A stretch of DNA of 64,000 nt from Flavobacteriaceae bacterium. Lineage in GTDB: Bacteria; Bacteroidota; Bacteroidia; Flavobacteriales; Flavobacteriaceae. Below, piece after piece: positions 1 through 64,000 of the stretch. A program made the translations under genes and the position numbers. The notes under the pieces are model-generated. The model saw nothing but the letters and a program-made list of their open reading frames with translations. It had not been told where the DNA came from and did no database searches. Within the stretch, counting starts at the first letter, position 1, and each line of letters starts with the position of its first letter. The stretch covers positions 162 to 64,161 of the forward strand of contig PAAD01000042.1 of NCBI GenBank assembly GCA_002698745.1, in the 5' to 3' direction.

Positions 1-93
1 TTGACATCCGATTAATAATATTGAAACGCAGGTAAAAATAATTGACTTAATCATCGTTTAATTAATTTTTTTTGCTGCACAATTTTAACCAAT

Positions 94-101
94 TAATTTT
101 G
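94..101 (+). promoter_or_regulatory. Candidate Bacteroidota -7 promoter box (TAATTTTG = TAnnTTTG) upstream of the MFS transporter
   Basis: Exact match to the TAnnTTTG consensus, about 150 nt upstream of the ATG at 250. The leader would be long and such motifs arise by chance in AT-rich DNA. Confidence 0.2.
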
Positions 102-249
102 TTTTTTGCTGTTTTTTGCTGTTTTTTTCGCATTTATTCTTAAGTTTACTAATTAACTTATTGTAATCAAAATTAATACATTGCCTAAAATTTTATTGAC
201 TTGCAATTTTAATAACATTAAAGTTATAAATATTACATATTTATTGTAG

Positions 250-1560
250 ATGAAATCAACACAATCCAACAAAACAGCCATTGCCATTATCGCAGGGTTA
301 TTTTTTATTTTCGGCTTTATCACTTGGGTGAACGGGGCACTGATCCCATTTATGAAAACCATTAATGAGTTAACTGAAGCCCAGTCATATTTGGTGGCAT
401 CAGCCTCATATATATCTTTTGTAGTAATGGCATTGCCAGCTTCTTATTTGTTAAATAAAATAGGTTATAGAAAAGGTATGTCTATTGGATTATTTCTCAT
501 GGCTGCCGGTGCTTTAGTTTTTATTCCTGCAGCCGAAGCTAGAACCTATTGGATGTTTTTGGCAGGTATTTTTATTCAAGGGACTGGAATGACCATCTTG
601 CAAACTGCTGCCAATCCATATATTACTATTCTGGGACCTATTGAAAGTGGAGCCAAACGCATTGCCATTATGGGAATAGCAAATAAAATTGCTGGTGCAC
701 TAGGGTCAGTTATTTTTGGCGCTTTACTTCTAAGTGGTATTGATGAGGTTAAAGAAATTGTAAATCAAGTTTCTTTAGACGAAAAGGCCATCCTTTTAGA
801 TCAAATGGCTGATAGTGTTTTTGTCCCTTATCTGGTAATGTCAGCCGTTTTATTTGTGCTTGGGTTATTGATGCGTCGCGCACCTCTTCCTCACGTAGAG
901 GCAGAAGCTAGTCTAGAAGAAGAAACACAGGCTGGATCTAAAAAAACCATTTTTCAATACCCACAACTTTGGTTTGGTATGCTCACCCTATTTGTATATG
1001 TTGGCGCTGAGGTGATAGCTGGAGATACTATTATCGCCTATGGACTTGCCCTGGGCATATCAGCATCAAAAGCTAAATTCTTTACCACCTTTACGCTAAT
1101 GGCTATGGTGGGTACTTATGCACTTGGCGTTGCATTGATACCAAAATATTTAAGTCAGAATAAGGCCTTGCAAATCAGCGCTGTGATTGGACTTGTATTT
1201 AGCTTTTGTATAATTAGTACTACTGGATTCACATCAGTTCTTTTTGTAGCAGCTCTAGGTATTGCAAATGCCTTGGTTTGGCCTGCGGTATGGCCTTTGA
1301 CTTTAGACGGTTTAGGTAGACATACTAAAACTGCTGCTGCCATGCTTATTATGGCAATCTCAGGAGGTGCCATAATTCCACCATTGTATGGTCGACTTGT
1401 CGATAGCGGAAAAGAATCGCTTATTGATTCAGGATTAGAAGCTGCAGATGCATTGGCCTTAGCAGCAAAGGAGAGTTATTATATCCTAATTCCGTGCTAT
1501 CTCATCATCTTTGGTTTTTCGGGTTTTGTAAAACGTTCACGAAAAAAATATAATATTTAA
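250..1560 (+). CDS. MFS sugar:H+ symporter, glucose/galactose (GluP) / fucose (FucP) permease family
   Basis: 436-aa ORF with about 12 hydrophobic segments. The blocks 'AIAIIAGLFFIFGFITWVNGALIPFMK' and 'QGTGMTILQTAANPYITILGP' are typical of the GluP/FucP branch of MFS. It is adjacent to a GH3 beta-glucosidase. Confidence 0.85.
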   Translation: MKSTQSNKTAIAIIAGLFFIFGFITWVNGALIPFMKTINELTEAQSYLVASASYISFVVMALPASYLLNKIGYRKGMSIGLFLMAAGALVFIPAAEARTYWMFLAGIFIQGTGMTILQTAANPYITILGPIESGAKRIAIMGIANKIAGALGSVIFGALLLSGIDEVKEIVNQVSLDEKAILLDQMADSVFVPYLVMSAVLFVLGLLMRRAPLPHVEAEASLEEETQAGSKKTIFQYPQLWFGMLTLFVYVGAEVIAGDTIIAYGLALGISASKAKFFTTFTLMAMVGTYALGVALIPKYLSQNKALQISAVIGLVFSFCIISTTGFTSVLFVAALGIANALVWPAVWPLTLDGLGRHTKTAAAMLIMAISGGAIIPPLYGRLVDSGKESLIDSGLEAADALALAAKESYYILIPCYLIIFGFSGFVKRSRKKYNI

Positions 1561-1563
1561 ATT

Positions 1564-1806
1564 ATGAAAAACACCTATTGGAAAAAAAATGTCCAGTACA
1601 TCAGCATTCTACTCACCCTCTGGTTTATCGTTTCTTTTGGTTGTGGAATCTTATTTGTAGAACAATTAAACACAATAAAAATAGGCGGTTTTAAACTCGG
1701 GTTTTGGTTTGCTCAACAAGGTTCCATTTTTTGTTTTGTAATCATCATTTTTACTTACATATACCTTATGAATCGTTTAGATAAAAAATTAAATAAAGAC
1801 GAATAG
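1564..1806 (+). CDS. DUF4212-type small membrane subunit associated with sodium:solute symporters
   Basis: 80 aa with two TM segments. The motif 'GFKLGFWFAQQGSIFCFVIIIFTY' matches the DUF4212 family. The gene lies 3 nt after the MFS stop, and its stop directly abuts the symporter ATG (TAG ATG at 1804-1809). Confidence 0.8.
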   Translation: MKNTYWKKNVQYISILLTLWFIVSFGCGILFVEQLNTIKIGGFKLGFWFAQQGSIFCFVIIIFTYIYLMNRLDKKLNKDE

Positions 1807-3468
1807 ATGGAACTTCAATATTGGATTTGGATTGCTGTCGGGCTGAGTTTTTCATTATATATAGGTATCGCTATTTGGTCTCGTGCTGGCTCAACAAAAG
1901 AATTTTATGTAGCAGGAGGTGGGGTGCACCCCATAGCTAACGGAATGGCGACTGCAGCCGACTGGATGTCTGCTGCCTCTTTTATTTCTATGGCGGGTAT
2001 TATTTCGCTAAGTGGATATGACGGCTCCGTATACCTTATGGGCTGGACAGGTGGCTATGTTTTGCTGGCACTTCTTTTAGCGCCTTATTTGAGAAAATTT
2101 GGAAAGTTTACGGTTCCTGACTTTATTGGTGACCGTTACTACTCAAATACGGCCCGTTCTGTAGCCGTTTTCTGTGCTCTTATTGTATCCTTTACTTATA
2201 TCGCTGGTCAGATGCGTGGTGTGGGTGTTGTATTCTCTAGATACTTGGAAGTGGATATAGTAACTGGGGTGCTTATTGGTATGGGAATCGTATTGTTTTA
2301 TGCCGTATTAGGCGGGATGAAAGGCATTACTTACACACAAGTAGCACAATATTGTGTACTCATTTTTGCCTTTATGGTACCTGCTGTATTCATATCGTTT
2401 ATGGTTACTGGCAATGTAATACCACAGTTTGGTTTTGGTGCTACAGATGTTAAAGGAGTTTATCTTTTGGATAAACTAGATGGGTTGCATAAGGAATTAG
2501 GTTTCCATGAATACACATCTGGAAGCAAATCGTTATTTGATGTCTTTTGCATTACTATGGCACTTATGGTTGGTACAGCAGGACTGCCTCACGTAATCGT
2601 GCGCTTTTTTACTGTTAAAAAGGTAAGCGATGCAAGAAAGTCTGCTGGGTGGGCACTATTGTTTATTGCTATTCTATACACTACGGCACCAGCAATAGCT
2701 GTGTTTTCTAGGACGAACCTAATTGAAACCGTAAGTAACAAACCGTATGAGCAAATGCCCTATTGGTTTGAAAAGTGGGAAACCACAGGATTACTTGGTT
2801 TTACTGATAAAAACGATGACGGACTTATTCAATACTCAGCAGATGCAATAACTAATGAATTGGATGTGGATGTGGATATCATGGTACTTGCCAATCCAGA
2901 AATTGCAAACTTACCTAATTGGGTTATTGCCCTCCTGGCGGCAGGCGCACTGGCAGCTGCATTATCAACCGCAGCAGGCTTACTTTTGGTGATATCTTCA
3001 GCAGTTTCTCACGATCTACTAAAAAAAATGATTAAGCCTAATATATCAGAAAAAGGAGAACTAGTAGCTGCTCGTTTAGCAGCTACGGCCGCTGTTTGTT
3101 TGGCAGGATATTTTGGCATCAATCCACCGGGATTTGTGGCAGCAACAGTTGCCCTCGCTTTTGGTCTGGCAGCTTCATCTTTTTTTCCAGCGATACTATT
3201 TGGGATTTTCTCAAAACGTATCAATAGAGAAGGGGCAATAAGCGGGATGTTGGTTGGGGTTTCATTGATGCTTTTCTATATGCTAAAATTTAAATTTGGT
3301 TGGTTTGGAGCCGGTACCAAAGCTGATTGGTGGTTTGGCATTTCTCCAGAAGGCTTTGGCACAATAGCCATGTTAGCTAATTTTATTGTTACGATTGTAG
3401 TTACTAGCTGCACTCCCGAACCAAGTAAAGAAATCCAAAAGCTAGTAACAAACATTAGAAAGCCATGA
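1807..3468 (+). CDS. Sodium:solute symporter (SSF) family permease, VC_2705/ActP-like subgroup that pairs with DUF4212
   Basis: 553 aa and polytopic. 'FYVAGGGVHPIANGMATAADWMSAASFISMAG' and 'GLPHVIVRFFTV' are signature SSF blocks. It pairs tightly with the preceding DUF4212 gene. Confidence 0.88.
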   Translation: MELQYWIWIAVGLSFSLYIGIAIWSRAGSTKEFYVAGGGVHPIANGMATAADWMSAASFISMAGIISLSGYDGSVYLMGWTGGYVLLALLLAPYLRKFGKFTVPDFIGDRYYSNTARSVAVFCALIVSFTYIAGQMRGVGVVFSRYLEVDIVTGVLIGMGIVLFYAVLGGMKGITYTQVAQYCVLIFAFMVPAVFISFMVTGNVIPQFGFGATDVKGVYLLDKLDGLHKELGFHEYTSGSKSLFDVFCITMALMVGTAGLPHVIVRFFTVKKVSDARKSAGWALLFIAILYTTAPAIAVFSRTNLIETVSNKPYEQMPYWFEKWETTGLLGFTDKNDDGLIQYSADAITNELDVDVDIMVLANPEIANLPNWVIALLAAGALAAALSTAAGLLLVISSAVSHDLLKKMIKPNISEKGELVAARLAATAAVCLAGYFGINPPGFVAATVALAFGLAASSFFPAILFGIFSKRINREGAISGMLVGVSLMLFYMLKFKFGWFGAGTKADWWFGISPEGFGTIAMLANFIVTIVVTSCTPEPSKEIQKLVTNIRKP

Positions 3469-3561
3469 TTTTTTGTTTATGAACTTTAATACTGAATTAT
3501 TAATTTAAAATTTTAAAAAAGTATATATTCAAAAAAATTTATAACCAAATAATTAATTAAA

Positions 3562-5580
3562 ATGCGATTTAGTTTTATACTCTTAACTCTATTGTCTTTA
3601 ACTGCCTGCTCTACCTTATCAAACGATAAAGATGCAAGTGTAATTGCTGAAAAAGTATCTAATATTTTAGATCAGATGACCCTCGCTGAAAAAGTAGGTC
3701 AAATGACGCAAGTAGATTTACGCATGTTTGATGATATTAACGACATTAAAACCTATCACATCGGATCTGTTTTAAGCGGAGGTTCAGGTGCTCCAAAAAA
3801 TAACACGCCAAAAGATTGGCTTGACATGGTCAATGGATTTCAAAAAATCGCCATGGGAAACCGCCTAGCCATTCCGATAATCTATGGAGTTGATGCTGTA
3901 CATGGGCACAATAATCTTTTGGGTGCAACAGTATTTCCACACAATATTGCCCTGGGCGCAGCCAACGATGCAGATTTGGTGTTTCGGGTAAATAAAGCTA
4001 CAGCGATTGAGGTTGCTGCTACTGGTATCCATTGGACGTTTTCTCCTTGCGTCGCTGTCCCTCAAGATCCAAGGTGGGGACGTTTTTATGAGGGTTTTGG
4101 GCAAACATCAGAAATTGTAAATGGACTCACAACAGCAGCCGTAAATGGATACCAAGCCCTGCTAAAGGATACAGGTGGTAAGCAAGTTGCCGCTTGTGCT
4201 AAACACTTTGTTGGGGATGGCGGAACTATTTGGGGGACGGGTACTGAAGTAGACGGTTTACACTCATATTTAATCGATCAAGGCGATGTTCAGCTGGAAG
4301 ATGCGGCATTACGCGAGTTACACTTACCACCTTACGAAAGAGCAATTGCAGCTGATGTAAAAACCATTATGGTAAGCTTCAGCAGTTTACGTGGAGAAAA
4401 ATGTCATGGTAGCAATTTGCTTATAAATGATCTTTTAAAAGATGATCTTGGATTTAAAGGTTTTGTTGTTTCTGATTGGGGTGGGATTAATCAAATTCCT
4501 GGTGATTATAAGTCTGATGTAATTAATGGCATTAACGCCGGCATTGACATGGTTATGGTTCCGGGAATCAGGCAAGGAGATTCCTCTTATGCTAAAAACA
4601 AGCACTACAAAACGTTTATTAAGTATTTAATTGACGCAGTAAATGAGGGTAGTGTCAGTATAGCTCGAATAGATGATGCTGTAAGTCGGATTTTAAAAGT
4701 AAAAATGGAGATCGGTTTATTTGACAACCCGTTTATCGATGATGCTTATTTAGATCAAATTGGGTCATTGAAACACAGGGCTTTGGCTCGGGAAGCAGTC
4801 CAAAAGTCAACTATTTTACTTAAAAACATGGGTAGTCTACCAATGTCGAAAAATGAAACCATCACTGTAGTTGGATCAGCAGCAAACAACCTTGGCATTC
4901 AAAACGGTGGATGGACAACAGATTGGCAAGGTATTTTTACACCTGACTTTGCTTTCTTAGATTATAATGCAGATGGGAAATTGACAAGCAAAGAGTATTA
5001 CAGCCAACTAAAAAAAGTTTATGAGAGCAAATTTGAAAAAAATAATTGGACAACTAATTTTAAAGAAATTGATTTAGACAATGACGGTTTAGTGGTTCCT
5101 GAAGATTTCACTGGCTTTATGCAGAATCGTGTTTTACAGCCAAACGGAACAACTATATTGAAAGGGATTTTACAGGTTGCCCCCGATGCCAATGTGACCT
5201 ATAGCCCAAACGCTACTACAATTGCAGAAGGTAGTATTGTTTTAGCTGTAGTTGGTGAATATCCATATGCTGAAGGATATGGTGATGATGGAGATTTAAG
5301 TTTAAACCTTGCAGATCAAGAAACATTAAATCGTGTTATTGCCTCAGGAAATACACTAATCGTCCTAATGATTAGTGGTCGTCCATTGCTGGTACACGAT
5401 AAAGTAGACGAATTTGATGCCTTTGTTGCGTCCTTTTTGCCTGGTATGGCTGGAGAAGGAATTGCAGATGTCCTTTTTGGAGACACCCAACCCAAAGCCA
5501 AGCTTAATTTCATTTGGCCAAAATCCTCCGATGGATTAGGTGTTCTTTATGAGCTAGGGAGTGGGTTAGATTATGATTAA
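3562..5580 (+). CDS. GH3 exo-beta-glucosidase (plant ExoI/bacterial BglX-like), lipoprotein, with an inserted EF-hand pair
   Basis: Lipobox 'LSLTACS'. GH3 blocks 'YGVDAVHGHNN', 'DPRWGRFYEGFG', 'KHFVGDGGT' and the nucleophile block 'GFVVSDWGG' are present. It is a paralog of the 17452-20607 GH3 apart from a ~70-aa insertion. Confidence 0.92.
   Translation: MRFSFILLTLLSLTACSTLSNDKDASVIAEKVSNILDQMTLAEKVGQMTQVDLRMFDDINDIKTYHIGSVLSGGSGAPKNNTPKDWLDMVNGFQKIAMGNRLAIPIIYGVDAVHGHNNLLGATVFPHNIALGAANDADLVFRVNKATAIEVAATGIHWTFSPCVAVPQDPRWGRFYEGFGQTSEIVNGLTTAAVNGYQALLKDTGGKQVAACAKHFVGDGGTIWGTGTEVDGLHSYLIDQGDVQLEDAALRELHLPPYERAIAADVKTIMVSFSSLRGEKCHGSNLLINDLLKDDLGFKGFVVSDWGGINQIPGDYKSDVINGINAGIDMVMVPGIRQGDSSYAKNKHYKTFIKYLIDAVNEGSVSIARIDDAVSRILKVKMEIGLFDNPFIDDAYLDQIGSLKHRALAREAVQKSTILLKNMGSLPMSKNETITVVGSAANNLGIQNGGWTTDWQGIFTPDFAFLDYNADGKLTSKEYYSQLKKVYESKFEKNNWTTNFKEIDLDNDGLVVPEDFTGFMQNRVLQPNGTTILKGILQVAPDANVTYSPNATTIAEGSIVLAVVGEYPYAEGYGDDGDLSLNLADQETLNRVIASGNTLIVLMISGRPLLVHDKVDEFDAFVASFLPGMAGEGIADVLFGDTQPKAKLNFIWPKSSDGLGVLYELGSGLDYD
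4930..5145 (+). other. EF-hand pair insertion inside the GH3 C-terminal domain
   Basis: There are two canonical 12-residue Ca2+ loops, 'DYNADGKLTSKE' and 'DLDNDGLVVPED'. They are separated by a helix-rich ~25-aa linker. The paralog has only 'GNGDITE' at the same position after 'GGWT..WQG'. Confidence 0.75.
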
Positions 5581-5820
5581 ACTTTGCTGTTTTCACAAAG
5601 ATTCCAAGACATATATCCAAAAAAATAAAACTAGGAATTAGTTGGTTTCAGTAAGATAGTTAAATATCAACAAATAAAAGTTTCAGTCATTTTTTACACC
5701 ATGCCACTCAGAAAAAATGCTTTGACCTGTTTTTCTAACTCATTGACTTAATAACCCACTAAAGAATTTTTGCAACTAGAATATTTTTGAAACATTTATG
5801 TTTTCTCATTATTAATTCAA

Positions 5821-5828
5821 TAAATTTG
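5821..5828 (+). promoter_or_regulatory. Candidate -7 promoter box (TAAATTTG) for the beta-glucan PUL
   Basis: Match to TAnnTTTG, 62 nt upstream of the ATG at 5890, inside a 309-bp intergenic gap. I found no well-spaced -33 TTTG. Confidence 0.3.
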
Positions 5829-5889
5829 CGAGATATTTTATACAATAATTTAATTTTTTTTATTTGTAATTATCATTTCAAAAAATATT

Positions 5890-8430
5890 ATGAAACCATT
5901 CTTTACTATATTATTTTTTATTTCATGTTCTTTTATTTTCTCACAAGAAACTATGGTCCCAAGTCCAGATGATTTTGAAGGTGATGTTAATGTATCCGCA
6001 AGCGATGAAACTGGTATATGGGAAAATAATGGAACTGAAATGGATTCTACTTTTTACAATGGAATACGTTATCAACCTGATGATGCTGAAAATACTATAA
6101 TTACGATTGCTGAAGATCCAACTAATTCATCAAACAAGGTTTTAAAATACGACGATAAGGGTACAAATTTTTATGCCAATGTTAAGTACCAGACTCAGAA
6201 AAAAATGGACCTATCAAGTTTTAATAAATTTATTATTAAAGCGTATGTTCAAGCGGGGTATGAGGGTTCTAATAGTGGTGATGTTAATTATCCTTCATTG
6301 TCTTTTAGGCTTCAAAATAGAGAATTGAGTTCACCCTGGGAAACCGACAAGCGAATTCATAAGCAGCTTGGTAATTCCGGAGAATGGGTAACTGTTGAAT
6401 TTGACTTTAGTAAAGAATTTGGGGATGATGTTATTAATGATACTCAGTATGATCAAATTGTAATTCAGTTTAATATGGAGGGTGCCAATGAAGCTGTTAT
6501 TGGTTATCTTGATGATTTAATAATTGTTGAGGGAAGTGCATTTGTGCCTAACGAAACTATAAGTCCTGTCGGAGATGATTTCGAAGGCTCTGTTAATATT
6601 GATGCAAATAATGACACAACCTATAATAATGGAATTCGCTACCAGCCAGGTAGTCCAGGAGCTGAAGCAGTTGAGCTGACGGTTGTTACTGATCCAACAG
6701 ATCCTTCAAATAAAGTATTAAAATATAATGATACAGGTAATTATTGGAGCCAAATGCGTGTACAATATGAAAACAAGCTTGACTTAAAAACTTTAAATAA
6801 ATTTAATGTACGGGCATACGTACCGTCTGTATTAATGGATGGTACTTCTAGTGGTTCTACAGATTACCCGTCGTTGTCCTTTAGATTACAAAATAGAGAT
6901 CTTTCAGCCCCTTACAATTCTGATAAGCGTATTCATAAAGAGCTAGTGGCTGATCAATGGAATAATATTGAGTTTGATTTCAAACGCGAATTTGGTGATG
7001 AACTAACAAATAGTATTGAATATGATCAGATTGTAATTCAATTTAATATGGAAGGTAATTCAGAGAAGGTTGTTGGATATTTAGATGATTTTACTGTTTC
7101 TGAAGGGAGCACTCCATTACCATCTGCTCCATCTGATCAGGCACCAAATCCAGGATATTCTAACACAGAAGTTCTACCAATTTGGACTGGCCTCTATCAA
7201 AATGGATATGCATTTGATGTTTTTACAAAAGGCACACCCTCTACCAATGGAAATATTTTTAATGCTTCTTGGAGTGGAAGTAGCCTCGAAAAGTATTCTG
7301 GTATCAATGAGGAACTAATGAAATTTACAAATTTAAGTTATGTCGGAAATGAATTTGCTTCCCCTTTTATCGATATTTCAACATACGATTTCATTCACAT
7401 GGATATTTGGGCAAAAGAAGATGGTTTTATACAATTCTTTTTATTAGACGAAATTCAACCTGAGTCTAAAAAAATTATTGAAGTAAATGGGCAACAATGG
7501 AATACAATAAAATTAAAAATATGTGATTTTGACACTGTAGAAAAAGAACTACTCAAAACTGCAATTCAAAAGTTTAAATGGAACAATGATGCTTCGGGAA
7601 CCCCCTCTGTTTTTTATGTTTCAAATCTTCTTTTTTATAAAGACAGTTCAGTTTCATGTACTCCTCCTTCAGATATAGAACCTGATTCAAATAGCTCAGA
7701 CCCTACTTTTGATAGTAACACAGTGAAATCTATTTTTGGAGACACTTACACAAGTCTTGATTGGACAGGTCCATTTAACTCAGCTTCTTGGAATGATGGT
7801 GTTTTAGTAGCACCATTTGAGCTTGAAAACGGTAATAGTGTTATAAAATTAAAAAACCTTAATTATGGCGGTATTTATCTTGAGGCTACTTCCACTGATA
7901 GTGGAACAGCACAAGATTTTACAGCAATGACTCACATGATTATGGATGTTTGGTCTAAAAATGGTGAGGAATTTGATTTCTTCTTTTTTGACGGGGGTTC
8001 AGAACAAAAGAGTACCCTTACGCCATCTGAATCTTCTAATTGGAATAGAATAATTATCCCTCTATCAGATTTTCATCTACTTCCTGAACAGCGAGAATTA
8101 AATTTAACATCTGTTTCTGGATTTAAGTTTGATCCTGCTGGCAACAATATTGAAATGATGTACATTGATAATTGGTTCTTTTCTAACGCCAGTAGTTTAA
8201 CTATTAATGATTTAAAATCATTTTCATTTATTATTTATCCAAATCCAGTTATTTCACATTTCAATATTGATTCTGGACTAAATATCAATGAAGTAATTAT
8301 ATATTCTGTAATTGGCGCTAAAATAGATACGCGTAAAGTAATTAATAACAAAGTTGATGTGAGTGATTTAAAATCAGGCATGTATTTTATTAAATACGAC
8401 AAGGCTTTTTCAAAGTTTATAAAAAAATAA
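5890..8430 (+). CDS. Secreted multi-module (A-A-B-B) putative glycan-binding protein with T9SS C-terminal sorting domain
   Basis: Signal peptide 'ILFFISCSFIFSQ'. Two ~200-aa A modules are followed by two ~170-aa B modules. The C-terminus 'IIYPNPVISHFNI...GMYFIKY...KFIKK' resembles a type-A T9SS CTD. It is the first gene of the SusC/D operon. Confidence 0.8.
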   Translation: MKPFFTILFFISCSFIFSQETMVPSPDDFEGDVNVSASDETGIWENNGTEMDSTFYNGIRYQPDDAENTIITIAEDPTNSSNKVLKYDDKGTNFYANVKYQTQKKMDLSSFNKFIIKAYVQAGYEGSNSGDVNYPSLSFRLQNRELSSPWETDKRIHKQLGNSGEWVTVEFDFSKEFGDDVINDTQYDQIVIQFNMEGANEAVIGYLDDLIIVEGSAFVPNETISPVGDDFEGSVNIDANNDTTYNNGIRYQPGSPGAEAVELTVVTDPTDPSNKVLKYNDTGNYWSQMRVQYENKLDLKTLNKFNVRAYVPSVLMDGTSSGSTDYPSLSFRLQNRDLSAPYNSDKRIHKELVADQWNNIEFDFKREFGDELTNSIEYDQIVIQFNMEGNSEKVVGYLDDFTVSEGSTPLPSAPSDQAPNPGYSNTEVLPIWTGLYQNGYAFDVFTKGTPSTNGNIFNASWSGSSLEKYSGINEELMKFTNLSYVGNEFASPFIDISTYDFIHMDIWAKEDGFIQFFLLDEIQPESKKIIEVNGQQWNTIKLKICDFDTVEKELLKTAIQKFKWNNDASGTPSVFYVSNLLFYKDSSVSCTPPSDIEPDSNSSDPTFDSNTVKSIFGDTYTSLDWTGPFNSASWNDGVLVAPFELENGNSVIKLKNLNYGGIYLEATSTDSGTAQDFTAMTHMIMDVWSKNGEEFDFFFFDGGSEQKSTLTPSESSNWNRIIIPLSDFHLLPEQRELNLTSVSGFKFDPAGNNIEMMYIDNWFFSNASSLTINDLKSFSFIIYPNPVISHFNIDSGLNINEVIIYSVIGAKIDTRKVINNKVDVSDLKSGMYFIKYDKAFSKFIKK
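5959..7110 (+). repeat. Intragenic tandem duplication: module A1/A2 (period 606 nt = 202 aa)
   Basis: 'DDFEG.VN...NGIRYQP...DPT..SNKVLKY.D.G...YPSLSFRLQNR.LS.P...DKRIHK.L...YDQIVIQFNMEG......GYLDD....EGS' occurs twice. The anchor 'gatgattt(t/c)gaagg' is at 5968 and 6574. Confidence 0.85.
7150..8190 (+). repeat. Intragenic divergent duplication: module B1/B2 (CBM-like beta-sandwich candidates)
   Basis: Both copies share the pattern '(I/L)(W/F)...Y....W.......SW.........(K/L)(F/L).NL.Y.G......D.......H(M)D(I/V)W(A/S)K......F(F)..D....'. Boundaries are approximate. Confidence 0.55.
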
Positions 8431-8477
8431 TTTTTGTGAAAGTTATAATCTAATTAAAATTATAATTAATAAATTTT

Positions 8478-11400
8478 ATGTTTAAAAAAGCCTATCTAAT
8501 TTTATCCTTCTTATTGCTTTGCACAAGACTATTAGCTCAACAACACATAGTCTCGGGTGAGATTGTTGATGGTGCAGGTGTTCAGCTTCCTGGTGTAACT
8601 GTGATTGAATCTGGTACAAGTAATGGGTCTGTCTCGGACCTGGATGGCAAGTATGTTTTGAATGTATCCAATAAAGATGCTTCTATAATTTTTTCGTATC
8701 TCGGCTTTAAGACTGTAACAATTTCAGTAAATAATCAGAGATATATTAACATAATTCTTGAGGAAGATTTTGAAGAACTTGATGATGTTCAGGTTGTCGC
8801 TTTCCAAAAACAAAAACGAAATAGTGTAATTGGTTCTATAAGTACAATAAAACCTGCTGAGTTACAACAGCCAACATCAAATTTTACAGCTGGCTTGGCA
8901 GGTAAGCTCGCAGGTGTAATATCTTATCAACGATCCGGTGAACCTGGTCAAGATAATGCTCAGTTTTTTATTAGAGGTGTAACGACTTTTGGTTACAAAA
9001 ATAATCCACTTATCTTAATTGATGGACTTCAAGTAACTACTGATGATTTAGCTCGAATTGAACCAGACAACATTGCAAGTTTTTCCATAATGAAGGATGC
9101 TACAGCAACCTCACTGTATGGTTCAAGAGGTGCAAATGGGGTAATTTTAGTTACTACTAAAGAAGGAATAAAAGGTAGAGCTAAGGTTTCTGTGCGCTAC
9201 GAAAATAAATTTTCAATGCCGTCTAAAGTCAATAAATTTTTAGAAGGAGTTTCTTATATGAATCTTTACAATGAAGCCCTTCGTATGCGAGATGAAACCG
9301 CTTTGCCAGTTTACTCCAGATATAAAATTGATGGAACTCAGCAAAATTTAGACCCCAACCTCTTTCCAAACTTTGATTGGCAAAATAGTTTAATTAAGGA
9401 TTACACAGAAAATAAAAAATTAAATTTAAATGTTTCTGGGGGTGGAGAAGTAGCTCAGTATTATTTGTCTGTTTCTCATAATATAGATAATGGACTTCTA
9501 AATGTAGACCCACTGAGTAATTTTAATAGCAATATTAAAATTAATAGATCTAATCTAAGGGCTAATATTAATATTGACTTGACAAGTAGTACTGAAGTAG
9601 CCGTAAAGTTTTCCTCTCTTTTCGAACGTTATAACGGTCCTATTAATTCAGGTAGCGATATATTTAAAAGCGTAATGAAGGCAAATCCAGTTAATTTTCC
9701 TGCTTACTATAATAATGTTCCAAATCAGGAAATTTTTAATCATACACTTTTTGGAAACAAGGGACTTGGAGGTTATCCAAACCCATATGCTGACATGGTA
9801 AAGGGTTATAGAGATTATTCACAATCAACAATTTTATCCCAAGCCCAACTTAGACAAAATTTGGATTTTATAACACCTGGTTTAGAATTACGTGCAATGG
9901 CTTCTGTAAAGAGTTATTCACGGAATTCTACGCAACGTGAATATACACCATTTTATTACGGAGTTGCTGAAATTGACTCTGAACAGGGAGTAAATTATTT
10001 TCTTTACCAAATTCAAGAGGGTACCGAATATTTAAATAACCCAGAAGTTAGTACAGAAAGTAATAGCAACACATATTACGAATTAATAACTGAATACAAT
10101 AGGGGATTCAATGGGGGTAAGCATAATTTAGGGGCTTTATTTGTTTATTATGCTAGTGAGTCATTAAATACTCTGAATAATGAAAATGCATTTTCAACTC
10201 TTCCACGACGAAATATGGGCCTTTCTGGCAGAGTATCCTATAATTATAAAGAAAAATATTTTACAGAACTTAATTTTGGTTATAACGGTTCTGAACGATT
10301 TGCACAAAAAGAACGTTTTGGCTTTTTTCCATCTATTGGAGGAGGATGGATGCTTTCTGAAGAAAGATTTATAAAATCTTTACTGCCTAAAGTCACTATG
10401 CTAAAATTACGTTTTAGTTATGGTCTAGTAGGTAACGATGGAATTTCTTCTGAACAAGACCGTTTTTTTTATTTATCTGATGTAAGTTTTAGTGATGGCT
10501 CAACGGGCTATACTTTTGGTAATGACTTTAACAACTATTATAATGGATATAACATTAATAGATATTCTAATCCAAACGTAACATGGGAGGTAGCAAAAAA
10601 GACTAATTATGGGCTTGAGTTTGAATATGATAGCACTCTTATGGTACAACTTGAATATTTTACTGAGAAGAGAGAAAAAATTTATCAGGCGTGGGATTAT
10701 ATACCGGATTCAATGGGTCTAACCTCTACTGTTAATAGTAATATTGGACAAGTTGAGTCAGAAGGAGTTGATATTTCATTGGATTACAATAAAGCCTTTA
10801 AAAATGATTTAATAATAACTGGAAGAGCAAACTTTACTTATTCTACAAATAAGGTTTTGGTTAACGGAGAACCAGATTATCCTTTTGATAATCTAAGTAG
10901 AATTGGTTATCCTATAAATCAAGATTGGGGACTTATTGCTGAAAGATTATTTATTGATGAAGAAGATATTTTAAATTCACCTGAACAATTTAATGGTTTG
11001 TCTTCATCTGTTGCAGGATATTTACCTGGAGACATTAAATACACTGATATTAATGGTGATGGTATTATTAATGAAAATGACTACACACCGATTGGAAAAC
11101 CATACATACCAGAAATAATATACGGTTTTGGGTTATCTGCTATGTATAAAAACTTTGACTTATCTGTCTTTTTTCAAGGATCTGCACGTTCTTCTTTTAC
11201 AATTCGAAAATTTGGACAAGATGAAGATATTGCTCCATTTATTGGTGAACGTAATGCTTTAAGTTATATAGCTGATAATCATTGGTCAGTAAATAATCCA
11301 GATATATATAGTTTTTGGCCAAGACTTTCAACAGAGAGTATTCCAAACAATGATCAGAAGTCTTCATGGTGGCTTCGCGATGGAGATTTTTTGAGATTAA

Positions 11401-11594
11401 AAAATATAGAGTTTGGCTATACTTTCTCACCTGTAAGAGGGATATTTAAAAAGACAAATACTCGTCTTTATTTTACAGGTGTAAATTTATTTTACTTTAG
11501 TAAATTCAAGTTGTGGGACCCTGAGATGGGTGATGGTGGCTTGGGCTATCCCCCTCAAAAGGTTTGGAATTTAGGATTACAATTTAATCTGTAG
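8478..11594 (+). CDS. susC: SusC/RagA-family TonB-dependent outer-membrane transporter
   Basis: 1038 aa with a signal peptide and an N-terminal carboxypeptidase-regulatory-like domain ('VSGEIVDGAGVQLPGVTVIE...DLDGKY'). The plug block 'YQRSGEPGQDNAQFFIRGVTTFG' is present. The C-terminus ends in 'NLGLQFNL'. There is no STN signalling domain. Confidence 0.95.
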   Translation: MFKKAYLILSFLLLCTRLLAQQHIVSGEIVDGAGVQLPGVTVIESGTSNGSVSDLDGKYVLNVSNKDASIIFSYLGFKTVTISVNNQRYINIILEEDFEELDDVQVVAFQKQKRNSVIGSISTIKPAELQQPTSNFTAGLAGKLAGVISYQRSGEPGQDNAQFFIRGVTTFGYKNNPLILIDGLQVTTDDLARIEPDNIASFSIMKDATATSLYGSRGANGVILVTTKEGIKGRAKVSVRYENKFSMPSKVNKFLEGVSYMNLYNEALRMRDETALPVYSRYKIDGTQQNLDPNLFPNFDWQNSLIKDYTENKKLNLNVSGGGEVAQYYLSVSHNIDNGLLNVDPLSNFNSNIKINRSNLRANINIDLTSSTEVAVKFSSLFERYNGPINSGSDIFKSVMKANPVNFPAYYNNVPNQEIFNHTLFGNKGLGGYPNPYADMVKGYRDYSQSTILSQAQLRQNLDFITPGLELRAMASVKSYSRNSTQREYTPFYYGVAEIDSEQGVNYFLYQIQEGTEYLNNPEVSTESNSNTYYELITEYNRGFNGGKHNLGALFVYYASESLNTLNNENAFSTLPRRNMGLSGRVSYNYKEKYFTELNFGYNGSERFAQKERFGFFPSIGGGWMLSEERFIKSLLPKVTMLKLRFSYGLVGNDGISSEQDRFFYLSDVSFSDGSTGYTFGNDFNNYYNGYNINRYSNPNVTWEVAKKTNYGLEFEYDSTLMVQLEYFTEKREKIYQAWDYIPDSMGLTSTVNSNIGQVESEGVDISLDYNKAFKNDLIITGRANFTYSTNKVLVNGEPDYPFDNLSRIGYPINQDWGLIAERLFIDEEDILNSPEQFNGLSSSVAGYLPGDIKYTDINGDGIINENDYTPIGKPYIPEIIYGFGLSAMYKNFDLSVFFQGSARSSFTIRKFGQDEDIAPFIGERNALSYIADNHWSVNNPDIYSFWPRLSTESIPNNDQKSSWWLRDGDFLRLKNIEFGYTFSPVRGIFKKTNTRLYFTGVNLFYFSKFKLWDPEMGDGGLGYPPQKVWNLGLQFNL

Positions 11595-11597
11595 AAT

Positions 11598-13511
11598 ATG
11601 AAAAAAGCACTTTACATACTTATTATACTTTCAACATTATCTTGTAAAGACTATTTAGATATTGTTCCCGATAAAACTCAAGAGTTATCACTTCTTTTTG
11701 AGCGAAAAAATGCTGCATACACTGCACTTGTTACTTGTTACAGTCACATCCCCGAGAATGATCATTTATATGAAACTTTTGTAATGGCTACGGATGAACT
11801 TACTACTCCATTTGCCAAAGAACCTGCAGGAACTGATTTAATGAAAGGGGAACAGCAAGCAGATAATCCTATATTAAGCTTTTGGTCTGGTTATAATCAA
11901 TACGACTCAAATAGCCAAAACAGTTTATTTGAAGGAATTAGAGCTTGCAATACCTTAATTGACAATGTAGATAACGTTCTAGATATGTCATTAACAGAAA
12001 AACTTGCCTGGAAATCAGAAGCAATGTTTTTAAAAGCATATTTTCACTATTTACTCTTAATTAAATATGGCCCTGTGCCAATTATAGATACTAACCTTCC
12101 AATATCGGCTTCTGTTGAGGAAGTAAAAGTAAAGCGAGCTACTGTTGATGAAGTATTTAATTATATAATCAATACCATAGATACTGCTATTGCGGGTCTT
12201 CCGCCAAGAGTCATTAACGACAATAACTTAGGTAGGATAGATCAAGTGATTGCAAAATCTATGAAATCTAGAATTTCTTTGTTTTTTGCTTCACCATTTT
12301 TTAATGGTAATTCAGAGCTGTACTCAAGTTTTGTTAATGCTGATGGAACTCATTTTTTTAATCAAAGCTATGATCAGTCTAGGTGGGAACTGGCTGCTAA
12401 TGCAGCTAAAGCGGCGCTTGACGCTGCTGTTGAAAATGGAATAGAGTTTTATTATTTTAATGATGAACCACTAGAAATTGATAAGCGGACATATCAAAAT
12501 TCAGATTTTTTGAAATCAATTTATAACAATAGATATGTTGTTACAGATAGATGGAATGATGAACTTATTTGGGGACATTCTAGACCAGTTGGTTCAAATG
12601 ATGATTGGTGGCAAATTCAAGCTGGTGCTCTTTTAAAAGATCCAAACTCTTCTCGTGTTGAGGCAGCTTGGCAATGGGTTTCTCCTACACTTCGTATGGC
12701 TGAACTATATTACACAAATAATGGCCTTCCAATTAATGAGGACATATCATTTGATTACGATAATAGGTATAATCTGTCTTATGTATCATCATCACAAACT
12801 CTTCAAGCCCAGTATGGACAACAAACAGCAAAACTAAATCTAAATCGTGAATCTAGATTTTATGCTCACCTAGGCTTTGACCGTGGCCACTATCGTGGAT
12901 GGGGTTATAAATGGGATTTAAAAATGCGAAAGGGAGAAATTCATGGAAGATTAGCCAATAGTAATGATTACCTTACAACAGGATATGCTCTAAAGAAAAT
13001 TGTTCATCCAGATTCTGAGGGGCAAACCTATAATTTACTTGTTGATTATCCTTGGCCACTAATAAGACTAGCAGAACTTTATTTAAATTATGCCGAATCG
13101 CTAAACGAAGCGTATGGTCCTACTCAAGAGGTATATGACGCACTAAATCTAATTAGAGAAAGGGCTGGAATACCTAGCATTGAAGAAAGTTGGTCTAATC
13201 CAGCAATTGCAAAAAACGTTAACAAGCATGCTACTAAAAACGGACTTCGCGAGATTATTCATATTGAACGCCAAATTGAGCTTTCTTTTGAGGGCCACCG
13301 TTACAATGATATGCGAAGATGGATGAAAGCGCATATAGACTTTAACACGCCTGTTTATGGATGGTCAGTTGATGCTACAGATATTAATGATTATTACACC
13401 AAAATCATAGTTGGTCAACGAACTTTTTTAAAAGAAAGGGATTACCTGCATCCAATAAAAACAAGTGAATTAACAAAAAACTCAAATCTAATTCAAAACC
13501 CTAACTGGTAG
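11598..13511 (+). CDS. susD: SusD/RagB-family nutrient-binding outer-membrane lipoprotein
   Basis: Lipobox 'LSTLSCKDYLDIVPD' and the C-terminal block 'ERQIELSFEGHRYNDMRRW...IQNPNW'. It begins 3 nt after susC. Confidence 0.95.
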   Translation: MKKALYILIILSTLSCKDYLDIVPDKTQELSLLFERKNAAYTALVTCYSHIPENDHLYETFVMATDELTTPFAKEPAGTDLMKGEQQADNPILSFWSGYNQYDSNSQNSLFEGIRACNTLIDNVDNVLDMSLTEKLAWKSEAMFLKAYFHYLLLIKYGPVPIIDTNLPISASVEEVKVKRATVDEVFNYIINTIDTAIAGLPPRVINDNNLGRIDQVIAKSMKSRISLFFASPFFNGNSELYSSFVNADGTHFFNQSYDQSRWELAANAAKAALDAAVENGIEFYYFNDEPLEIDKRTYQNSDFLKSIYNNRYVVTDRWNDELIWGHSRPVGSNDDWWQIQAGALLKDPNSSRVEAAWQWVSPTLRMAELYYTNNGLPINEDISFDYDNRYNLSYVSSSQTLQAQYGQQTAKLNLNRESRFYAHLGFDRGHYRGWGYKWDLKMRKGEIHGRLANSNDYLTTGYALKKIVHPDSEGQTYNLLVDYPWPLIRLAELYLNYAESLNEAYGPTQEVYDALNLIRERAGIPSIEESWSNPAIAKNVNKHATKNGLREIIHIERQIELSFEGHRYNDMRRWMKAHIDFNTPVYGWSVDATDINDYYTKIIVGQRTFLKERDYLHPIKTSELTKNSNLIQNPNW

Positions 13512-13514
13512 AAG

Positions 13515-14690
13515 ATGAGAAAATTTATCCTTTTATTATTTGTTTCTCTTATTGTTAGTTGCGAGAAGGAAACCACACAAAGAGTCGAACCCCTTGAAGT
13601 GATTGAAATAATACCAAAAAATGGTGGAGGAACTATTGTTTATACGCTGCCACAAAGCAATGGTGTTCTTTATGTAAAAGCTAGTTATGCAAACTCCCAA
13701 GGGCAAGAAGTTAATCGTATTTCAAGTAAGTTTAATAACCGCATTGATGTGGATGGTTTTATTGGAAATGAAACTGTTGAAGTTTCTTTACGTGTTTACG
13801 ATGAGGATGATAATGTATCTGATCCAGTTGTGGTAGATTTCATACCCCTTACTTCTTTTGTTTTTGTAGTTCTTGAAAGTATAACAATAACACCTGATTT
13901 GGGCGGAGTTAAATTAAACTGGAATAACCCCTCTGGTAAAACAGTTTTTGTTTATGTTGACATCACTAATGAAAACGGCGAAACTGAAACTCGAATACTA
14001 TCCTCAAAATCTCAAGAGGAATCAGTTTTTGTTCGTGGTTTAGATGCAGTACCATTAACATTCTCTATTCGCGTTGAAGATATTGAAGGTAACTCTACTT
14101 CTACAGAAAAAGTTGGAACTTACACTCCTTTATTTGAGCAAAAAATTGAGAAGGGCACATGGACTCTTGTTGGAAATCTTTCAGTTAATGGAAATGCATG
14201 GGAAGGAAGCACTACAAATTTTTGGGATGATATAATTGATACTGCAGCCACTAATAGTGACAATAGTTATTTTATTATTTGGCGTGATCAAAATGGAGGA
14301 TCTCTTCAGTGGCCACTTGATATTGTGGTTGATATGAACAAAAAGGCACGAATCAATCGATTTGTAGTTTGGCAAAGAGCCTATTGGTATGGAGGTGTCG
14401 CAGGAGTCCCATATTATTTTCAAGAAGAAAATATGAGATCATTTGATTTATTTGTTAGTAATGATAAAATAGATTGGAATTTAGTAGGTAGTTTCGATAT
14501 TGGTGACCCAAAAGTTGGAGGAACTGTTCCAACAGATGTACTCGATGATGCAGCAAATGGGCATGAATTTAATTTGGAAAGTGTGACTGAAGCATTTCGT
14601 TACTTTAAGTTTTCAATTACCTCAAATTATGGAAGCGATACCTATGTACATGGTTCAGAAATTAGCCTTTTTGGTATAGATAACCAATAG
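13515..14690 (+). CDS. DUF4959/DUF5126/DUF5000-type surface lipoprotein with C-terminal discoidin (F5/8 type C)-like domain; putative SGBP
   Basis: Lipobox 'LIVSCEKE'. Ig-like N-terminal modules ('PKNGGGTIVYTLP...LYVKASY') are followed by a discoidin-like C-terminus ('WPLDIVVDMNKKARINRFVVWQR...RYFKFSITSNYG'). It sits in the position directly after SusD. Confidence 0.75.
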   Translation: MRKFILLLFVSLIVSCEKETTQRVEPLEVIEIIPKNGGGTIVYTLPQSNGVLYVKASYANSQGQEVNRISSKFNNRIDVDGFIGNETVEVSLRVYDEDDNVSDPVVVDFIPLTSFVFVVLESITITPDLGGVKLNWNNPSGKTVFVYVDITNENGETETRILSSKSQEESVFVRGLDAVPLTFSIRVEDIEGNSTSTEKVGTYTPLFEQKIEKGTWTLVGNLSVNGNAWEGSTTNFWDDIIDTAATNSDNSYFIIWRDQNGGSLQWPLDIVVDMNKKARINRFVVWQRAYWYGGVAGVPYYFQEENMRSFDLFVSNDKIDWNLVGSFDIGDPKVGGTVPTDVLDDAANGHEFNLESVTEAFRYFKFSITSNYGSDTYVHGSEISLFGIDNQ

Positions 14691-14707
14691 TTCATTATTA
14701 CTTTGAT

Positions 14708-17455
14708 ATGAGGTTCAGTGTTTTTATAGCGGGATTTTTTTTTATGATTTTGAGTGTTAGTGCTGATGCACAACATCTTAAAAGGTCAGGTAAAAATATT
14801 GTAGACGAAAATGGGGAAATAGTTATCCTAAGAGGAATGGGTCTTGGAAATTGGATGCTTCAAGAACCGTATATGATGAACTATGTCGGTGGAGCAGTTT
14901 CACAAGGAGATTTCAAAAATAAATTAGAAAATCTTATTGGGTCAGAAAAAACAAATGATTATTTCAATAAATGGCATGATAATTTTGTTACTAAAGCTGA
15001 CATTGACTCTTTGTCAAGTTGGGGTTTTAATAGTGTGAGGCTAGCCATGCACTACAATTTATTTACTTTGCCAATTGAAGATGAACCTGTTCAAGGGGAA
15101 AACACTTGGCTATCAAAGGGCTTTGAACTTGTTGATAATTTATTGTCATGGTGTCAAGACAACCAAATTTATTTAATTTTGGATTTACATGCAGCTCCTG
15201 GCGGTCAGGGGCGCGATCCAAACATAAGTGATAGGGACCCCTCGAAACCTTCGCTGTGGGAAAGCGAGCTCAATAAAAGTAAGACTGTAGCTCTATGGTC
15301 CAAACTTGCCGATCGCTATAAAGACTCCCCATGGATGGGTGGATATGATCTAATTAATGAAACACATTGGGACTTTAGTGATATTTCGGACTTAAAAGAT
15401 CTTTTTGTTCGTATAACCAATGCCATAAGAGAGCATGATAATAAAAGAATATTATTTATTGAGGGCAATGGATATGCAAATGACTATACAGGACTTACCC
15501 CGCCTTGGGACTCGAACATGGCATATAGTTTTCATAAATATAAAACGTTTAATGCTCACTTTGTATTAGAGTTTGTTTTAAATATTCAGCAACAATATAA
15601 TTATCCGCTGTGGATGGGAGAGTCTGGAGAAAACTCAAATGCATGGGCAACTGATGCAGTTAAACTTTTTGAGGAGCTTGGTATTGGTTGGTCTTGGTGG
15701 ACATATAAAAAACTTAATTCTATAACTAACCCAGTTTCATTTAAATCCAATTCAAAATACGATGCCTTAATAAGTTACATGAAAGGCGAGTCTAGTTCAA
15801 AACCAACAATTGATAATATTTATGCAGGACTACTTGAACTTGCAGAAAGTACAAAAATTGAGAATGTAAATTTCCAAAAAGATTATATCGATGCGTTGTT
15901 AAGACAGCCATATACTGATTTTACAATTCCATATAGTTCTAATATAGTTCCTGGAACTATTTATGCTTCTGACTTTGATTTGGGAAATAATTTAAATGCG
16001 TATTATGACACTAATAGTTATGATTTTGAATATAGTACTGGAACATATCAAGCATCAAATTCTTTCACATACCGTAATGACGGAGTTGATGTAAATTCAA
16101 CTACTTACACAGGGGCAAATGGATATTGTATTGAATATATTGAAAAGGGCGAGTGGGCTGTTTATACAATTGATGTAGAAGATGATGGTTTGTATGATAT
16201 CGATATATTTTATTCAAGTACTTCAAACTCGGGAAAAATTTCATTTGAAATAAACGGTTTTCCAACTAGATCAAATATATCTCTTGGTAATAGTGGCAGT
16301 TATGAAAGTTTTATTGAAAAAAGGTTGGAGAAAGTTAAATTAAGTAAGGGTGAAAACAGATTTAAGTTTATATCTGAAAATTCCGGCTTTGATTTAAGTC
16401 ACTTTGTTTTTTCATTGAGCTCTAATCAAGAATTATCATCTTTTGAGTTGAATAGCTCTGTAACAGGTAATGATTTTCAATCTGTAAAATTATTTTTTAA
16501 TCAACCAATTGATAAATCCAACATTACTACAGAAACCTTTAAAGTTTTTAAAAATATTGGATATGTAGATATTTCTTCAGTTTCGTTTGAAAATAACGAT
16601 CAAACTGTAAATCTTGGACTAACAAGTACTATTGTACCTTCAGATGATCTAAGAGCTACTTATAATGATGGAACTGTTAAATCTTTAAGTTCAATTGATT
16701 TAGAATTATTTGAACTGGTTGTCATAGCAAATAACAGTCTTTCGCCAGACGACTTTTTTTTAGTTTCATCCAAAATTGAGGCAGAAGACCATGGACTTAA
16801 TTTAGGCCCATGTGTCCCTGGAAACAGGGGGTGTGGATTTCGTACTGAAAATTGTTCAGATCAAGGGGGTGGTCAAAATATCGCTTATGCAGATATGGGA
16901 GATACCGTCGCTTACATGCTAATGTTAGATAAATCAGGAAAATATCGTGTAAATTTTAGATTAGCATCAGGAAACTCAATTGGTCTTTTAAGACTTGGAT
17001 TTAAAAAAGTTATTGGCGAATTGAATTTTAACAATATTTCTGATGAAAAAGTTACAATCTCTACACCTTACACCAGTGGATGGCAAAATTGGGAAACAGT
17101 ATCAGCTGAAATAGATCTCCAAGCAGGCATATATCAAATGGATTTGACTGTAATTAGGCCCGAGTTTAATATAAATTGGGTTGAATTTGTTTTAATTGAA
17201 GAATATTTAGGGATTGATCAAGTTATAGATACTCCTACAATTATTTATCCCAATCCAGCAAAAGACAAAGTTTTTATTAGTTCACCCAACCCAATTGGTA
17301 AAGTAAGTATTTATAACATAAGTGGTCAGTTAGTTAAAACAATTAAAAATATTGAAACAAATGATTTAAAAATTGATATTTCGTCATTAAATAAGGGAGT
17401 TTACTTTATTAGTGTGTCAAAAGCAAACAAGAACTTAAAATTATTAATTAATTGA
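14708..17455 (+). CDS. GH5 glycoside hydrolase (beta-glucanase-type) + Ig-like module + two CBM6-like modules + T9SS CTD
   Basis: GH5 blocks 'FNSVRLAMHY', 'DLHAAPGGQ', the acid/base block 'DLINETHW' and the nucleophile block 'LWMGESGE'. A CBM6-like segment reads 'IEAEDHG...GGGQNIAYADMGDTVAY...SGWQNWETV...INWVEF'. The CTD is 'IIYPNPAKDKVFI...KGVYFISV'. Confidence 0.85.
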   Translation: MRFSVFIAGFFFMILSVSADAQHLKRSGKNIVDENGEIVILRGMGLGNWMLQEPYMMNYVGGAVSQGDFKNKLENLIGSEKTNDYFNKWHDNFVTKADIDSLSSWGFNSVRLAMHYNLFTLPIEDEPVQGENTWLSKGFELVDNLLSWCQDNQIYLILDLHAAPGGQGRDPNISDRDPSKPSLWESELNKSKTVALWSKLADRYKDSPWMGGYDLINETHWDFSDISDLKDLFVRITNAIREHDNKRILFIEGNGYANDYTGLTPPWDSNMAYSFHKYKTFNAHFVLEFVLNIQQQYNYPLWMGESGENSNAWATDAVKLFEELGIGWSWWTYKKLNSITNPVSFKSNSKYDALISYMKGESSSKPTIDNIYAGLLELAESTKIENVNFQKDYIDALLRQPYTDFTIPYSSNIVPGTIYASDFDLGNNLNAYYDTNSYDFEYSTGTYQASNSFTYRNDGVDVNSTTYTGANGYCIEYIEKGEWAVYTIDVEDDGLYDIDIFYSSTSNSGKISFEINGFPTRSNISLGNSGSYESFIEKRLEKVKLSKGENRFKFISENSGFDLSHFVFSLSSNQELSSFELNSSVTGNDFQSVKLFFNQPIDKSNITTETFKVFKNIGYVDISSVSFENNDQTVNLGLTSTIVPSDDLRATYNDGTVKSLSSIDLELFELVVIANNSLSPDDFFLVSSKIEAEDHGLNLGPCVPGNRGCGFRTENCSDQGGGQNIAYADMGDTVAYMLMLDKSGKYRVNFRLASGNSIGLLRLGFKKVIGELNFNNISDEKVTISTPYTSGWQNWETVSAEIDLQAGIYQMDLTVIRPEFNINWVEFVLIEEYLGIDQVIDTPTIIYPNPAKDKVFISSPNPIGKVSIYNISGQLVKTIKNIETNDLKIDISSLNKGVYFISVSKANKNLKLLIN

Positions 17456-20400
17456 TAAAAACACCAAAATTGAAACTTAAATACTTCCTTTCTGCTTTAC
17501 TTGTATTACCTTTTTTTATTAATGGTCAAAGTATTGACGTTCAAGTAAACCTTCTGGTCGGGAAGATGACCCTAGCAGAAAAAGTGGGTCAAATGACTCA
17601 GGTAGAGCGCAAAGAATTAGATCATATTTCTGATTTAGCGACCTATAATATTGGTTCTTTATTAAGTGGCGGAGGTTCTGCACCAGAGCCTAATACGTTA
17701 GATTCTTGGATTGATATGTATAATGAATACCAAACAGCATCAATGCAATCTAGCTCCGGAATTCCCATAATTTATGGAATTGATGCCGTTCATGGTCACA
17801 ATAATGTAGAGGGGGCTGTTATAGTACCTCATAACATTGGCTTGGGTGCAACCTGGAACACCGAACTTGTAAAAAGTATTTCTCAAGTCGTTGCCAGTGA
17901 GGTAGCTGCAACTGGAATAGATTGGACTTTTGCGCCATGTGTTGCTGTACCTCAAAATGAACGCTGGGGCAGGACATACGAAGGCTTTGGTGAAACTGCA
18001 GAAATTAACCAAATAATGGGTATTGCTTCTGTTGTTGGGTTTCAAGGAAATGACCTGGCACTTAAAAATACGATTTTAGCCTGTGCCAAGCACTTTATTG
18101 GAGATGGCGGTACTACGGATGGGATTGATCAAGGAAATACACAAATAACTGAGGAATTATTACGGTCACTTCACATGCCTGCATACGTTGACGCAATTGA
18201 AAATGGTGTAGGAACGATTATGGCAACTTATAATAGCTGGAATGAACAAAAAGTACATGGATATAAATACTTGCTAACAGATCTATTAAAAACAGAACTT
18301 GGTTTTGATGGTTTTATTGTCTCGGATTGGAAGGGTGTTGACCAAGTAACAGACGACTACAAAGAAGCTATCAAACAGTCTATCAATGCTGGAGTGGATA
18401 TGGTAATGGTGCCAGATAGATATGAAACCTTTATCAAATACACGACGGAACTCGTTAATGAAAATGAAATTAGTATGTCGCGTATAGACGATGCGGTCAA
18501 AAGAATTTTAAAACAAAAATTATTGCTTGGCCTTTTTGAAGAGCCGTATGCTACTAAATCAAGTACAGAAATCGACTTATTTGGATCGGTAAAGCACAGA
18601 GAGATAGCCCGTCAAGCAGTACGCGAATCCATAGTTGTGTTGGATGCTAAAAATAATGTGCTACCTCTAAAACAAGAAGGGCAGAACATAGGGTTAGCAG
18701 GAATTATAGCAGATGACCTAGGTGCACAGTGTGGTGGATGGACGATTGCTTGGCAAGGCGGAAATGGAGATATCACAGAGGGAACTTCAATTTTAGAGGG
18801 GTTTCGTAAATTAACAGGCAGTAGTAAGATTATTTTCAACAAAACAGGCGACTTTGAACAAGACATAGATGTTGCTGTTGTTGTTATTGGAGAAAAAATA
18901 CCTTATTCAGAAGGAGGCGGCGATCGCTCTTCACTCAATATTGAAAACCAAGATATTGCACTTCTAAAAAAGCTTAAAAACAAAAATATCCCCACAATAG
19001 CGGTGTTAATTTCAGGAAGGCCAATGATTCTTGGCGAGGCATTGTTTCATTCCGATGCGATGATAGCAGCTTGGTACCCTGGAACAGAGGGCGATGGTGT
19101 TGCCGAAATACTTTTCGGGTTGTATAAACTTAAAGGTAAAACAACACATTCCTGGCCAAACCACATGCGACAAATTCCGATCAACATAGGAGATATTAAT
19201 TATCGCCCCTTATATCCTTATAAACACGGCTTGACACAATTTCCTGCATCCGATAGTAGCTCGCATTTAAAAGTATATGCTTGTACTACTAATAATGAAG
19301 GTGATACTTTACTTGTCTATTTTAATGATAAAATCACAAGTAACTACAGCACGATTAAAGACTATAATTTGTTTATTAACGGCGAATTGACCAATGCTTA
19401 TGTTGAAAGTCAGGCTATTGACTCAAATAACGCATCCATACTTAAAATTAATTTATCAACCCCGATTCAGCAAGGTGATGAATTATACTTGAATATTGCT
19501 AATGGTGTTTTAGCTTCCAATTCTATGTTACTAAGCGATACAAGACAGATTTTTGTTTATAATGGGGTTAAAAATTATAACCTACTTTCAAATAGAATTG
19601 AAGCTGAATCTTACTTCGAAATGCAAGGCGTAAATACAGAGCAATGTAGTGATGACGGCGGTGGGCATAATCTAGGACATATTGATATTGGAGATTACAT
19701 GAAATATGAATTTAATGTGCCTAAAGCTGGCTATTATCAGCTTGTCTCCAGGATTGCTGGATTTAATGATGGATCTATTAATTTTAGTTTTAAAAATACA
19801 AGTTTAAACTTGCCCTTTAAAAGTACCAATGGATGGCAGAGCTGGCAAAATTTTTATGGAGAAATTTATTTAGAGGCAGGCTATCAGAACATGACTGTTA
19901 CGGCTGAATCATCACAATTTAATATTAACTATTATGATTTGGTGTTTGTGAAGGAAGCACAAGTAATACCTGGTAAAATTGAAGCGGAGAAATATGGTAC
20001 TGCTGTTGGAATAGAAACAGAGTACTGTGAAGACGATGCTAGTGACAATATAGGCTATATTGACTTCGGGGATTCGGCAATCTACCCCACAAAAGTAAAT
20101 CAATCTGGTTTCTACAAAATAAATGTAAGATATGCATCAATAAATGATGGCTATTTTCTTTTAAGTTTTGGAAATGAAACCATTGAATTTCCTTTTAAAA
20201 ACACTGGTGGGTGGCAAACATGGGGAACTAGTACCATTGAAGTATATTTAGATGTCGGAGAAGCCGATATGATATTTACTGGGGCGACGGGACTGTTAAA
20301 TATAAATTACTTTGAATTTGAATTTGCTGGTACATTTACAACAAATTATATATCTGTATTGAATGATATTCAACTTTATGCAGTCCCAGCAAGAAACAAT

Positions 20401-20607
20401 GTTACACTAAAACTACCCTTTAAATTAGACTCGAAAAAGGATATTAAACTTTTCGATTCTAAAGGGAATTTAGTCACTTTAGATGAAATTAATATCAAAC
20501 AGAAGGCAAATGAATATTATTTTGATTTGAGCTTTCCAAAAGGCAAATACTTTATGTCTATAAAAAACAAAAACAGCACATATATTAAGTCATTTTTAGT
20601 TAATTAG
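17452..20607 (+). CDS. GH3 exo-beta-glucosidase + Ig-like module + 2x CBM6 + T9SS CTD
   Basis: The TTG start overlaps the upstream stop (TTGA). GH3 blocks 'YGIDAVHGHNN', 'NERWGRTYEGFG', 'KHFIGDGGT' and 'GFIVSDWKG' are present. There are two CBM6 copies ('IEAESYFEMQGV...GGGHNLGHIDIGDYMKY...NGWQSWQNF' and 'IEAEKYGTAVGI...IGYIDFGDSAIY...GGWQTWGT'). The tail is CTD-like ('KGKYFMSIKN...SFLVN'). Confidence 0.9.
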   Translation: MIKTPKLKLKYFLSALLVLPFFINGQSIDVQVNLLVGKMTLAEKVGQMTQVERKELDHISDLATYNIGSLLSGGGSAPEPNTLDSWIDMYNEYQTASMQSSSGIPIIYGIDAVHGHNNVEGAVIVPHNIGLGATWNTELVKSISQVVASEVAATGIDWTFAPCVAVPQNERWGRTYEGFGETAEINQIMGIASVVGFQGNDLALKNTILACAKHFIGDGGTTDGIDQGNTQITEELLRSLHMPAYVDAIENGVGTIMATYNSWNEQKVHGYKYLLTDLLKTELGFDGFIVSDWKGVDQVTDDYKEAIKQSINAGVDMVMVPDRYETFIKYTTELVNENEISMSRIDDAVKRILKQKLLLGLFEEPYATKSSTEIDLFGSVKHREIARQAVRESIVVLDAKNNVLPLKQEGQNIGLAGIIADDLGAQCGGWTIAWQGGNGDITEGTSILEGFRKLTGSSKIIFNKTGDFEQDIDVAVVVIGEKIPYSEGGGDRSSLNIENQDIALLKKLKNKNIPTIAVLISGRPMILGEALFHSDAMIAAWYPGTEGDGVAEILFGLYKLKGKTTHSWPNHMRQIPINIGDINYRPLYPYKHGLTQFPASDSSSHLKVYACTTNNEGDTLLVYFNDKITSNYSTIKDYNLFINGELTNAYVESQAIDSNNASILKINLSTPIQQGDELYLNIANGVLASNSMLLSDTRQIFVYNGVKNYNLLSNRIEAESYFEMQGVNTEQCSDDGGGHNLGHIDIGDYMKYEFNVPKAGYYQLVSRIAGFNDGSINFSFKNTSLNLPFKSTNGWQSWQNFYGEIYLEAGYQNMTVTAESSQFNINYYDLVFVKEAQVIPGKIEAEKYGTAVGIETEYCEDDASDNIGYIDFGDSAIYPTKVNQSGFYKINVRYASINDGYFLLSFGNETIEFPFKNTGGWQTWGTSTIEVYLDVGEADMIFTGATGLLNINYFEFEFAGTFTTNYISVLNDIQLYAVPARNNVTLKLPFKLDSKKDIKLFDSKGNLVTLDEINIKQKANEYYFDLSFPKGKYFMSIKNKNSTYIKSFLVN

Positions 20608-20634
20608 ACTTTGCCTAACTATCAAAGTTTTTTT
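20608..20634 (+). terminator. Weak candidate rho-independent terminator after the GH3-CBM6 gene
   Basis: 6-bp stem ACTTTG/CAAAGT (20608-20613 / 20623-20628) with a 9-nt loop, followed by a T7 run. Confidence 0.3.
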
Positions 20635-20701
20635 AGTTACTTTTAAATGTTGTTTTTTTAAATAATTCATTTAATGAACCTAACTTTTAATTTATATTGA
20701 A

Positions 20702-23329
20702 TTGAACAGGACTAGTTTAATAATTTTACTTGCCATTATTGATGTTTTGTGTTCAAATTTACATGCACAATCAAGTCAATGGAATAGCGTTGTCATCCCT
20801 GGACAGGCCTGGAAATATACATTGCCTGATGGTCCTAACACTAATTGGACTAAATCAAATTTTGATGATTCTTCTTGGTCAGAAGGAAATACTGGAATTG
20901 GATATGGTGATGAGGATGATGAGACTATTATTTCGAATACAATATCTCTTTATATGCGAAAAACATTTGAAATTGAGGATGTAAGTTTAGTTTCAAGAGC
21001 GGTATTGGACATTGATTACGATGATGGTTTTGTTGCCTATATAAACGGTGTTGAGGTTGCAAGAGATCTTTTTTCTGGAGATCATACCTCTTATTCAATG
21101 CCAAGCGATGGTTTACATGAAGCTCAGCTCTACACCGGAAATATTCCTGAGAGATATTTTTTTGACAAAACACTGCTTAGTGATGGTTCAAATATTATTG
21201 CAGTTCAAGTTCATAACCAGTCGTTAACATCTTCAGATTTGAGTGCATTACCAGTTATTACTTTAGAACTCCCTAAAGGATCAGATACATATTTCAGTCC
21301 TCCTAATTGGTTTGTTGAGCCAAGTCCACAGCCAGTTGACATCAACTTTACTTCGTCAAATTTACCCATTGTTATATTAAATACCGGCGGAGCTAATATT
21401 CCTGATGAGCCAAAAATTGAAGCAACAATGAAAATCATTAAGCGTCCTGAAAATGAGTTAAATTATGTTATAGATGAAAGTAATCCAGACTATTTAGATT
21501 TTGATGGACCAATACAGATTGAGGTTCGTGGATCTAGTTCTCAGCTTTTTTCAAAAAAACAGTATTCATTAACTACATATGATAGTACAGGTGAAAAGGA
21601 TAATGTAAAATTACTTGGTTTGCCAAAAGAAAACGATTGGATACTTAATGCATTAGCCTATGACACAACTTTTGTTAGGGACTACGTCAGTTATAAATTA
21701 TCAAATTCTTTAAACCAATATGCATCAAGAGCTGAATATTGTGAATTAATTTTGAATGGTGAGTACAGAGGGATTTATATGCTTCTTGAAAAATTGAAAG
21801 CAGATGATAATCGAATTAATATAAAAAAGATAAAAGATGATGATAATGAGCTTCCAGATTTAACAGGAGGTTATATTGTTAAAGCTGACAAAATTGAAGG
21901 GACTGAAGAGCTAGGTTGGTCAATGCCTAGTTATGGCTGGGGAAATGTAAATTTTGCTTATGAAGTGCCAAAACCAGAAGATAAAACCAGTCAACAAGAC
22001 GACTACATCCAGAACGTTTTTAATCAACTTGCTGATACCTCCTATAATCCCTCAAATAATTCCTCAAATGCTTCATTATTTGATGGCTATCCATCAATAA
22101 TTGATATTCCATCCTTTATTGATTTTATGTTGTTAAATGAACTTGCTTCTAATGTTGATGCATATCAATTTAGCACATTTTTTCATAAAGACAGAGGAGG
22201 TAAACTCCGTGCTGGTCCTGTGTGGGACTTCAATCTTACTTTTGGTAATGATTTATTTGAATGGGGATTCGACAGAAGTAAGTACAATATTTGGCAATTT
22301 CTGGATGGTAATCGTGGGGCTAGGTTTTGGACAGACCTTTTTTATGATCCTGATTTCTCATGTTATTTGACAAAGCGCTGGTTAGAACTGACGGCTACAG
22401 ATCAAGTATTAAATGAAAACAAGATTAACGATCTGATAGACGAAACAGTCGTTAATATTTTTGATGCGGTTAATCGTCAAGAACAAGTATGGAATATAGA
22501 TATCGATTTTGATGGGCGTATAGCAAATTTAAAAACTTTTATTAGCCAACGTATTCAATGGATAACGGATCAGCTTAATCCAAACATATCAGCTTGTGAA
22601 AATGTGGCTATACCTAATTTGGTAATTTCAAAAATACACTATAATCCACAAGATCAAGGTGATGATGATTCTGATGATTTTGAATTTGTTGAAATAACTA
22701 ATAACAGTGATTTACCTTGGGATTTAACAGGAGTATATTTTGGTGGATTAGGTTTTTCATATCAGTTTCCTCCCGGGTTTATTGTTCAGGCTCGGCAATC
22801 TGTTTTTTTGGCAAACAAACCATCTGCTTTTGAATCTAGTTATGGCTTCAGTCCTTTTGATGAATTTTTTAGAAATCTTTCCAATAGCAGTGAACGTTTG
22901 GAGCTGTTAGATGGATTTGGAAACCTAATTGATTATGTTGTGTACGACGATGATTCTCCATGGCCAGAAGATGCAGACGGAAACGGCTACTTTTTAAAAC
23001 TAAAGGATTTAGATTTAGACAACAGCTTTGCTGAAAACTGGATTGCAAGCCCCAGTTCGCAAAGCCTTTTAACATACCAAAGCAATAATGACTCAGCGTT
23101 ATTTATTTATCCAAGCTCTACACGCGAAATTTTGTATTTAAGTGCCACGAATGATATCCAAATACAATCCATGCAAATTTTAAATATAAGTGGACAAACA
23201 GTAATGACAAAAAACCTATATAAAAAGCGGGCATTACTTAATGTTTCTTCTCTCAGTTCTGGTATGTATTTTATCTCAATCAAACTAAATAATAATGAAA
23301 TTGTAATCAAAAAGATTATAAAAGAATAA
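20702..23329 (+). CDS. CotH-family (atypical kinase fold) protein with N-terminal galactose-binding-like module, lamin-tail domain (LTD) and T9SS CTD
   Basis: TTG start and signal peptide. The CotH block is 'YASRAEYCELILNGEYRGIYMLLEKLKADDNRINIKK'. The LTD reads 'ISKIHYNP...DFEFVEITNNS...ERLELLDGFGNLIDYVVYDDDSPWPEDADGNGYFLKL'. The CTD is 'LFIYPSST...SGMYFISIKL'. Confidence 0.85.
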   Translation: MNRTSLIILLAIIDVLCSNLHAQSSQWNSVVIPGQAWKYTLPDGPNTNWTKSNFDDSSWSEGNTGIGYGDEDDETIISNTISLYMRKTFEIEDVSLVSRAVLDIDYDDGFVAYINGVEVARDLFSGDHTSYSMPSDGLHEAQLYTGNIPERYFFDKTLLSDGSNIIAVQVHNQSLTSSDLSALPVITLELPKGSDTYFSPPNWFVEPSPQPVDINFTSSNLPIVILNTGGANIPDEPKIEATMKIIKRPENELNYVIDESNPDYLDFDGPIQIEVRGSSSQLFSKKQYSLTTYDSTGEKDNVKLLGLPKENDWILNALAYDTTFVRDYVSYKLSNSLNQYASRAEYCELILNGEYRGIYMLLEKLKADDNRINIKKIKDDDNELPDLTGGYIVKADKIEGTEELGWSMPSYGWGNVNFAYEVPKPEDKTSQQDDYIQNVFNQLADTSYNPSNNSSNASLFDGYPSIIDIPSFIDFMLLNELASNVDAYQFSTFFHKDRGGKLRAGPVWDFNLTFGNDLFEWGFDRSKYNIWQFLDGNRGARFWTDLFYDPDFSCYLTKRWLELTATDQVLNENKINDLIDETVVNIFDAVNRQEQVWNIDIDFDGRIANLKTFISQRIQWITDQLNPNISACENVAIPNLVISKIHYNPQDQGDDDSDDFEFVEITNNSDLPWDLTGVYFGGLGFSYQFPPGFIVQARQSVFLANKPSAFESSYGFSPFDEFFRNLSNSSERLELLDGFGNLIDYVVYDDDSPWPEDADGNGYFLKLKDLDLDNSFAENWIASPSSQSLLTYQSNNDSALFIYPSSTREILYLSATNDIQIQSMQILNISGQTVMTKNLYKKRALLNVSSLSSGMYFISIKLNNNEIVIKKIIKE

Positions 23330-23545
23330 ATTTTGGCTACTTATGCCCCAAATCACATAATATTAGTATATGGTGCAAAGTCAGCTAATTGATAATAACC
23401 AGCGGTAAGATCTAGCTATACAATTGCTTAAGCATATTGATAAATATAAGTCCAATAAATTTAATGGTACCATCACTCAAAAACTGCGGAAGTACCACAA
23501 ATACACACCTCTTTACTCAGTCTAGTATTAGTAAAAAAACATTGA

Positions 23546-25843
23546 CTAATAATTTTTCGTCAAAGAAAACGGCTTGGACAAACTAGAAATCCCGAAGTCT
23601 TTATTTGGCGTGATATCCATTTTAAAATGTAAGCTACCTCCCTTTAGAATTTCATTATAGTTAATCCATGTATTGTTGTATCTGGTTTTATTTAACCTCA
23701 TTGATTGGATAAAATGATTGTTACCCTTATTATTTTCTGCTTCAATTGTAAATGTATTTCCATTTTGTAAATGCATTGTTACTTTTTCAAATAGTGGGCT
23801 ACCTATGACATATTCTGGCACACCTGGGGTTACTGGATAAAAACCTAGAGCACTAAATACGTACCAGGCTGAGGTCTGTCCATTATCTTCATCACCGCAA
23901 TAACCATCAGGCGTAGCGGCATATAATTTATCCATAACCATTCTTACCTTTTCTTGTGCTTTCCAGGGCTGATTTGCATAATTATACAGATAAATCATGT
24001 GTTGAATTGGTTGATTTCCATGGGCATAATTTCCCATGTTTACAATCTGCATTTCCCTAATCTCATGAATAGTAAATCCATAATAGGAATCATCAAACTT
24101 TGGAGGCATTGTAAATACATTATCTAACATTTTAGTAAAGTCTTCATTTCCTCCCATTAGATTTATAAGCCCTTGGATATCGTGGAATACAGACCATGAA
24201 TAATGCAGACTATTTCCTTCCGTAAACGCATCGCCCCATTTTAATGGGTTAAAAGGAGATTGAAAGGTCCCGTCCTCGTTTTTTCCTCTCATCCATCTTG
24301 TTTCTGGATCAAAAAGTTTTACATAATTTTTAGATTGTTTATAAAAACGTTTCGATAGTTCCGGTTTATTAAGCTTCTCCGCCATTGCTGCTATTGTAAA
24401 ATCAGCATATGCGTATTCTAGGGTACGCGCTGCATTTTCGTTAATTCCGACATCATAGGGAACATATCCGAGCTTGTTATAATAATCAACCCCCTCTCTT
24501 CCCACTGACTTCACAGGTCGCCCTTCATTTACATTGGCATTTTTTAATACAGCCTCCAGTAATACAGCTATATCTTTTTCGTTAACATTTCCTTTTAGAT
24601 AGGCATCTGCAATAATTGAAGCTGAATTTGAGCCAATCATACAATCGCGATGCCCAGGGCTTGCCCATTCCGGCAACCATCCAGATTCTTTATAGGTGTT
24701 TGCTAATCCTTCCATTATTTGGCGATTCAAATTTGGATACATTAAATTAAAAAATGGAAATACAGCTCTAAATGTATCCCAAAAGCCGTTATCTGTAAAC
24801 ATATACCCTGGAAGTACTTGCCCATTGTAAGGACTGTAATGAACAATTTCTTCGTTCTTATTTATTTCATAAAATTTTCTGGGGAACAACAAAAGGCGAT
24901 AAAGGCAGGAGTAAAAGGTTCGGATATTATCAATATTATCATCTTCAACGATCAATCTTTGAAATTCATTTTCCCAAGATGCTTTAGCTTCTGCCTTAAC
25001 ACTTTCAAAGGATTTATTTCCTATCTCACGTGCAAGGTTAAGCTTTGCTTGTTCTAAACTAATAAAAGACGATGCGACCTTAACGTGAACTTTTTCTCCC
25101 AATTCAGTTTCAAAACCAATTATAGCTCCTACATGTTCTCCTTCGCTGTAAGTTGAATTTTCTTTTAGTCTCCAATTGTCTTTCCAAGTATGTTTCCATT
25201 TAAAATCTTTATCAAAAACCGCCACAAAATAATTGTGAAAGTTTTCGGGGACGCCATCATTATTATTTCTACAATAGCCAATAATTTTCCTTTCCTCTGG
25301 AATAATTTTCACCATTGAACCCATATTAAAAGCATCTAAAACAATGTATGAGGATTTATTTTCTGGAAAAGTAAATCTAAATATGGATGCTCTTTCGGTT
25401 GGTGTGATTTCTGCAGTAACATCATAATCTGCTAAATAAGTTTCATAATAGTATGGTTTAGCCTCCTCTGCTTTATGCGAAAACCAAGAAGCTCTTTCTT
25501 CTTCGTTATATTTCAGATCTCCTGTAACCGCCATTAGTGAAAAAGAAGCATAGTCGTTTATCCAAGGACTAGGTTGATGGGTTTGTTTTATTCCTCTTAT
25601 TTTATTGTCGTCGTATTTATAAGCCCATCCATCTCCCATTTCTGCAGTTTGGGGCGTCCAGAAATTCATTCCCCAAGGCGTAGCAATTGCTGGGTAGGTG
25701 TTCCCATTTGAAAGACTAAATTTAGAGTCTGTACCCATTAGAGGATTAACCAAATCAACTAAGCTTGAAGTTTGTGCATTTAATGTATTTATAAAGCACA
25801 ACATTGAAGCGGCAAATAATGTTTTTTGAATATTTATTGTCAT
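23546..25843 (-). CDS. GH92 family alpha-mannosidase homolog (GNQP variant at the expected general-acid motif)
   Basis: 765 aa with a signal peptide. GH92 blocks 'VNPLMGTDS', 'YSPYNG', 'GDEDNGQTSAWYVFSALGFYPVTPG' and 'YAHGNQPIQHMIYLYNY' are present. The start overlaps the esterase stop (ATGA). Confidence 0.9.
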   Translation of the reverse strand: MTINIQKTLFAASMLCFINTLNAQTSSLVDLVNPLMGTDSKFSLSNGNTYPAIATPWGMNFWTPQTAEMGDGWAYKYDDNKIRGIKQTHQPSPWINDYASFSLMAVTGDLKYNEEERASWFSHKAEEAKPYYYETYLADYDVTAEITPTERASIFRFTFPENKSSYIVLDAFNMGSMVKIIPEERKIIGYCRNNNDGVPENFHNYFVAVFDKDFKWKHTWKDNWRLKENSTYSEGEHVGAIIGFETELGEKVHVKVASSFISLEQAKLNLAREIGNKSFESVKAEAKASWENEFQRLIVEDDNIDNIRTFYSCLYRLLLFPRKFYEINKNEEIVHYSPYNGQVLPGYMFTDNGFWDTFRAVFPFFNLMYPNLNRQIMEGLANTYKESGWLPEWASPGHRDCMIGSNSASIIADAYLKGNVNEKDIAVLLEAVLKNANVNEGRPVKSVGREGVDYYNKLGYVPYDVGINENAARTLEYAYADFTIAAMAEKLNKPELSKRFYKQSKNYVKLFDPETRWMRGKNEDGTFQSPFNPLKWGDAFTEGNSLHYSWSVFHDIQGLINLMGGNEDFTKMLDNVFTMPPKFDDSYYGFTIHEIREMQIVNMGNYAHGNQPIQHMIYLYNYANQPWKAQEKVRMVMDKLYAATPDGYCGDEDNGQTSAWYVFSALGFYPVTPGVPEYVIGSPLFEKVTMHLQNGNTFTIEAENNKGNNHFIQSMRLNKTRYNNTWINYNEILKGGSLHFKMDITPNKDFGISSLSKPFSLTKNY

Positions 25844-26613
25844 TTTTTAGATTTTGAATGAATCCATTTTAAAAAATTTGGTTCGTTGAATGCATTATTC
25901 CAACTGGCATGACCAACATTTTCATATAAAGTCATTTTGGGGCTACCACCCGATGCTATAATGGCCCTTATCATTTTTAAAGAATGCTTTGGTTGAACAA
26001 CTTTGTCATCAGAACCATGAAAAACCCATACAGAAACTTTATTTGCATATCGTTTTGTTAATGTTGTAATTCCATTTCCACATATTGGAGTAGCAGCAGC
26101 AAACATATCAGGTTTTCTGTATAGTATCTCAAAAGTTCCCATTCCACCCATAGAAATTCCGCTCACATAAACTTTTTGTTTGTTAACTTGTTTTTTTTTA
26201 ATAAACGAATCCATTAACTTTATTACAAGCCCGAGACTTTTAGTGGGATTAGTTGGTTTATTTTTAAAGTTATTGTTCCATTCATTATCTGACGTTAAAC
26301 TCGGCCAGCGGTCATTGATTGGGCATTGAGGTAAGATTACCCAAGACTTATAGATTTTTCTATTTTCTTTTTTTAGAAATAGATTATCTACATAAGTTAA
26401 TTGAGATGTGTTATCAGAACCTCTCTCTCCAGCACCATGCAAAAATAAATGGACAGGATATTGCAGATTTGGATTATAATCTAAGGGCTTAAGAATTCTG
26501 TAATTAAGTGTGTCATTTTCATATACAAAAATCTCTTTCTCAAATAACTCAAGGCTTTGAGCATTTAAATAAATTACTGAAAAGAAAAAAATATTAAGTA
26601 AAAAATACCTCAT
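25840..26613 (-). CDS. Secreted alpha/beta-hydrolase esterase (COG4099-like 'predicted peptidase'/carboxylesterase); candidate glycan deacylase
   Basis: Signal peptide; 'LFLHGAGERGSDN'; nucleophile elbow 'GISMGGMGT'; 'HGSDDKVV'; 'VGHASW'. Together these give a Ser-Asp-His triad. Confidence 0.75.
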   Translation of the reverse strand: MRYFLLNIFFFSVIYLNAQSLELFEKEIFVYENDTLNYRILKPLDYNPNLQYPVHLFLHGAGERGSDNTSQLTYVDNLFLKKENRKIYKSWVILPQCPINDRWPSLTSDNEWNNNFKNKPTNPTKSLGLVIKLMDSFIKKKQVNKQKVYVSGISMGGMGTFEILYRKPDMFAAATPICGNGITTLTKRYANKVSVWVFHGSDDKVVQPKHSLKMIRAIIASGGSPKMTLYENVGHASWNNAFNEPNFLKWIHSKSKK

Positions 26614-26695
26614 AATTTAATTTTAATCGATTGTTAGTGTTTTCCTGTAATACTTAAAAAAAAGTAAAGACCCTTTGTTTCGTTTAAAAGGAGTC

Positions 26696-26719
26696 AACAC
26701 TAATACATGAATTAGTGTT
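26696..26719 (-). other. Perfect 9-bp inverted repeat (AACACTAAT-N6-ATTAGTGTT) in the 122-bp gap between GH92 and the esterase
   Basis: Read directly from the sequence. No strong U-run follows on the minus strand. TTAGTGTTTT also recurs at 26634-26643. Confidence 0.35.
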
Positions 26720-26735
26720 TTATAAAATTGTTGTT

Positions 26736-28997
26736 TCAATATAATTTTGATTTTGGCCTGAATATATTTTCCTTTCCAAAATCTTTATTTGGGTTGGGAC
26801 CCATTTTAAATTCAATTTCTCCCCCTTTGATGATATCTTTATGAGTAATATATGCATTTTTGTAATCAACCCCATTGAGTTCTACACTTTGTATATAAAT
26901 ATTCTTTTGAGAGTTGTTAACTGTTTTTATTGTAAATGATTTTTTATTACCCAACTCTATTTTTACATTATCAAAAATGGGACTTCCAAAAACATATACA
27001 CCATTTGAGGGGTTGACAGGATAAAACCCAAGGCTAGATAATATATACCAGGAAGACATTTGGCCACAATCTTCATTTCCAGTTAATCCATCTGGTTTAT
27101 CTGTATAAAGCTCATTCATGATGTACCTTACATTTTCAGGAATTTTGTATTGAGCCCCTGCATAAGCATACATATATGTTGTATGGTGACTAGGTTCATT
27201 TCCATGAGCATATTGTCCAATTAATCCCGTTATATCCATTGAAGAACCCTCCTCAAGCTCAGAAGACATGCTAAATAGTCTGTCTAACTTTTTAATAAAT
27301 GGCTTATCCCCCCCTAACAAATCAATTAAACCCTCTGGATCTTGAGGGACCAACCATAAATATTGCCAAGCATTTCCTTCACAATAATCATTTATCCTAT
27401 GCTGAGCTGAAACTGGATCAAAGGGAGTCCTCCAACTGCCATCCAAAAACTTACCTCTCATAAAACCTGTTTCACTGTCAAAATAACTTTTATAAGCTTT
27501 TGATCTATCCATGAAATAATGATAGTCATCCATCTTATTTAATTTTTTTGCAAGTTGTGCTATTGCCCAATCGCTAATAGCATATTCCATCGAGCTAGCA
27601 ATAGATTCAACCATTAAATCTGAGGGGATGTATCCATACTTCATAAGTTCTTTTACACCTGGCTCAAAATCACCAGTTGCACTAATTTTTGCAGCTTCAA
27701 AAACCCTTTCAGCATCACCTTTATATATTCCTTTCAAGACCGCATCAACCACAACTGGGATAGCACTATAACCGGGCATGGTATTGGTTTCATTGCCTCT
27801 TAAATGCCAAATGGGAAGTTTACCTTGGTGTTCGTAAATTTTAATCATCGATTCTACCATATCACTAACCTTATCGCTATGCACTAAAGTGTACAAAGGG
27901 TGTGCAGCACGATATGTATCCCAGAGTGAAAACAATGTATAATTTGTAAATGAAGTATCATTGTAAACTTTCTTGTCAGTTCCACGATAATCGCCGTTAA
28001 CATCATTGTAAATATTAGGCGCGATCATACTATGATACATTGCTGTGTAGAATATTTTTTTCTTTTTGTAGTCTGTTGTTTCAATTTTAATTTTAGATAG
28101 CTCCTTATTCCACTTAGCTATCGCGCTTCTATGAACCATATCAAAATCCCAATTGGGTATTTCATGCATTAGATTTTTTAATCCATTTTCCATGCTTACT
28201 GTAGAAACACCCATTTTCACATAAATTTCTTCATTTTTATTTGTTGAAAATTCTAAAAAACCTTTAACATGTTTACCTTTTCTTTCAAGACTTTTAATTT
28301 TCCTTCCTCCGTCATATAGAATAAAATTATCAACAGGTTTGGATATTACAAGAGAAAAAAACTCTCTTTGGTCAGCAGCCCAACCTTTTGAGAATCTATA
28401 GCCCTGAAATAAAGTGTCATTTATTTGTCTAATGAACGTTTCAGTAGGACTATCGGCACTTCCTTCAACTAAATCAATTATAACACGAGATTTTTCCTTT
28501 TTTGGGAATGTATATCTATGCAATCCAGCTCTTTCAGTTGCTGTCAGCTCAACTTTTATATTGTAACGGTCAAGCATAACGCTATAATAACCTGGAGAAA
28601 CTTTTTCTTTATCTTTAGAATATAAAGAAGAGTATCCTTTCATATGATTATTTTGAGTGCCTGCATTAATTCTTAGCTCCCCATTTGCAGGCATAATTGT
28701 TAATTCCCCGAGGTCTGACATGCCGGTACCACTAACATTAAGGTGACAAAAACCTTTTACAATACTATCAGAGTAATGGTAAGACGAAGACCAGTCCCAT
28801 CCTTTGTTAAAATTAGTGGGCCCAACCTGTACTCCACCAAAAGGCACATTTGCTCCTACGAAAACATGACCATGACCCCCAGAGCCAATAAATGGATCAA
28901 CGTATCTTACATAATCATTGTTTTCGTTTTGATTTTTTAGTGCTAATAATAAAAGACCAATTACTAAAGTGCTAAAAATAATTTTTACTTTTTTCAT
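26736..28997 (-). CDS. GH92 family alpha-mannosidase
   Basis: 753 aa. 'YVDPFIGSGGHGH', 'YAHGNEPSHHTTYMYAY' and 'GNEDCGQMSSWYILSSLGFYPVNP' are present. Confidence 0.92.
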   Translation of the reverse strand: MKKVKIIFSTLVIGLLLLALKNQNENNDYVRYVDPFIGSGGHGHVFVGANVPFGGVQVGPTNFNKGWDWSSSYHYSDSIVKGFCHLNVSGTGMSDLGELTIMPANGELRINAGTQNNHMKGYSSLYSKDKEKVSPGYYSVMLDRYNIKVELTATERAGLHRYTFPKKEKSRVIIDLVEGSADSPTETFIRQINDTLFQGYRFSKGWAADQREFFSLVISKPVDNFILYDGGRKIKSLERKGKHVKGFLEFSTNKNEEIYVKMGVSTVSMENGLKNLMHEIPNWDFDMVHRSAIAKWNKELSKIKIETTDYKKKKIFYTAMYHSMIAPNIYNDVNGDYRGTDKKVYNDTSFTNYTLFSLWDTYRAAHPLYTLVHSDKVSDMVESMIKIYEHQGKLPIWHLRGNETNTMPGYSAIPVVVDAVLKGIYKGDAERVFEAAKISATGDFEPGVKELMKYGYIPSDLMVESIASSMEYAISDWAIAQLAKKLNKMDDYHYFMDRSKAYKSYFDSETGFMRGKFLDGSWRTPFDPVSAQHRINDYCEGNAWQYLWLVPQDPEGLIDLLGGDKPFIKKLDRLFSMSSELEEGSSMDITGLIGQYAHGNEPSHHTTYMYAYAGAQYKIPENVRYIMNELYTDKPDGLTGNEDCGQMSSWYILSSLGFYPVNPSNGVYVFGSPIFDNVKIELGNKKSFTIKTVNNSQKNIYIQSVELNGVDYKNAYITHKDIIKGGEIEFKMGPNPNKDFGKENIFRPKSKLY

Positions 28998-29007
28998 GTT
29001 TTAATTT

Positions 29008-31137
29008 TTAGAATGAAGGGGGAGGAGTTTTTATCAACCATTTTAAATCTGATATATCATCGTTGTAAATTATTTTACCACCAAGCGCAATTTGACTTAA
29101 ATCTATCCATGTGCTTTTTTGTTTTTCCCCATTTAAGGTCATGGATTTTATAAAGTCAATATTATTATTTGACTTTATGATTTCCAAAATATTTTTACCA
29201 ATTGATATTTTAATATTATCAAATTGAGGAAGGTTTAAAGAAAAACCACCGATTCCTGGAATTACTGGGTATAATCCAATAGATGCTAACACATACCAAG
29301 CACCCATTGTTCCAAGGTCATCATTTCCTGGTAAACCAGAATCAGAAGTATTATACATTGAATCTAGAATTCTTTTTATTGTTAGTGATGTTTTTTCAGG
29401 AGAATCAGTCCAGTTGTAAATCCATGGCACATGAAAATCAGGTTCATTACCGCTGGCAAACCAGTCGTCTTCATATCTTGCATCCAGTCTTTCAAATAAG
29501 TTATCTAGCCTTTTTTCAGCAAAAGCTTTACCACCAATTTTGTTAATAAGGCTTTCCAAATCATGAGGTACCATCCAAAAATAATTTTTATAAGTACCCT
29601 CTCTCCAATCAGATTTGATGTCTTTCCATTTGCCATTGGGGTACCTTGAATTCAGCCATTTAATTTTAGGATTATAAATGTTTTCCCAACTTTTTGATCT
29701 ATTTATAAAAAAGCTATAATCTTCATTTAACTGTAATGCATTTTTTGCAAATTGTCCAATGGCATAATCTGATGAGATATATTCTAAAAGCATTGATGCA
29801 AAAGTATGCCCATCTCTAATAAACTCTGTCAAATAGGGTCTAATTTCTTGTTTTTGAGAATTTAGTCGAGGAATTGTAGCTCCTCTTTTCATATGAAAAT
29901 ACGCCATATTAACATTAAAATTTTTTGCGCCAAAAGCATAAGAGTTAGATATTAGAATTGGAGTAGGATCACCTTGCATAACACCGGTTTCAATATTTGC
30001 TAAAATCCATCTCCCATAACCGCCAGCTTGATCAGCAAAATCTATGAGAGATTGTACCATATCACTACTTTGTCTTGGAAAAAGAAATGCTAAGAGTTGA
30101 GCTTGTGTCCTGTATGTATCCCAAACGCTAAATGAACTATATTGCTTTCTTCCCTTATTAACTTTATGAACTTTGAAATCGGCACCCATGTACTCACCAT
30201 TTTTATCACTAACAATATTTGGGTGTATCAATGATCTATAAAAGCTTGTGTAAAATTGAATTAGTCTGTCGTTATCATTAGAATCAACTTTGATTTTATT
30301 TAAATGTTTATTCCAAGACTTTGTATTATTCTCGCGATAACTATCAAATGAAAAGCTTAAGTTTTCAGAATTTAAATTTAATTTTGCATTTTCAGTTGAT
30401 ACATATGATATTGATATTTTATAGTTTACTATCTTTTCTTTTGAGGTGTCAAAAGAAAATATTGCTCCTGAGTTCTTTCCAGTAACTTCATTCGATTCAA
30501 AAATTTCAGAATCTTTCCAAACCTTGTTACTGACATATGGCCTATCAAATTCAACAGCAAAAAATATTTTGTAATCGATATCAGTACCACAAAAATTACT
30601 TCCACTAGCAAATCCTTCACAACTTCGATTTGATGTAATATTTATATATGCTTCGGAAACACTAGTTGAGTTTACCCCGCTTCCAATAGCGATTGAACCA
30701 ATATTTGAGTTATTAAATAGAAATTTTGCAAACCCAGTTCTTTCAGAAGCAGTTAAACTAACATTAACGTTTTTATTTACTATTGCTTGTAACATACCAG
30801 CCTTTGACACAATTATTGAATCAATAATGTTTGCCCCACTCATGTCATTTGGAGATTTATCAATTTCACCAGAAAAAGGTATAACAGGAAAATTCCCCAT
30901 ATTTGGACATCCAGCTCCACTTAACTGAGTAACAACAAATCCTTTGTGAGGTGAAAAAAAACTTGGAGTAAACTGAATCATCCCAAAAGGGTATGTTGCG
31001 CCTAAAAAAGTGTAGCCACTTTCAAGACCACTATCTTTAGTACCGATTCGGGTATCTACATAACTTGTAAGATCTTGACTTGCGATATTTTCTAGCAGCA
31101 AAATGTTTAATAACAAAAAAATTAAAATATTTTTCAA
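29008..31137 (-). CDS. GH92 family glycoside hydrolase (divergent, shorter paralog)
   Basis: 709 aa. 'YVDTRIGT', 'ASGNEPDFHVPWIYNW' and 'GNDDLGTMGAWYVLASIGLYPVIPG' are present. Confidence 0.85.
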   Translation of the reverse strand: MKNILIFLLLNILLLENIASQDLTSYVDTRIGTKDSGLESGYTFLGATYPFGMIQFTPSFFSPHKGFVVTQLSGAGCPNMGNFPVIPFSGEIDKSPNDMSGANIIDSIIVSKAGMLQAIVNKNVNVSLTASERTGFAKFLFNNSNIGSIAIGSGVNSTSVSEAYINITSNRSCEGFASGSNFCGTDIDYKIFFAVEFDRPYVSNKVWKDSEIFESNEVTGKNSGAIFSFDTSKEKIVNYKISISYVSTENAKLNLNSENLSFSFDSYRENNTKSWNKHLNKIKVDSNDNDRLIQFYTSFYRSLIHPNIVSDKNGEYMGADFKVHKVNKGRKQYSSFSVWDTYRTQAQLLAFLFPRQSSDMVQSLIDFADQAGGYGRWILANIETGVMQGDPTPILISNSYAFGAKNFNVNMAYFHMKRGATIPRLNSQKQEIRPYLTEFIRDGHTFASMLLEYISSDYAIGQFAKNALQLNEDYSFFINRSKSWENIYNPKIKWLNSRYPNGKWKDIKSDWREGTYKNYFWMVPHDLESLINKIGGKAFAEKRLDNLFERLDARYEDDWFASGNEPDFHVPWIYNWTDSPEKTSLTIKRILDSMYNTSDSGLPGNDDLGTMGAWYVLASIGLYPVIPGIGGFSLNLPQFDNIKISIGKNILEIIKSNNNIDFIKSMTLNGEKQKSTWIDLSQIALGGKIIYNDDISDLKWLIKTPPPSF

Positions 31138-31143
31138 AATCGT

Positions 31144-32898
31144 TTATGGTTTAATTGCACCATTGCCTTTTAAACTTATTTCAATAAATTGACATCCACT
31201 TCCACCGACTGTTTCAACATACCTAATTTTCAAATACCTCACCATTTCATTTGGTTCGACCTCAAATTCATATGAATTTAAATATGCGCCATCTAAACCA
31301 TTTGATGACAGTAAAATCCAATTTGCATTTTGTAGGCTTTCCGAGCTAGTTGGTGTTGAGGTCACTGAATTCCCCGAAGAACTAAAAACAGGAAGTATTT
31401 CGGCATTATATAAGTCATTACGTCCCCATATTTCTAGTTTTGTAGGATTATTTCCTGAAAAATCAAGAGTTGATCTAAAATCTAACTTTACATTTCTGAG
31501 TTGAGTATAAACCCCTAGGTCTAATGTGAAATGTCCAGGTACAGCATTTTCACCTGAGTGATAGCCATATTTGTCACTATATGCCCATGCGGAATTACCA
31601 TCAAATAAATATTTTGAAGGTTCAGCAGAGTAAAAATTACCTGGGTTGTCACTTTGCATAATTGTCATTGAAAAAAGAGATTTATCAAGAGAAATTGATT
31701 CGTTGTTTTGTCCAAAAAAAGTAAGCTCTGTAAGCTGTGAACTGTTGTTAGTTACGGTAGAAATCACTCGATATCTAATATATCGAAAGGAACCAAGGTT
31801 TGGATCAATCATGAAGCTATTACTACTCATGCTTTCCCCATCTATTTCTTTTTCCTTTAATAGTTTCCATCCAGAACTTATAAAACTTTCATTCGTATTT
31901 GAAAGAGTTTCAGCGCCTTCTAAATTTTCTCTTCCCCAAATTTGAAGACTTGTTACATTATTTTCGTTGAAATCTAAATGATTGGGCATGTCTAGTTTTA
32001 CTTTCCTTAAAGTTGATCTCACTCCAAGGTCAATTGTAAAGTGGTGAGGAAATGTTCCTGAGCTAGAGAGAAATGTTTTTTCATTATTACCATCCCATGT
32101 ACTGTCTCCATCAAATAAATATTCTGAAGGTTTTGCTCCATTTGACTCTCCACTTATATCGCTAGGCATCTCTACTATTGAAATAAATCTTTTATCTAGT
32201 TCATCATAAGGCAAATTAGGAAGGTCATATTCAACTTGATTCAGTGCAATTGTATCAATTCCATTTTCATCAGATTGAATATAAGATATTGTTTTCATTT
32301 TCGAGCTCGGTATAAAATCTTCAAGTAATATTTCTTTTTCATCTGAAAAAATAGTATCAATTTTAAATATCACAGAATTTATTTGATAATTTAAAGTTGT
32401 AAATAGAACGTTTGGAGATTCAGAATTTCCACCAAAATTTGCATAAGTATACCCATCGCTTTTAACAGTATATTCAGAAAGCTTTCTTGATTCTTGATTA
32501 CTGACAAAAATATCTCCAACTGATTTGCCAGCAACAATTTGGGGTATTGAAAGATTCCCATTTTTATCTTGGGATTGTACATCAAATTCATATGAACTTT
32601 CCTCTAAATTCTCAATAATCATTGACATTATTTCCCCTTCGTTTCCTGTAATCACAAACTCTTCAGATCTATCGTCAAATTGAACAATGACCTTGTTGGA
32701 ATTGCCTAAAAACTTTGTATAGCCTTCAATTTGAGCTCTTTTGTAACCAGGTCTAACATTTAGAGTATCTAATTTTCCAGAATAAATAATTTCACCATTT
32801 AAATATTCACGGTGTATAGAATCCATATCATCACATGAATAAAAAAGGTTTGATAATAAACCAATAAATAATAATATTTTAATTCTTAATGTATACAT
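31144..32898 (-). CDS. Surface lipoprotein with DUF4998-like N-terminus and two discoidin (F5/8 type C)-like domains; putative SGBP
   Basis: Lipobox 'LFYSCDDMD', acidic after the Cys. An internal duplication is visible: 'PSEYLFDGDSTWDG...PHHFTIDLGVRSTLRKVKLD...LQIWGRENL' and 'PSKYLFDGNSAWAY...PGHFTLDLGVYTQLRNVKLD...LEIWGRNDL'. Confidence 0.7.
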   Translation of the reverse strand: MYTLRIKILLFIGLLSNLFYSCDDMDSIHREYLNGEIIYSGKLDTLNVRPGYKRAQIEGYTKFLGNSNKVIVQFDDRSEEFVITGNEGEIMSMIIENLEESSYEFDVQSQDKNGNLSIPQIVAGKSVGDIFVSNQESRKLSEYTVKSDGYTYANFGGNSESPNVLFTTLNYQINSVIFKIDTIFSDEKEILLEDFIPSSKMKTISYIQSDENGIDTIALNQVEYDLPNLPYDELDKRFISIVEMPSDISGESNGAKPSEYLFDGDSTWDGNNEKTFLSSSGTFPHHFTIDLGVRSTLRKVKLDMPNHLDFNENNVTSLQIWGRENLEGAETLSNTNESFISSGWKLLKEKEIDGESMSSNSFMIDPNLGSFRYIRYRVISTVTNNSSQLTELTFFGQNNESISLDKSLFSMTIMQSDNPGNFYSAEPSKYLFDGNSAWAYSDKYGYHSGENAVPGHFTLDLGVYTQLRNVKLDFRSTLDFSGNNPTKLEIWGRNDLYNAEILPVFSSSGNSVTSTPTSSESLQNANWILLSSNGLDGAYLNSYEFEVEPNEMVRYLKIRYVETVGGSGCQFIEISLKGNGAIKP

Positions 32899-32907
32899 GA
32901 CTTTTAA

Positions 32908-34110
32908 TTAATCTACTCCACCCCAAAATGATAATTCGCCAATAACTGTAACCATTTGATTGTTCCATGACTCATCATTAACAAACCTTATATATTTAAC
33001 CTTTTTTTGTCTCGAGTTTAACCCAAATACAAAATCCTCACCGTTATCCTGAAATAAATAATCTTCTTCTGTATTAGATCCTGGAGGTAAACCAGATGGT
33101 TTGAATGACTCAAATTCTCCTAAAAAAATCCACCCATCACCAGGATTATTTGGATCATAAATTGGAAGGTTATCTAAATTTTCTCTGCCAAAAATTCTAA
33201 ACTTCTTAGGATTTCCGTGTTTGTAGAGTTCGCTTCCACCCCTTTGGTAAAGTTTAAATCTATTTAACTTTACTGACTGTCCAAGATCCATTGTGAGTTG
33301 GTGGGGTAGTGGTAAAAATTTTGTGTGACCACAATTCCATTGATTACTCCATGAACCATCCCATATTTGATTTGCAGAAAATCCATATTCGCTAAAACTT
33401 TCATCACCTGGCATTGAAACAATGGAAAAAAACTCTTTTTCTAAAAACTTATCTTCAAGTGGTGTAATTTCAAATGTTCTACGTTCGGTTTGATTTTCCC
33501 ACCTATCTTCGACATATATTATAAATTTAGTTGGTATTGCATCATAACCCCTAAAACTGTAAGAACTTTCCGCTTGACTTGTATAAAAAGATTCTTTAAA
33601 AACAATATCACCACTAGTGTTTTCGATTGACATATTTAATGATACTTTCGCTCTTGTTGGGTTTTTATATTTGATATTTATTCCACCAAAATCTTGCTCC
33701 CCTTGAAAAGATTCTAATATTGCATGTATTGGAGATTCAAGTGGAGTGATTGTTACATTCTCGGCTTCTGATTCGTTATTGCCCAGGTCATAAGCGGAAA
33801 CTTTAACTTGAAAACTGCCTGTTTTCCCGAATCCATCAATATTTAAACTGTCAATATAACCAGATACAATTACTTCCTTTTCAATGTTTTTTTCATTTTT
33901 GTATTTACCACTTACATACAATAAGTCTTCGTCACTTGGAGGTGTAAAATTTATAACTGCCCCTCCGGGCTTATTTACAACAGAATTAATAATAACTTTA
34001 CCAGGAGGTGTTCCATCAGAGCCATATGCTTCATGATTGTCTTCACTACATGATGTTAATACAAATAGTGTTACATAAATATAATTCTTATAGTTTTTGT
34101 ATTTATTCAT
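32908..34110 (-). CDS. DUF4959/DUF5000-type surface lipoprotein with discoidin-like C-terminus (paralog of 13515-14690)
   Basis: Lipobox 'LTSCSEDNHE'. Shared blocks are 'NKPGGAVINFTPPSDEDLLYVSGKY', 'PHQLTMDLGQSVKLNRFKLYQR' and 'VKYIRFV'. Confidence 0.75.
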   Translation of the reverse strand: MNKYKNYKNYIYVTLFVLTSCSEDNHEAYGSDGTPPGKVIINSVVNKPGGAVINFTPPSDEDLLYVSGKYKNEKNIEKEVIVSGYIDSLNIDGFGKTGSFQVKVSAYDLGNNESEAENVTITPLESPIHAILESFQGEQDFGGINIKYKNPTRAKVSLNMSIENTSGDIVFKESFYTSQAESSYSFRGYDAIPTKFIIYVEDRWENQTERRTFEITPLEDKFLEKEFFSIVSMPGDESFSEYGFSANQIWDGSWSNQWNCGHTKFLPLPHQLTMDLGQSVKLNRFKLYQRGGSELYKHGNPKKFRIFGRENLDNLPIYDPNNPGDGWIFLGEFESFKPSGLPPGSNTEEDYLFQDNGEDFVFGLNSRQKKVKYIRFVNDESWNNQMVTVIGELSFWGGVD

Positions 34111-34120
34111 ATTATAATTT

Positions 34121-36064
34121 TTACCAGCCTGGATTCTGTATTAATTTGGGATTACGTAACAATTCATTTTGACTTATTGGCCACAAATAATCTTTAACTA
34201 AAAAATTTCTATAAAATATATTTTCTACTTCATAAAAACTCTCGACATCTGATTTGAAAATATCCCATCCTTGTATTGGTTTACTAAAATATTCATCTGC
34301 AAGCTTCCATCTTCTCAAATCCCAATATCTGTGCCCTTCTAAAGCCAGCTCAATCATTCTTTCTTGATGTATTATTTTTCTCATCCCTTCCTTAGTTAGT
34401 GGTTTTGATGGATTATTTGAAAATTTGTTCCATGTATTAACCAAATCACCGTCTTTATCAAGGCCTGCCCTTGTTCTAACTTTTTGGATATGTTCATATA
34501 CTTCACTATCTGGAGTGCCTTTTACTTCATTTAATGCTTCAGAATACATTAAATATAAATCGGATAGTCTTATAATAGGAAATGAATAACCCTGAATTGT
34601 TGAGCCTTCAACAGATATGATATTTTCATAATGTACCAATTTTTTAGCAAAATAACCTGTAATTGAGTATATCTCGAATCCCTGTTTTCCTGAAAGTGCT
34701 CCTGCTTTAGCGTCAAGATGTGGTATCAAGTTAATGTTTTCTGTTTCAAGTGAAAACCATTTTCCACCATCAAAACCAATTGAAGAATAAAACCTGGGTT
34801 CCCTGTAGGTATGAAGTTTAGATGTATAATAATTGTCTTCGATATAAAACTCATGATAGTTCTCATTTGAATTATCTAAAATTGGTGTTTGCACCACATC
34901 ATATTTATTGTCATAACCCCAAAGCTTATCTTCATAAATTGGCACACCATTATTAGAATAAAAAGTCTCGACCATATTTAAAGTTGGCGCATGAGATTTT
35001 TTTGTGTAACCAAACAATGCAGAGTGATCTGCAGTCCACCTGGGCTGACACCACATTTGAAGATCACCGGTCCATTCTGGACCATATGCCCAAACAATTT
35101 CTGTATTAAATGGTTCTGTTATAGCTGCCCTTAGACTTAATTCTCTTGTAATTTCCTCATTTATTCCACCTACAATAGGAATTTGTTTATTAAAGTTATA
35201 GAGCTTATGCCCATTTGATTCTGCACTTTCTATAGCCTCTTTTAAAGCTTTACTTGCTAAAACCCACTTTTGAGGGTCATAATTTTGGTTTACAAGATTA
35301 TTACCATCACTTCCTATTAGTTCGTTAAAATCAGTATTTCCATTAAAAATTGGACTAGCGGATAGCACTAAAATTTTTGCTTTTAATGCTTTTGCCACTG
35401 GCATTGTTATTCTTCCAGACTCAGTATATATATAGTTTATTATTCCAGGTAAATTATTGTCATTAATTACCTCATCTAACAATCCAGTAATATATGATAC
35501 AATATTGTCAATTGACTTTCTTTCTACATATGTGTTTTCTGAACTATTACCGACATCTATGTTATCTTTTACAATTGGAATTGGGCCGTACATCTGCATT
35601 AACCAAAAATGATAAAATGCTTTTAATACTTTAGCCTCATCGATCCAACGAAGGCGCTCTTCCTCTTCAAGTCCAGGAACATTAACTAAATTTTTTATAA
35701 AAATATTACAATCTCTTAGTGCAACAAACAAACTATGTGGGGCACCTCTTCCACCGTCCCAGTAATTTAAATATGGACTTGATGAATTTTGCATTCCTTT
35801 AGCAAGACGAAAACTAGTTTCGTTATTCATATAAAAATCATTTTCAGCATAGTACCAAACTTCATCGCCTGCCAACAATGAAAAATTCTGAATAACATTT
35901 GCATGCTCAGGAATATATGTGTAACAAGTAGCCAAGAAATTTTCAGCACTTGACCTTGTATTAAATGCTAACTCAATGGTGGCAATATTATCTGGAACTA
36001 CATCTAAGTAGTCTTTTTGGCATGAACACAAAATGAAAAATAAAATCAAAAAATATTTCCTCAT
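34121..36064 (-). CDS. susD: SusD/RagB-family nutrient-binding outer-membrane lipoprotein
   Basis: Lipobox 'ILCSCQKDYLDVVPD' and the C-terminal block 'ERMIELALEGHRYWDLRRW...IQNPGW'. Confidence 0.95.
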   Translation of the reverse strand: MRKYFLILFFILCSCQKDYLDVVPDNIATIELAFNTRSSAENFLATCYTYIPEHANVIQNFSLLAGDEVWYYAENDFYMNNETSFRLAKGMQNSSSPYLNYWDGGRGAPHSLFVALRDCNIFIKNLVNVPGLEEEERLRWIDEAKVLKAFYHFWLMQMYGPIPIVKDNIDVGNSSENTYVERKSIDNIVSYITGLLDEVINDNNLPGIINYIYTESGRITMPVAKALKAKILVLSASPIFNGNTDFNELIGSDGNNLVNQNYDPQKWVLASKALKEAIESAESNGHKLYNFNKQIPIVGGINEEITRELSLRAAITEPFNTEIVWAYGPEWTGDLQMWCQPRWTADHSALFGYTKKSHAPTLNMVETFYSNNGVPIYEDKLWGYDNKYDVVQTPILDNSNENYHEFYIEDNYYTSKLHTYREPRFYSSIGFDGGKWFSLETENINLIPHLDAKAGALSGKQGFEIYSITGYFAKKLVHYENIISVEGSTIQGYSFPIIRLSDLYLMYSEALNEVKGTPDSEVYEHIQKVRTRAGLDKDGDLVNTWNKFSNNPSKPLTKEGMRKIIHQERMIELALEGHRYWDLRRWKLADEYFSKPIQGWDIFKSDVESFYEVENIFYRNFLVKDYLWPISQNELLRNPKLIQNPGW

Positions 36065-36074
36065 AATCTATTTT

Positions 36075-39000
36075 TTAAAAATTAAGATTAATACCAAAAT
36101 TAATTCCAAGTTGAATGGGGTATCCAAGTCCATTTCCACCCATCTCAACATCCCAAATTTTAAATTTACTGAATGTTAATAAATTAGTACCTGTAAAATA
36201 TAATCGTGCATTACTAAGTTTGAGTTTTGATGTAAAATTATTATTGACTGAGTAACCTATTTCAACAGATTTTAATCTTAAAAAAGTCCCATCTCTTAGC
36301 CACCATGTGCTGTTTCTGTTATTATTATCAATTAGTTGATCTGATAGTCTTGGCCAGGCTGCATATAGATTTCTATCATTTTCAGACCAATGGTTATTTG
36401 CCCAAGCTTTTAAAAGCGCATTGTTACCAATAGCTCCACCATATGTATCAATAAAAGGTGAGGAATTATATGCATCTATAAAAAATGAAGATTGAGCTGA
36501 GCCTTGAAAGAAAAAAGAAAAATCAACTTTCTTATATGAAGCAGACATCCCGAAGCCATATATAATTTTAGGAGTTGTGGGATAACCAATAGGAACTTCA
36601 TCATTGATATCTATTATTCCGTCGTTATTAATGTCTTTGTACTTTATATCACCAGGCATATAATCTCCAAAAGTTTGCAAGGGGGAATTTGAAATATCAG
36701 CTTCGTCAATAAACAGTCTTTCTGCAATGTAACCATAGGGTTGTGATAGATTTAGTCCAATTCTAGAACGCCAAGGCAATCCAGCTGTAACATAATCCAA
36801 TTCCTCATAAACTTCATATTTGCTATCTGCATAAGAGAAGTTAGCTCTCAACCCCAAGAATAAATCTTTTCCGATATTATTTTTATAGTCTAATGTAAAT
36901 TCATAGCCACTTGAAGATGCTTCTCCGACATTTGCTCTTACAGGAGCTTGAAGACCCATCGTTGAAGGAATTTGAGCTCTGTCCATAAGAATATTTGATC
37001 TTTTTTCAGTAAAATAATCTGCTTGAATTTCAATGTTGTTAAATAAATTCAATTCGACACCTAAGTTTAACATCTTGGCTTTTTCCCAAGTAATTTGATC
37101 ATTAGCATATCTATTAATACTAACTCCATTGGTGTAATTTCCAAATTCAATTCCAAATGGCGCCCCTAGTGAACCGTCATTTAAATTAACCTGCGAAATA
37201 TAAAAAAATCTATCACTTGAGCTTCCTATCTGATCATTACCAACTATTCCATAAGTGGCTTTTAATTTTAATTTAGATATAACTCTTTCATATTTTTTCA
37301 TAAACTGTTCGTTTGACACAAACCAGCCTAAACCAAAAGAGGGGAAAAATCCAAACCTCTCTGATTTTGCAAATCTTTCCGAACCATTATAACCAAAATT
37401 AAGTTCTGTAAAATATTTCTCATCATAAGCATATGTAAATCTGCCAGAAACCCCAAGGTTTCTAAATGGAAGAGAGCTTTGTAAATTACCAGCATTGGCA
37501 TTTTTAAGTTCTCTCATAATACCAATGATCATTCCGCTAACCTCATGCTTTTTATTAAAAGTCTTGTTGTAGTTTATTGCTCCCTCAAAATATGTAGAAT
37601 TATTAATGATTTTATTACCCTCACTATATTCAAGGTACTCTGTTCCTTGGTTTGGGTTTAATGCAACCAGTGTGTAGGAATCACTTTGAAAGTCATAATT
37701 GCCAAGTGAATAATAAAATGGATTGTATTTTCTCTCAAGGTTGTAAAAAGAATACCTTGATGTATTCCCTAGAAATCTTAATTTTAAGCCATCAGCCATA
37801 AAGCTTAAATCTTGTTTTATTTCAACTGTTGCCAAAAAATTATTGTAACTCTCATCTTTATATCCCCTCATGAGGTCAGCATAAGGATTTAGGTAGTCTC
37901 CAAATTGTCCAAAATTTCCGTAAAGTGCATGAGTTGAGTTTTGAAATTGACTATCAGGCTCATATATCTTAGGGTATAATACAGGATTAGCTTTCATTGC
38001 CTTTTCATATACTTGAGTCCCCCCATCCAAAGGTCCAATATAATCATCAAAGTTTCCATTAAACTTCAAAGCTACCTTTGTAGTTTCAGTAAGATTAACA
38101 TCTATATTTGATCGAAGTGAAACTCTATTAAATTTGATATTATTATTAAAATTATTTCTCGGATCAACTTTTAAATTTCCATTATCAGTATTAATTGTGC
38201 TTGCCAAATAGTATCTAGCGATTTTACCACCACCACTAAGATTAAAATTAAAGCGACTATTTAAAGTGTAATCATCCAATAGCTCATCAAACCAATTTAC
38301 TGTTGGATATGCCATTAAGTTTCTATTTGGGTCTTGCGAGATTAGTATTTTTTCCTGTGAATAGATTCTCCCGCTCAAAGGGTTCCTTGTTGTCAATGCC
38401 TCGTTATGTAACCTCATGTAAGTAATGGGGTCGGCTATTTGCAATGATTTTGTTGGCGCAGAGTATGATTTTTCATACCTAACATTTATTTTGACTACCC
38501 CCTCAATACCTACTTTGGTTGTTACCAAAATAACTCCATTTGCTCCGCGAGCACCATATAATGATGTTGCTGTAGCATCTTTCATTATTGAAAAACTAGC
38601 AATATCGTCAGGTTGTAATCTAGCAAGGTCTGTGGATGTTGTTTCAATACCGTCAATAAGAATAAGAGGTGATCTAGCATAGCCAAACGTACTTACTCCT
38701 CTTATAAAAAATTCAGCGTTATCTCTTCCTGGCTCACCACTTCTTTGATAGGCAATTACTCCTGCAATTCTTCCAGCAAGTGAAGTTGTTAGATTACTTG
38801 TGGGAACTCTAAGTTCTTCAGGATTGATTGAAGTTACCGCGGCAATAACACTAGACTTTTTTTGTTGTCCATAGGCTACAATTGTAACCTCATCAAGCGT
38901 GTTTAAATTTTCAACTAGTTTAATCTCCAAAAATCTATCATTTTTGATTGTAATTAATTCAGTTTTAAAACCAACATAGCTAACCTCTAGTCTTGATCCA

Positions 39001-39191
39001 ATATTAATGGATATGGAAAATTTTCCATCAAAATCACTAATTGTTCCGTTGGTTGTACTATTCTTTTCAATGATGTTAGCCCCAACAACTGGTACATTTT
39101 CATTGTCTAAAACAATTCCATTAACCATCAATTTTTGAGAAAAACAATGGAGTCCAATAAGTATTAAGAGATAATTAAATCTACATTTCAA
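36075..39191 (-). CDS. susC: SusC/RagA-family TonB-dependent outer-membrane transporter
   Basis: 1038 aa with a TTG start. 'YQRSGEPGRDNAEFFIRGVSTFG' and 'NFGYNGSERFAKSERFGFFPS' are present. It is clearly paralogous to 8478-11594 and has no STN domain. Confidence 0.95.
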   Translation of the reverse strand: MKCRFNYLLILIGLHCFSQKLMVNGIVLDNENVPVVGANIIEKNSTTNGTISDFDGKFSISINIGSRLEVSYVGFKTELITIKNDRFLEIKLVENLNTLDEVTIVAYGQQKKSSVIAAVTSINPEELRVPTSNLTTSLAGRIAGVIAYQRSGEPGRDNAEFFIRGVSTFGYARSPLILIDGIETTSTDLARLQPDDIASFSIMKDATATSLYGARGANGVILVTTKVGIEGVVKINVRYEKSYSAPTKSLQIADPITYMRLHNEALTTRNPLSGRIYSQEKILISQDPNRNLMAYPTVNWFDELLDDYTLNSRFNFNLSGGGKIARYYLASTINTDNGNLKVDPRNNFNNNIKFNRVSLRSNIDVNLTETTKVALKFNGNFDDYIGPLDGGTQVYEKAMKANPVLYPKIYEPDSQFQNSTHALYGNFGQFGDYLNPYADLMRGYKDESYNNFLATVEIKQDLSFMADGLKLRFLGNTSRYSFYNLERKYNPFYYSLGNYDFQSDSYTLVALNPNQGTEYLEYSEGNKIINNSTYFEGAINYNKTFNKKHEVSGMIIGIMRELKNANAGNLQSSLPFRNLGVSGRFTYAYDEKYFTELNFGYNGSERFAKSERFGFFPSFGLGWFVSNEQFMKKYERVISKLKLKATYGIVGNDQIGSSSDRFFYISQVNLNDGSLGAPFGIEFGNYTNGVSINRYANDQITWEKAKMLNLGVELNLFNNIEIQADYFTEKRSNILMDRAQIPSTMGLQAPVRANVGEASSSGYEFTLDYKNNIGKDLFLGLRANFSYADSKYEVYEELDYVTAGLPWRSRIGLNLSQPYGYIAERLFIDEADISNSPLQTFGDYMPGDIKYKDINNDGIIDINDEVPIGYPTTPKIIYGFGMSASYKKVDFSFFFQGSAQSSFFIDAYNSSPFIDTYGGAIGNNALLKAWANNHWSENDRNLYAAWPRLSDQLIDNNNRNSTWWLRDGTFLRLKSVEIGYSVNNNFTSKLKLSNARLYFTGTNLLTFSKFKIWDVEMGGNGLGYPIQLGINFGINLNF

Positions 39192-39350
39192 ACGAAAAAG
39201 CTTAAATAAAATGATTTGTTTATATTCAATAAAACTAGCTATTTATTTCGGCTTTATTCAATATTTTGCTTTTTTTTTATATATTTACTCAAATGACCTA
39301 TACATTACATATACAAAGTAAACAAATAGGCTAACTTTTAAAGATCAAAT

Positions 39351-40061
39351 ATGAATAGATTTTTTACTATACTTTTTTTAATCCCTTGTGCAATTTTTGC
39401 TCAGGAAAACATTTCAGTACTTACTGTTGGCTCTAGTGGCTCTATTACAGTTAAATCTGAAGCTAATATTAACCTTGCTGGACTAGAACTGTCTCCAAGC
39501 TCTGATCTTGTTATTTCAGAAACAGACTTAACTAGATCATCAGCTCCTATTGTTTCAGAATATGATGACAGTTCTGTGAGTCGTGTTTATTCCTCAACTA
39601 GTTTAATTTCAAACTTTGTTGGATCTATAACTTTCAATTATAATGATGATGAACTTAACAACCTTATTGAAAGTGTTTTAGTTTTGGAAGTCAAAAATAA
39701 TGATGATTCTTGGACTCCATACTATGGTGTAGCTGATCCCAGTAATAACACTGTTACTGTCAATTTTAACAGTCCACTATCGTTTAATTCAATTACTGCA
39801 AGTCAAGCAGGTAAAACATTAACAATTGAAAACGTCAACTTAGTGGATGGAATTTTAATTTATCCTAACCCTACTGCAAATCAAATTTTCATTCAATATG
39901 ATAATGACTTTAGTGCCCAGCTATTTGATGTGGTTGGTAAAAGGGTTTTATCTACTAATAAAAAAACCATTGATATGAATTCTTTCAGATCGGGTACATA
40001 CATATTAAAACTAACGGATGAACAAAATGAGATTCATTCATTTAAAATTATTAAAAATTAA
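39351..40061 (+). CDS. Small secreted protein of unknown function with T9SS C-terminal sorting domain
   Basis: Signal peptide 'FLIPCAIFAQ' and CTD 'ILIYPNPTANQIFIQ...SGTYILKL...FKIIKN'. It ends 14 nt upstream of the first fibre gene. Confidence 0.75.
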   Translation: MNRFFTILFLIPCAIFAQENISVLTVGSSGSITVKSEANINLAGLELSPSSDLVISETDLTRSSAPIVSEYDDSSVSRVYSSTSLISNFVGSITFNYNDDELNNLIESVLVLEVKNNDDSWTPYYGVADPSNNTVTVNFNSPLSFNSITASQAGKTLTIENVNLVDGILIYPNPTANQIFIQYDNDFSAQLFDVVGKRVLSTNKKTIDMNSFRSGTYILKLTDEQNEIHSFKIIKN

Positions 40062-40075
40062 AAACAACAACAATT

Positions 40076-41512
40076 ATGAAAAATTTTACTTTTATTTTAT
40101 TATCCATATTTGCACTATCATTTTCAAATGTATACGGACAGCCTGCTGACCAAGACAAAAAACCAGCTTTTGTTTTCACAGAAAATGGTAATGGAGATCC
40201 ATTTAATGGACAGATTTACCGATCTACTCTCAGTGGTGCTGCTAGAAATGGCAATGGCAATGACAATGCTCAATTTGGCAACCTTGGGGAATGGTCAGTT
40301 GACATGGTTGTTTCAGAAAAAACAGGTGAACAAGCCGCTAATGATTTTGGACAATTTAAAGATAATACTCACCCCTTATATCAGGGTCAAGACGTCTTGA
40401 CTCAGAATCATGGTGGGCATGGTGCTCTTGGATGGGGGTCTTTTGCAGCTAATGTTTACAATAGAGCAACTGGAACTGGTTCTGTAGCTATGGGCTATAA
40501 TAACATAGCAGGGAATCCTGAAGGCAATGGTAATTTCGGAAAGGACGAGAATAATGGTGGTCAAGCTGTATTTGGAAGAGCATCACGTGCACTTGGCCCT
40601 GTTTCTTTTGCATCTGGCTACAGAAATACTGCAGCTGCACAAACTAGTGTAGCTATGGGTAATTATAATTACGCTACAGGAGATTCTTCAGTTGCAATTG
40701 GAAAAAATAGCTATGCTCAGGGCGCAAGCTCAGTTGCAATTGGATTTCAAAGCCATGCTGCTGGAGGTGGATCAACTGCACTTGGACAAGAAAATATTTC
40801 TTGGGGAACTACAAACTTCACAGCTGGATATCAAAACACTGCTGGAGATACAACTGCAGCAGTTGGTAGTGGAGGAAGCGCCGTAGCAATGGGTAAATAT
40901 AACACTGCTTCAGCTGATGCTTCTATGGCACTGAATAGAGCTACTTCAGCTACTCAACAAGCTGCAACTTCTATGGGTCTTGGAACAACAGCTGACAACG
41001 TAGGTATGTTGGCAATTGGTGTTAATAACGCCGCAGGTTTAGGAGACACTTCTGCAAATTATTACAAGGTAGATGGTAATTTTACAGGCGCTCCAATTGG
41101 GGTAGCATTTGTGATTGGAAATGGTGATATTGATTCTTCAAATGGTAGAGCTGGAGCCAATCCATCTAATGCTTTTATGGTAAAATATGATGGTTCTGCA
41201 ACTTTAGCAGGTGACTTGACAGTAAACTCAGATGCTAGATTAAAATCAAACATTATTTCTCTTGGAAGTACACTTGCAAAACTTATGCAAATTGATGGTA
41301 AGAGTTATACTATGAAATCCAATGAAAAAGAAAATAAAATTGGACTACTCGCTCAAGAAATCATTGAAGTATTTCCAGAACTTGTAAAAGAAGGTGATGA
41401 TAAAAATGGAACAATGTCAGTCAACTATCAAGGACTAATTCCAGTACTTATTAATGCAATTAAAGAACAACAAACTCAAATTGATGAGTTAAAATCTTTG
41501 TTAAATAATTAG
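40076..41512 (+). CDS. Secreted fibre protein: YadA-head/Hep_Hag-like repeats + C-terminal peptidase-S74 intramolecular-chaperone (tail-fibre) domain
   Basis: Sec signal peptide 'FALSFSNVYGQ'. The repeats read 'SVAMGNYNYATGDSSVAIGKNSYAQGASSVAIGFQSHAAGGGSTALGQEN'. The C-terminus is 'SDARLKSNI...IGLLAQEIIEVFPELV...VNYQGLIPVLINAIKEQQ'. Confidence 0.85.
   Translation: MKNFTFILLSIFALSFSNVYGQPADQDKKPAFVFTENGNGDPFNGQIYRSTLSGAARNGNGNDNAQFGNLGEWSVDMVVSEKTGEQAANDFGQFKDNTHPLYQGQDVLTQNHGGHGALGWGSFAANVYNRATGTGSVAMGYNNIAGNPEGNGNFGKDENNGGQAVFGRASRALGPVSFASGYRNTAAAQTSVAMGNYNYATGDSSVAIGKNSYAQGASSVAIGFQSHAAGGGSTALGQENISWGTTNFTAGYQNTAGDTTAAVGSGGSAVAMGKYNTASADASMALNRATSATQQAATSMGLGTTADNVGMLAIGVNNAAGLGDTSANYYKVDGNFTGAPIGVAFVIGNGDIDSSNGRAGANPSNAFMVKYDGSATLAGDLTVNSDARLKSNIISLGSTLAKLMQIDGKSYTMKSNEKENKIGLLAQEIIEVFPELVKEGDDKNGTMSVNYQGLIPVLINAIKEQQTQIDELKSLLNN
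40144..41512 (+). repeat. Copy 1 of a ~1.4-kb duplicated fibre module (partner 43477-44886)
   Basis: The modules are collinear at protein level over the whole mature protein. Nucleotide identity is highest in the core. In a by-eye ungapped comparison, 40531-40850 versus 43881-44200 gives 29 mismatches in 320 nt, including a 48-nt identical run. Confidence 0.9.
41228..41509 (+). other. Peptidase S74 / intramolecular chaperone autoprocessing domain (copy 1)
   Basis: Begins with the conserved 'S-D-x-R-x-K-x-N-I' motif and ends in a coiled-coil-like 'AIKEQQTQIDELK'. Confidence 0.8.
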
Positions 41513-41541
41513 ATTAAGTTTTTTTTTAAATAAATCAAATT

Positions 41542-41573
41542 AATACCCCACTCTAATAAAGTGGGGTATTTTT
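41542..41573 (+). terminator. Rho-independent terminator/attenuator hairpin between the two fibre genes
   Basis: 10-bp perfect stem AATACCCCAC/GTGGGGTATT (41542-41551 / 41561-41570) with a 9-nt loop and a following T-run. It ends 2 nt before the ATG at 41575. Confidence 0.75.
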
Positions 41574-41574
41574 A

Positions 41575-44500
41575 ATGAATATGAAAAAAATTATCTACGT
41601 ATTTATTTTCTTTAGTTGTCATTACTTAGCATCACAAATATATTTTGATAAAATACCTCACGATAAGCAGTTAGTTCCTAGAGATCTAACAACAAATCTT
41701 GGAACGATAAGTATTGAAGGTGAGGCTAGAACAATTGGAAATGACGATTTAGTATATCAAAATTGGGGTAATAATGAACCTAACAATACACCTGCTCCTG
41801 AAAATGTAGCAGAAATTATTAACTCTTCTGGAAATTGGAACGACGCTGATAGTGGAAAATTACAATCCTCATATGTTGAATATGATGGCCTGATCACATC
41901 TCTTGGTGATTTCATTTATTTAGGTCAATACAATGGGCACTCATACTTTAAAAACCCTTTGAATTTAAGTTGGGATCAAGCCAAATTGGCAGCTGAAAAT
42001 GTTGGTGCTTATTTATCCTCACATCAAACTGCGAATGAAAATTCAGTGGTTGCATCATTTGATTATTTTAGAGGATGGATTGGTTTATATCAAGATTTAG
42101 ATGATTCAAATTACACTGAGCCAAATGGAGGTTGGAAATGGGTAGTAGCTAGCAATGAGACTTATGAAAGTTTCGATTCTATGACGGTTAAGCTATACAA
42201 GAATAATAATCTAATTAACTCTTTTGATAACTTATTAAATTACCAAAATGGTGTAGCTCCATTTAACTTTCAAATGAATATAAATTCAGAGCTCTCAAAA
42301 TATTCAGTTAAAATATTTACAAATAAAAACGGATCTCAACAACAAATTGGGGATGTAAACGATATTGTGGCCGGGGATATTTTTGTAATTCAAGGTCAGT
42401 CAAATGCAACTGCACTTGCATATAGTGGATCATCAAATTCGTATTTAAGCGACTATATAAGAGTTTTTTCAGGTGGTCATAGGACTTCATCCGGATTGTT
42501 ATCAGATGTTCAGTGGCACTATGGTCAAGGAGATGGGAATGAGGACTCAAAAGGAAACACCGGACAATGGGGTCTTGTTTTAGCAAAAAAAATGGTAGAT
42601 CAATTAGAAATTCCTATTGCGATTATTAATGGTGCTGATGGCGGCAAGCCTTTATCTTTTTTTCAGGCTCCCTCTGATTATAAATCTTCAACAAACTCAA
42701 ATTACGGTAGGCTTTATTATAGATTAAATGAAATGGGATTAAAAGATGCTGTTCGTGCTGTTTTATGGTCTCAAGGGGAGGCCGATTCATTTCAAAATGG
42801 CCTTAACACAAATGCATATAAAATATCTTTTAATAGTTTAAAAAACTCCTGGTTGACAGATTACAAAAACATTGAAAAAATTTATATTTTTCAAACGAGG
42901 GATTGTGATTGTGGAACAGTTCTAAGTGGAAGACTAAAAATTAAAGAAGCCCAAAGGCAGTTAGCAGATGAGTATGAAAATATTTACATCATGGGTACTT
43001 CTGGTATTACAGTGCACTCTGATAATTGTCATTTTCCATTTTCTTCAGGATACGAGAGCTTTGGACAAAGAATTTTCAAGCCTGTAATGTCACATATTTA
43101 CGGAAATAATTATGAAGAGGAGATTGACCCCCCACACATAGTTTCGGCAAGTTTAACAGATACTCAAACATTAAAAATCGAGACTAATCAAAATTTGTTT
43201 TCAAATACTAATAATACTAATAATTTACTCAGTAAAATTCAGAGCGATTTTGTTTTAACTGACGCAAATGGAGTTACAATTACTTCTTTTAATATTGAAA
43301 ATAAATCATTGGTTTTAGGTCTTAGCGCAAATCCAGGTGCGAATCCAAAAATTTCATTTAATGGAAAATATTCTGGAGTAGAAAATAACATAACAAACTC
43401 TGTTGGCCTTGAAATGGTTTGTTTCAGTTACTTTTCAATTACAGGCGGTAGTGGAGATACTGGTGGTAATGTTTCTGCTGACCAAGACAAAAAACCAGCA
43501 ATAGTATTTGTAGAAAACGGAAATGCAGATCCATTTAACGGGATGATTTACCGATCATCTGTTGGAGGTGCTGCTAGAAATGGTAATGGTAACGATAGTA
43601 CTGGAGAGAATAATTACCGCTTTGGTAATCTTGGAGAGTGGTCTGTTGATTTGACCGTTTCTGAAAAATCTGCTACGCAAGCCTCTGTTGATTTTGGAAA
43701 TTTTAGAGACAATACTCACCCCTTATATCAAGGCCAAGATGTTTTAACTCAAGAGCATGGTGGTATGGGCGCATTGGGATGGGGTTCTTTTAGTGCCAAT
43801 GCATATAATAGATCTTCAGGTACTGGATCCGTTGCTATGGGCTTTCATAATATAGCAGGTACAAATGTAGCTGATAAAGGTAATTTTGGAAGGGACGAGA
43901 ATAATGGTGGTCAAGCTGTATTTGGAAGAGCATCACGTGCAACTGGTCCTGTTTCTTTTGCATCTGGCTATAGAAATACAGCATCTGGAACAGCTAGTGT
44001 AGCTATGGGTAATTACAATTACGCTACGGGAGATTCTTCAATTGCAATTGGAAAAAATAACTATGCTGAGGGCGCAAGCGCTGTTGCAATTGGATTTCAA
44101 AGCCATGCTGCTGGAGGTGGATCAGTAGCTCTTGGACAAGAAAATATTTCTTGGGGAACTACAAACTTTACAGCTGGTTATCAAAATACAGCAGGTGATA
44201 TAAACTCAAACAAAGGAACTGGCGGTAGTGCTACAGCTATCGGTTCAAACACAACTGCTTCTGGAAGAAGCTCATTTACTGCGAATAAAAACACTAGTGC
44301 TTTGAACCAAGCTTCTACAGCACTTGGATTATCAACTGTTTCTGATAACTTTGGAATGTTAGCAATAGGTGTTAATAATTTATCAGGCTTAGGGGATACT
44401 ACAATTGATCCAGAAAACTATGATGGCTACTTTAATATTGATGGCAATTATACAGGTGCCACAGCTGGTATAGCTTTTGTTATTGGAAATGGTGATTTAA

Positions 44501-44886
44501 ATTCATCTAATGGTTTAGCCGGATCAAATTCATCCAATGCATTTATGGTTAAATATGATGGATCTGTAACATTAGCTGGTGATCTTGCTTTAATCTCAGA
44601 TACTAGATTAAAATCAAATATAATTTCGTTAGGAAGCACGTTAGCTAAGCTTCTGCAGATAGACGGTAAGAGCTATACAATGAAGTCTAATGAGAGAGAA
44701 AATAAAATTGGTCTACTAGCTCAGGACGTAGCTAAGGTGCTTCCAGAGCTTGTTAAAAAGTCTGATGATACTGATGGAACATTATCTGTGAACTACCTAG
44801 GTTTAATTCCAGTACTAATCAATGCAATTAAAGAACAACAGAAAGAAATAAAACTACTTAAAAACCGAATTAATGGAAAGATTTAA
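41575..44886 (+). CDS. Secreted multidomain fibre protein: C-type-lectin-like module + SASA (sialate O-acetylesterase-like, SGNH-type) esterase + YadA-head-like repeats + S74 chaperone domain
   Basis: Sec signal peptide. Lectin-like motifs 'NWGNNEPNN...NWNDAD' and 'SWDQAKLAAENVGAYLSS...WIGLYQD...GGWKWV'. Esterase blocks 'FVIQGQSNA', 'LWSQGEAD' and 'SDNCHF'. A 'GGSGDTGGN' linker follows, then a full copy of mature 40076-41512. Confidence 0.85.
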   Translation: MNMKKIIYVFIFFSCHYLASQIYFDKIPHDKQLVPRDLTTNLGTISIEGEARTIGNDDLVYQNWGNNEPNNTPAPENVAEIINSSGNWNDADSGKLQSSYVEYDGLITSLGDFIYLGQYNGHSYFKNPLNLSWDQAKLAAENVGAYLSSHQTANENSVVASFDYFRGWIGLYQDLDDSNYTEPNGGWKWVVASNETYESFDSMTVKLYKNNNLINSFDNLLNYQNGVAPFNFQMNINSELSKYSVKIFTNKNGSQQQIGDVNDIVAGDIFVIQGQSNATALAYSGSSNSYLSDYIRVFSGGHRTSSGLLSDVQWHYGQGDGNEDSKGNTGQWGLVLAKKMVDQLEIPIAIINGADGGKPLSFFQAPSDYKSSTNSNYGRLYYRLNEMGLKDAVRAVLWSQGEADSFQNGLNTNAYKISFNSLKNSWLTDYKNIEKIYIFQTRDCDCGTVLSGRLKIKEAQRQLADEYENIYIMGTSGITVHSDNCHFPFSSGYESFGQRIFKPVMSHIYGNNYEEEIDPPHIVSASLTDTQTLKIETNQNLFSNTNNTNNLLSKIQSDFVLTDANGVTITSFNIENKSLVLGLSANPGANPKISFNGKYSGVENNITNSVGLEMVCFSYFSITGGSGDTGGNVSADQDKKPAIVFVENGNADPFNGMIYRSSVGGAARNGNGNDSTGENNYRFGNLGEWSVDLTVSEKSATQASVDFGNFRDNTHPLYQGQDVLTQEHGGMGALGWGSFSANAYNRSSGTGSVAMGFHNIAGTNVADKGNFGRDENNGGQAVFGRASRATGPVSFASGYRNTASGTASVAMGNYNYATGDSSIAIGKNNYAEGASAVAIGFQSHAAGGGSVALGQENISWGTTNFTAGYQNTAGDINSNKGTGGSATAIGSNTTASGRSSFTANKNTSALNQASTALGLSTVSDNFGMLAIGVNNLSGLGDTTIDPENYDGYFNIDGNYTGATAGIAFVIGNGDLNSSNGLAGSNSSNAFMVKYDGSVTLAGDLALISDTRLKSNIISLGSTLAKLLQIDGKSYTMKSNERENKIGLLAQDVAKVLPELVKKSDDTDGTLSVNYLGLIPVLINAIKEQQKEIKLLKNRINGKI
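41743..42160 (+). other. C-type-lectin-like region with EPN and WND motifs placed N-terminal to the WIGL core (apparent permutation; Cys-free)
   Basis: The motif order in the sequence is W-x3-EPNN ... WND ... then S-W-x2-A ... WIGL ... GGWKW. This is the reverse of the canonical CTLD order. Confidence 0.5.
42340..43105 (+). other. SASA/DUF303-type carbohydrate O-acetylesterase domain
   Basis: 'GQSNA' (Ser codon inside 42394-42405), 'WSQGEAD' and 'DNCHF' (His codon 43030-43032) match the three conserved blocks of the sialate-O-acetylesterase family. Confidence 0.7.
43477..44886 (+). repeat. Copy 2 of the duplicated fibre module (partner 40144-41512)
   Basis: It starts at 'ADQDKKPAIVFVENGNADPFNG', which matches 'ADQDKKPAFVFTENGNGDPFNG' of copy 1. 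The S74 domain spans 44595-44883. Confidence 0.9.
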
Positions 44887-47047
44887 AATTTTAGCTTTTT
44901 TATTTTTTTCATTTGGCTATTTAAATAGTCAGTATAATATTAATTCAAATAAATTATCTTTTGAGGAACGTGCTGAAAAAATAATTTCAAAAATGACATT
45001 AGAGGAAAAAGCCTCTCAAATGTTAAACTCCTCAATTGCTTTATATGATTATGGTCTTGATGAATATAATTGGTGGAATGAATCTTTACATGGAGTGGCT
45101 AGAGCAGGAAAGGCAACCGTTTTTCCTCAAGCTATAGCCCTAGCTGCAACATTTGATACTGATCTTATTGAAAATATAGCAACTGCAATTTCAGATGAGG
45201 CCAGAGCAATGTATAATATTTCCCAAAAAAGGGGAATGAAAGGTCAATATTCTGGCTTAACATTTTGGTCGCCAAACGTTAATATATTTAGAGATCCAAG
45301 ATGGGGTAGAGGACAGGAAACTTATGGTGAAGATCCCTTTTTAAGCGGATTAATAGGAAGTGCTTTTGTTAGGGGCTTACAAGGCGGTGATCCAAATTAT
45401 TTAAAAGTCGCTGCATGTGCAAAACATTTTGCTGTTCATTCAGGTCCAGAAGCCGACAGACATCATTTTAATGCTGTTGTTAGTAAGCAAGATTTATATG
45501 AAACTTATTTGCCAGCATTTAAAACACTTGTTGATTCAAATGTTGAAATTGTAATGTGTGCATATAACAGACTTAATGATGAGCCCTGTTGTGGAAGTAA
45601 TGATTTGCTTTCAGGTATTCTAAGAAAAGATTGGGGCTTTAAGGGTCATGTAGTTTCTGATTGTGGTGCGATTAATGATATCAAATCAAATCATAAATTC
45701 ACTTTGACTGATGAGGAGAGCGTAGCTTACGCAATTAAGGGTGGAGTTGATTTAAACTGTGGTAACCTATACAGGAAAATACCAAGTGCAGTAAAAAAGG
45801 GTTTATTAAACGAAAAAGATGTTGATAAGTCATTGAAACGCCTTCTAGTCACTCGCTATAAACTAGGCATGTTTGAAAAAAAAGGTTCTGGCCCATACGA
45901 TCATCTGGGTTCTGAACATATTAATTCCCAAGAAAATAAAGAATTAGCTTATATGGCTGCATCTAAATCTATTGTACTTTTAAAGAATGCTAATAGCGTT
46001 TTGCCGCTCAGTAAAAAACTAAATACAATTTTCGTAACAGGCCCAAATGCAGCAAATATAGACATGGCCATTGGAAATTATAATGGACTGAGCCCTGAAA
46101 TTATTACTCCATTAGAAGGTATTGTTTCAAAAGTTGATTATGGGGTTGCTGTAAAATATAGGTTAGGTGTTGAACTAAATAATCCAAAACCAAACCCATC
46201 ATTTTCTATGATGCATCTTGCTTCATCAAGTGATGCCACAATTGCATTTATGGGTATATCTGCACTTATTGAAGGTGAGGAAGGAGATGCAATTTTATCT
46301 TCAGCAAATGGGGATCGAGATGAAATTTCATTGCCAAAAAATCAAATAAAATATATAAAAGAGCTAAGAAAAAAGACGACTAATAAACCACTAATTCTTG
46401 TGGTTTCATCAGGCTCTGCAATTGATTTAAGTGATGTTGAAGAATTAGTAGATGCAATTATTTATTGCTGGTACCCGGGAGAACAGGGGGGCAGAGCTAT
46501 TGCAGATATTCTTTTTGGTGACATCAATCCAACCGGAAAATTACCAATAACATTACCAAAATCTATCAATCAATTACCTGATTACTATGATTATAGCATG
46601 AACAAAAGGACGTATAAATTTATGGATGATAAGCCTTTGTATCCTTTTGGATATGGTCTTAGTTATTCCAAGATTAAATATTCTGAAATTTCCATGTCAA
46701 GCCCAATTTTTACAGATGATAAAGAAAACATTGCTCAAATAACTCTTACTAATATGAGTGACTATAAAACTGAGGAAGTTGTGCAATTATATGTTAGAGA
46801 TCTGGATGCAGTTTTTAGGGTTCCTAATTCAACCTTGAAAGGCGTAAAAAGAATTAAACTCAATGCTGGAGAAACAAAAACAGTAAAGTTTAAAATTGAT
46901 AAAAAAATATTACAATTTGTTAATAACGATGGTAACTCGGTTTTTGATGCTGGTTTATTTGAAATTAGTATAGGAAACTCATCTCCAGGGCCTAGAAGTT
47001 TAGAATTAGGAGCTAATATAAGTCGATTAAGTTTTACTGTGAATTAA
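44873..47047 (+). CDS. GH3 beta-glucosidase/beta-xylosidase-type exo-glycosidase with Fn3-like C-terminal domain
   Basis: Signal peptide. 'FRDPRWGRGQETYGEDP', 'KHFAVHSGPE' and the nucleophile block 'GHVVSDCGA' are present. The ATG lies 14 nt inside the preceding fibre gene. Confidence 0.9.
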   Translation: MERFKILAFLFFSFGYLNSQYNINSNKLSFEERAEKIISKMTLEEKASQMLNSSIALYDYGLDEYNWWNESLHGVARAGKATVFPQAIALAATFDTDLIENIATAISDEARAMYNISQKRGMKGQYSGLTFWSPNVNIFRDPRWGRGQETYGEDPFLSGLIGSAFVRGLQGGDPNYLKVAACAKHFAVHSGPEADRHHFNAVVSKQDLYETYLPAFKTLVDSNVEIVMCAYNRLNDEPCCGSNDLLSGILRKDWGFKGHVVSDCGAINDIKSNHKFTLTDEESVAYAIKGGVDLNCGNLYRKIPSAVKKGLLNEKDVDKSLKRLLVTRYKLGMFEKKGSGPYDHLGSEHINSQENKELAYMAASKSIVLLKNANSVLPLSKKLNTIFVTGPNAANIDMAIGNYNGLSPEIITPLEGIVSKVDYGVAVKYRLGVELNNPKPNPSFSMMHLASSSDATIAFMGISALIEGEEGDAILSSANGDRDEISLPKNQIKYIKELRKKTTNKPLILVVSSGSAIDLSDVEELVDAIIYCWYPGEQGGRAIADILFGDINPTGKLPITLPKSINQLPDYYDYSMNKRTYKFMDDKPLYPFGYGLSYSKIKYSEISMSSPIFTDDKENIAQITLTNMSDYKTEEVVQLYVRDLDAVFRVPNSTLKGVKRIKLNAGETKTVKFKIDKKILQFVNNDGNSVFDAGLFEISIGNSSPGPRSLELGANISRLSFTVN

Positions 47048-49203
47048 ACAATTGTAATTTCAATTTCCCCAGAAATATTTCTTGAACTATTCCCAACATA
47101 AATAATATAATTCCCTTTTTCAACTTTCCACGAAGCACTTTTTTCATCATAATAAGCAAGCTCTTTAATGTCAATATTAATATTCACCTCAATTGAATTA
47201 TCACTTGAAACAAAAACTTTTTTAAATCCTTTTAATTCTTTTTTTGCTCTTTTAATTTTTGAGTTTTTTTTCCCAATATATACCTGTACTACTTCTTTTC
47301 CATCAACATCCCCAATATTTTTAACCTTACAACTAACTTTAATAGTTTCTTTAGGATCATATTTTTTTTTGTCAATCTGAAAATCTAATAATTCAAAAGT
47401 CGTATATGATAACCCATGACCAAATCCATAACTTGGTTTAATATTTTTTGTGTCATGCCATCTGTAACCAACCAAAATATCTTCCTTGTAAAATTGAGAA
47501 CCGTCTATTCCAGGATATGATTTTTCGCCATAGTGGTGCGCCCCATTATCTTTTAAGTGTTCTGGAAATGAAAATGGCAATTTACCCGAGGGATTAATTT
47601 CTCCGCTTAAAACATCTCCTATTACATTTCCAGCCTCACTCCCCAAATACCAAGCTTGAAATATTGCTTTTACATCAGATTTCCAATCTGTTTTTACCGC
47701 ATTACCACTAATTAATATGACAGCTATGTTTTTATTGTATTTTGATATTTCTTTAAGTAATTTTATTTGTCCATATGGCAGTTCAAATTGTTTCCTGTCC
47801 TCGGCTTCAGAGTCTTGAAACGCATTTTTATTTAAGCCGCCAACAAATAACACTACGTCTGCATCTCTAGCAACAGAAACTGCCTTATTTATCAATTCAT
47901 GGGAATTATCATTATTAGAGCTATATCCCCTAGCATATACTACATTGGCATTATTAAACTCTTTTTTAATACCAGAAAATGGTGAAATTTCCTTATCAGT
48001 TTTTAATTCTGACGAACCACCCCCAACACTCATAGCTTTTTTTGCATTTTCTCCAATAACAGCAATTTTAATTTTCTTGAATTTATTTAGAGGTAATAAA
48101 GATTCTGAATTTTTCAATAATACTATTCCCTCAGACGCAATATTGTATGCTGTTTTATAATGCTTTGAATTATTAATACTCCCAAAAGGTCTTGTTTTAT
48201 TAAGTGAGGTTCGAAACATTAGTCTTAATATTCTTCTAACTTTATCATTTAATACAGTATCATCAACCTTTCCACTTATTATTTTTTCTAAAAAGGGTTT
48301 ACCAAGAAAATTATTTTGATAAGGGTACCGATGAGATATATTTTTATCTGAAGGTGTCCCCATTTCAATATCTAAGCCATTGTAAATGGATTCGATTGTG
48401 CTATGTGTTCCTCCCCAATCAGAAACAACTACTCCATCAAAACGCCATAAATCTTTTAGAATATTTTTAAGTAAAATCTTGTTATGACAGCAATGCTGCC
48501 CTCTAAACTTGTTGTAAGCACCCATTATAGCCCATGCTTTTCCTTCAATTACAGCTGCCTTAAAAGCAGGTAGGTATATTTCATGAAGCGCCCTATCGCT
48601 TACTTGTACATTTATATGATTGCGCCATTTCTCCTGATTGTTTAGTGCAAAATGTTTTACACAAGCAGCAACCCCATTTTGCTGAACTCCTTTGATATAA
48701 GGCACAACCATTTTAGAACTTAAATATGGATCTTCGCCCATGTATTCAAAATTTCTTCCATTCAGAGGTGTGCGATATATATTTACTCCAGGACCTAACA
48801 AGACATCTTTATTTCTGTATCTAGCCTCTTCCCCTAAGCTTGTACCATACTCAAGAGACAAATCTGGATTGAATGTGGCTGCCAGGCACGTTAATGCAGG
48901 GAATGCGGTGACATAATCATTGGTCCAATTTGCGTAGTTCCAGTCGTCCCAATTCATTTCTGCCCGAATTCCATGAGGGCCATCCGACATCCATAGTTCA
49001 GGAATTCCTAACCTTGGGACACCTGAAGAACTAAATTTTGATTGTGCATGGCATAAAGCTATTTTTTCTTCAATTGAAAGCTTTTCAATTATATTTTCAA
49101 TTTCATCAATTTCTTGTGCAATTGAAATGAAAACGACACATAGATTTAAATAAACAAAAAGTAAATTTTTTAGAAATAATAATATTGTGTTTAAAAACCC
49201 CAT
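47044..49203 (-). CDS. GH3 beta-glucosidase with Fn3-like C-terminal domain
   Basis: 'MSDGPHGIR', 'NFEYMGEDPYL', 'KHFALNNQE' and 'GVVVSDWGG' are present. Its stop codon overlaps the stop of the convergent GH3 (TTAA at 47044-47047). Confidence 0.92.
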   Translation of the reverse strand: MGFLNTILLFLKNLLFVYLNLCVVFISIAQEIDEIENIIEKLSIEEKIALCHAQSKFSSSGVPRLGIPELWMSDGPHGIRAEMNWDDWNYANWTNDYVTAFPALTCLAATFNPDLSLEYGTSLGEEARYRNKDVLLGPGVNIYRTPLNGRNFEYMGEDPYLSSKMVVPYIKGVQQNGVAACVKHFALNNQEKWRNHINVQVSDRALHEIYLPAFKAAVIEGKAWAIMGAYNKFRGQHCCHNKILLKNILKDLWRFDGVVVSDWGGTHSTIESIYNGLDIEMGTPSDKNISHRYPYQNNFLGKPFLEKIISGKVDDTVLNDKVRRILRLMFRTSLNKTRPFGSINNSKHYKTAYNIASEGIVLLKNSESLLPLNKFKKIKIAVIGENAKKAMSVGGGSSELKTDKEISPFSGIKKEFNNANVVYARGYSSNNDNSHELINKAVSVARDADVVLFVGGLNKNAFQDSEAEDRKQFELPYGQIKLLKEISKYNKNIAVILISGNAVKTDWKSDVKAIFQAWYLGSEAGNVIGDVLSGEINPSGKLPFSFPEHLKDNGAHHYGEKSYPGIDGSQFYKEDILVGYRWHDTKNIKPSYGFGHGLSYTTFELLDFQIDKKKYDPKETIKVSCKVKNIGDVDGKEVVQVYIGKKNSKIKRAKKELKGFKKVFVSSDNSIEVNINIDIKELAYYDEKSASWKVEKGNYIIYVGNSSRNISGEIEITIV

Positions 49204-49375
49204 TTTTCAATAAAATATAAAACTAATTTTGAATTCAATTTCAGTATAAGTTAAACTGCTGTAATTGCTGTTTTGTCAAACTTAAATTCGTTTAACAAAA
49301 TTTATGTTGATTTGGTTTTCCAGTTATACTCATTAACATTACTGCAACTTTGTTGCAATAACAAAGTATCTTTAT

Positions 49376-49383
49376 TAGATTTG
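49376..49383 (+). promoter_or_regulatory. Candidate -7 box (TAGATTTG) upstream of the MerC-like gene
   Basis: Matches TAnnTTTG, 19 nt upstream of the in-frame TTG at 49402. Confidence 0.25.
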
Positions 49384-49401
49384 CCTAATAATTTATTTCA
49401 T

Positions 49402-49782
49402 TTGAAAAGTATAAAATATTTATCAAACAACTCAGATTTTTTTGGGATATTGACTTGTTCGCTCTGTGTAATTCATTGTATCTCGGGGCCACTAATCTTT
49501 ATCTCATTTTTAACTTTGAATAAAGAATCATCAATGTATTATAATTTGTGGAGTAACCTAGATTATGTATTTGTTCTCACTTCTTTTTTTATGGTTTATT
49601 TCTCAGCTAAAATCACTAGACTAAAAACAATGAAATATTTATTTTGGTTTAGCTGGCTTATACTTTTTTTAATAATTATGAATGAAAAAACTGAGACATT
49701 TCGAATTCCAGAATTTATAACTTACTTTTCTGCTTCATTACTTGCTTTATTTCATCTTTACAACATCAAGTACTGCAAATGA
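49402..49782 (+). CDS. MerC-domain small membrane protein (start probably the internal TTG, not 49273)
   Basis: 'FGILTCSLCVIHCISGPLIF' is the MerC-type Cys motif and sits at the N-terminus of homologs. There are four hydrophobic segments. The upstream 43 codons of the tracked ORF are low-complexity and non-hydrophobic. Confidence 0.6.
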   Translation: MKSIKYLSNNSDFFGILTCSLCVIHCISGPLIFISFLTLNKESSMYYNLWSNLDYVFVLTSFFMVYFSAKITRLKTMKYLFWFSWLILFLIIMNEKTETFRIPEFITYFSASLLALFHLYNIKYCK

Positions 49783-49858
49783 AAACCCTAAACTCTAAAC
49801 TACGGTTTGAAGTATTTTTTCTGATTTAAAAACTCACTATACCATATAGCATTTTTCA

Positions 49859-49866
49859 TAAATTTG
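49859..49866 (+). promoter_or_regulatory. Candidate -7 box (TAAATTTG)
   Basis: Matches TAnnTTTG, 46 nt upstream of the ATG at 49912. Confidence 0.3.
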
Positions 49867-49911
49867 AATAATAAATTTTTAATAAATACGGTAAATTAAA
49901 TTTTATATAAA

Positions 49912-50373
49912 ATGATAACAAAAGAACAAGTGTTAGAAGTACAACAGGAATGGGGAAATGGTGTGGTAAAAATCGGATCATTAAAAGAAAACAGAACGGA
50001 ATGTGAGGCATTCGCCAACAAATTTTTGGATGAGCGTTACGCTTTTGATGCAGGTCCTGTATTATTCAAACCAACCAAGTGTGAGACAGATCAGTTTAGA
50101 CCTACAAAATCCGAAGCATTGTCTTATTTTATTGCTGGTGATGATAGAGTTTGTTTTGAGGACAAAGGTTTTGCAATACAACCCTGGACAAAGGTAAGGT
50201 TTGAGAACACAGGATTCATATTAGAACAAGAAAGAGCCATTTCAATGGGGAATTATTTTTTTACTGATCTTGATGGCAACGAAGCAAAAGTAGAATACAC
50301 ATTTGGCTACAAGATAATTGAAGGGGAATTGAAAATAGATCTTCATCATTCATCATTTCCATTTAAAAATTAA
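49912..50373 (+). CDS. Conserved hypothetical cytoplasmic protein (possibly NTF2/SnoaL-like fold)
   Basis: 153-aa ORF with no signal peptide. Codon usage is coherent and a plausible promoter lies upstream. I cannot assign a family with confidence. Confidence 0.5.
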   Translation: MITKEQVLEVQQEWGNGVVKIGSLKENRTECEAFANKFLDERYAFDAGPVLFKPTKCETDQFRPTKSEALSYFIAGDDRVCFEDKGFAIQPWTKVRFENTGFILEQERAISMGNYFFTDLDGNEAKVEYTFGYKIIEGELKIDLHHSSFPFKN

Positions 50374-50446
50374 GTTTTATTTCTTGAGAATTTAAAATCG
50401 GAGTGTGTTTTGTGTAATTAGAAATTACAAACTATTTTAATGGTCT

Positions 50447-50992
50447 TTAATAAAGTGCCTTGAGGTACTTCAATTCCAATTTGAATTCCCCTTCTTGCTT
50501 ATCAGATATTTGTAATCCAATTGTATTTATTTTTTCAATTTGTAACTCAGGGTAGTTAATGTATGTATTACCTCTCCAAGTAGGTTTAAAGTCATTAATT
50601 AAGATAGTTTTTTCTATCCATCTACCTCTCAAAGATTTAAAATTATATGAGTAAGAAGCTCGTCTGTTATTTTGTCTAAGTCTGAGTTTATATGTATTGC
50701 CATCCCCTCTAAATTTAATTTTAAAAGATTTTACTCCCAATAGTGTTTTTTCACTGTAATTTAACCTTGAGGATGCAAATCCGCCATTATATTTAAGTGA
50801 CAAGAACCCACTGAAAACTATATTATTCTCATTATTTATACTAATGCTTGATGATGAAACTCCACCCATAACATCATCATTAATTATACTCCAATTTTTT
50901 ACACCAACACCATTTTCAGGGTTGATTATATCAATACTTTGACCGTTCATAAAAATTGAAATTAAAACAAATAATATATTTAATTTATTCAT
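50447..50992 (-). CDS. CIA30 (complex I intermediate-associated protein 30)-domain protein, secreted
   Basis: Signal peptide. 'WSIINDDVMGGVSSSS...FSGFLSLKYNGGFASSR' is the CIA30 signature. Confidence 0.8.
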   Translation of the reverse strand: MNKLNILFVLISIFMNGQSIDIINPENGVGVKNWSIINDDVMGGVSSSSISINNENNIVFSGFLSLKYNGGFASSRLNYSEKTLLGVKSFKIKFRGDGNTYKLRLRQNNRRASYSYNFKSLRGRWIEKTILINDFKPTWRGNTYINYPELQIEKINTIGLQISDKQEGEFKLELKYLKALY

Positions 50993-51095
50993 ACTTCAAA
51001 TATAATAAACGTGTTTAGAAATCTACATAAGTGGGTTAGAAGTAGCAAAACTAAAAAAGATAATATCCTTATTTATAACATTTTTCTCAACAACA

Positions 51096-51632
51096 CTATT
51101 GTGAAATATTTTTTTCATTTTTTAACTTTTTGAAGCCACTACGAATTGCATATGGGTTATCTACTTCAATACTTAAAGCTTTAGTATCAGTCATTTTATT
51201 AATAATACCAAATACTCTTTCTGATTTATATTGATAATCATTTTTTAACCGAAATATCAAGTGCCCTTTTTTGTCGATTAACCATAAAGCTTTTATTTTG
51301 TTAACCTGACCTCTTTTTTTGTAGACTTCTGTCACTTTTGCATAATATTTAATTTTATTCCACTTTACGTTTTTTCTAATTAATGGAAATAAAACAGCTA
51401 TTCTTTTAAATCCCTTTTCATCAATTATCACAACATTATAACAAATTAATAAAATGGGAAAAATTAATAATATCAAATTTTGTGGTATATCAATAAAAAA
51501 TTCATAAATATCTAATTCAACATCAAATACAAAAAAGTAAACGATTCCAAAAACTTGTGATAATACCAAAAACGTAGATAACACAATAGGGATTAAATAA
51601 AAATTGAACTTATGGAACCTTAATTCAGTCAT
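51096..51632 (-). CDS. Hypothetical membrane protein (two N-terminal TM segments)
   Basis: 178-aa ORF with hydrophobic stretches 'FYLIPIVLSTFLVLSQVFGIVYFFVF' and 'LILLIFPILLICYNVVII'. No family was recognised. Confidence 0.5.
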   Translation of the reverse strand: MTELRFHKFNFYLIPIVLSTFLVLSQVFGIVYFFVFDVELDIYEFFIDIPQNLILLIFPILLICYNVVIIDEKGFKRIAVLFPLIRKNVKWNKIKYYAKVTEVYKKRGQVNKIKALWLIDKKGHLIFRLKNDYQYKSERVFGIINKMTDTKALSIEVDNPYAIRSGFKKLKNEKNISQ

Positions 51633-51862
51633 GCTTAAATATAAAAAAAGGATTTTTTATTGTGAGAGTAGTTTTAAAAATTTTTCATGATGGTTTTTTG
51701 TGTTTTAATTCTCGTTTAGTTTATGTTTTTTACATAGTTAATTTTTAAATTAAAGGGGCTTAGAACTTGCTTCATTTAATGTTTGATTGATCAAATTAAT
51801 CAATAGGCAAAAAATATATTTATAATTTTTTTTGATCTTACTGATGTATGATAAAATGAATA

Positions 51863-54025
51863 TTATAGTTTATTTAGAATAAAATTAGTCATTTTATTGT
51901 AAAGATGCATACGTGTATTTCCTCCGTAAATGCCATGGTTTTTATCTGGATAAATCATCAATTCAAATGGTTTATTCGCTTGAACTAATGCCTCTGCCAT
52001 TCGCATTGTATTTTGTAAGTGAACATTATCATCTCCCGAACCATGGACTAACAAATAATCACCTTCTAGTAATTCTGGGTAATTGAATGGAGAATTAAGG
52101 TCATATCCTTCGGGATTTTCTTGAGGCGTTCTCATAAAACGTTCTGTATATATTGTGTCGTAAAACCTCCAGCTGGTAACTGGAGCGACAGCAATTGCTA
52201 ATGAAAATACATCGTTTCCTTTTAACAGGCAGTTGGTTGACATATGTCCGCCATAACTCCATCCCCAAATTCCAATACGATCTTCATCAATAAATGTTTC
52301 CTGACCTAATTTTCTAGCCGCTTCAATTTGGTCTAAAGTTTCAAAATAAACTAATTTCATGTAGGTCACTTTTTTAAATTTAGATCCTCTAAACCCAGTT
52401 CCTCGGCCATCTACACAAGCAACTATATATCCTTCTTGTGCCAAACTCTGATGCCAGTAATCATTTAAATTATTCCATTTGTTTGCTACTTGTTGAGATC
52501 CTGGTCCAGAATACTGAAACATCAAAAGTGGATACTTTTTATTGGGATCAAAATCTTTAGGCTTTATCATCCACATATTTAAATTATTCCCGTTTACTTT
52601 AATCTTTGAAAATTTCTTTTCAGAAATAATATAATCTTTAAGTTTAGTTTTTACGGTAATATTATCTTCAATTGGACGAATTACTTTTCCTGTTTTGGTA
52701 GATCTTAAATTATATTGAGTGGGTGTATTACTATCCTCGAATGTATGAATGTAATAGCTGTAATCTGCACTAAAAGCAACTCCATTAGTTCCGTTTTCTG
52801 GGCTCAAAGATCTTTTTCTGGAACCGTTGAGTTTTATCGAATAAACAGCACGTTCAGTACTGCCAGGTTCAACGGAAGCATAATATACCTCTCGTGTTTT
52901 TTCTTGGTATCCAAAAAAACTAGTTACTTCCCAAGCTCCTTTTGTGATTTGATTTTTAAGAGTTCCGTCTGCTTTATAATGGTAAATATGATTGTACCCA
53001 TCTCGATCGCTAGTCCAAAGAAAACTCTCATCTTTTAGAAATTTTAAATTATCATGAACGTCTACATAGGTGTTTTCTTTTTCTTCTAAAAGAATATTTG
53101 CAGTTTGTTTTTCAATATTATAAGTCCACAATTTCAAATGATTTTGGTGTCTATTTATTGTTTGAACAATTAACTTGTTTTTGTCGGGGCCAAATTTAAT
53201 TCTAGGAATGTAATATACTTTTTCATCTCCAAGTTTTACTTCCGATAGTTTTTCAGATTTTATACAATATAAATGTAAACTTACAACTGAGTTATTTTCA
53301 CCTGCTTTAGGATATTTAAAAGTATAGGGTGAAGGGTATAAATCCTTCCCGATAATATCCATTGAGTATGTCGGAACCATAGTTTCATCAAACTTCATAA
53401 AAACTAAAGCTGTCCCGTTTGCATTCCATTCAAATGCACGAACAAATCCAAACTCTTCTTCATAAACCCAGTCTGTTAAACCATTAATAATATGGTCACT
53501 TCCGTCAGTAGTTATTTGATTTATTTCATTTGAATCAAGATTTTTAATAAAAACATTCCTATTGTAAACAAAAGCAACTTTAGAACCGTCAGGTGAAAAT
53601 TTAGGTTCTTGAACTTTAAACCCAAAAAGTAAATTGGATTTTTTAGTTGTCCGATCGTAAACATAATATTTAGCACGTTTTGATCTTCTATAAATTGGTT
53701 CTGATTCAGATTCTAACAAAAGTTTATTTTCATCTTCAGAAAAGTTATAAGATGTAAAAAACGGAATTAAAACTTTTAAGGATGAATTAACAATTTCTTC
53801 GGCAAATTCAGCAGTGGCATAATCGTAAGCTACAACTTTTGAAACCCTTGTTTTTCTATTAACCTCCAAAACAGTGTATTGACTTGCAGAACTCAAAGGA
53901 TGTATTTCCTGAAGTTTTTCTGCTGAAAATTCATAACTCCAAATTTCCTTATTTGTTATTTTTTTTAACTGTCCAAATAGAGATATGGGGGCTATAAAAA
54001 AAAGTACTACTTTAAGTAATTTCAT
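51863..54025 (-). CDS. Dipeptidyl-peptidase IV (S9B serine peptidase)
   Basis: 720 aa with a signal peptide. It has a DPP-IV beta-propeller N-terminal region ('DWVYEEEF'), the catalytic block 'GIWGWSYGGHMS', 'HGSGDDNVH' and 'DKNHGI'. Confidence 0.9.
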   Translation of the reverse strand: MKLLKVVLFFIAPISLFGQLKKITNKEIWSYEFSAEKLQEIHPLSSASQYTVLEVNRKTRVSKVVAYDYATAEFAEEIVNSSLKVLIPFFTSYNFSEDENKLLLESESEPIYRRSKRAKYYVYDRTTKKSNLLFGFKVQEPKFSPDGSKVAFVYNRNVFIKNLDSNEINQITTDGSDHIINGLTDWVYEEEFGFVRAFEWNANGTALVFMKFDETMVPTYSMDIIGKDLYPSPYTFKYPKAGENNSVVSLHLYCIKSEKLSEVKLGDEKVYYIPRIKFGPDKNKLIVQTINRHQNHLKLWTYNIEKQTANILLEEKENTYVDVHDNLKFLKDESFLWTSDRDGYNHIYHYKADGTLKNQITKGAWEVTSFFGYQEKTREVYYASVEPGSTERAVYSIKLNGSRKRSLSPENGTNGVAFSADYSYYIHTFEDSNTPTQYNLRSTKTGKVIRPIEDNITVKTKLKDYIISEKKFSKIKVNGNNLNMWMIKPKDFDPNKKYPLLMFQYSGPGSQQVANKWNNLNDYWHQSLAQEGYIVACVDGRGTGFRGSKFKKVTYMKLVYFETLDQIEAARKLGQETFIDEDRIGIWGWSYGGHMSTNCLLKGNDVFSLAIAVAPVTSWRFYDTIYTERFMRTPQENPEGYDLNSPFNYPELLEGDYLLVHGSGDDNVHLQNTMRMAEALVQANKPFELMIYPDKNHGIYGGNTRMHLYNKMTNFILNKL

Positions 54026-54361
54026 TGTGAAATTGGTTTAATTTTTTATGATAACTAAATTAACGAAATTTTGGATAGAGGACTAATTGTTATTACAATT
54101 AAAAAACTTAAAAATGTATTATTTTTTGACATTTTACACCTAATATTCAGTTAAAATATTGGTAAATAAACTGGGGTAAGTATTAAGGGGTTGTTTCTTT
54201 AGTGACTTACATTATAGGCTAGTCAACATTAATTTTTATTAACGAAACATAATTTTAATAGTAATTTATTTATTACATAAAATGATTTGAATCTTTCAGA
54301 AAAATTTCCTTCATTTTTATATGTTTATTAATAATATGTACTATTTAATATTTTTCAAAAA

Positions 54362-56338
54362 ATGAATTTAAAATTAAGTGTGTTTTTGATTTTTTCGGTC
54401 TTTATGTCGCACTTTTTAGTGTCTCAAGAATTTCATGTTTCTAAACGGGGGAATGATAATAACTCTGGCACGAAGGAAAGTCCATTTAAAACAATATCAA
54501 AAGCTGCTAAGATTGCTTTGCCTGGGTCATCTATAACTGTGCATGAGGGAACCTATCGTGAGTGGATTAATCCATCCTTTGGAGGTCTTAATGACAACGA
54601 TCGTATTATATACCAAGCAGCTCAAGGCGAAGATGTTTGGATAAAGGGTTCTGAAATCATTACTGGTTGGAAATTACATAAAGGTTCGATTTGGAAAGTG
54701 CAAATTAATAACAGTTTTTTTAATGATTTCAATCCTTACGAGGAAATTGTTAAGGGCGATTGGCTTATGAATACTTTTGGTAGGGAACACCATCTTGGTG
54801 AAGTTTATATTAATGGTGAGGCACTTTATGAAATAGATGAACTAAATAAGGTTTTTCACGAAACAGCTCTCAATAGAGCGGCAGATTCTGAAGCATCAAA
54901 GTACAAATGGTTTTGTGAGGTGGATGATAAAACAACCACCATCTATGCAAATTTTAAGGGTCTGAATCCAAATGAGGAAATAGTAGAGATTAATGTTCGC
55001 CCAACAGTTTTTTTTCCAAAGCAAACAGGAATAAACTACATTACCGTTAGAGGTTTTAAAATGGCTCATGCTGCCACCCAATGGGCGCCTCCAACTGCAC
55101 ACCAAGAAGGACTTATCGGTCCCAATTGGAGTAAAGGTTGGATTATTGAAAACAATTTGATATCTGATTCAAAATGTACTGGGATAAGTCTTGGGAAGGA
55201 GTCAAGTACTGGACAAAATGAATGGACAAATTTAAAAGTTAAACACGGAACTCAGCGACAACGAGAAGTTGTTTTTGATGCCCTTTCAAAGGGCTGGTCT
55301 AAGGAGTCGATAGGTTCTCATATTGTTAGAAACAACACTATCAAAAATTGTGAACAAGCAGGTATATGTGGTCATTTAGGGGCCATTTTTAGCGAAATTT
55401 ATAATAATCATATATATAATATCCACACTAAACAACAATTTTTTGGTTACGAGACGGGTGGTATAAAATTACATGCAGCAATTGACACATCTATTCATCG
55501 AAATTTAATTCACAATAACTATCGGGGGCTTTGGTTGGATTGGCAATCCCAAGGAACTCGGGTTTCGAAAAATATTTTTTACAACAATTTTAACGAGGAC
55601 TTTTTTAATGAGGTCAACCATGGCCCAATGGTGGTTGATAATAACATAATGCTTTCAGAAAATTCAATCATCAATGTATCTCAAGGCACTGCATATCTCC
55701 ATAACTTAATTGGAGGAAATATTTTGATGCGTCTGGCGCCCAGTCGTTTTACGCCTTACCATTTCCCACACTCTACTGCAGTTGCAGGCTTGATGGGCAT
55801 TAATCACGGAGATGATCACTTTTACAATAATATTTTCAGTTGTAATACCTCTTCAAAAAATAACCAATTATTTACAGGTCTTAATGCTTTTAATGGCTTT
55901 CCGCTTTCTAGCGACTCTTGGTATCAGGACATGAAAAGGCCAAATGATTTTGCAGCTCTTAAACTGCCTGTTTTTATAGAATCTAATTTATACTATAACA
56001 AAGCATTACCTTTCAACAGAGAACAGATTAATATTGTAAATTCTAATTTTGATCCCTCAGCATCTATTCAACATATTGGCGAGAAGGTTTTTTTAAAGAT
56101 AAATGTTGATAAAAGTTACAAGAGATTAGAAACCAGGCTTATCACAACATCTATTTTGGGAAGCTCTTTTCAAACGGAAACTCCTTTTGAAAATAGCGAC
56201 GGCTCAGAGCTGGTTTTAAATAGTGATTTTTCAAACAATCAACGTGATTTAAAATCACCCAAACCTGGACCTTTTGAATTGTTGAGAATTGGAGAAAATA
56301 AAATAGAAGTATTTAATTTAAATGGTGTAAAAAATTAA
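54362..56338 (+). CDS. Right-handed beta-helix glycoside hydrolase, GH120 (beta-xylosidase family)-like
   Basis: Signal peptide. 'FHVSKRGNDNNSGTKESPFKTISKAA', 'KTTTIYANFKGLNPNEEIVEINVR', 'WAPPTAHQEGLIGPNWSKGWIIENN' and 'GGIKLHAAID' are present. 'GLWLDWQSQGTR' contains an Asp codon at 55538-55540, and 'NEVNHGP' contains a Glu codon at 55610-55612. Confidence 0.65.
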   Translation: MNLKLSVFLIFSVFMSHFLVSQEFHVSKRGNDNNSGTKESPFKTISKAAKIALPGSSITVHEGTYREWINPSFGGLNDNDRIIYQAAQGEDVWIKGSEIITGWKLHKGSIWKVQINNSFFNDFNPYEEIVKGDWLMNTFGREHHLGEVYINGEALYEIDELNKVFHETALNRAADSEASKYKWFCEVDDKTTTIYANFKGLNPNEEIVEINVRPTVFFPKQTGINYITVRGFKMAHAATQWAPPTAHQEGLIGPNWSKGWIIENNLISDSKCTGISLGKESSTGQNEWTNLKVKHGTQRQREVVFDALSKGWSKESIGSHIVRNNTIKNCEQAGICGHLGAIFSEIYNNHIYNIHTKQQFFGYETGGIKLHAAIDTSIHRNLIHNNYRGLWLDWQSQGTRVSKNIFYNNFNEDFFNEVNHGPMVVDNNIMLSENSIINVSQGTAYLHNLIGGNILMRLAPSRFTPYHFPHSTAVAGLMGINHGDDHFYNNIFSCNTSSKNNQLFTGLNAFNGFPLSSDSWYQDMKRPNDFAALKLPVFIESNLYYNKALPFNREQINIVNSNFDPSASIQHIGEKVFLKINVDKSYKRLETRLITTSILGSSFQTETPFENSDGSELVLNSDFSNNQRDLKSPKPGPFELLRIGENKIEVFNLNGVKN

Positions 56339-56480
56339 TTAATAAATAAAATATTTAAAGGTGCGACTCAAAAAAAATTATCCAAAACATCCAAAATCAG
56401 ACCATTCAAAATTTATCCTAGTAACTCTTTTAATACAAACCATGTTTAAATTTTAGTATACGCTAAGTAACTTTACAACA

Positions 56481-58010
56481 ATGACTGTTGAATCACAAAT
56501 ATTAATTAATATAAAAAATTTAGCAATAATATGTATGATTCTAAATGGGCTCTTTTCTATAGCTCAAAATACAAATCAAAAACAACCCAACATACTTTTA
56601 ATTATTACCGACGATCAAGATGCAGAAACACTTGGAGTTTATGGAGATACTTTTTGTGACACCCCAAATATAGACAAGCTTGCTACTGAAGGTCTCACTC
56701 TGACCTCTGCACACCATATGGGATCATTTCGAGCTGCGGTTTGCACTCCATCTCGGTGTATGCTGATGACCGGCAGAAATGTTTGGGAAACTCAGAATCT
56801 AAATGTGAGTTACCCACCCCTAGATTATATACATCAAATAAAGAAAAATTACGCACAAATAAGCTCAGAGGACCCGTCTTATTACAGCCTTCCAGCACTG
56901 TTTAAAAGAGCTGGATATTATACTTTTAGAACTTGTAAGCGCGGTAACAGTTACGAAGGTGCAAATTTACTTTTTGACGAACGCTATGATAAGACTAACA
57001 GAGAAGCTAATGATGAAAATGGCAGCCAATGGCATTCCAATAAAGTCATTGACTACTTAAACAGAAGAATTGATGAACCTACAGAACAACCCTTCTTTAT
57101 TTATTTGGGTTTCTCACATCCGCACGATCCAAGAAGAGGTAATGAAGCACTTCTTAAAAAATATGGTGCTGTTAATCCAGGCCCCCCAACAGTAGTCAAC
57201 CCAAAGACTCCAAAATTACCCATTAATTATTTGCCAGCCCATCCATTTGAGGAGGGTCATCCAGATTTAAGAGACGAGAATAGTGTTGAAGGGGTTATGA
57301 CAAAACGAGACGAAGCTACGGTTAGAAATGAAAGAGGTAAAGAGCTAGCAACAATTGAAGCTATTGATACTGAAATTGGTCGTGTGCTTCAAAAATTAAG
57401 AGCTACAGGAGAGTTGGATAATACCTATATTTTATTTATCTCTGATCACGGGATTGCAGTTGGAAAACACGGCTTGATGGGCAAACAAAATTTATATGAA
57501 CATAGTATAAAAATTCCATTTATTATTAAAGGGCCTAATATCGAAAGTAATATAAAAGTAAAGGGGAATATTTATTTATCAGATGTTTTGCCAACGCTTT
57601 GTGATTTGGCAGGAATTGAAATCCCAGAAACCGTTTATGGAAAGAGTTTTAAAACGGTGCTCGAAGGCAAAGATAAAACTATAAGAGATGTCATTTATGG
57701 TGTTTACTCTGGGGGAACTAAACCCGGTATAAGATCCATAAAAAAAGGAGACTGGAAACTTATTAAATACGATGTTATGAATGGTCAAGTTCGCAAAACT
57801 CAACTTTTCAATTTAAAAGATAATCCAAATGAGCTCTTAATTGAACATAGGCATCCTAAAATAATTTCACTTACGGGCAATATCCCAAAAATTAATCAAA
57901 TCAATTTAGCCGACCAAAAAAAATATGCTGTAAAGCGCAAAGAAATGGAAGAACTTTTGTTAGCAGAAATGAAAGCGATTGACGATCCGTTTAGACTTTG
58001 GGATCAATAA
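56481..58010 (+). CDS. Formylglycine-dependent sulfatase (S1 family)
   Basis: Signal peptide. 'LLIITDDQD' is followed by the FGly motif 'CTPSRCMLMTGR'. 'FISDHG' is also present. Confidence 0.9.
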   Translation: MTVESQILINIKNLAIICMILNGLFSIAQNTNQKQPNILLIITDDQDAETLGVYGDTFCDTPNIDKLATEGLTLTSAHHMGSFRAAVCTPSRCMLMTGRNVWETQNLNVSYPPLDYIHQIKKNYAQISSEDPSYYSLPALFKRAGYYTFRTCKRGNSYEGANLLFDERYDKTNREANDENGSQWHSNKVIDYLNRRIDEPTEQPFFIYLGFSHPHDPRRGNEALLKKYGAVNPGPPTVVNPKTPKLPINYLPAHPFEEGHPDLRDENSVEGVMTKRDEATVRNERGKELATIEAIDTEIGRVLQKLRATGELDNTYILFISDHGIAVGKHGLMGKQNLYEHSIKIPFIIKGPNIESNIKVKGNIYLSDVLPTLCDLAGIEIPETVYGKSFKTVLEGKDKTIRDVIYGVYSGGTKPGIRSIKKGDWKLIKYDVMNGQVRKTQLFNLKDNPNELLIEHRHPKIISLTGNIPKINQINLADQKKYAVKRKEMEELLLAEMKAIDDPFRLWDQ

Positions 58011-58023
58011 TAAATTTAAAAAA

Positions 58024-60087
58024 ATGAAAATTTTAAACCTCATAATTTATTTAATGATTTTTGTAAGTATTTTAAATGCACAAAATCCAAAAATATCATC
58101 CGAAGATTTTTCAACTCGTCAAGTCCATCTAGATTTTCATACTTCTGAACAACTTCAAAATATAGGCAGGAAATTTGATAAAAATTTATGGCAAAAAGCT
58201 TTAAAAAGTGCTCATGTCAACTCCATTAATATTTTTGCTAAAGGACATCACGGTTACTCATATTACCCAACTAAAGTAGGCACCCAACATCCCAACTTAG
58301 AGTTTGATCTGTTAAAAGCTCAGCTCGAAGCCTCTCATGAAATTGGTGTAAAAACCCCATTTTATTTTGCAATAGGCTGGTCTGTATTGGATGCGTTAAG
58401 CCACCCGGAATGGATAATTAAAAATAAAAGAGGTAAGTCAAAAAAAGGGGATTTGATTAAATCCTTAAAATATAATGATCCCTACCCAAATTTTACTTGG
58501 GAACTGTTAATGCCAGAAGGAGGTTATTTGGACATTATTTTAAAACAAACCGAGGAATTATGTAAAAATTATAAAGTTGATGGGTTCTGGTATGATATAA
58601 TTCCCAACAATGCTATCAACTATAATGATTACAGCAGGGCGGGTTTTAAAAGAGCTGGTATAGATATAGATAATGATTTGGAAGTTGAAAAGTATCATGT
58701 TCAAAAGCTTAAGTTTTTTATGGCTTCTTGCAATGCTATTATTAAGAAATATCATCCAGATGCCTCTATATTTTATAACTGGTCCACCCATATGAACAAT
58801 TCCAATACTTTTAAATATAAACTTTATGAATATAATACCAGTTTTGATTTAGAAGATTTACCCACTACTTGGGAGGGCTATAATGAATTTCCGTTGCGGG
58901 CTAAATATTTCAGCAATATGGGTAAACCTGTTACAGGGATGAGCGGAAAATTTCATACCGCATGGGGGGAGTTTGGAGGTTTTAAATACCCTAACGCTTT
59001 GAAATACGAAGCTGCATCCATGATTGCTTTTGGTGCCAATGTAAATTTTGGTGATCAATTACACCCCTCAGGAATTATTGATATGGAAACTTATAAAAAT
59101 ATAGGTTCTGCATTTTCGTATGTTAAAAGTATTGAAAGATATGGACCAGGTGGAAAACAAGTTGCCAAAACGGGATTATGGATGACCTTTGACAACCATA
59201 CAGAACAAGCTACAAGTCTATTATTATTAGACACTCAAACAAATTTTGTGGTGGTAAACAACTTAAGAGATTGGTCCCATTTAGAAGTCATAGTAATTCC
59301 AAGCAAGCCAAATTTATCTGCTGAAAATGTTGAAACTTTAAATCAATTTATTTCTAATGGGGGTAAATTATTAATCCTTGGTGAAGGAGCTTTAAAAACA
59401 GATAAGTCAGGTTTTGCAATTGATGTTGGCGGTACTTATCTTGGCAAGGCTAGTTATGATGTAGATTATACAGTAGTTTCGGAAGTTTTGTCAAAAAACC
59501 TGGTGCGATCTCCTTTTTTGAATTACATTCCAGCTTTTAAAATCAAACCCAATTCTGAAGTGGATCTCCTTGCTAGCATTCGAGAACCATATTTTAGCCG
59601 AACAAAAGGGCATTATACATCTCATCAAAATACCCCTTATAATCTACAGACAGCCATGCACCCCGCAATTTACAGATATGGTAATATAATGGTAGTAGCC
59701 CATGCATTAGATAAAATGTACTTAAAGTATGGGGCTCAAATTCACAGGGAGTTATTTAAAAATGCATTGGATGCTTTATTGAAAGCCCCTATGTTGAGGG
59801 TTAATTTACCGAGTTCAGGCCGTATCAATCTACTGCATTTTCCTGAAAAAAAACGCTATGTTGCTCACCTGCTTTATGCCGTACCAATACAGCGTGGAGT
59901 AGCTCAGGTCATTGATGACTTAACGCCTATCTATGATACTAATGTTGTAATTAACCTTGAGGAAAACATTAAAAAGGTGTTTTTGATGCCGGAAAACATT
60001 GAACTTAAAATAAAGAAAATAAATAATCAGATAAGGGTAGTTGTTCCAGAATTCACTTGTCACACAGCTTTGGTATTGGAATATTAA
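58024..60087 (+). CDS. Putative glycoside hydrolase, GHL6/GH42-like TIM barrel + trimerisation-like domain
   Basis: The best start is the ATG at 58024, giving signal peptide 'MKILNLIIYLMIFVSILNAQ'. 'QVHLDFHTSE...INIFAKGHHGYSYYPT' resembles the 'hypothetical glycosyl hydrolase 6' family. The tracked TTG start at 57979 would overlap the sulfatase. Confidence 0.55.
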   Translation: MKILNLIIYLMIFVSILNAQNPKISSEDFSTRQVHLDFHTSEQLQNIGRKFDKNLWQKALKSAHVNSINIFAKGHHGYSYYPTKVGTQHPNLEFDLLKAQLEASHEIGVKTPFYFAIGWSVLDALSHPEWIIKNKRGKSKKGDLIKSLKYNDPYPNFTWELLMPEGGYLDIILKQTEELCKNYKVDGFWYDIIPNNAINYNDYSRAGFKRAGIDIDNDLEVEKYHVQKLKFFMASCNAIIKKYHPDASIFYNWSTHMNNSNTFKYKLYEYNTSFDLEDLPTTWEGYNEFPLRAKYFSNMGKPVTGMSGKFHTAWGEFGGFKYPNALKYEAASMIAFGANVNFGDQLHPSGIIDMETYKNIGSAFSYVKSIERYGPGGKQVAKTGLWMTFDNHTEQATSLLLLDTQTNFVVVNNLRDWSHLEVIVIPSKPNLSAENVETLNQFISNGGKLLILGEGALKTDKSGFAIDVGGTYLGKASYDVDYTVVSEVLSKNLVRSPFLNYIPAFKIKPNSEVDLLASIREPYFSRTKGHYTSHQNTPYNLQTAMHPAIYRYGNIMVVAHALDKMYLKYGAQIHRELFKNALDALLKAPMLRVNLPSSGRINLLHFPEKKRYVAHLLYAVPIQRGVAQVIDDLTPIYDTNVVINLEENIKKVFLMPENIELKIKKINNQIRVVVPEFTCHTALVLEY

Positions 60088-60101
60088 ATTTTTATAATTA
60101 A

Positions 60102-61898
60102 ATGAAAAGTTTATTTAAGTACTGTTTAATTTTATTTTTATGCTTACAATTATTAGCATGCAAAAATGGAGACGTTAGCAAAACTTTTCCCAACATCATT
60201 TTTGTGATGACAGATGATCAAGGATATGGAGATTTAGGCTGTAACGGTAACAGTGAAATTAAAACACCATATATTGATGCTTTTGCATCACAGTCATTAA
60301 ATTTTACAAACTATCATGTTGGAACTACTTGTTCACCCACCCGAGCCGGTTTAATGACTGCTAGGAATTGTTTAAGAAACGGAGTTTGGCATACAAATGC
60401 AGGTTGTTCCTTATTAAATCAAGACGAGGAAACCATTGCAGATGTGTTTTCATCTGCAGGCTATAAAACAGCAATGTTTGGGAAATGGCATTTAGGGGAT
60501 AATTATTCTTTTCTTCCTGAACAGCGCGGATTTCAAGAAACCTTTTATCATAAGGGTGGTGGTGTTGGTCAAACCCCGGATTACTGGGGTAATGATTATC
60601 TCGATGATACCTTTTTTAGAAATGGAATACCGGAAAAAACATTAGGCTATTGTACAGATGTTTTTTTTGATGAAGCACTTTTGTTTATTGAAAAACACAA
60701 GGAAACCCCCTTTTTCTGTTATTTGAGTCTCAATGCGCCACATAGCCCATTTAATGTTCCTGAAAAATATTATGAAATTTATAGATATAATGATAATTTA
60801 TTAGAATCTCAAAAACGATTTTATGGAATGATTTCAAACATTGATGATAATTTTGGTAGGTTACTAAATCATTTAGAAAGTTTGGGACTTACAGAAAATA
60901 CCATTGTCATTTTTACAACGGATAATGGAACATCAAATGGCTATAGATATGATAAAAAAGAAAAAAAATGGTATGGTTATAATGCCGGTATGAGAGGCAC
61001 TAAAACAAGCGAGTATGATGGCGGTCATCGTGTTCCCATGATAATGCAGTGGAAAAGCAAGGGTTTAAGTAGCGGGAAATTATATAATGGTCTTTCGGCT
61101 CATGTTGATGTGTTACCGACTCTTTCGAAACTTGCAAACATTGCATATAATCCCAAACAATCAATTGATGGGATAGATTTAAGTGCATATATTCAAAATG
61201 ACACTGAAGTAGATCGAATGTTAGTTACGGACACTCAAAGAAACCTATGGCCAAAAAAGGGAAAAAAAAGTTGTGTTATGTATGGAAATTGGCGATTAGT
61301 AAATGGTGATGAATTATACAACATGTCTAATGATCCAGGCCAAAAACTAAATATTATCAAAGATTACCCAAAGATTGCCAAAAGTATGGCTCATTTTTAT
61401 GATATTTGGTGGGAAGAGGCATCTAAAGAATTTCGTTATTCATACATAGATATTTTCCCAAATACAACTAATGTTTTAACAGCCCACGATGTGTATGTAA
61501 ATTCAATAACCGCATGGCATCAAAAAGATATTAGATCTGGTAATGCTTATGAATTGGGTAATTTTCATATAGATGTTAAGAAAGCAGGCAATTACGAGCT
61601 TATTTTGAGAAGGTGGCCAAATGAAATTGATTTACCTCTAAATGCTAGTCTAAACAATTATACACCACCTAGCTTATATTGGGATGAAGTTAAAAATGGT
61701 GTTTCAATGAATATAATCTCAGCAAATATTTTAATTAATGATAATAAACCAATTACATCAGTTGAAAAAGTTAAAAATGGAATTTATTTTAATGTGAAAT
61801 TGAAAACTGGAAAACAAACCATATCGCCAAGTTTTAAACTAAAAAATGGTGATCAAACATTAGTCTATTACACTGAAATCCGTTATTTGGGAGGCTAA
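60102..61898 (+). CDS. Formylglycine-dependent sulfatase (S1 family) with C-terminal beta-sandwich extension
   Basis: Lipobox-like 'LQLLACKNG'. 'IIFVMTDDQGYGDLG' and the FGly motif 'CSPTRAGLMTARN' are present, along with 'GKWHLG' and 'TTDNG'. Confidence 0.9.
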   Translation: MKSLFKYCLILFLCLQLLACKNGDVSKTFPNIIFVMTDDQGYGDLGCNGNSEIKTPYIDAFASQSLNFTNYHVGTTCSPTRAGLMTARNCLRNGVWHTNAGCSLLNQDEETIADVFSSAGYKTAMFGKWHLGDNYSFLPEQRGFQETFYHKGGGVGQTPDYWGNDYLDDTFFRNGIPEKTLGYCTDVFFDEALLFIEKHKETPFFCYLSLNAPHSPFNVPEKYYEIYRYNDNLLESQKRFYGMISNIDDNFGRLLNHLESLGLTENTIVIFTTDNGTSNGYRYDKKEKKWYGYNAGMRGTKTSEYDGGHRVPMIMQWKSKGLSSGKLYNGLSAHVDVLPTLSKLANIAYNPKQSIDGIDLSAYIQNDTEVDRMLVTDTQRNLWPKKGKKSCVMYGNWRLVNGDELYNMSNDPGQKLNIIKDYPKIAKSMAHFYDIWWEEASKEFRYSYIDIFPNTTNVLTAHDVYVNSITAWHQKDIRSGNAYELGNFHIDVKKAGNYELILRRWPNEIDLPLNASLNNYTPPSLYWDEVKNGVSMNIISANILINDNKPITSVEKVKNGIYFNVKLKTGKQTISPSFKLKNGDQTLVYYTEIRYLGG

Positions 61899-62020
61899 AT
61901 CATTAGTTCTTACTCGGACAATTTGATTTTATTTAAGGTAAAAAAGAGTCATCAGTTATTATTGTACAATAAATAATTATAATGAAAAATCAAAGGTTAG
62001 TATTTCTTCAGAATCTTTAA

Positions 62021-64000
62021 TTAATTTGATTCTTTTCTAGTGGAGTGCTTGTCAAACCAAGCATTAATGTAACCATGAGTTCTTAAAAAATTTGATGGTT
62101 TTCTACTTGTTCCATGATATTCTTCGTTAAACCTTATCATTACGGTTGGAACTTTATTCATTTTTAATGCTTGATAATATTCCTCTGTTTGAGATATTGG
62201 TGTCCTTAAATCTTCTTCTCCACACATTAGCATCGTTGGTGTTTTTACATTTCCAACATACATTAAGGGAGATCTCCTAATGTGTTCACTAGGATCTTCC
62301 CAAGGATATTTATTAAAATTATTATACCAAACTGAACCATCAGTCGTTCCGACAAAAGAAAACCAATTAGTAACAGGATAGTTTACAGAAGCAGAAGCAA
62401 ATCGATCTGTTTTTCCAACAATCCAACTCGTCAATACTCCACCTCCACTTCCACCATAGACGTACATTTTATTTACGTCAATATATCCCTTTGAAATAAC
62501 TTCATCAACTCCTGCCATGATATCGTCATAATCATTTCCTGGATATGCATTCTGGATTGCATTGGCAAAGTCATATCCATAGCCTGTTGACCCTCTAGGA
62601 TTTGTGTATAATACAACTTGATCCTGTGCTGCATGTAATTGAAAATTATAGTTGAATCCCACATTATACATGCTATGAGGTCCTCCGTGAATTCGAAGTA
62701 CTAATGGGTACTTTTTCTTTGAATTAAATTGTGGTGGTTTTACAATCCACCCTTGCACCTTTTTATTATCTACAGATTTATATGTTATTTCTTCTATTTG
62801 TCCAAATTCTACATTGTAAAAGATATCTTTATTTACTTCAGTAAGGCGTTTTATATTATTTGTTTTTTCAACAGAAAAGCTAACAATATCATTTGGGTTT
62901 GATGGATTACTCCAACTTGCTACAGCATTACTTCCAACTAAATCGGTCATAGTTAGCATGTGGTCCCCTTTGGTAACTTTTTTTACTTTCCCCATTAAAT
63001 CCGCACTATATATGTTGCTTTGACCATATTCTCTAACATTAAAATAAACTTTAGAACTATTATTTGCCCAAATAGCCGAACTTGGTATTTGATCTAAATC
63101 ATTGGTCACGCACTTTAAATTTGAACCATCGATATCCATAATATACATTTTACGATCATTATAGAAGTTTTTTGACCAAGTCGATCCTACAAACGCAATT
63201 TTAGATCCATCAGGTGAAACATTAGGGGATGATTCTGTTCCCTTACGAGTGGTAAGCTCTTTTAGCTCAAGGGTATTAATATTTACTGCATAGAGATTAG
63301 AATGTCCAAGTGCATATTCAGCTTCTGGCCTTTGATAGCTACTAAAAATTATTGTTTTGCTATCCTTAGACCATGCAATTCCACCCGATATGTCATCATA
63401 TTCTCCAAATGTGATTTGTCTCGCAGTTCCCCCCTCAGAAGAAACAATAAAGAGCTGACGAAAACCTCGTTCAAGAAAACCAACTCTATCTTGGCTATAA
63501 TCAACCTGATCGATAACTATGGGTGCTTTAGTCCAAGTTGCCCCTTTAGGTTGAGCAGGAAGACCTTTAGTTTTTAGGGCAGGTTCTGAAGCTACGTGCA
63601 TTATAAATGCAATATACTCGCCATTTGGAGACCATTCCATACTTGAAGGAGTCTTTTCTACTTTTGTGATCTGCGTAGGTTCTCCTTCAACACCAAAATG
63701 CTTCACAAAAATCTGTGTTCCATTTGGCTTGCCTTTTTTGGTGAATGCAATTTTATTTCCAACAGGTGACCATTTACCATTAGATCCATTAAAGAAAAAT
63801 CGATTATTTGAACCATCTATATTCATTATCCATAAATCCGTCTCACGTTTGTCGTCAACAAGGTTAATCCAAGTTCTAGAGTAAAGGATTTGTTCTCCAT
63901 CATTAGAGAGTTTGGGATTTGAGGTCCATTCATAATCTTTGTAATGTTCCAGTGAAAGTCTTGTCTGTTCTTGCCCATGGGCATAGATCACACACAAAAT
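62021..64000 (-). CDS. S9 family serine peptidase (TolB-like beta-propeller + prolyl-oligopeptidase/acylaminoacyl-peptidase domain), N-terminus outside window
   Basis: WD40/TolB-like repeats ('SPDGSKIAF', 'WSPVGNKIAF') are present. The catalytic block is 'YVYGGSGGGVLTSW', with 'GEEDLRTP' and 'EEYHGTS'. The reading frame stays open to the window edge. Confidence 0.85.
   Translation of the reverse strand: MLCVIYAHGQEQTRLSLEHYKDYEWTSNPKLSNDGEQILYSRTWINLVDDKRETDLWIMNIDGSNNRFFFNGSNGKWSPVGNKIAFTKKGKPNGTQIFVKHFGVEGEPTQITKVEKTPSSMEWSPNGEYIAFIMHVASEPALKTKGLPAQPKGATWTKAPIVIDQVDYSQDRVGFLERGFRQLFIVSSEGGTARQITFGEYDDISGGIAWSKDSKTIIFSSYQRPEAEYALGHSNLYAVNINTLELKELTTRKGTESSPNVSPDGSKIAFVGSTWSKNFYNDRKMYIMDIDGSNLKCVTNDLDQIPSSAIWANNSSKVYFNVREYGQSNIYSADLMGKVKKVTKGDHMLTMTDLVGSNAVASWSNPSNPNDIVSFSVEKTNNIKRLTEVNKDIFYNVEFGQIEEITYKSVDNKKVQGWIVKPPQFNSKKKYPLVLRIHGGPHSMYNVGFNYNFQLHAAQDQVVLYTNPRGSTGYGYDFANAIQNAYPGNDYDDIMAGVDEVISKGYIDVNKMYVYGGSGGGVLTSWIVGKTDRFASASVNYPVTNWFSFVGTTDGSVWYNNFNKYPWEDPSEHIRRSPLMYVGNVKTPTMLMCGEEDLRTPISQTEEYYQALKMNKVPTVMIRFNEEYHGTSRKPSNFLRTHGYINAWFDKHSTRKESN

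Follow-up and report, generated by a model that had tools for sequence, protein, structure and literature searches.

What is a pair of phage-tail-fiber-like genes, one of them fused to a lectin and an esterase, doing beside a PUL in a bacterial chromosome? We addressed this question across the 64-kb window, i.e., the whole stretch of DNA analyzed (Table 1). We hold with moderate confidence that the cassette encodes chromosomal, cell-encoded, phage-tail-fiber-like trimeric fibers beside a GH92 alpha-mannan-type PUL, and that these are a Bacteroidota counterpart of the MAT (mosaic adhesive trimer) fibers of Bdellovibrio. By sequence, each fiber starts with a Sec (SPI) signal peptide, continues with a beta-roll region of the YadA-head type and ends in an S74 chaperone with an intact SDxxxK motif, and ORF-C carries as N-terminal cargo a predicted mannose-type EPN/WND lectin-like region and a SASA/CE20-like O-acetylesterase with conserved catalytic Ser, Asp and His.

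Table 1. Position and predicted content of the cassette and of its neighbors in the window.
Feature	Coordinates	Strand	Remarks
PUL beside the cassette	23546..39191	-	SusC, SusD, DUF4959/DUF5126/DUF5000, DUF4998, 3x GH92, S9-type esterase
Intergenic region, divergent susC (-)/ORF-A (+)	39192..39350	none	presumed divergent promoter site
ORF-A, 236 aa, conserved leader gene of the cassette	39351..40061	+	signal peptide, N-domain, T9SS type-A CTD
ORF-B, bare fiber, 478 aa	40076..41512	+	signal peptide, YadA-head-like repeats, Peptidase_S74
Predicted autocleavage motif S385-D-A-R-L-K390 of ORF-B	41228..41245	+	SDxxxK Ser-Lys dyad; Pfam S74 starts at aa 385
Intrinsic terminator/attenuator hairpin, bare-fiber/cargo-fiber gap	41542..41574	+	11-bp G+C-rich stem, then TTTTT
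ORF-C, cargo fiber, 1103 aa	41575..44886	+	probable start 41581
C-type-lectin-like region of ORF-C, aa 45-203	41707..42183	+	E68-P69-N70, E76, W88-N89-D90; predicted mannose-type Ca2+/sugar site
Predicted SASA/SGNH-type carbohydrate O-acetylesterase domain, aa 267-502	42373..43080	+	Pfam SASA E 1e-14
Fiber module of ORF-C, aa 635-1103	43477..44883	+	direct repeat of mature ORF-B; S74 chaperone 44596-44883
GH3 exo-glycosidase	44873..47047	+	BglX/xylosidase-like, Fn3-like C-terminus, SPI-type signal; starts 14 nt inside the ORF-C end

The initial annotation had described ORF-B as a signal peptide, YadA-head repeats and an S74 domain, and Pfam matches above the gathering score bore this out (Peptidase_S74 at aa 385-438, E 2.9e-14; YadA_head, E 4e-10). 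The ORFs lie where the initial annotation had placed them. More specifically, the signal peptide (aa 1-21) is followed by a conserved N-terminal region (aa ~24-135), the YadA-head-like repeats (aa ~136-330), a stalk extending to aa 384 and the S74 intramolecular chaperone (aa 385-478). A PDB sequence search matched the head to both BpaC (7o23) and YadA (1p9h); for the S74 part, the match was a phage long tail fiber tip (6f45). ORF-B also matched PHROG tail-fiber families. The S, D and K of the SDxxxK motif, which follows the definition given for endosialidase and MAT proteins (PMC10769870), were invariant in 45 diverse family members as well as in 6 orthologs/paralogs.

ORF-C probably starts at its second ATG, since its orthologs begin with MKK, and runs from a signal peptide through the lectin-like region, the SASA esterase, a beta-sandwich and a Gly-rich linker into the fiber module and S74. 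Here too the Pfam matches exceeded the gathering score (Lectin_C at aa 131-203, E 8e-7, 30.2 bits, cut-off 22.6; SASA; YadA_head, E 2e-10; Peptidase_S74 at aa 1008-1061, E 1e-12), so that every domain predicted at the outset was found in ORF-B/ORF-C. The catalytic motifs of the esterase (G-Q-S276-N, Q-G-E402 and H481-x-D483-x-x-H486) were invariant in 40 sequences, and the best Foldseek match of its AF2 model was the CE20 acetylesterase XAC1771 (7kmm, E 5e-19), with further matches to mammalian SIAE (8f9p), CE20 (9ega), 2apj and CE6 (1zmb). The lectin motif residues were likewise invariant in 40 sequences, but the PDB matches (CD23, conglutinin, SP-D, MBP) came in two out-of-order pieces, with the EPN/WND half (aa 45-95) placed before the N-terminal half (aa 130-176), so that the match is partial and permuted relative to canonical CTLDs. 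AF2 confidence was low over this region, and its fold was poorly modeled.

The C-terminal part of ORF-C had been taken for a copy of mature ORF-B, and the two indeed share 74% identity over 466 aa (ORF-C aa 635-1100), with a predicted cleavage motif at S1008-D-T-R-L-K1013. A central stretch of 240 nt is 87-93% identical to ORF-B, and exact matches extend to as much as 49 nt; the repeat is direct, and there are no inverted repeats. HMM searches for Por_Secre_tail, YadA_anchor and type-B CTD returned no match in either fiber, in agreement with the proposal that both lack a T9SS CTD and a beta-barrel anchor. The proposed absence of a lipobox holds as well: Cys15 of ORF-C was considered as a lipobox cysteine and rejected, because it is not conserved among orthologs.

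The lectin-SASA-fiber fusion is a conserved chromosomal family of uncultured marine Flavobacteriaceae, with at least 120 full-length homologous clusters of 57-99% identity, all of which carry SASA and S74 in the same architecture. The cassette abuts an alpha-mannan-type PUL, although the claim that it is wedged between PULs was too broad, as the other PUL of the window ends 16 kb upstream and no SusC/D lies downstream within the 64 kb. The head of this PUL (SusC/D/DUF4959/DUF4998, with GH92 where visible) flanks the cassette divergently in the window and in 11 other loci, which are orthologous loci in related genomes rather than independent events, and the divergent layout of susC and ORF-A was kept in 11 of the 11 related loci with upstream DNA. 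The far flank is variable and has been rearranged several times, while the susC side stays. The 14-nt overlap between ORF-C and GH3 was confirmed, and the junction recurs in L004, L006 and L025, whichever fiber gene is last. The wiring to GH3 is thus limited to one sub-clade: in relatives the SASA fiber is followed by a third fiber gene or by genes unrelated to the fibers, and L001-L003, L011 and L012 have no GH3 after the fibers. GH3 is a neighbor and no constant member of the cassette.

Cassettes contain one, two or three fibers, the added fiber of relatives carrying a lipase-like cargo, and possibly a fourth cargo gene starts at the cut end of L016. The single fiber of L025 combines a B-type 5' end with a D3-type 3' tail, and the sequences point to gain and loss within cassettes through recombination between fiber modules. 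Paralogous modules within L001, L002, L004, L006, L011 and L014 are 84-99% identical at the amino acid level, and modules of different genomes are 62-76% identical. By these comparisons, the fiber modules evolve in concert within most genomes, and the near-identical modules are unlikely to be assembly artefacts because the contigs are long-read. The B and C modules of the window, L012 and L016 are only 72-75% identical. The dN of the fiber and lectin region reached 0.18-0.33, versus 0.04-0.05 for the SusC/SusD flanks and 0.07-0.10 for GH3, a faster divergence that, as would be expected, fits exposed binding surfaces. The hairpin and T-run between the fiber genes were kept in 11 of 11 loci, with compensatory stem changes and a dG of -16.6 to -27.5 kcal/mol.

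The cassette had been proposed to present its enzyme by a route distinct from T9SS. HMM searches did find exactly five window proteins with a T9SS CTD, the number initially given for proteins other than the fiber pair, but one of these is ORF-A, which belongs to the same interval and lies directly upstream of the fibers. ORF-A begins with a signal peptide (aa 1-17, Q18 at +1), which is followed by an N-domain with a beta-sandwich fold (aa ~18-165) and by a CTD (aa 170-236) that matched Por_Secre_tail (E 1e-11) and TIGR04183 (E 6e-12); in its AF2 model (pLDDT 78) the C-terminal domain resembles the CTDs of RemZ, mirolase and PorZ. A structure search with this model gave no informative match for the N-domain, and ORF-A had no match in PHROG. 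The family has 958 matches; in 56 of 74 loci, its gene and the next one downstream share 4 nt. Its partners are a mosaic of S74, beta-helix, T7-tail-fiber motif, Fib_succ_major, Laminin_G and Lectin_C proteins, and the N-termini listed are all Sec-signal-like, save those of a few ORFs that are fragments or start internally. CTD HMMs that passed their controls matched none of 63 partner ORFs (44 complete), and Pfam Por_Secre_tail matched none of 12. Because the ORF-A family is usually translationally coupled to such CTD-less, fiber-like partners, a route distinct from T9SS is doubtful. However, ORF-A sequences did not cluster by partner class, and ORF-A of the window and of L006 are 97% identical while the fibers of the same pair are only ~75% identical, which argues against a tightly co-evolving interface between ORF-A and the fibers.

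From these data, we infer a function in surface display and deacetylation for the PUL. Probably, the fibers would be exported to the periplasm, trimerize through S74 and cleave themselves at Ser385/Ser1008, yielding SDS-stable fibers. It is possible, if somewhat short of an even chance, that the bare fiber is made in excess and can join cargo subunits in mixed trimers, or at least that all fibers share one docking partner; this step is suggested by the near-identical modules that gene conversion would keep in most genomes and by the hairpin after the bare-fiber gene, and at 72-75% identity mixed trimers are not guaranteed in the window itself. More tentatively, ORF-A may be the T9SS link of the fibers, as surface anchor or export adaptor. 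We are aware neither of a mechanism by which a folded trimer lacking a CTD crosses the outer membrane of Bacteroidota nor of precedents in which a protein piggy-backs on the T9SS. Finally, there is a nearly even chance that, on the surface or after release, the lectin would bind an algal glycan of the mannose type, from which the esterase would strip O-acetyl groups, with the lipase-like third fiber of relatives removing other acyls, so as to provide substrate for SusC/D-GH92 or attachment to diatom-derived material. The one diatom mannan characterized for similar Polaribacter/Formosa PULs is described with no mention of acetyl (PMC13063451), which counts against deacetylation in this last step.

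Alternatively, the fibers could be general MAT-type adhesion or attack fibers for diatoms, particles or cells, with esterase and lipase remodeling surfaces and PUL adjacency being inherited synteny. Most long members of the wider head-plus-S74 family are pure YadA-head repeats free of enzymes (YadA_head in 41 of 45 members, SASA or PGAP1 in single members only), ORF-A-type cassettes with other partners lie away from PULs in L022/L023, the lipase-like cargo has no obvious mannan-degrading activity, the rapid fiber/lectin divergence is adhesin-like, and MAT fibers are adhesins (PMC10769870). We nevertheless consider this reading unlikely in view of the same susC being adjacent in every locus despite repeated rearrangement of the opposite flank, the mannose-type lectin motif beside a GH92-rich PUL, and the translational coupling of the last fiber to GH3 in one sub-clade. 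It is quite improbable that the fibers stay periplasmic, or exit only in outer-membrane vesicles, with esterase and periplasmic GH3 acting on imported oligosaccharides and the fiber module as an oligomerization scaffold. Their equipment with nothing but an SPI signal and the overlap with an SPI-bearing GH3 would agree with that reading, but the bare fiber has no enzyme, the partner ORF-A is addressed to T9SS, the divergence pattern suggests exposure to the outside, and many cassettes have no GH3; moreover, we know of no periplasmic role for a lectin, YadA-like head repeats or a phage-type fiber. A remnant or active part of a prophage, tailocin or extracellular contractile injection system is exceedingly improbable: similarity to phage tail-fiber families is seen in the S74 end and in part of the head, and NCBI names the homologs 'tail fiber domain-containing protein', but viral matches to the fiber do not exceed 49% identity and mostly cover S74 alone, the cargo has no relatives in IMG/VR, the cassette is found at the same place in the chromosome in at least 11 further species-level loci, and N-terminal Sec signal peptides are atypical of virion proteins. 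In line with the chromosomal, non-prophage location initially proposed, a Pfam scan of all window ORFs of ≥120 aa (two of which had no Pfam match at all) gave no match to a structural or integrase family of phages, with genes for capsid, baseplate, sheath, portal, terminase and integrase all absent, the 64 kb contain no tRNA, and homologs occur on contigs as long as 1.6 Mb.

The fibers can be compared with several known systems. The esterase shares fold and catalytic motifs (GQSN Ser, DxxH) with SASA/CE6/CE20 O-acetylesterases such as XAC1771 and mammalian SIAE, with which it shares only 13-19% sequence identity and from which it also differs in its fusion partners, a lectin-like region and a trimeric fiber. 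The head repeats correspond to the YadA_head repeats (left-handed beta-roll) of trimeric autotransporter adhesins (YadA, BpaC), and PDB matches were obtained to both heads, but the fibers fall outside that family because they lack the YadA_anchor beta-barrel translocator and end in an S74 chaperone. With phage endosialidases and tail fibers (K1F endoNF, T5 pb1, T4-like long tail fiber tips; PF13884) they share S74 at the extreme C-terminus, SDxxxK, and matches to 6f45 and to many tail-fiber PHROGs, and with esterase/depolymerase tailspikes the enzyme-on-fiber principle; unlike these, they have signal peptides and a non-viral context and no virion-attachment domain. As in T9SS type-A cargo, a genuine type-A CTD is present in ORF-A, and the fibers have none; to our knowledge, no CTD protein has been described that carries or anchors partners lacking a CTD.

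The closest characterized kind is the MAT fibers of Bdellovibrio bacteriovorus, e.g., Bd3182 (Caulton et al. 2024, PMC10769870), an overlooked family that corrects the initial statement that no such architecture had been characterized. MAT fibers are cell-encoded trimers with N-terminal signal peptides and phage-tailspike ancestry, features that we deduce here from sequence; in 13 of 21 the C-terminus is an autoproteolytic S74 chaperone bearing SDxxxK (self-cleavage being predicted for our fibers), and the mosaic family includes non-S74 members, one with a C-type-lectin tip. The division into S74 and non-S74 members is mirrored among the ORF-A partners. MAT fibers bear their binding domains at the C-terminal tip and have their own conserved beta-rich N-terminal domain of ~130 aa, whereas here lectin and enzyme precede the fiber and a separate T9SS-CTD protein lies upstream; the hosts (Bacteroidota versus Bdellovibrionota), the setting (PUL versus predation) and the YadA-head-repeat stalk also differ. 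The passages of PMC10769870 consulted mention no enzyme-bearing MAT, and the initial statement still holds for enzyme cargo placed N-terminally, for a Bacteroidota/PUL setting and for pairing with a CTD protein. The same report (PMC10769870), in which self-cleavage is demonstrated, provides a precedent for cell-encoded S74 fibers on a bacterial surface.

All four plus-strand ORFs, i.e., a small leader gene with a T9SS C-terminal domain (CTD; ORF-A), a bare fibre gene (ORF-B), a cargo fibre gene (ORF-C), and a GH3 gene, were located where the initial annotation had placed them, and the domains proposed there for the fibres (S74, SASA, Lectin_C, and YadA_head) all scored above the curated Pfam thresholds. 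More specifically, ORF-B contains YadA_head repeats and Peptidase_S74 (aa 385-438), and ORF-C contains Lectin_C (aa 131-203), SASA (aa 267-502), YadA_head, and Peptidase_S74 (aa 1008-1061). The head repeats (PF05658) matched at E 4e-10 in ORF-B and 2e-10 in ORF-C, with PDB matches to 7o23 and 1p9h, and the S74 intramolecular chaperone (PF13884) scored 53.5 and 48.4 bits, respectively, against a cut-off of 22. S74 lies at the extreme C terminus of both proteins, followed by only ~40 helix-prone residues, and this part could be aligned to PDB 6f45. Both fibres carry an SDxxxK motif (S385DARLK390 in ORF-B, S1008DTRLK1013 in ORF-C), the S, D, and K of which do not vary across 45 diverse head-plus-S74 proteins or across six fibre modules. 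Because SDxxxK is the motif at which self-cleavage has been shown for Bd3182 and an endosialidase (PMC10769870), we predict that ORF-B yields a fibre of ~363 aa plus a released chaperone of 94 aa, and ORF-C a cargo fibre of ~987 aa plus a chaperone of 96 aa.

Genes of the fibre cassette in the window and third fibre genes in related loci
Feature	Locus	Position	Strand	Remark
ORF-A	window	39351-40061	+	leader gene with T9SS CTD
ORF-B	window	40076-41512	+	bare fibre
ORF-C	window	41575-44886	+	cargo fibre; probable start 41581
GH3	window	44873-47047	+	complete GH3 with Fn3-like tail (Pfam)
Third fibre gene	L004	13324-16845		absent from window
Third fibre gene	L001	13299-16757		absent from window
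Third fibre gene	L002	13305-16778		absent from window
Third fibre gene	L016	13297-16770		absent from window

The claim that neither fibre has a barrel anchor, a lipobox, or a T9SS CTD was borne out. YadA_anchor had no Pfam match in ORF-B or ORF-C at E ≤ 0.1, the NCBIfam model YadA_autotrans reached 15 bits against a cut-off of 750, and no CTD was found in either fibre by PF18962, TIGR04183, the type-B models, or a CTD HMM. A lipoprotein reading of ORF-C (from 'FFSC') was rejected, because the cysteine in the signal peptide is not conserved among orthologues; there, every signal peptide terminates in ...(S/A)Q, Gln being residue +1. This is the usual SPI pattern in Bacteroidota. ORF-C has in-frame ATGs at 41575 and 41581, the first of which abuts the T-run of a preceding terminator hairpin; the second is probably the true start, since orthologues align from it (MKK...). 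In ORF-B, a conserved region of ~110 aa immediately follows the signal peptide. Mature ORF-B aligned with aa 635-1100 of ORF-C at 74% identity over 466 aa, in agreement with the claim that the second fibre contains a copy of the mature first one. At the DNA level this duplication is a direct repeat and a DNA repeat search found no inverted repeats in the cassette region; programmed inversion, an idea taken from PMC9881135, was rejected on these grounds.

We then consider the cargo of ORF-C. The Lectin_C match (PF00059, 30.2 bits versus 22.6) is partial, covering profile positions 3-68 of 107, and the lectin similarity is permuted: the EPN...WND long-loop half (aa 45-95) precedes the match to the first half of a canonical CTLD (aa 130-176, 'WIGL'). 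This order could reflect a circular permutation or two partial domains. No cysteines occur in the lectin region (41707-42183, aa 45-203). Across 40 cargo homologues, E68-P69-N70, E76, and W88-N89-D90 of the lectin region are invariant, as are G274-Q-S276-N, Q400-G-E402, H481, D483, and H486 of the esterase, for which SASA (PF03629) scored 55 bits (cut-off, 24.8). When the cargo was modelled with AF2 (pLDDT 72), confidence was good in a split N-terminal beta-sandwich, in the esterase (mostly 70-95), and in a C-terminal beta-sandwich, and <50 in the lectin region. The model's best Foldseek matches in the PDB were the CE20 acetylesterase XAC1771 (7kmm, E 5e-19) and mammalian sialate O-acetylesterase (8f9p, E 2e-18), followed by another CE20 (9ega), AT4G34215 (2apj), and a CE6 acetylxylan esterase (1zmb); as modelled, the SASA domain has an SGNH-like fold similar to those of solved members. 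Separately, the lectin-like segment (aa ~62-190) recurs at 39-45% identity in giant proteins of Marinoscillum MAGs (L018, 5186-13081, 2631 aa; L020, 8285-22249, >4654 aa with three copies).

All 33 window ORFs of at least 120 aa were scanned against Pfam (2/33 were without a match), and most encode transporters, two PULs, glycosidases, sulfatases, and peptidases. Among them we found no capsid, sheath, baseplate, terminase, or integrase gene, and the 64-kb window contains no tRNA. Matches of known phages to ORF-B were confined to the S74 end at <45% identity, with no phage record reaching 80% protein coverage. Likewise, IMG/VR held no relative of the lectin-esterase cargo and only distant relatives of the fibre module (≤49% identity, mostly S74 alone), a few viral fibres matching across head plus S74 at 27-31% identity. 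PHROG tail-fibre families matched head and S74 of both fibres, and ORF-A had no PHROG match. A fibre belonging to a prophage, tailocin, or eCIS was rejected given the lack of such neighbors, the conservation of the locus in relatives, and the cargo without a relative in IMG/VR; the cassette is chromosomal, as initially proposed. Given the PHROG and S74 matches together with the non-viral context, the fibre module is of phage-tail-fibre ancestry but a cellular gene here. Tyrosine recombinase (Phage_integrase) genes lie a few kb from the cassette in two related loci (L004, 21662-22615; L022, 6459-7502) and are absent from the window.

Homologues of ORF-C form at least 120 full-length 90% clusters (57-99% identity, 989-1130 aa), all with SASA and S74 and on contigs of up to 1.6 Mb; where NCBI gives names, they are 'tail fiber domain-containing protein' of Polaribacter or Flavobacteriaceae. 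The Tara MAG protein MAS68607.1 (Flavobacteriaceae bacterium) falls in the same 90% cluster as ORF-C. When 185,579 GTDB species representatives were scanned with lectin-specific motifs, no more than about a dozen full-length homologues of the cargo came up, each of them in an uncultured marine MAG or SAG of the Flavobacteriaceae (Polaribacter, Formosa, and others). Upstream DNA was available for the window and 11 loci (L001, L002/3, L004, L006, L009, L011-L014, L016, and L025), and gene order was identical in the window and in 11/11 loci, which are orthologous rather than independent observations: susC-susD-DUF4959-DUF4998(-GH92), then divergently ORF-A, the bare fibre, and the cargo fibre(s). 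The cassette thus adjoins the divergent susC in every case, and the fibre system is genetically tied to the GH92 PUL. Rearrangements have repeatedly affected the far flank (GH3 pair, DsbD/RNR, carboxylesterase, and others), but never the susC side. A diatom C6-sulfated alpha-1,3-mannan has been connected with the GH92-rich PULs that Polaribacter and Formosa carry (PMC13063451); that paper makes no mention of acetylation, esterase, or fibre genes, and neither it nor a second paper on GH92/mannan PULs speaks of a lectin, a tail fibre, GH3, an esterase, or acetyl groups.

Loci differ in how many fibre genes they contain: one (L025), two (window, L006, L011-L014), or three (L001-L004, L016), with a possible fourth cargo gene at the cut end of L016, starting at 16767. 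The third type, also present in L017, carries an N-terminal cargo of ~690 aa on the same stalk, a lipase-like alpha/beta-hydrolase with weak PGAP1/DUF676/LCAT matches and a GxSxG motif (GPSMG nucleophile elbow). The GH3 pair lies 3' of the fibres in six loci only, and the last fibre gene overlaps GH3 by 14 nt in the window, L004, L006, and L025. The cassette had been described as wired to a GH3; the overlap in the window is real, but it is a feature of one clade and not of the system. Since this overlap is found whichever fibre gene comes last, and since the single fibre gene of L025 joins a B-type 5' end to a last-fibre-type 3' tail, cargo genes evidently come and go as the 1.4-kb stalk repeats recombine with one another. 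Fibre genes split into two to four ORFs were also seen (L013, 8637-13077; L017, 648-2906; L027, 7200-7700), which may be pseudogenes or assembly/frameshift errors in the repeated modules.

Within L001, L002, L004, L006, L011, and L014, the stalk modules of paralogous fibres share 84-99% protein and 88-99.6% DNA identity; between genomes, the same modules share 62-76%. Several of the contigs with homogenized stalks are long-read assemblies of 0.5-1.6 Mb, and collapse of the repeats by the assembler is therefore unlikely. This pattern points to concerted evolution within genomes. Bare and cargo fibres have drifted apart to 72-75% in three cases (the window, L012, and L016); the two cargo fibres of L016 are 98% identical to each other, and in the window repeat a central stretch of 240 nt still matches at 87-93%, including perfect runs as long as 49 nt. 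A G+C-rich hairpin with a T-run separates bare-fibre from cargo-fibre genes in 11/11 loci, and its stem changes are compensatory (ACCCCAC/GTGGGGT, ACCCTGC/GCAGGGT, ACCTTTTTC/GAAAGAGGT); junctions between cargo-fibre genes are 7-10 nt long and lack it. The hairpin may act as a partial terminator, whereby the bare fibre would be made in excess, and homogenized trimerization modules could allow mixed trimers or a common docking partner. Both suggestions are weaker for the window than for its relatives.

Comparison of the window with its closest relative, L006, gave an overall dN/dS of <0.2 and uneven divergence along the locus, which is a recombination mosaic. Stalk and lectin alleles are either exchanged or fast-diverging, as expected of exposed binding surfaces. 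In ORF-A (7732-8442 in L006), dS is low next to that of the flanking genes (0.7-1.2) and of the adjacent fibre genes (≥1.7), which suggests either a very recent exchange of ORF-A alone or an unusual nucleotide-level constraint.

Divergence between the window and L006
Gene or region	dN	dS
SusC / SusD	0.040 / 0.048	about 1.2
GH3 genes	0.07-0.10	0.7-0.9
ORF-A	0.015	0.11
ORF-B stalk	0.20	1.9
ORF-C lectin region	0.33	2.0
ORF-C SASA core	0.046	0.56

In ORF-A, a signal peptide is followed by a beta-sandwich of 145 aa and then by a type-A CTD. The modelled CTD matches the solved T9SS CTDs of RemZ (with the SprA translocon), mirolase, and PorZ, and a Foldseek search with the N-domain gave no match reaching E ≤ 1e-3. 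Its family has 958 detectable members of ~235 aa. Loci from marine metagenomes (L022-L105; e.g., L024, 9001-11396; L046, 7980-10990; L075, 980-4440) pair ORF-A family members with hypervariable CTD-less partners, in most cases through an ATGA overlap. We surveyed 74 loci with a full-length ORF-A and a downstream ORF, and in 56 of them the two genes overlap by 4 nt (ATGA). The partner N termini examined were all Sec-signal-like, except for a few internally started or fragmentary ORFs, and a similar signal peptide, MKRI[LF]LTLTL..F..P...(S/A)Q, is common to many partners from different classes, which looks as though recombination had exchanged whatever comes after it. The partners are mosaic, comprising S74 classes (with a YadA head or with a beta-helix) and non-S74 proteins that join a phage T7-tail-fibre motif to Fib_succ_major, Laminin_G, C-type lectin, Ig-like, or DUF285 domains. 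A CTD was detected in 0/63 partner ORFs (44 complete) by a CTD HMM, which recognized 3/3 unrelated CTD proteins and 0/4 negatives, and in 0/12 by Pfam Por_Secre_tail. Members of a single tight ORF-A clade (identity of ~60% or above) are found next to every class of partner; ORF-A is therefore a constant leader gene accompanying a variable fibre. ORF-A sequences did not co-cluster with partner class and are 97% identical in the window and L006 beside fibres only about 75% identical, which argues against a specific co-evolving interface between the two.

Because a CTD-bearing leader is constantly paired with CTD-less variable fibres, ORF-A is, on genomic evidence, the obvious candidate for their link to the outer surface, as an anchor or an export adaptor. 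The fibres lack a CTD, as the initial annotation held, and are not T9SS cargo themselves, but the upstream ORF-A does bear one; of the five other CTD proteins counted in the window, all of which were found, one is this very leader. A bolder combined reading strikes us as rather doubtful: that ORF-A represents an undescribed 'hitch-hiker/anchor' branch of the T9SS that carries or docks CTD-less fibres, and that bare, esterase, and lipase subunits form hetero-trimers in a terminator-set ratio. Here a constant CTD leader would serve as carrier or dock at the flavobacterial surface for hypervariable trimeric fibres of phage origin, S74 and non-S74 alike; in the PUL-linked version, gene conversion would keep the stalks identical so that bare, esterase, and lipase subunits mix, and the partial terminator would set their ratio, giving a programmable enzyme-display fibre. 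A literature search on T9SS co-secretion returned nothing relevant, and a YadA/T9SS hit proved spurious, having matched the name of an author. If true, this combination would be considerably more interesting. The cassette itself gives an opening for testing how proteins without a CTD might exploit the T9SS.

Other genes in the window deserve mention. At the end of the upstream GH5/GH3-CBM6 PUL, an 875-aa protein (20702-23329) combines CotH kinase, lamin-tail, and a T9SS CTD, an unusual secreted kinase-like protein for a PUL. Directly upstream of the susC of the first PUL lies an 846-aa protein (5890-8430) in which Pfam recognizes only the C-terminal T9SS CTD, leaving ~780 aa without a match. 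At 54362-61898, a GH120-like beta-helix protein is encoded together with two S1 sulfatases and a GHL6/fucosidase-like protein; this cluster has no SusC/D of its own in the window and may be part of a sulfated-glycan pathway related to the GH92 PUL.

Taken together, the genes most likely encode self-trimerizing, self-cleaving fibres, akin to the mosaic adhesive trimer (MAT) fibres of Bdellovibrio, that display a putative mannose-type lectin and an O-acetylesterase (in relatives also a lipase-like hydrolase) and are probably tied to the T9SS through ORF-A. The initial observation was confirmed, and its interpretation is supported in part. Marine Flavobacteriaceae account for much of the remineralization of algal polysaccharide, and glycan turnover is predicted from their PULs. 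The cassette would add an unrecognized outer layer to a PUL, in the form of phage-derived self-assembling fibres with a lectin and acyl-esterases, and fibre display would, if our reading holds, take the place of lipoproteins or CTD-tagged enzymes. It would also take the concept of S74 fibres encoded by the cell beyond predatory Bdellovibrio, to heterotrophs that are abundant in the ocean. As a clear natural case of modular cargo swapping on a constant trimerizing stalk, the system could serve the engineering of protein display.

ORF-B and ORF-C share YadA_head repeats with the trimeric autotransporter adhesins but lack the YadA_anchor translocator, and are thus not trimeric autotransporters. 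The wider head-plus-S74 family comprises 200 clusters at 50% identity (E ≤ 1e-30); 41 of its 45 long members consist mainly of YadA-head repeats, and enzyme cargo is rare (SASA 1/45, PGAP1 1/45). In our literature search, no paper connected cell fibres of Bacteroidota with Peptidase_S74, with intramolecular chaperones, or with the name 'tail fiber domain-containing protein'. The closest characterized kind is the MAT family, 21 cell-encoded fibres with signal peptides on the predator surface, of which 13/21 end in a self-cleaving S74 and 8/21 in other tips, including a C-type-lectin fold (PMC10769870). The claim that no such architecture had been characterized must be qualified accordingly, since MAT fibres share its logic: encoded by the cell, with a Sec signal peptide (by inspection), an S74 end, and a non-viral context. 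Compared with MAT fibres, the present fibres differ in carrying lectin and enzyme cargo at the N terminus, in a stalk of YadA-head repeats, in a separate CTD-bearing partner (ORF-A) in place of a built-in, beta-rich N-terminal domain of ~130 aa, and in their setting beside a PUL in Bacteroidota.
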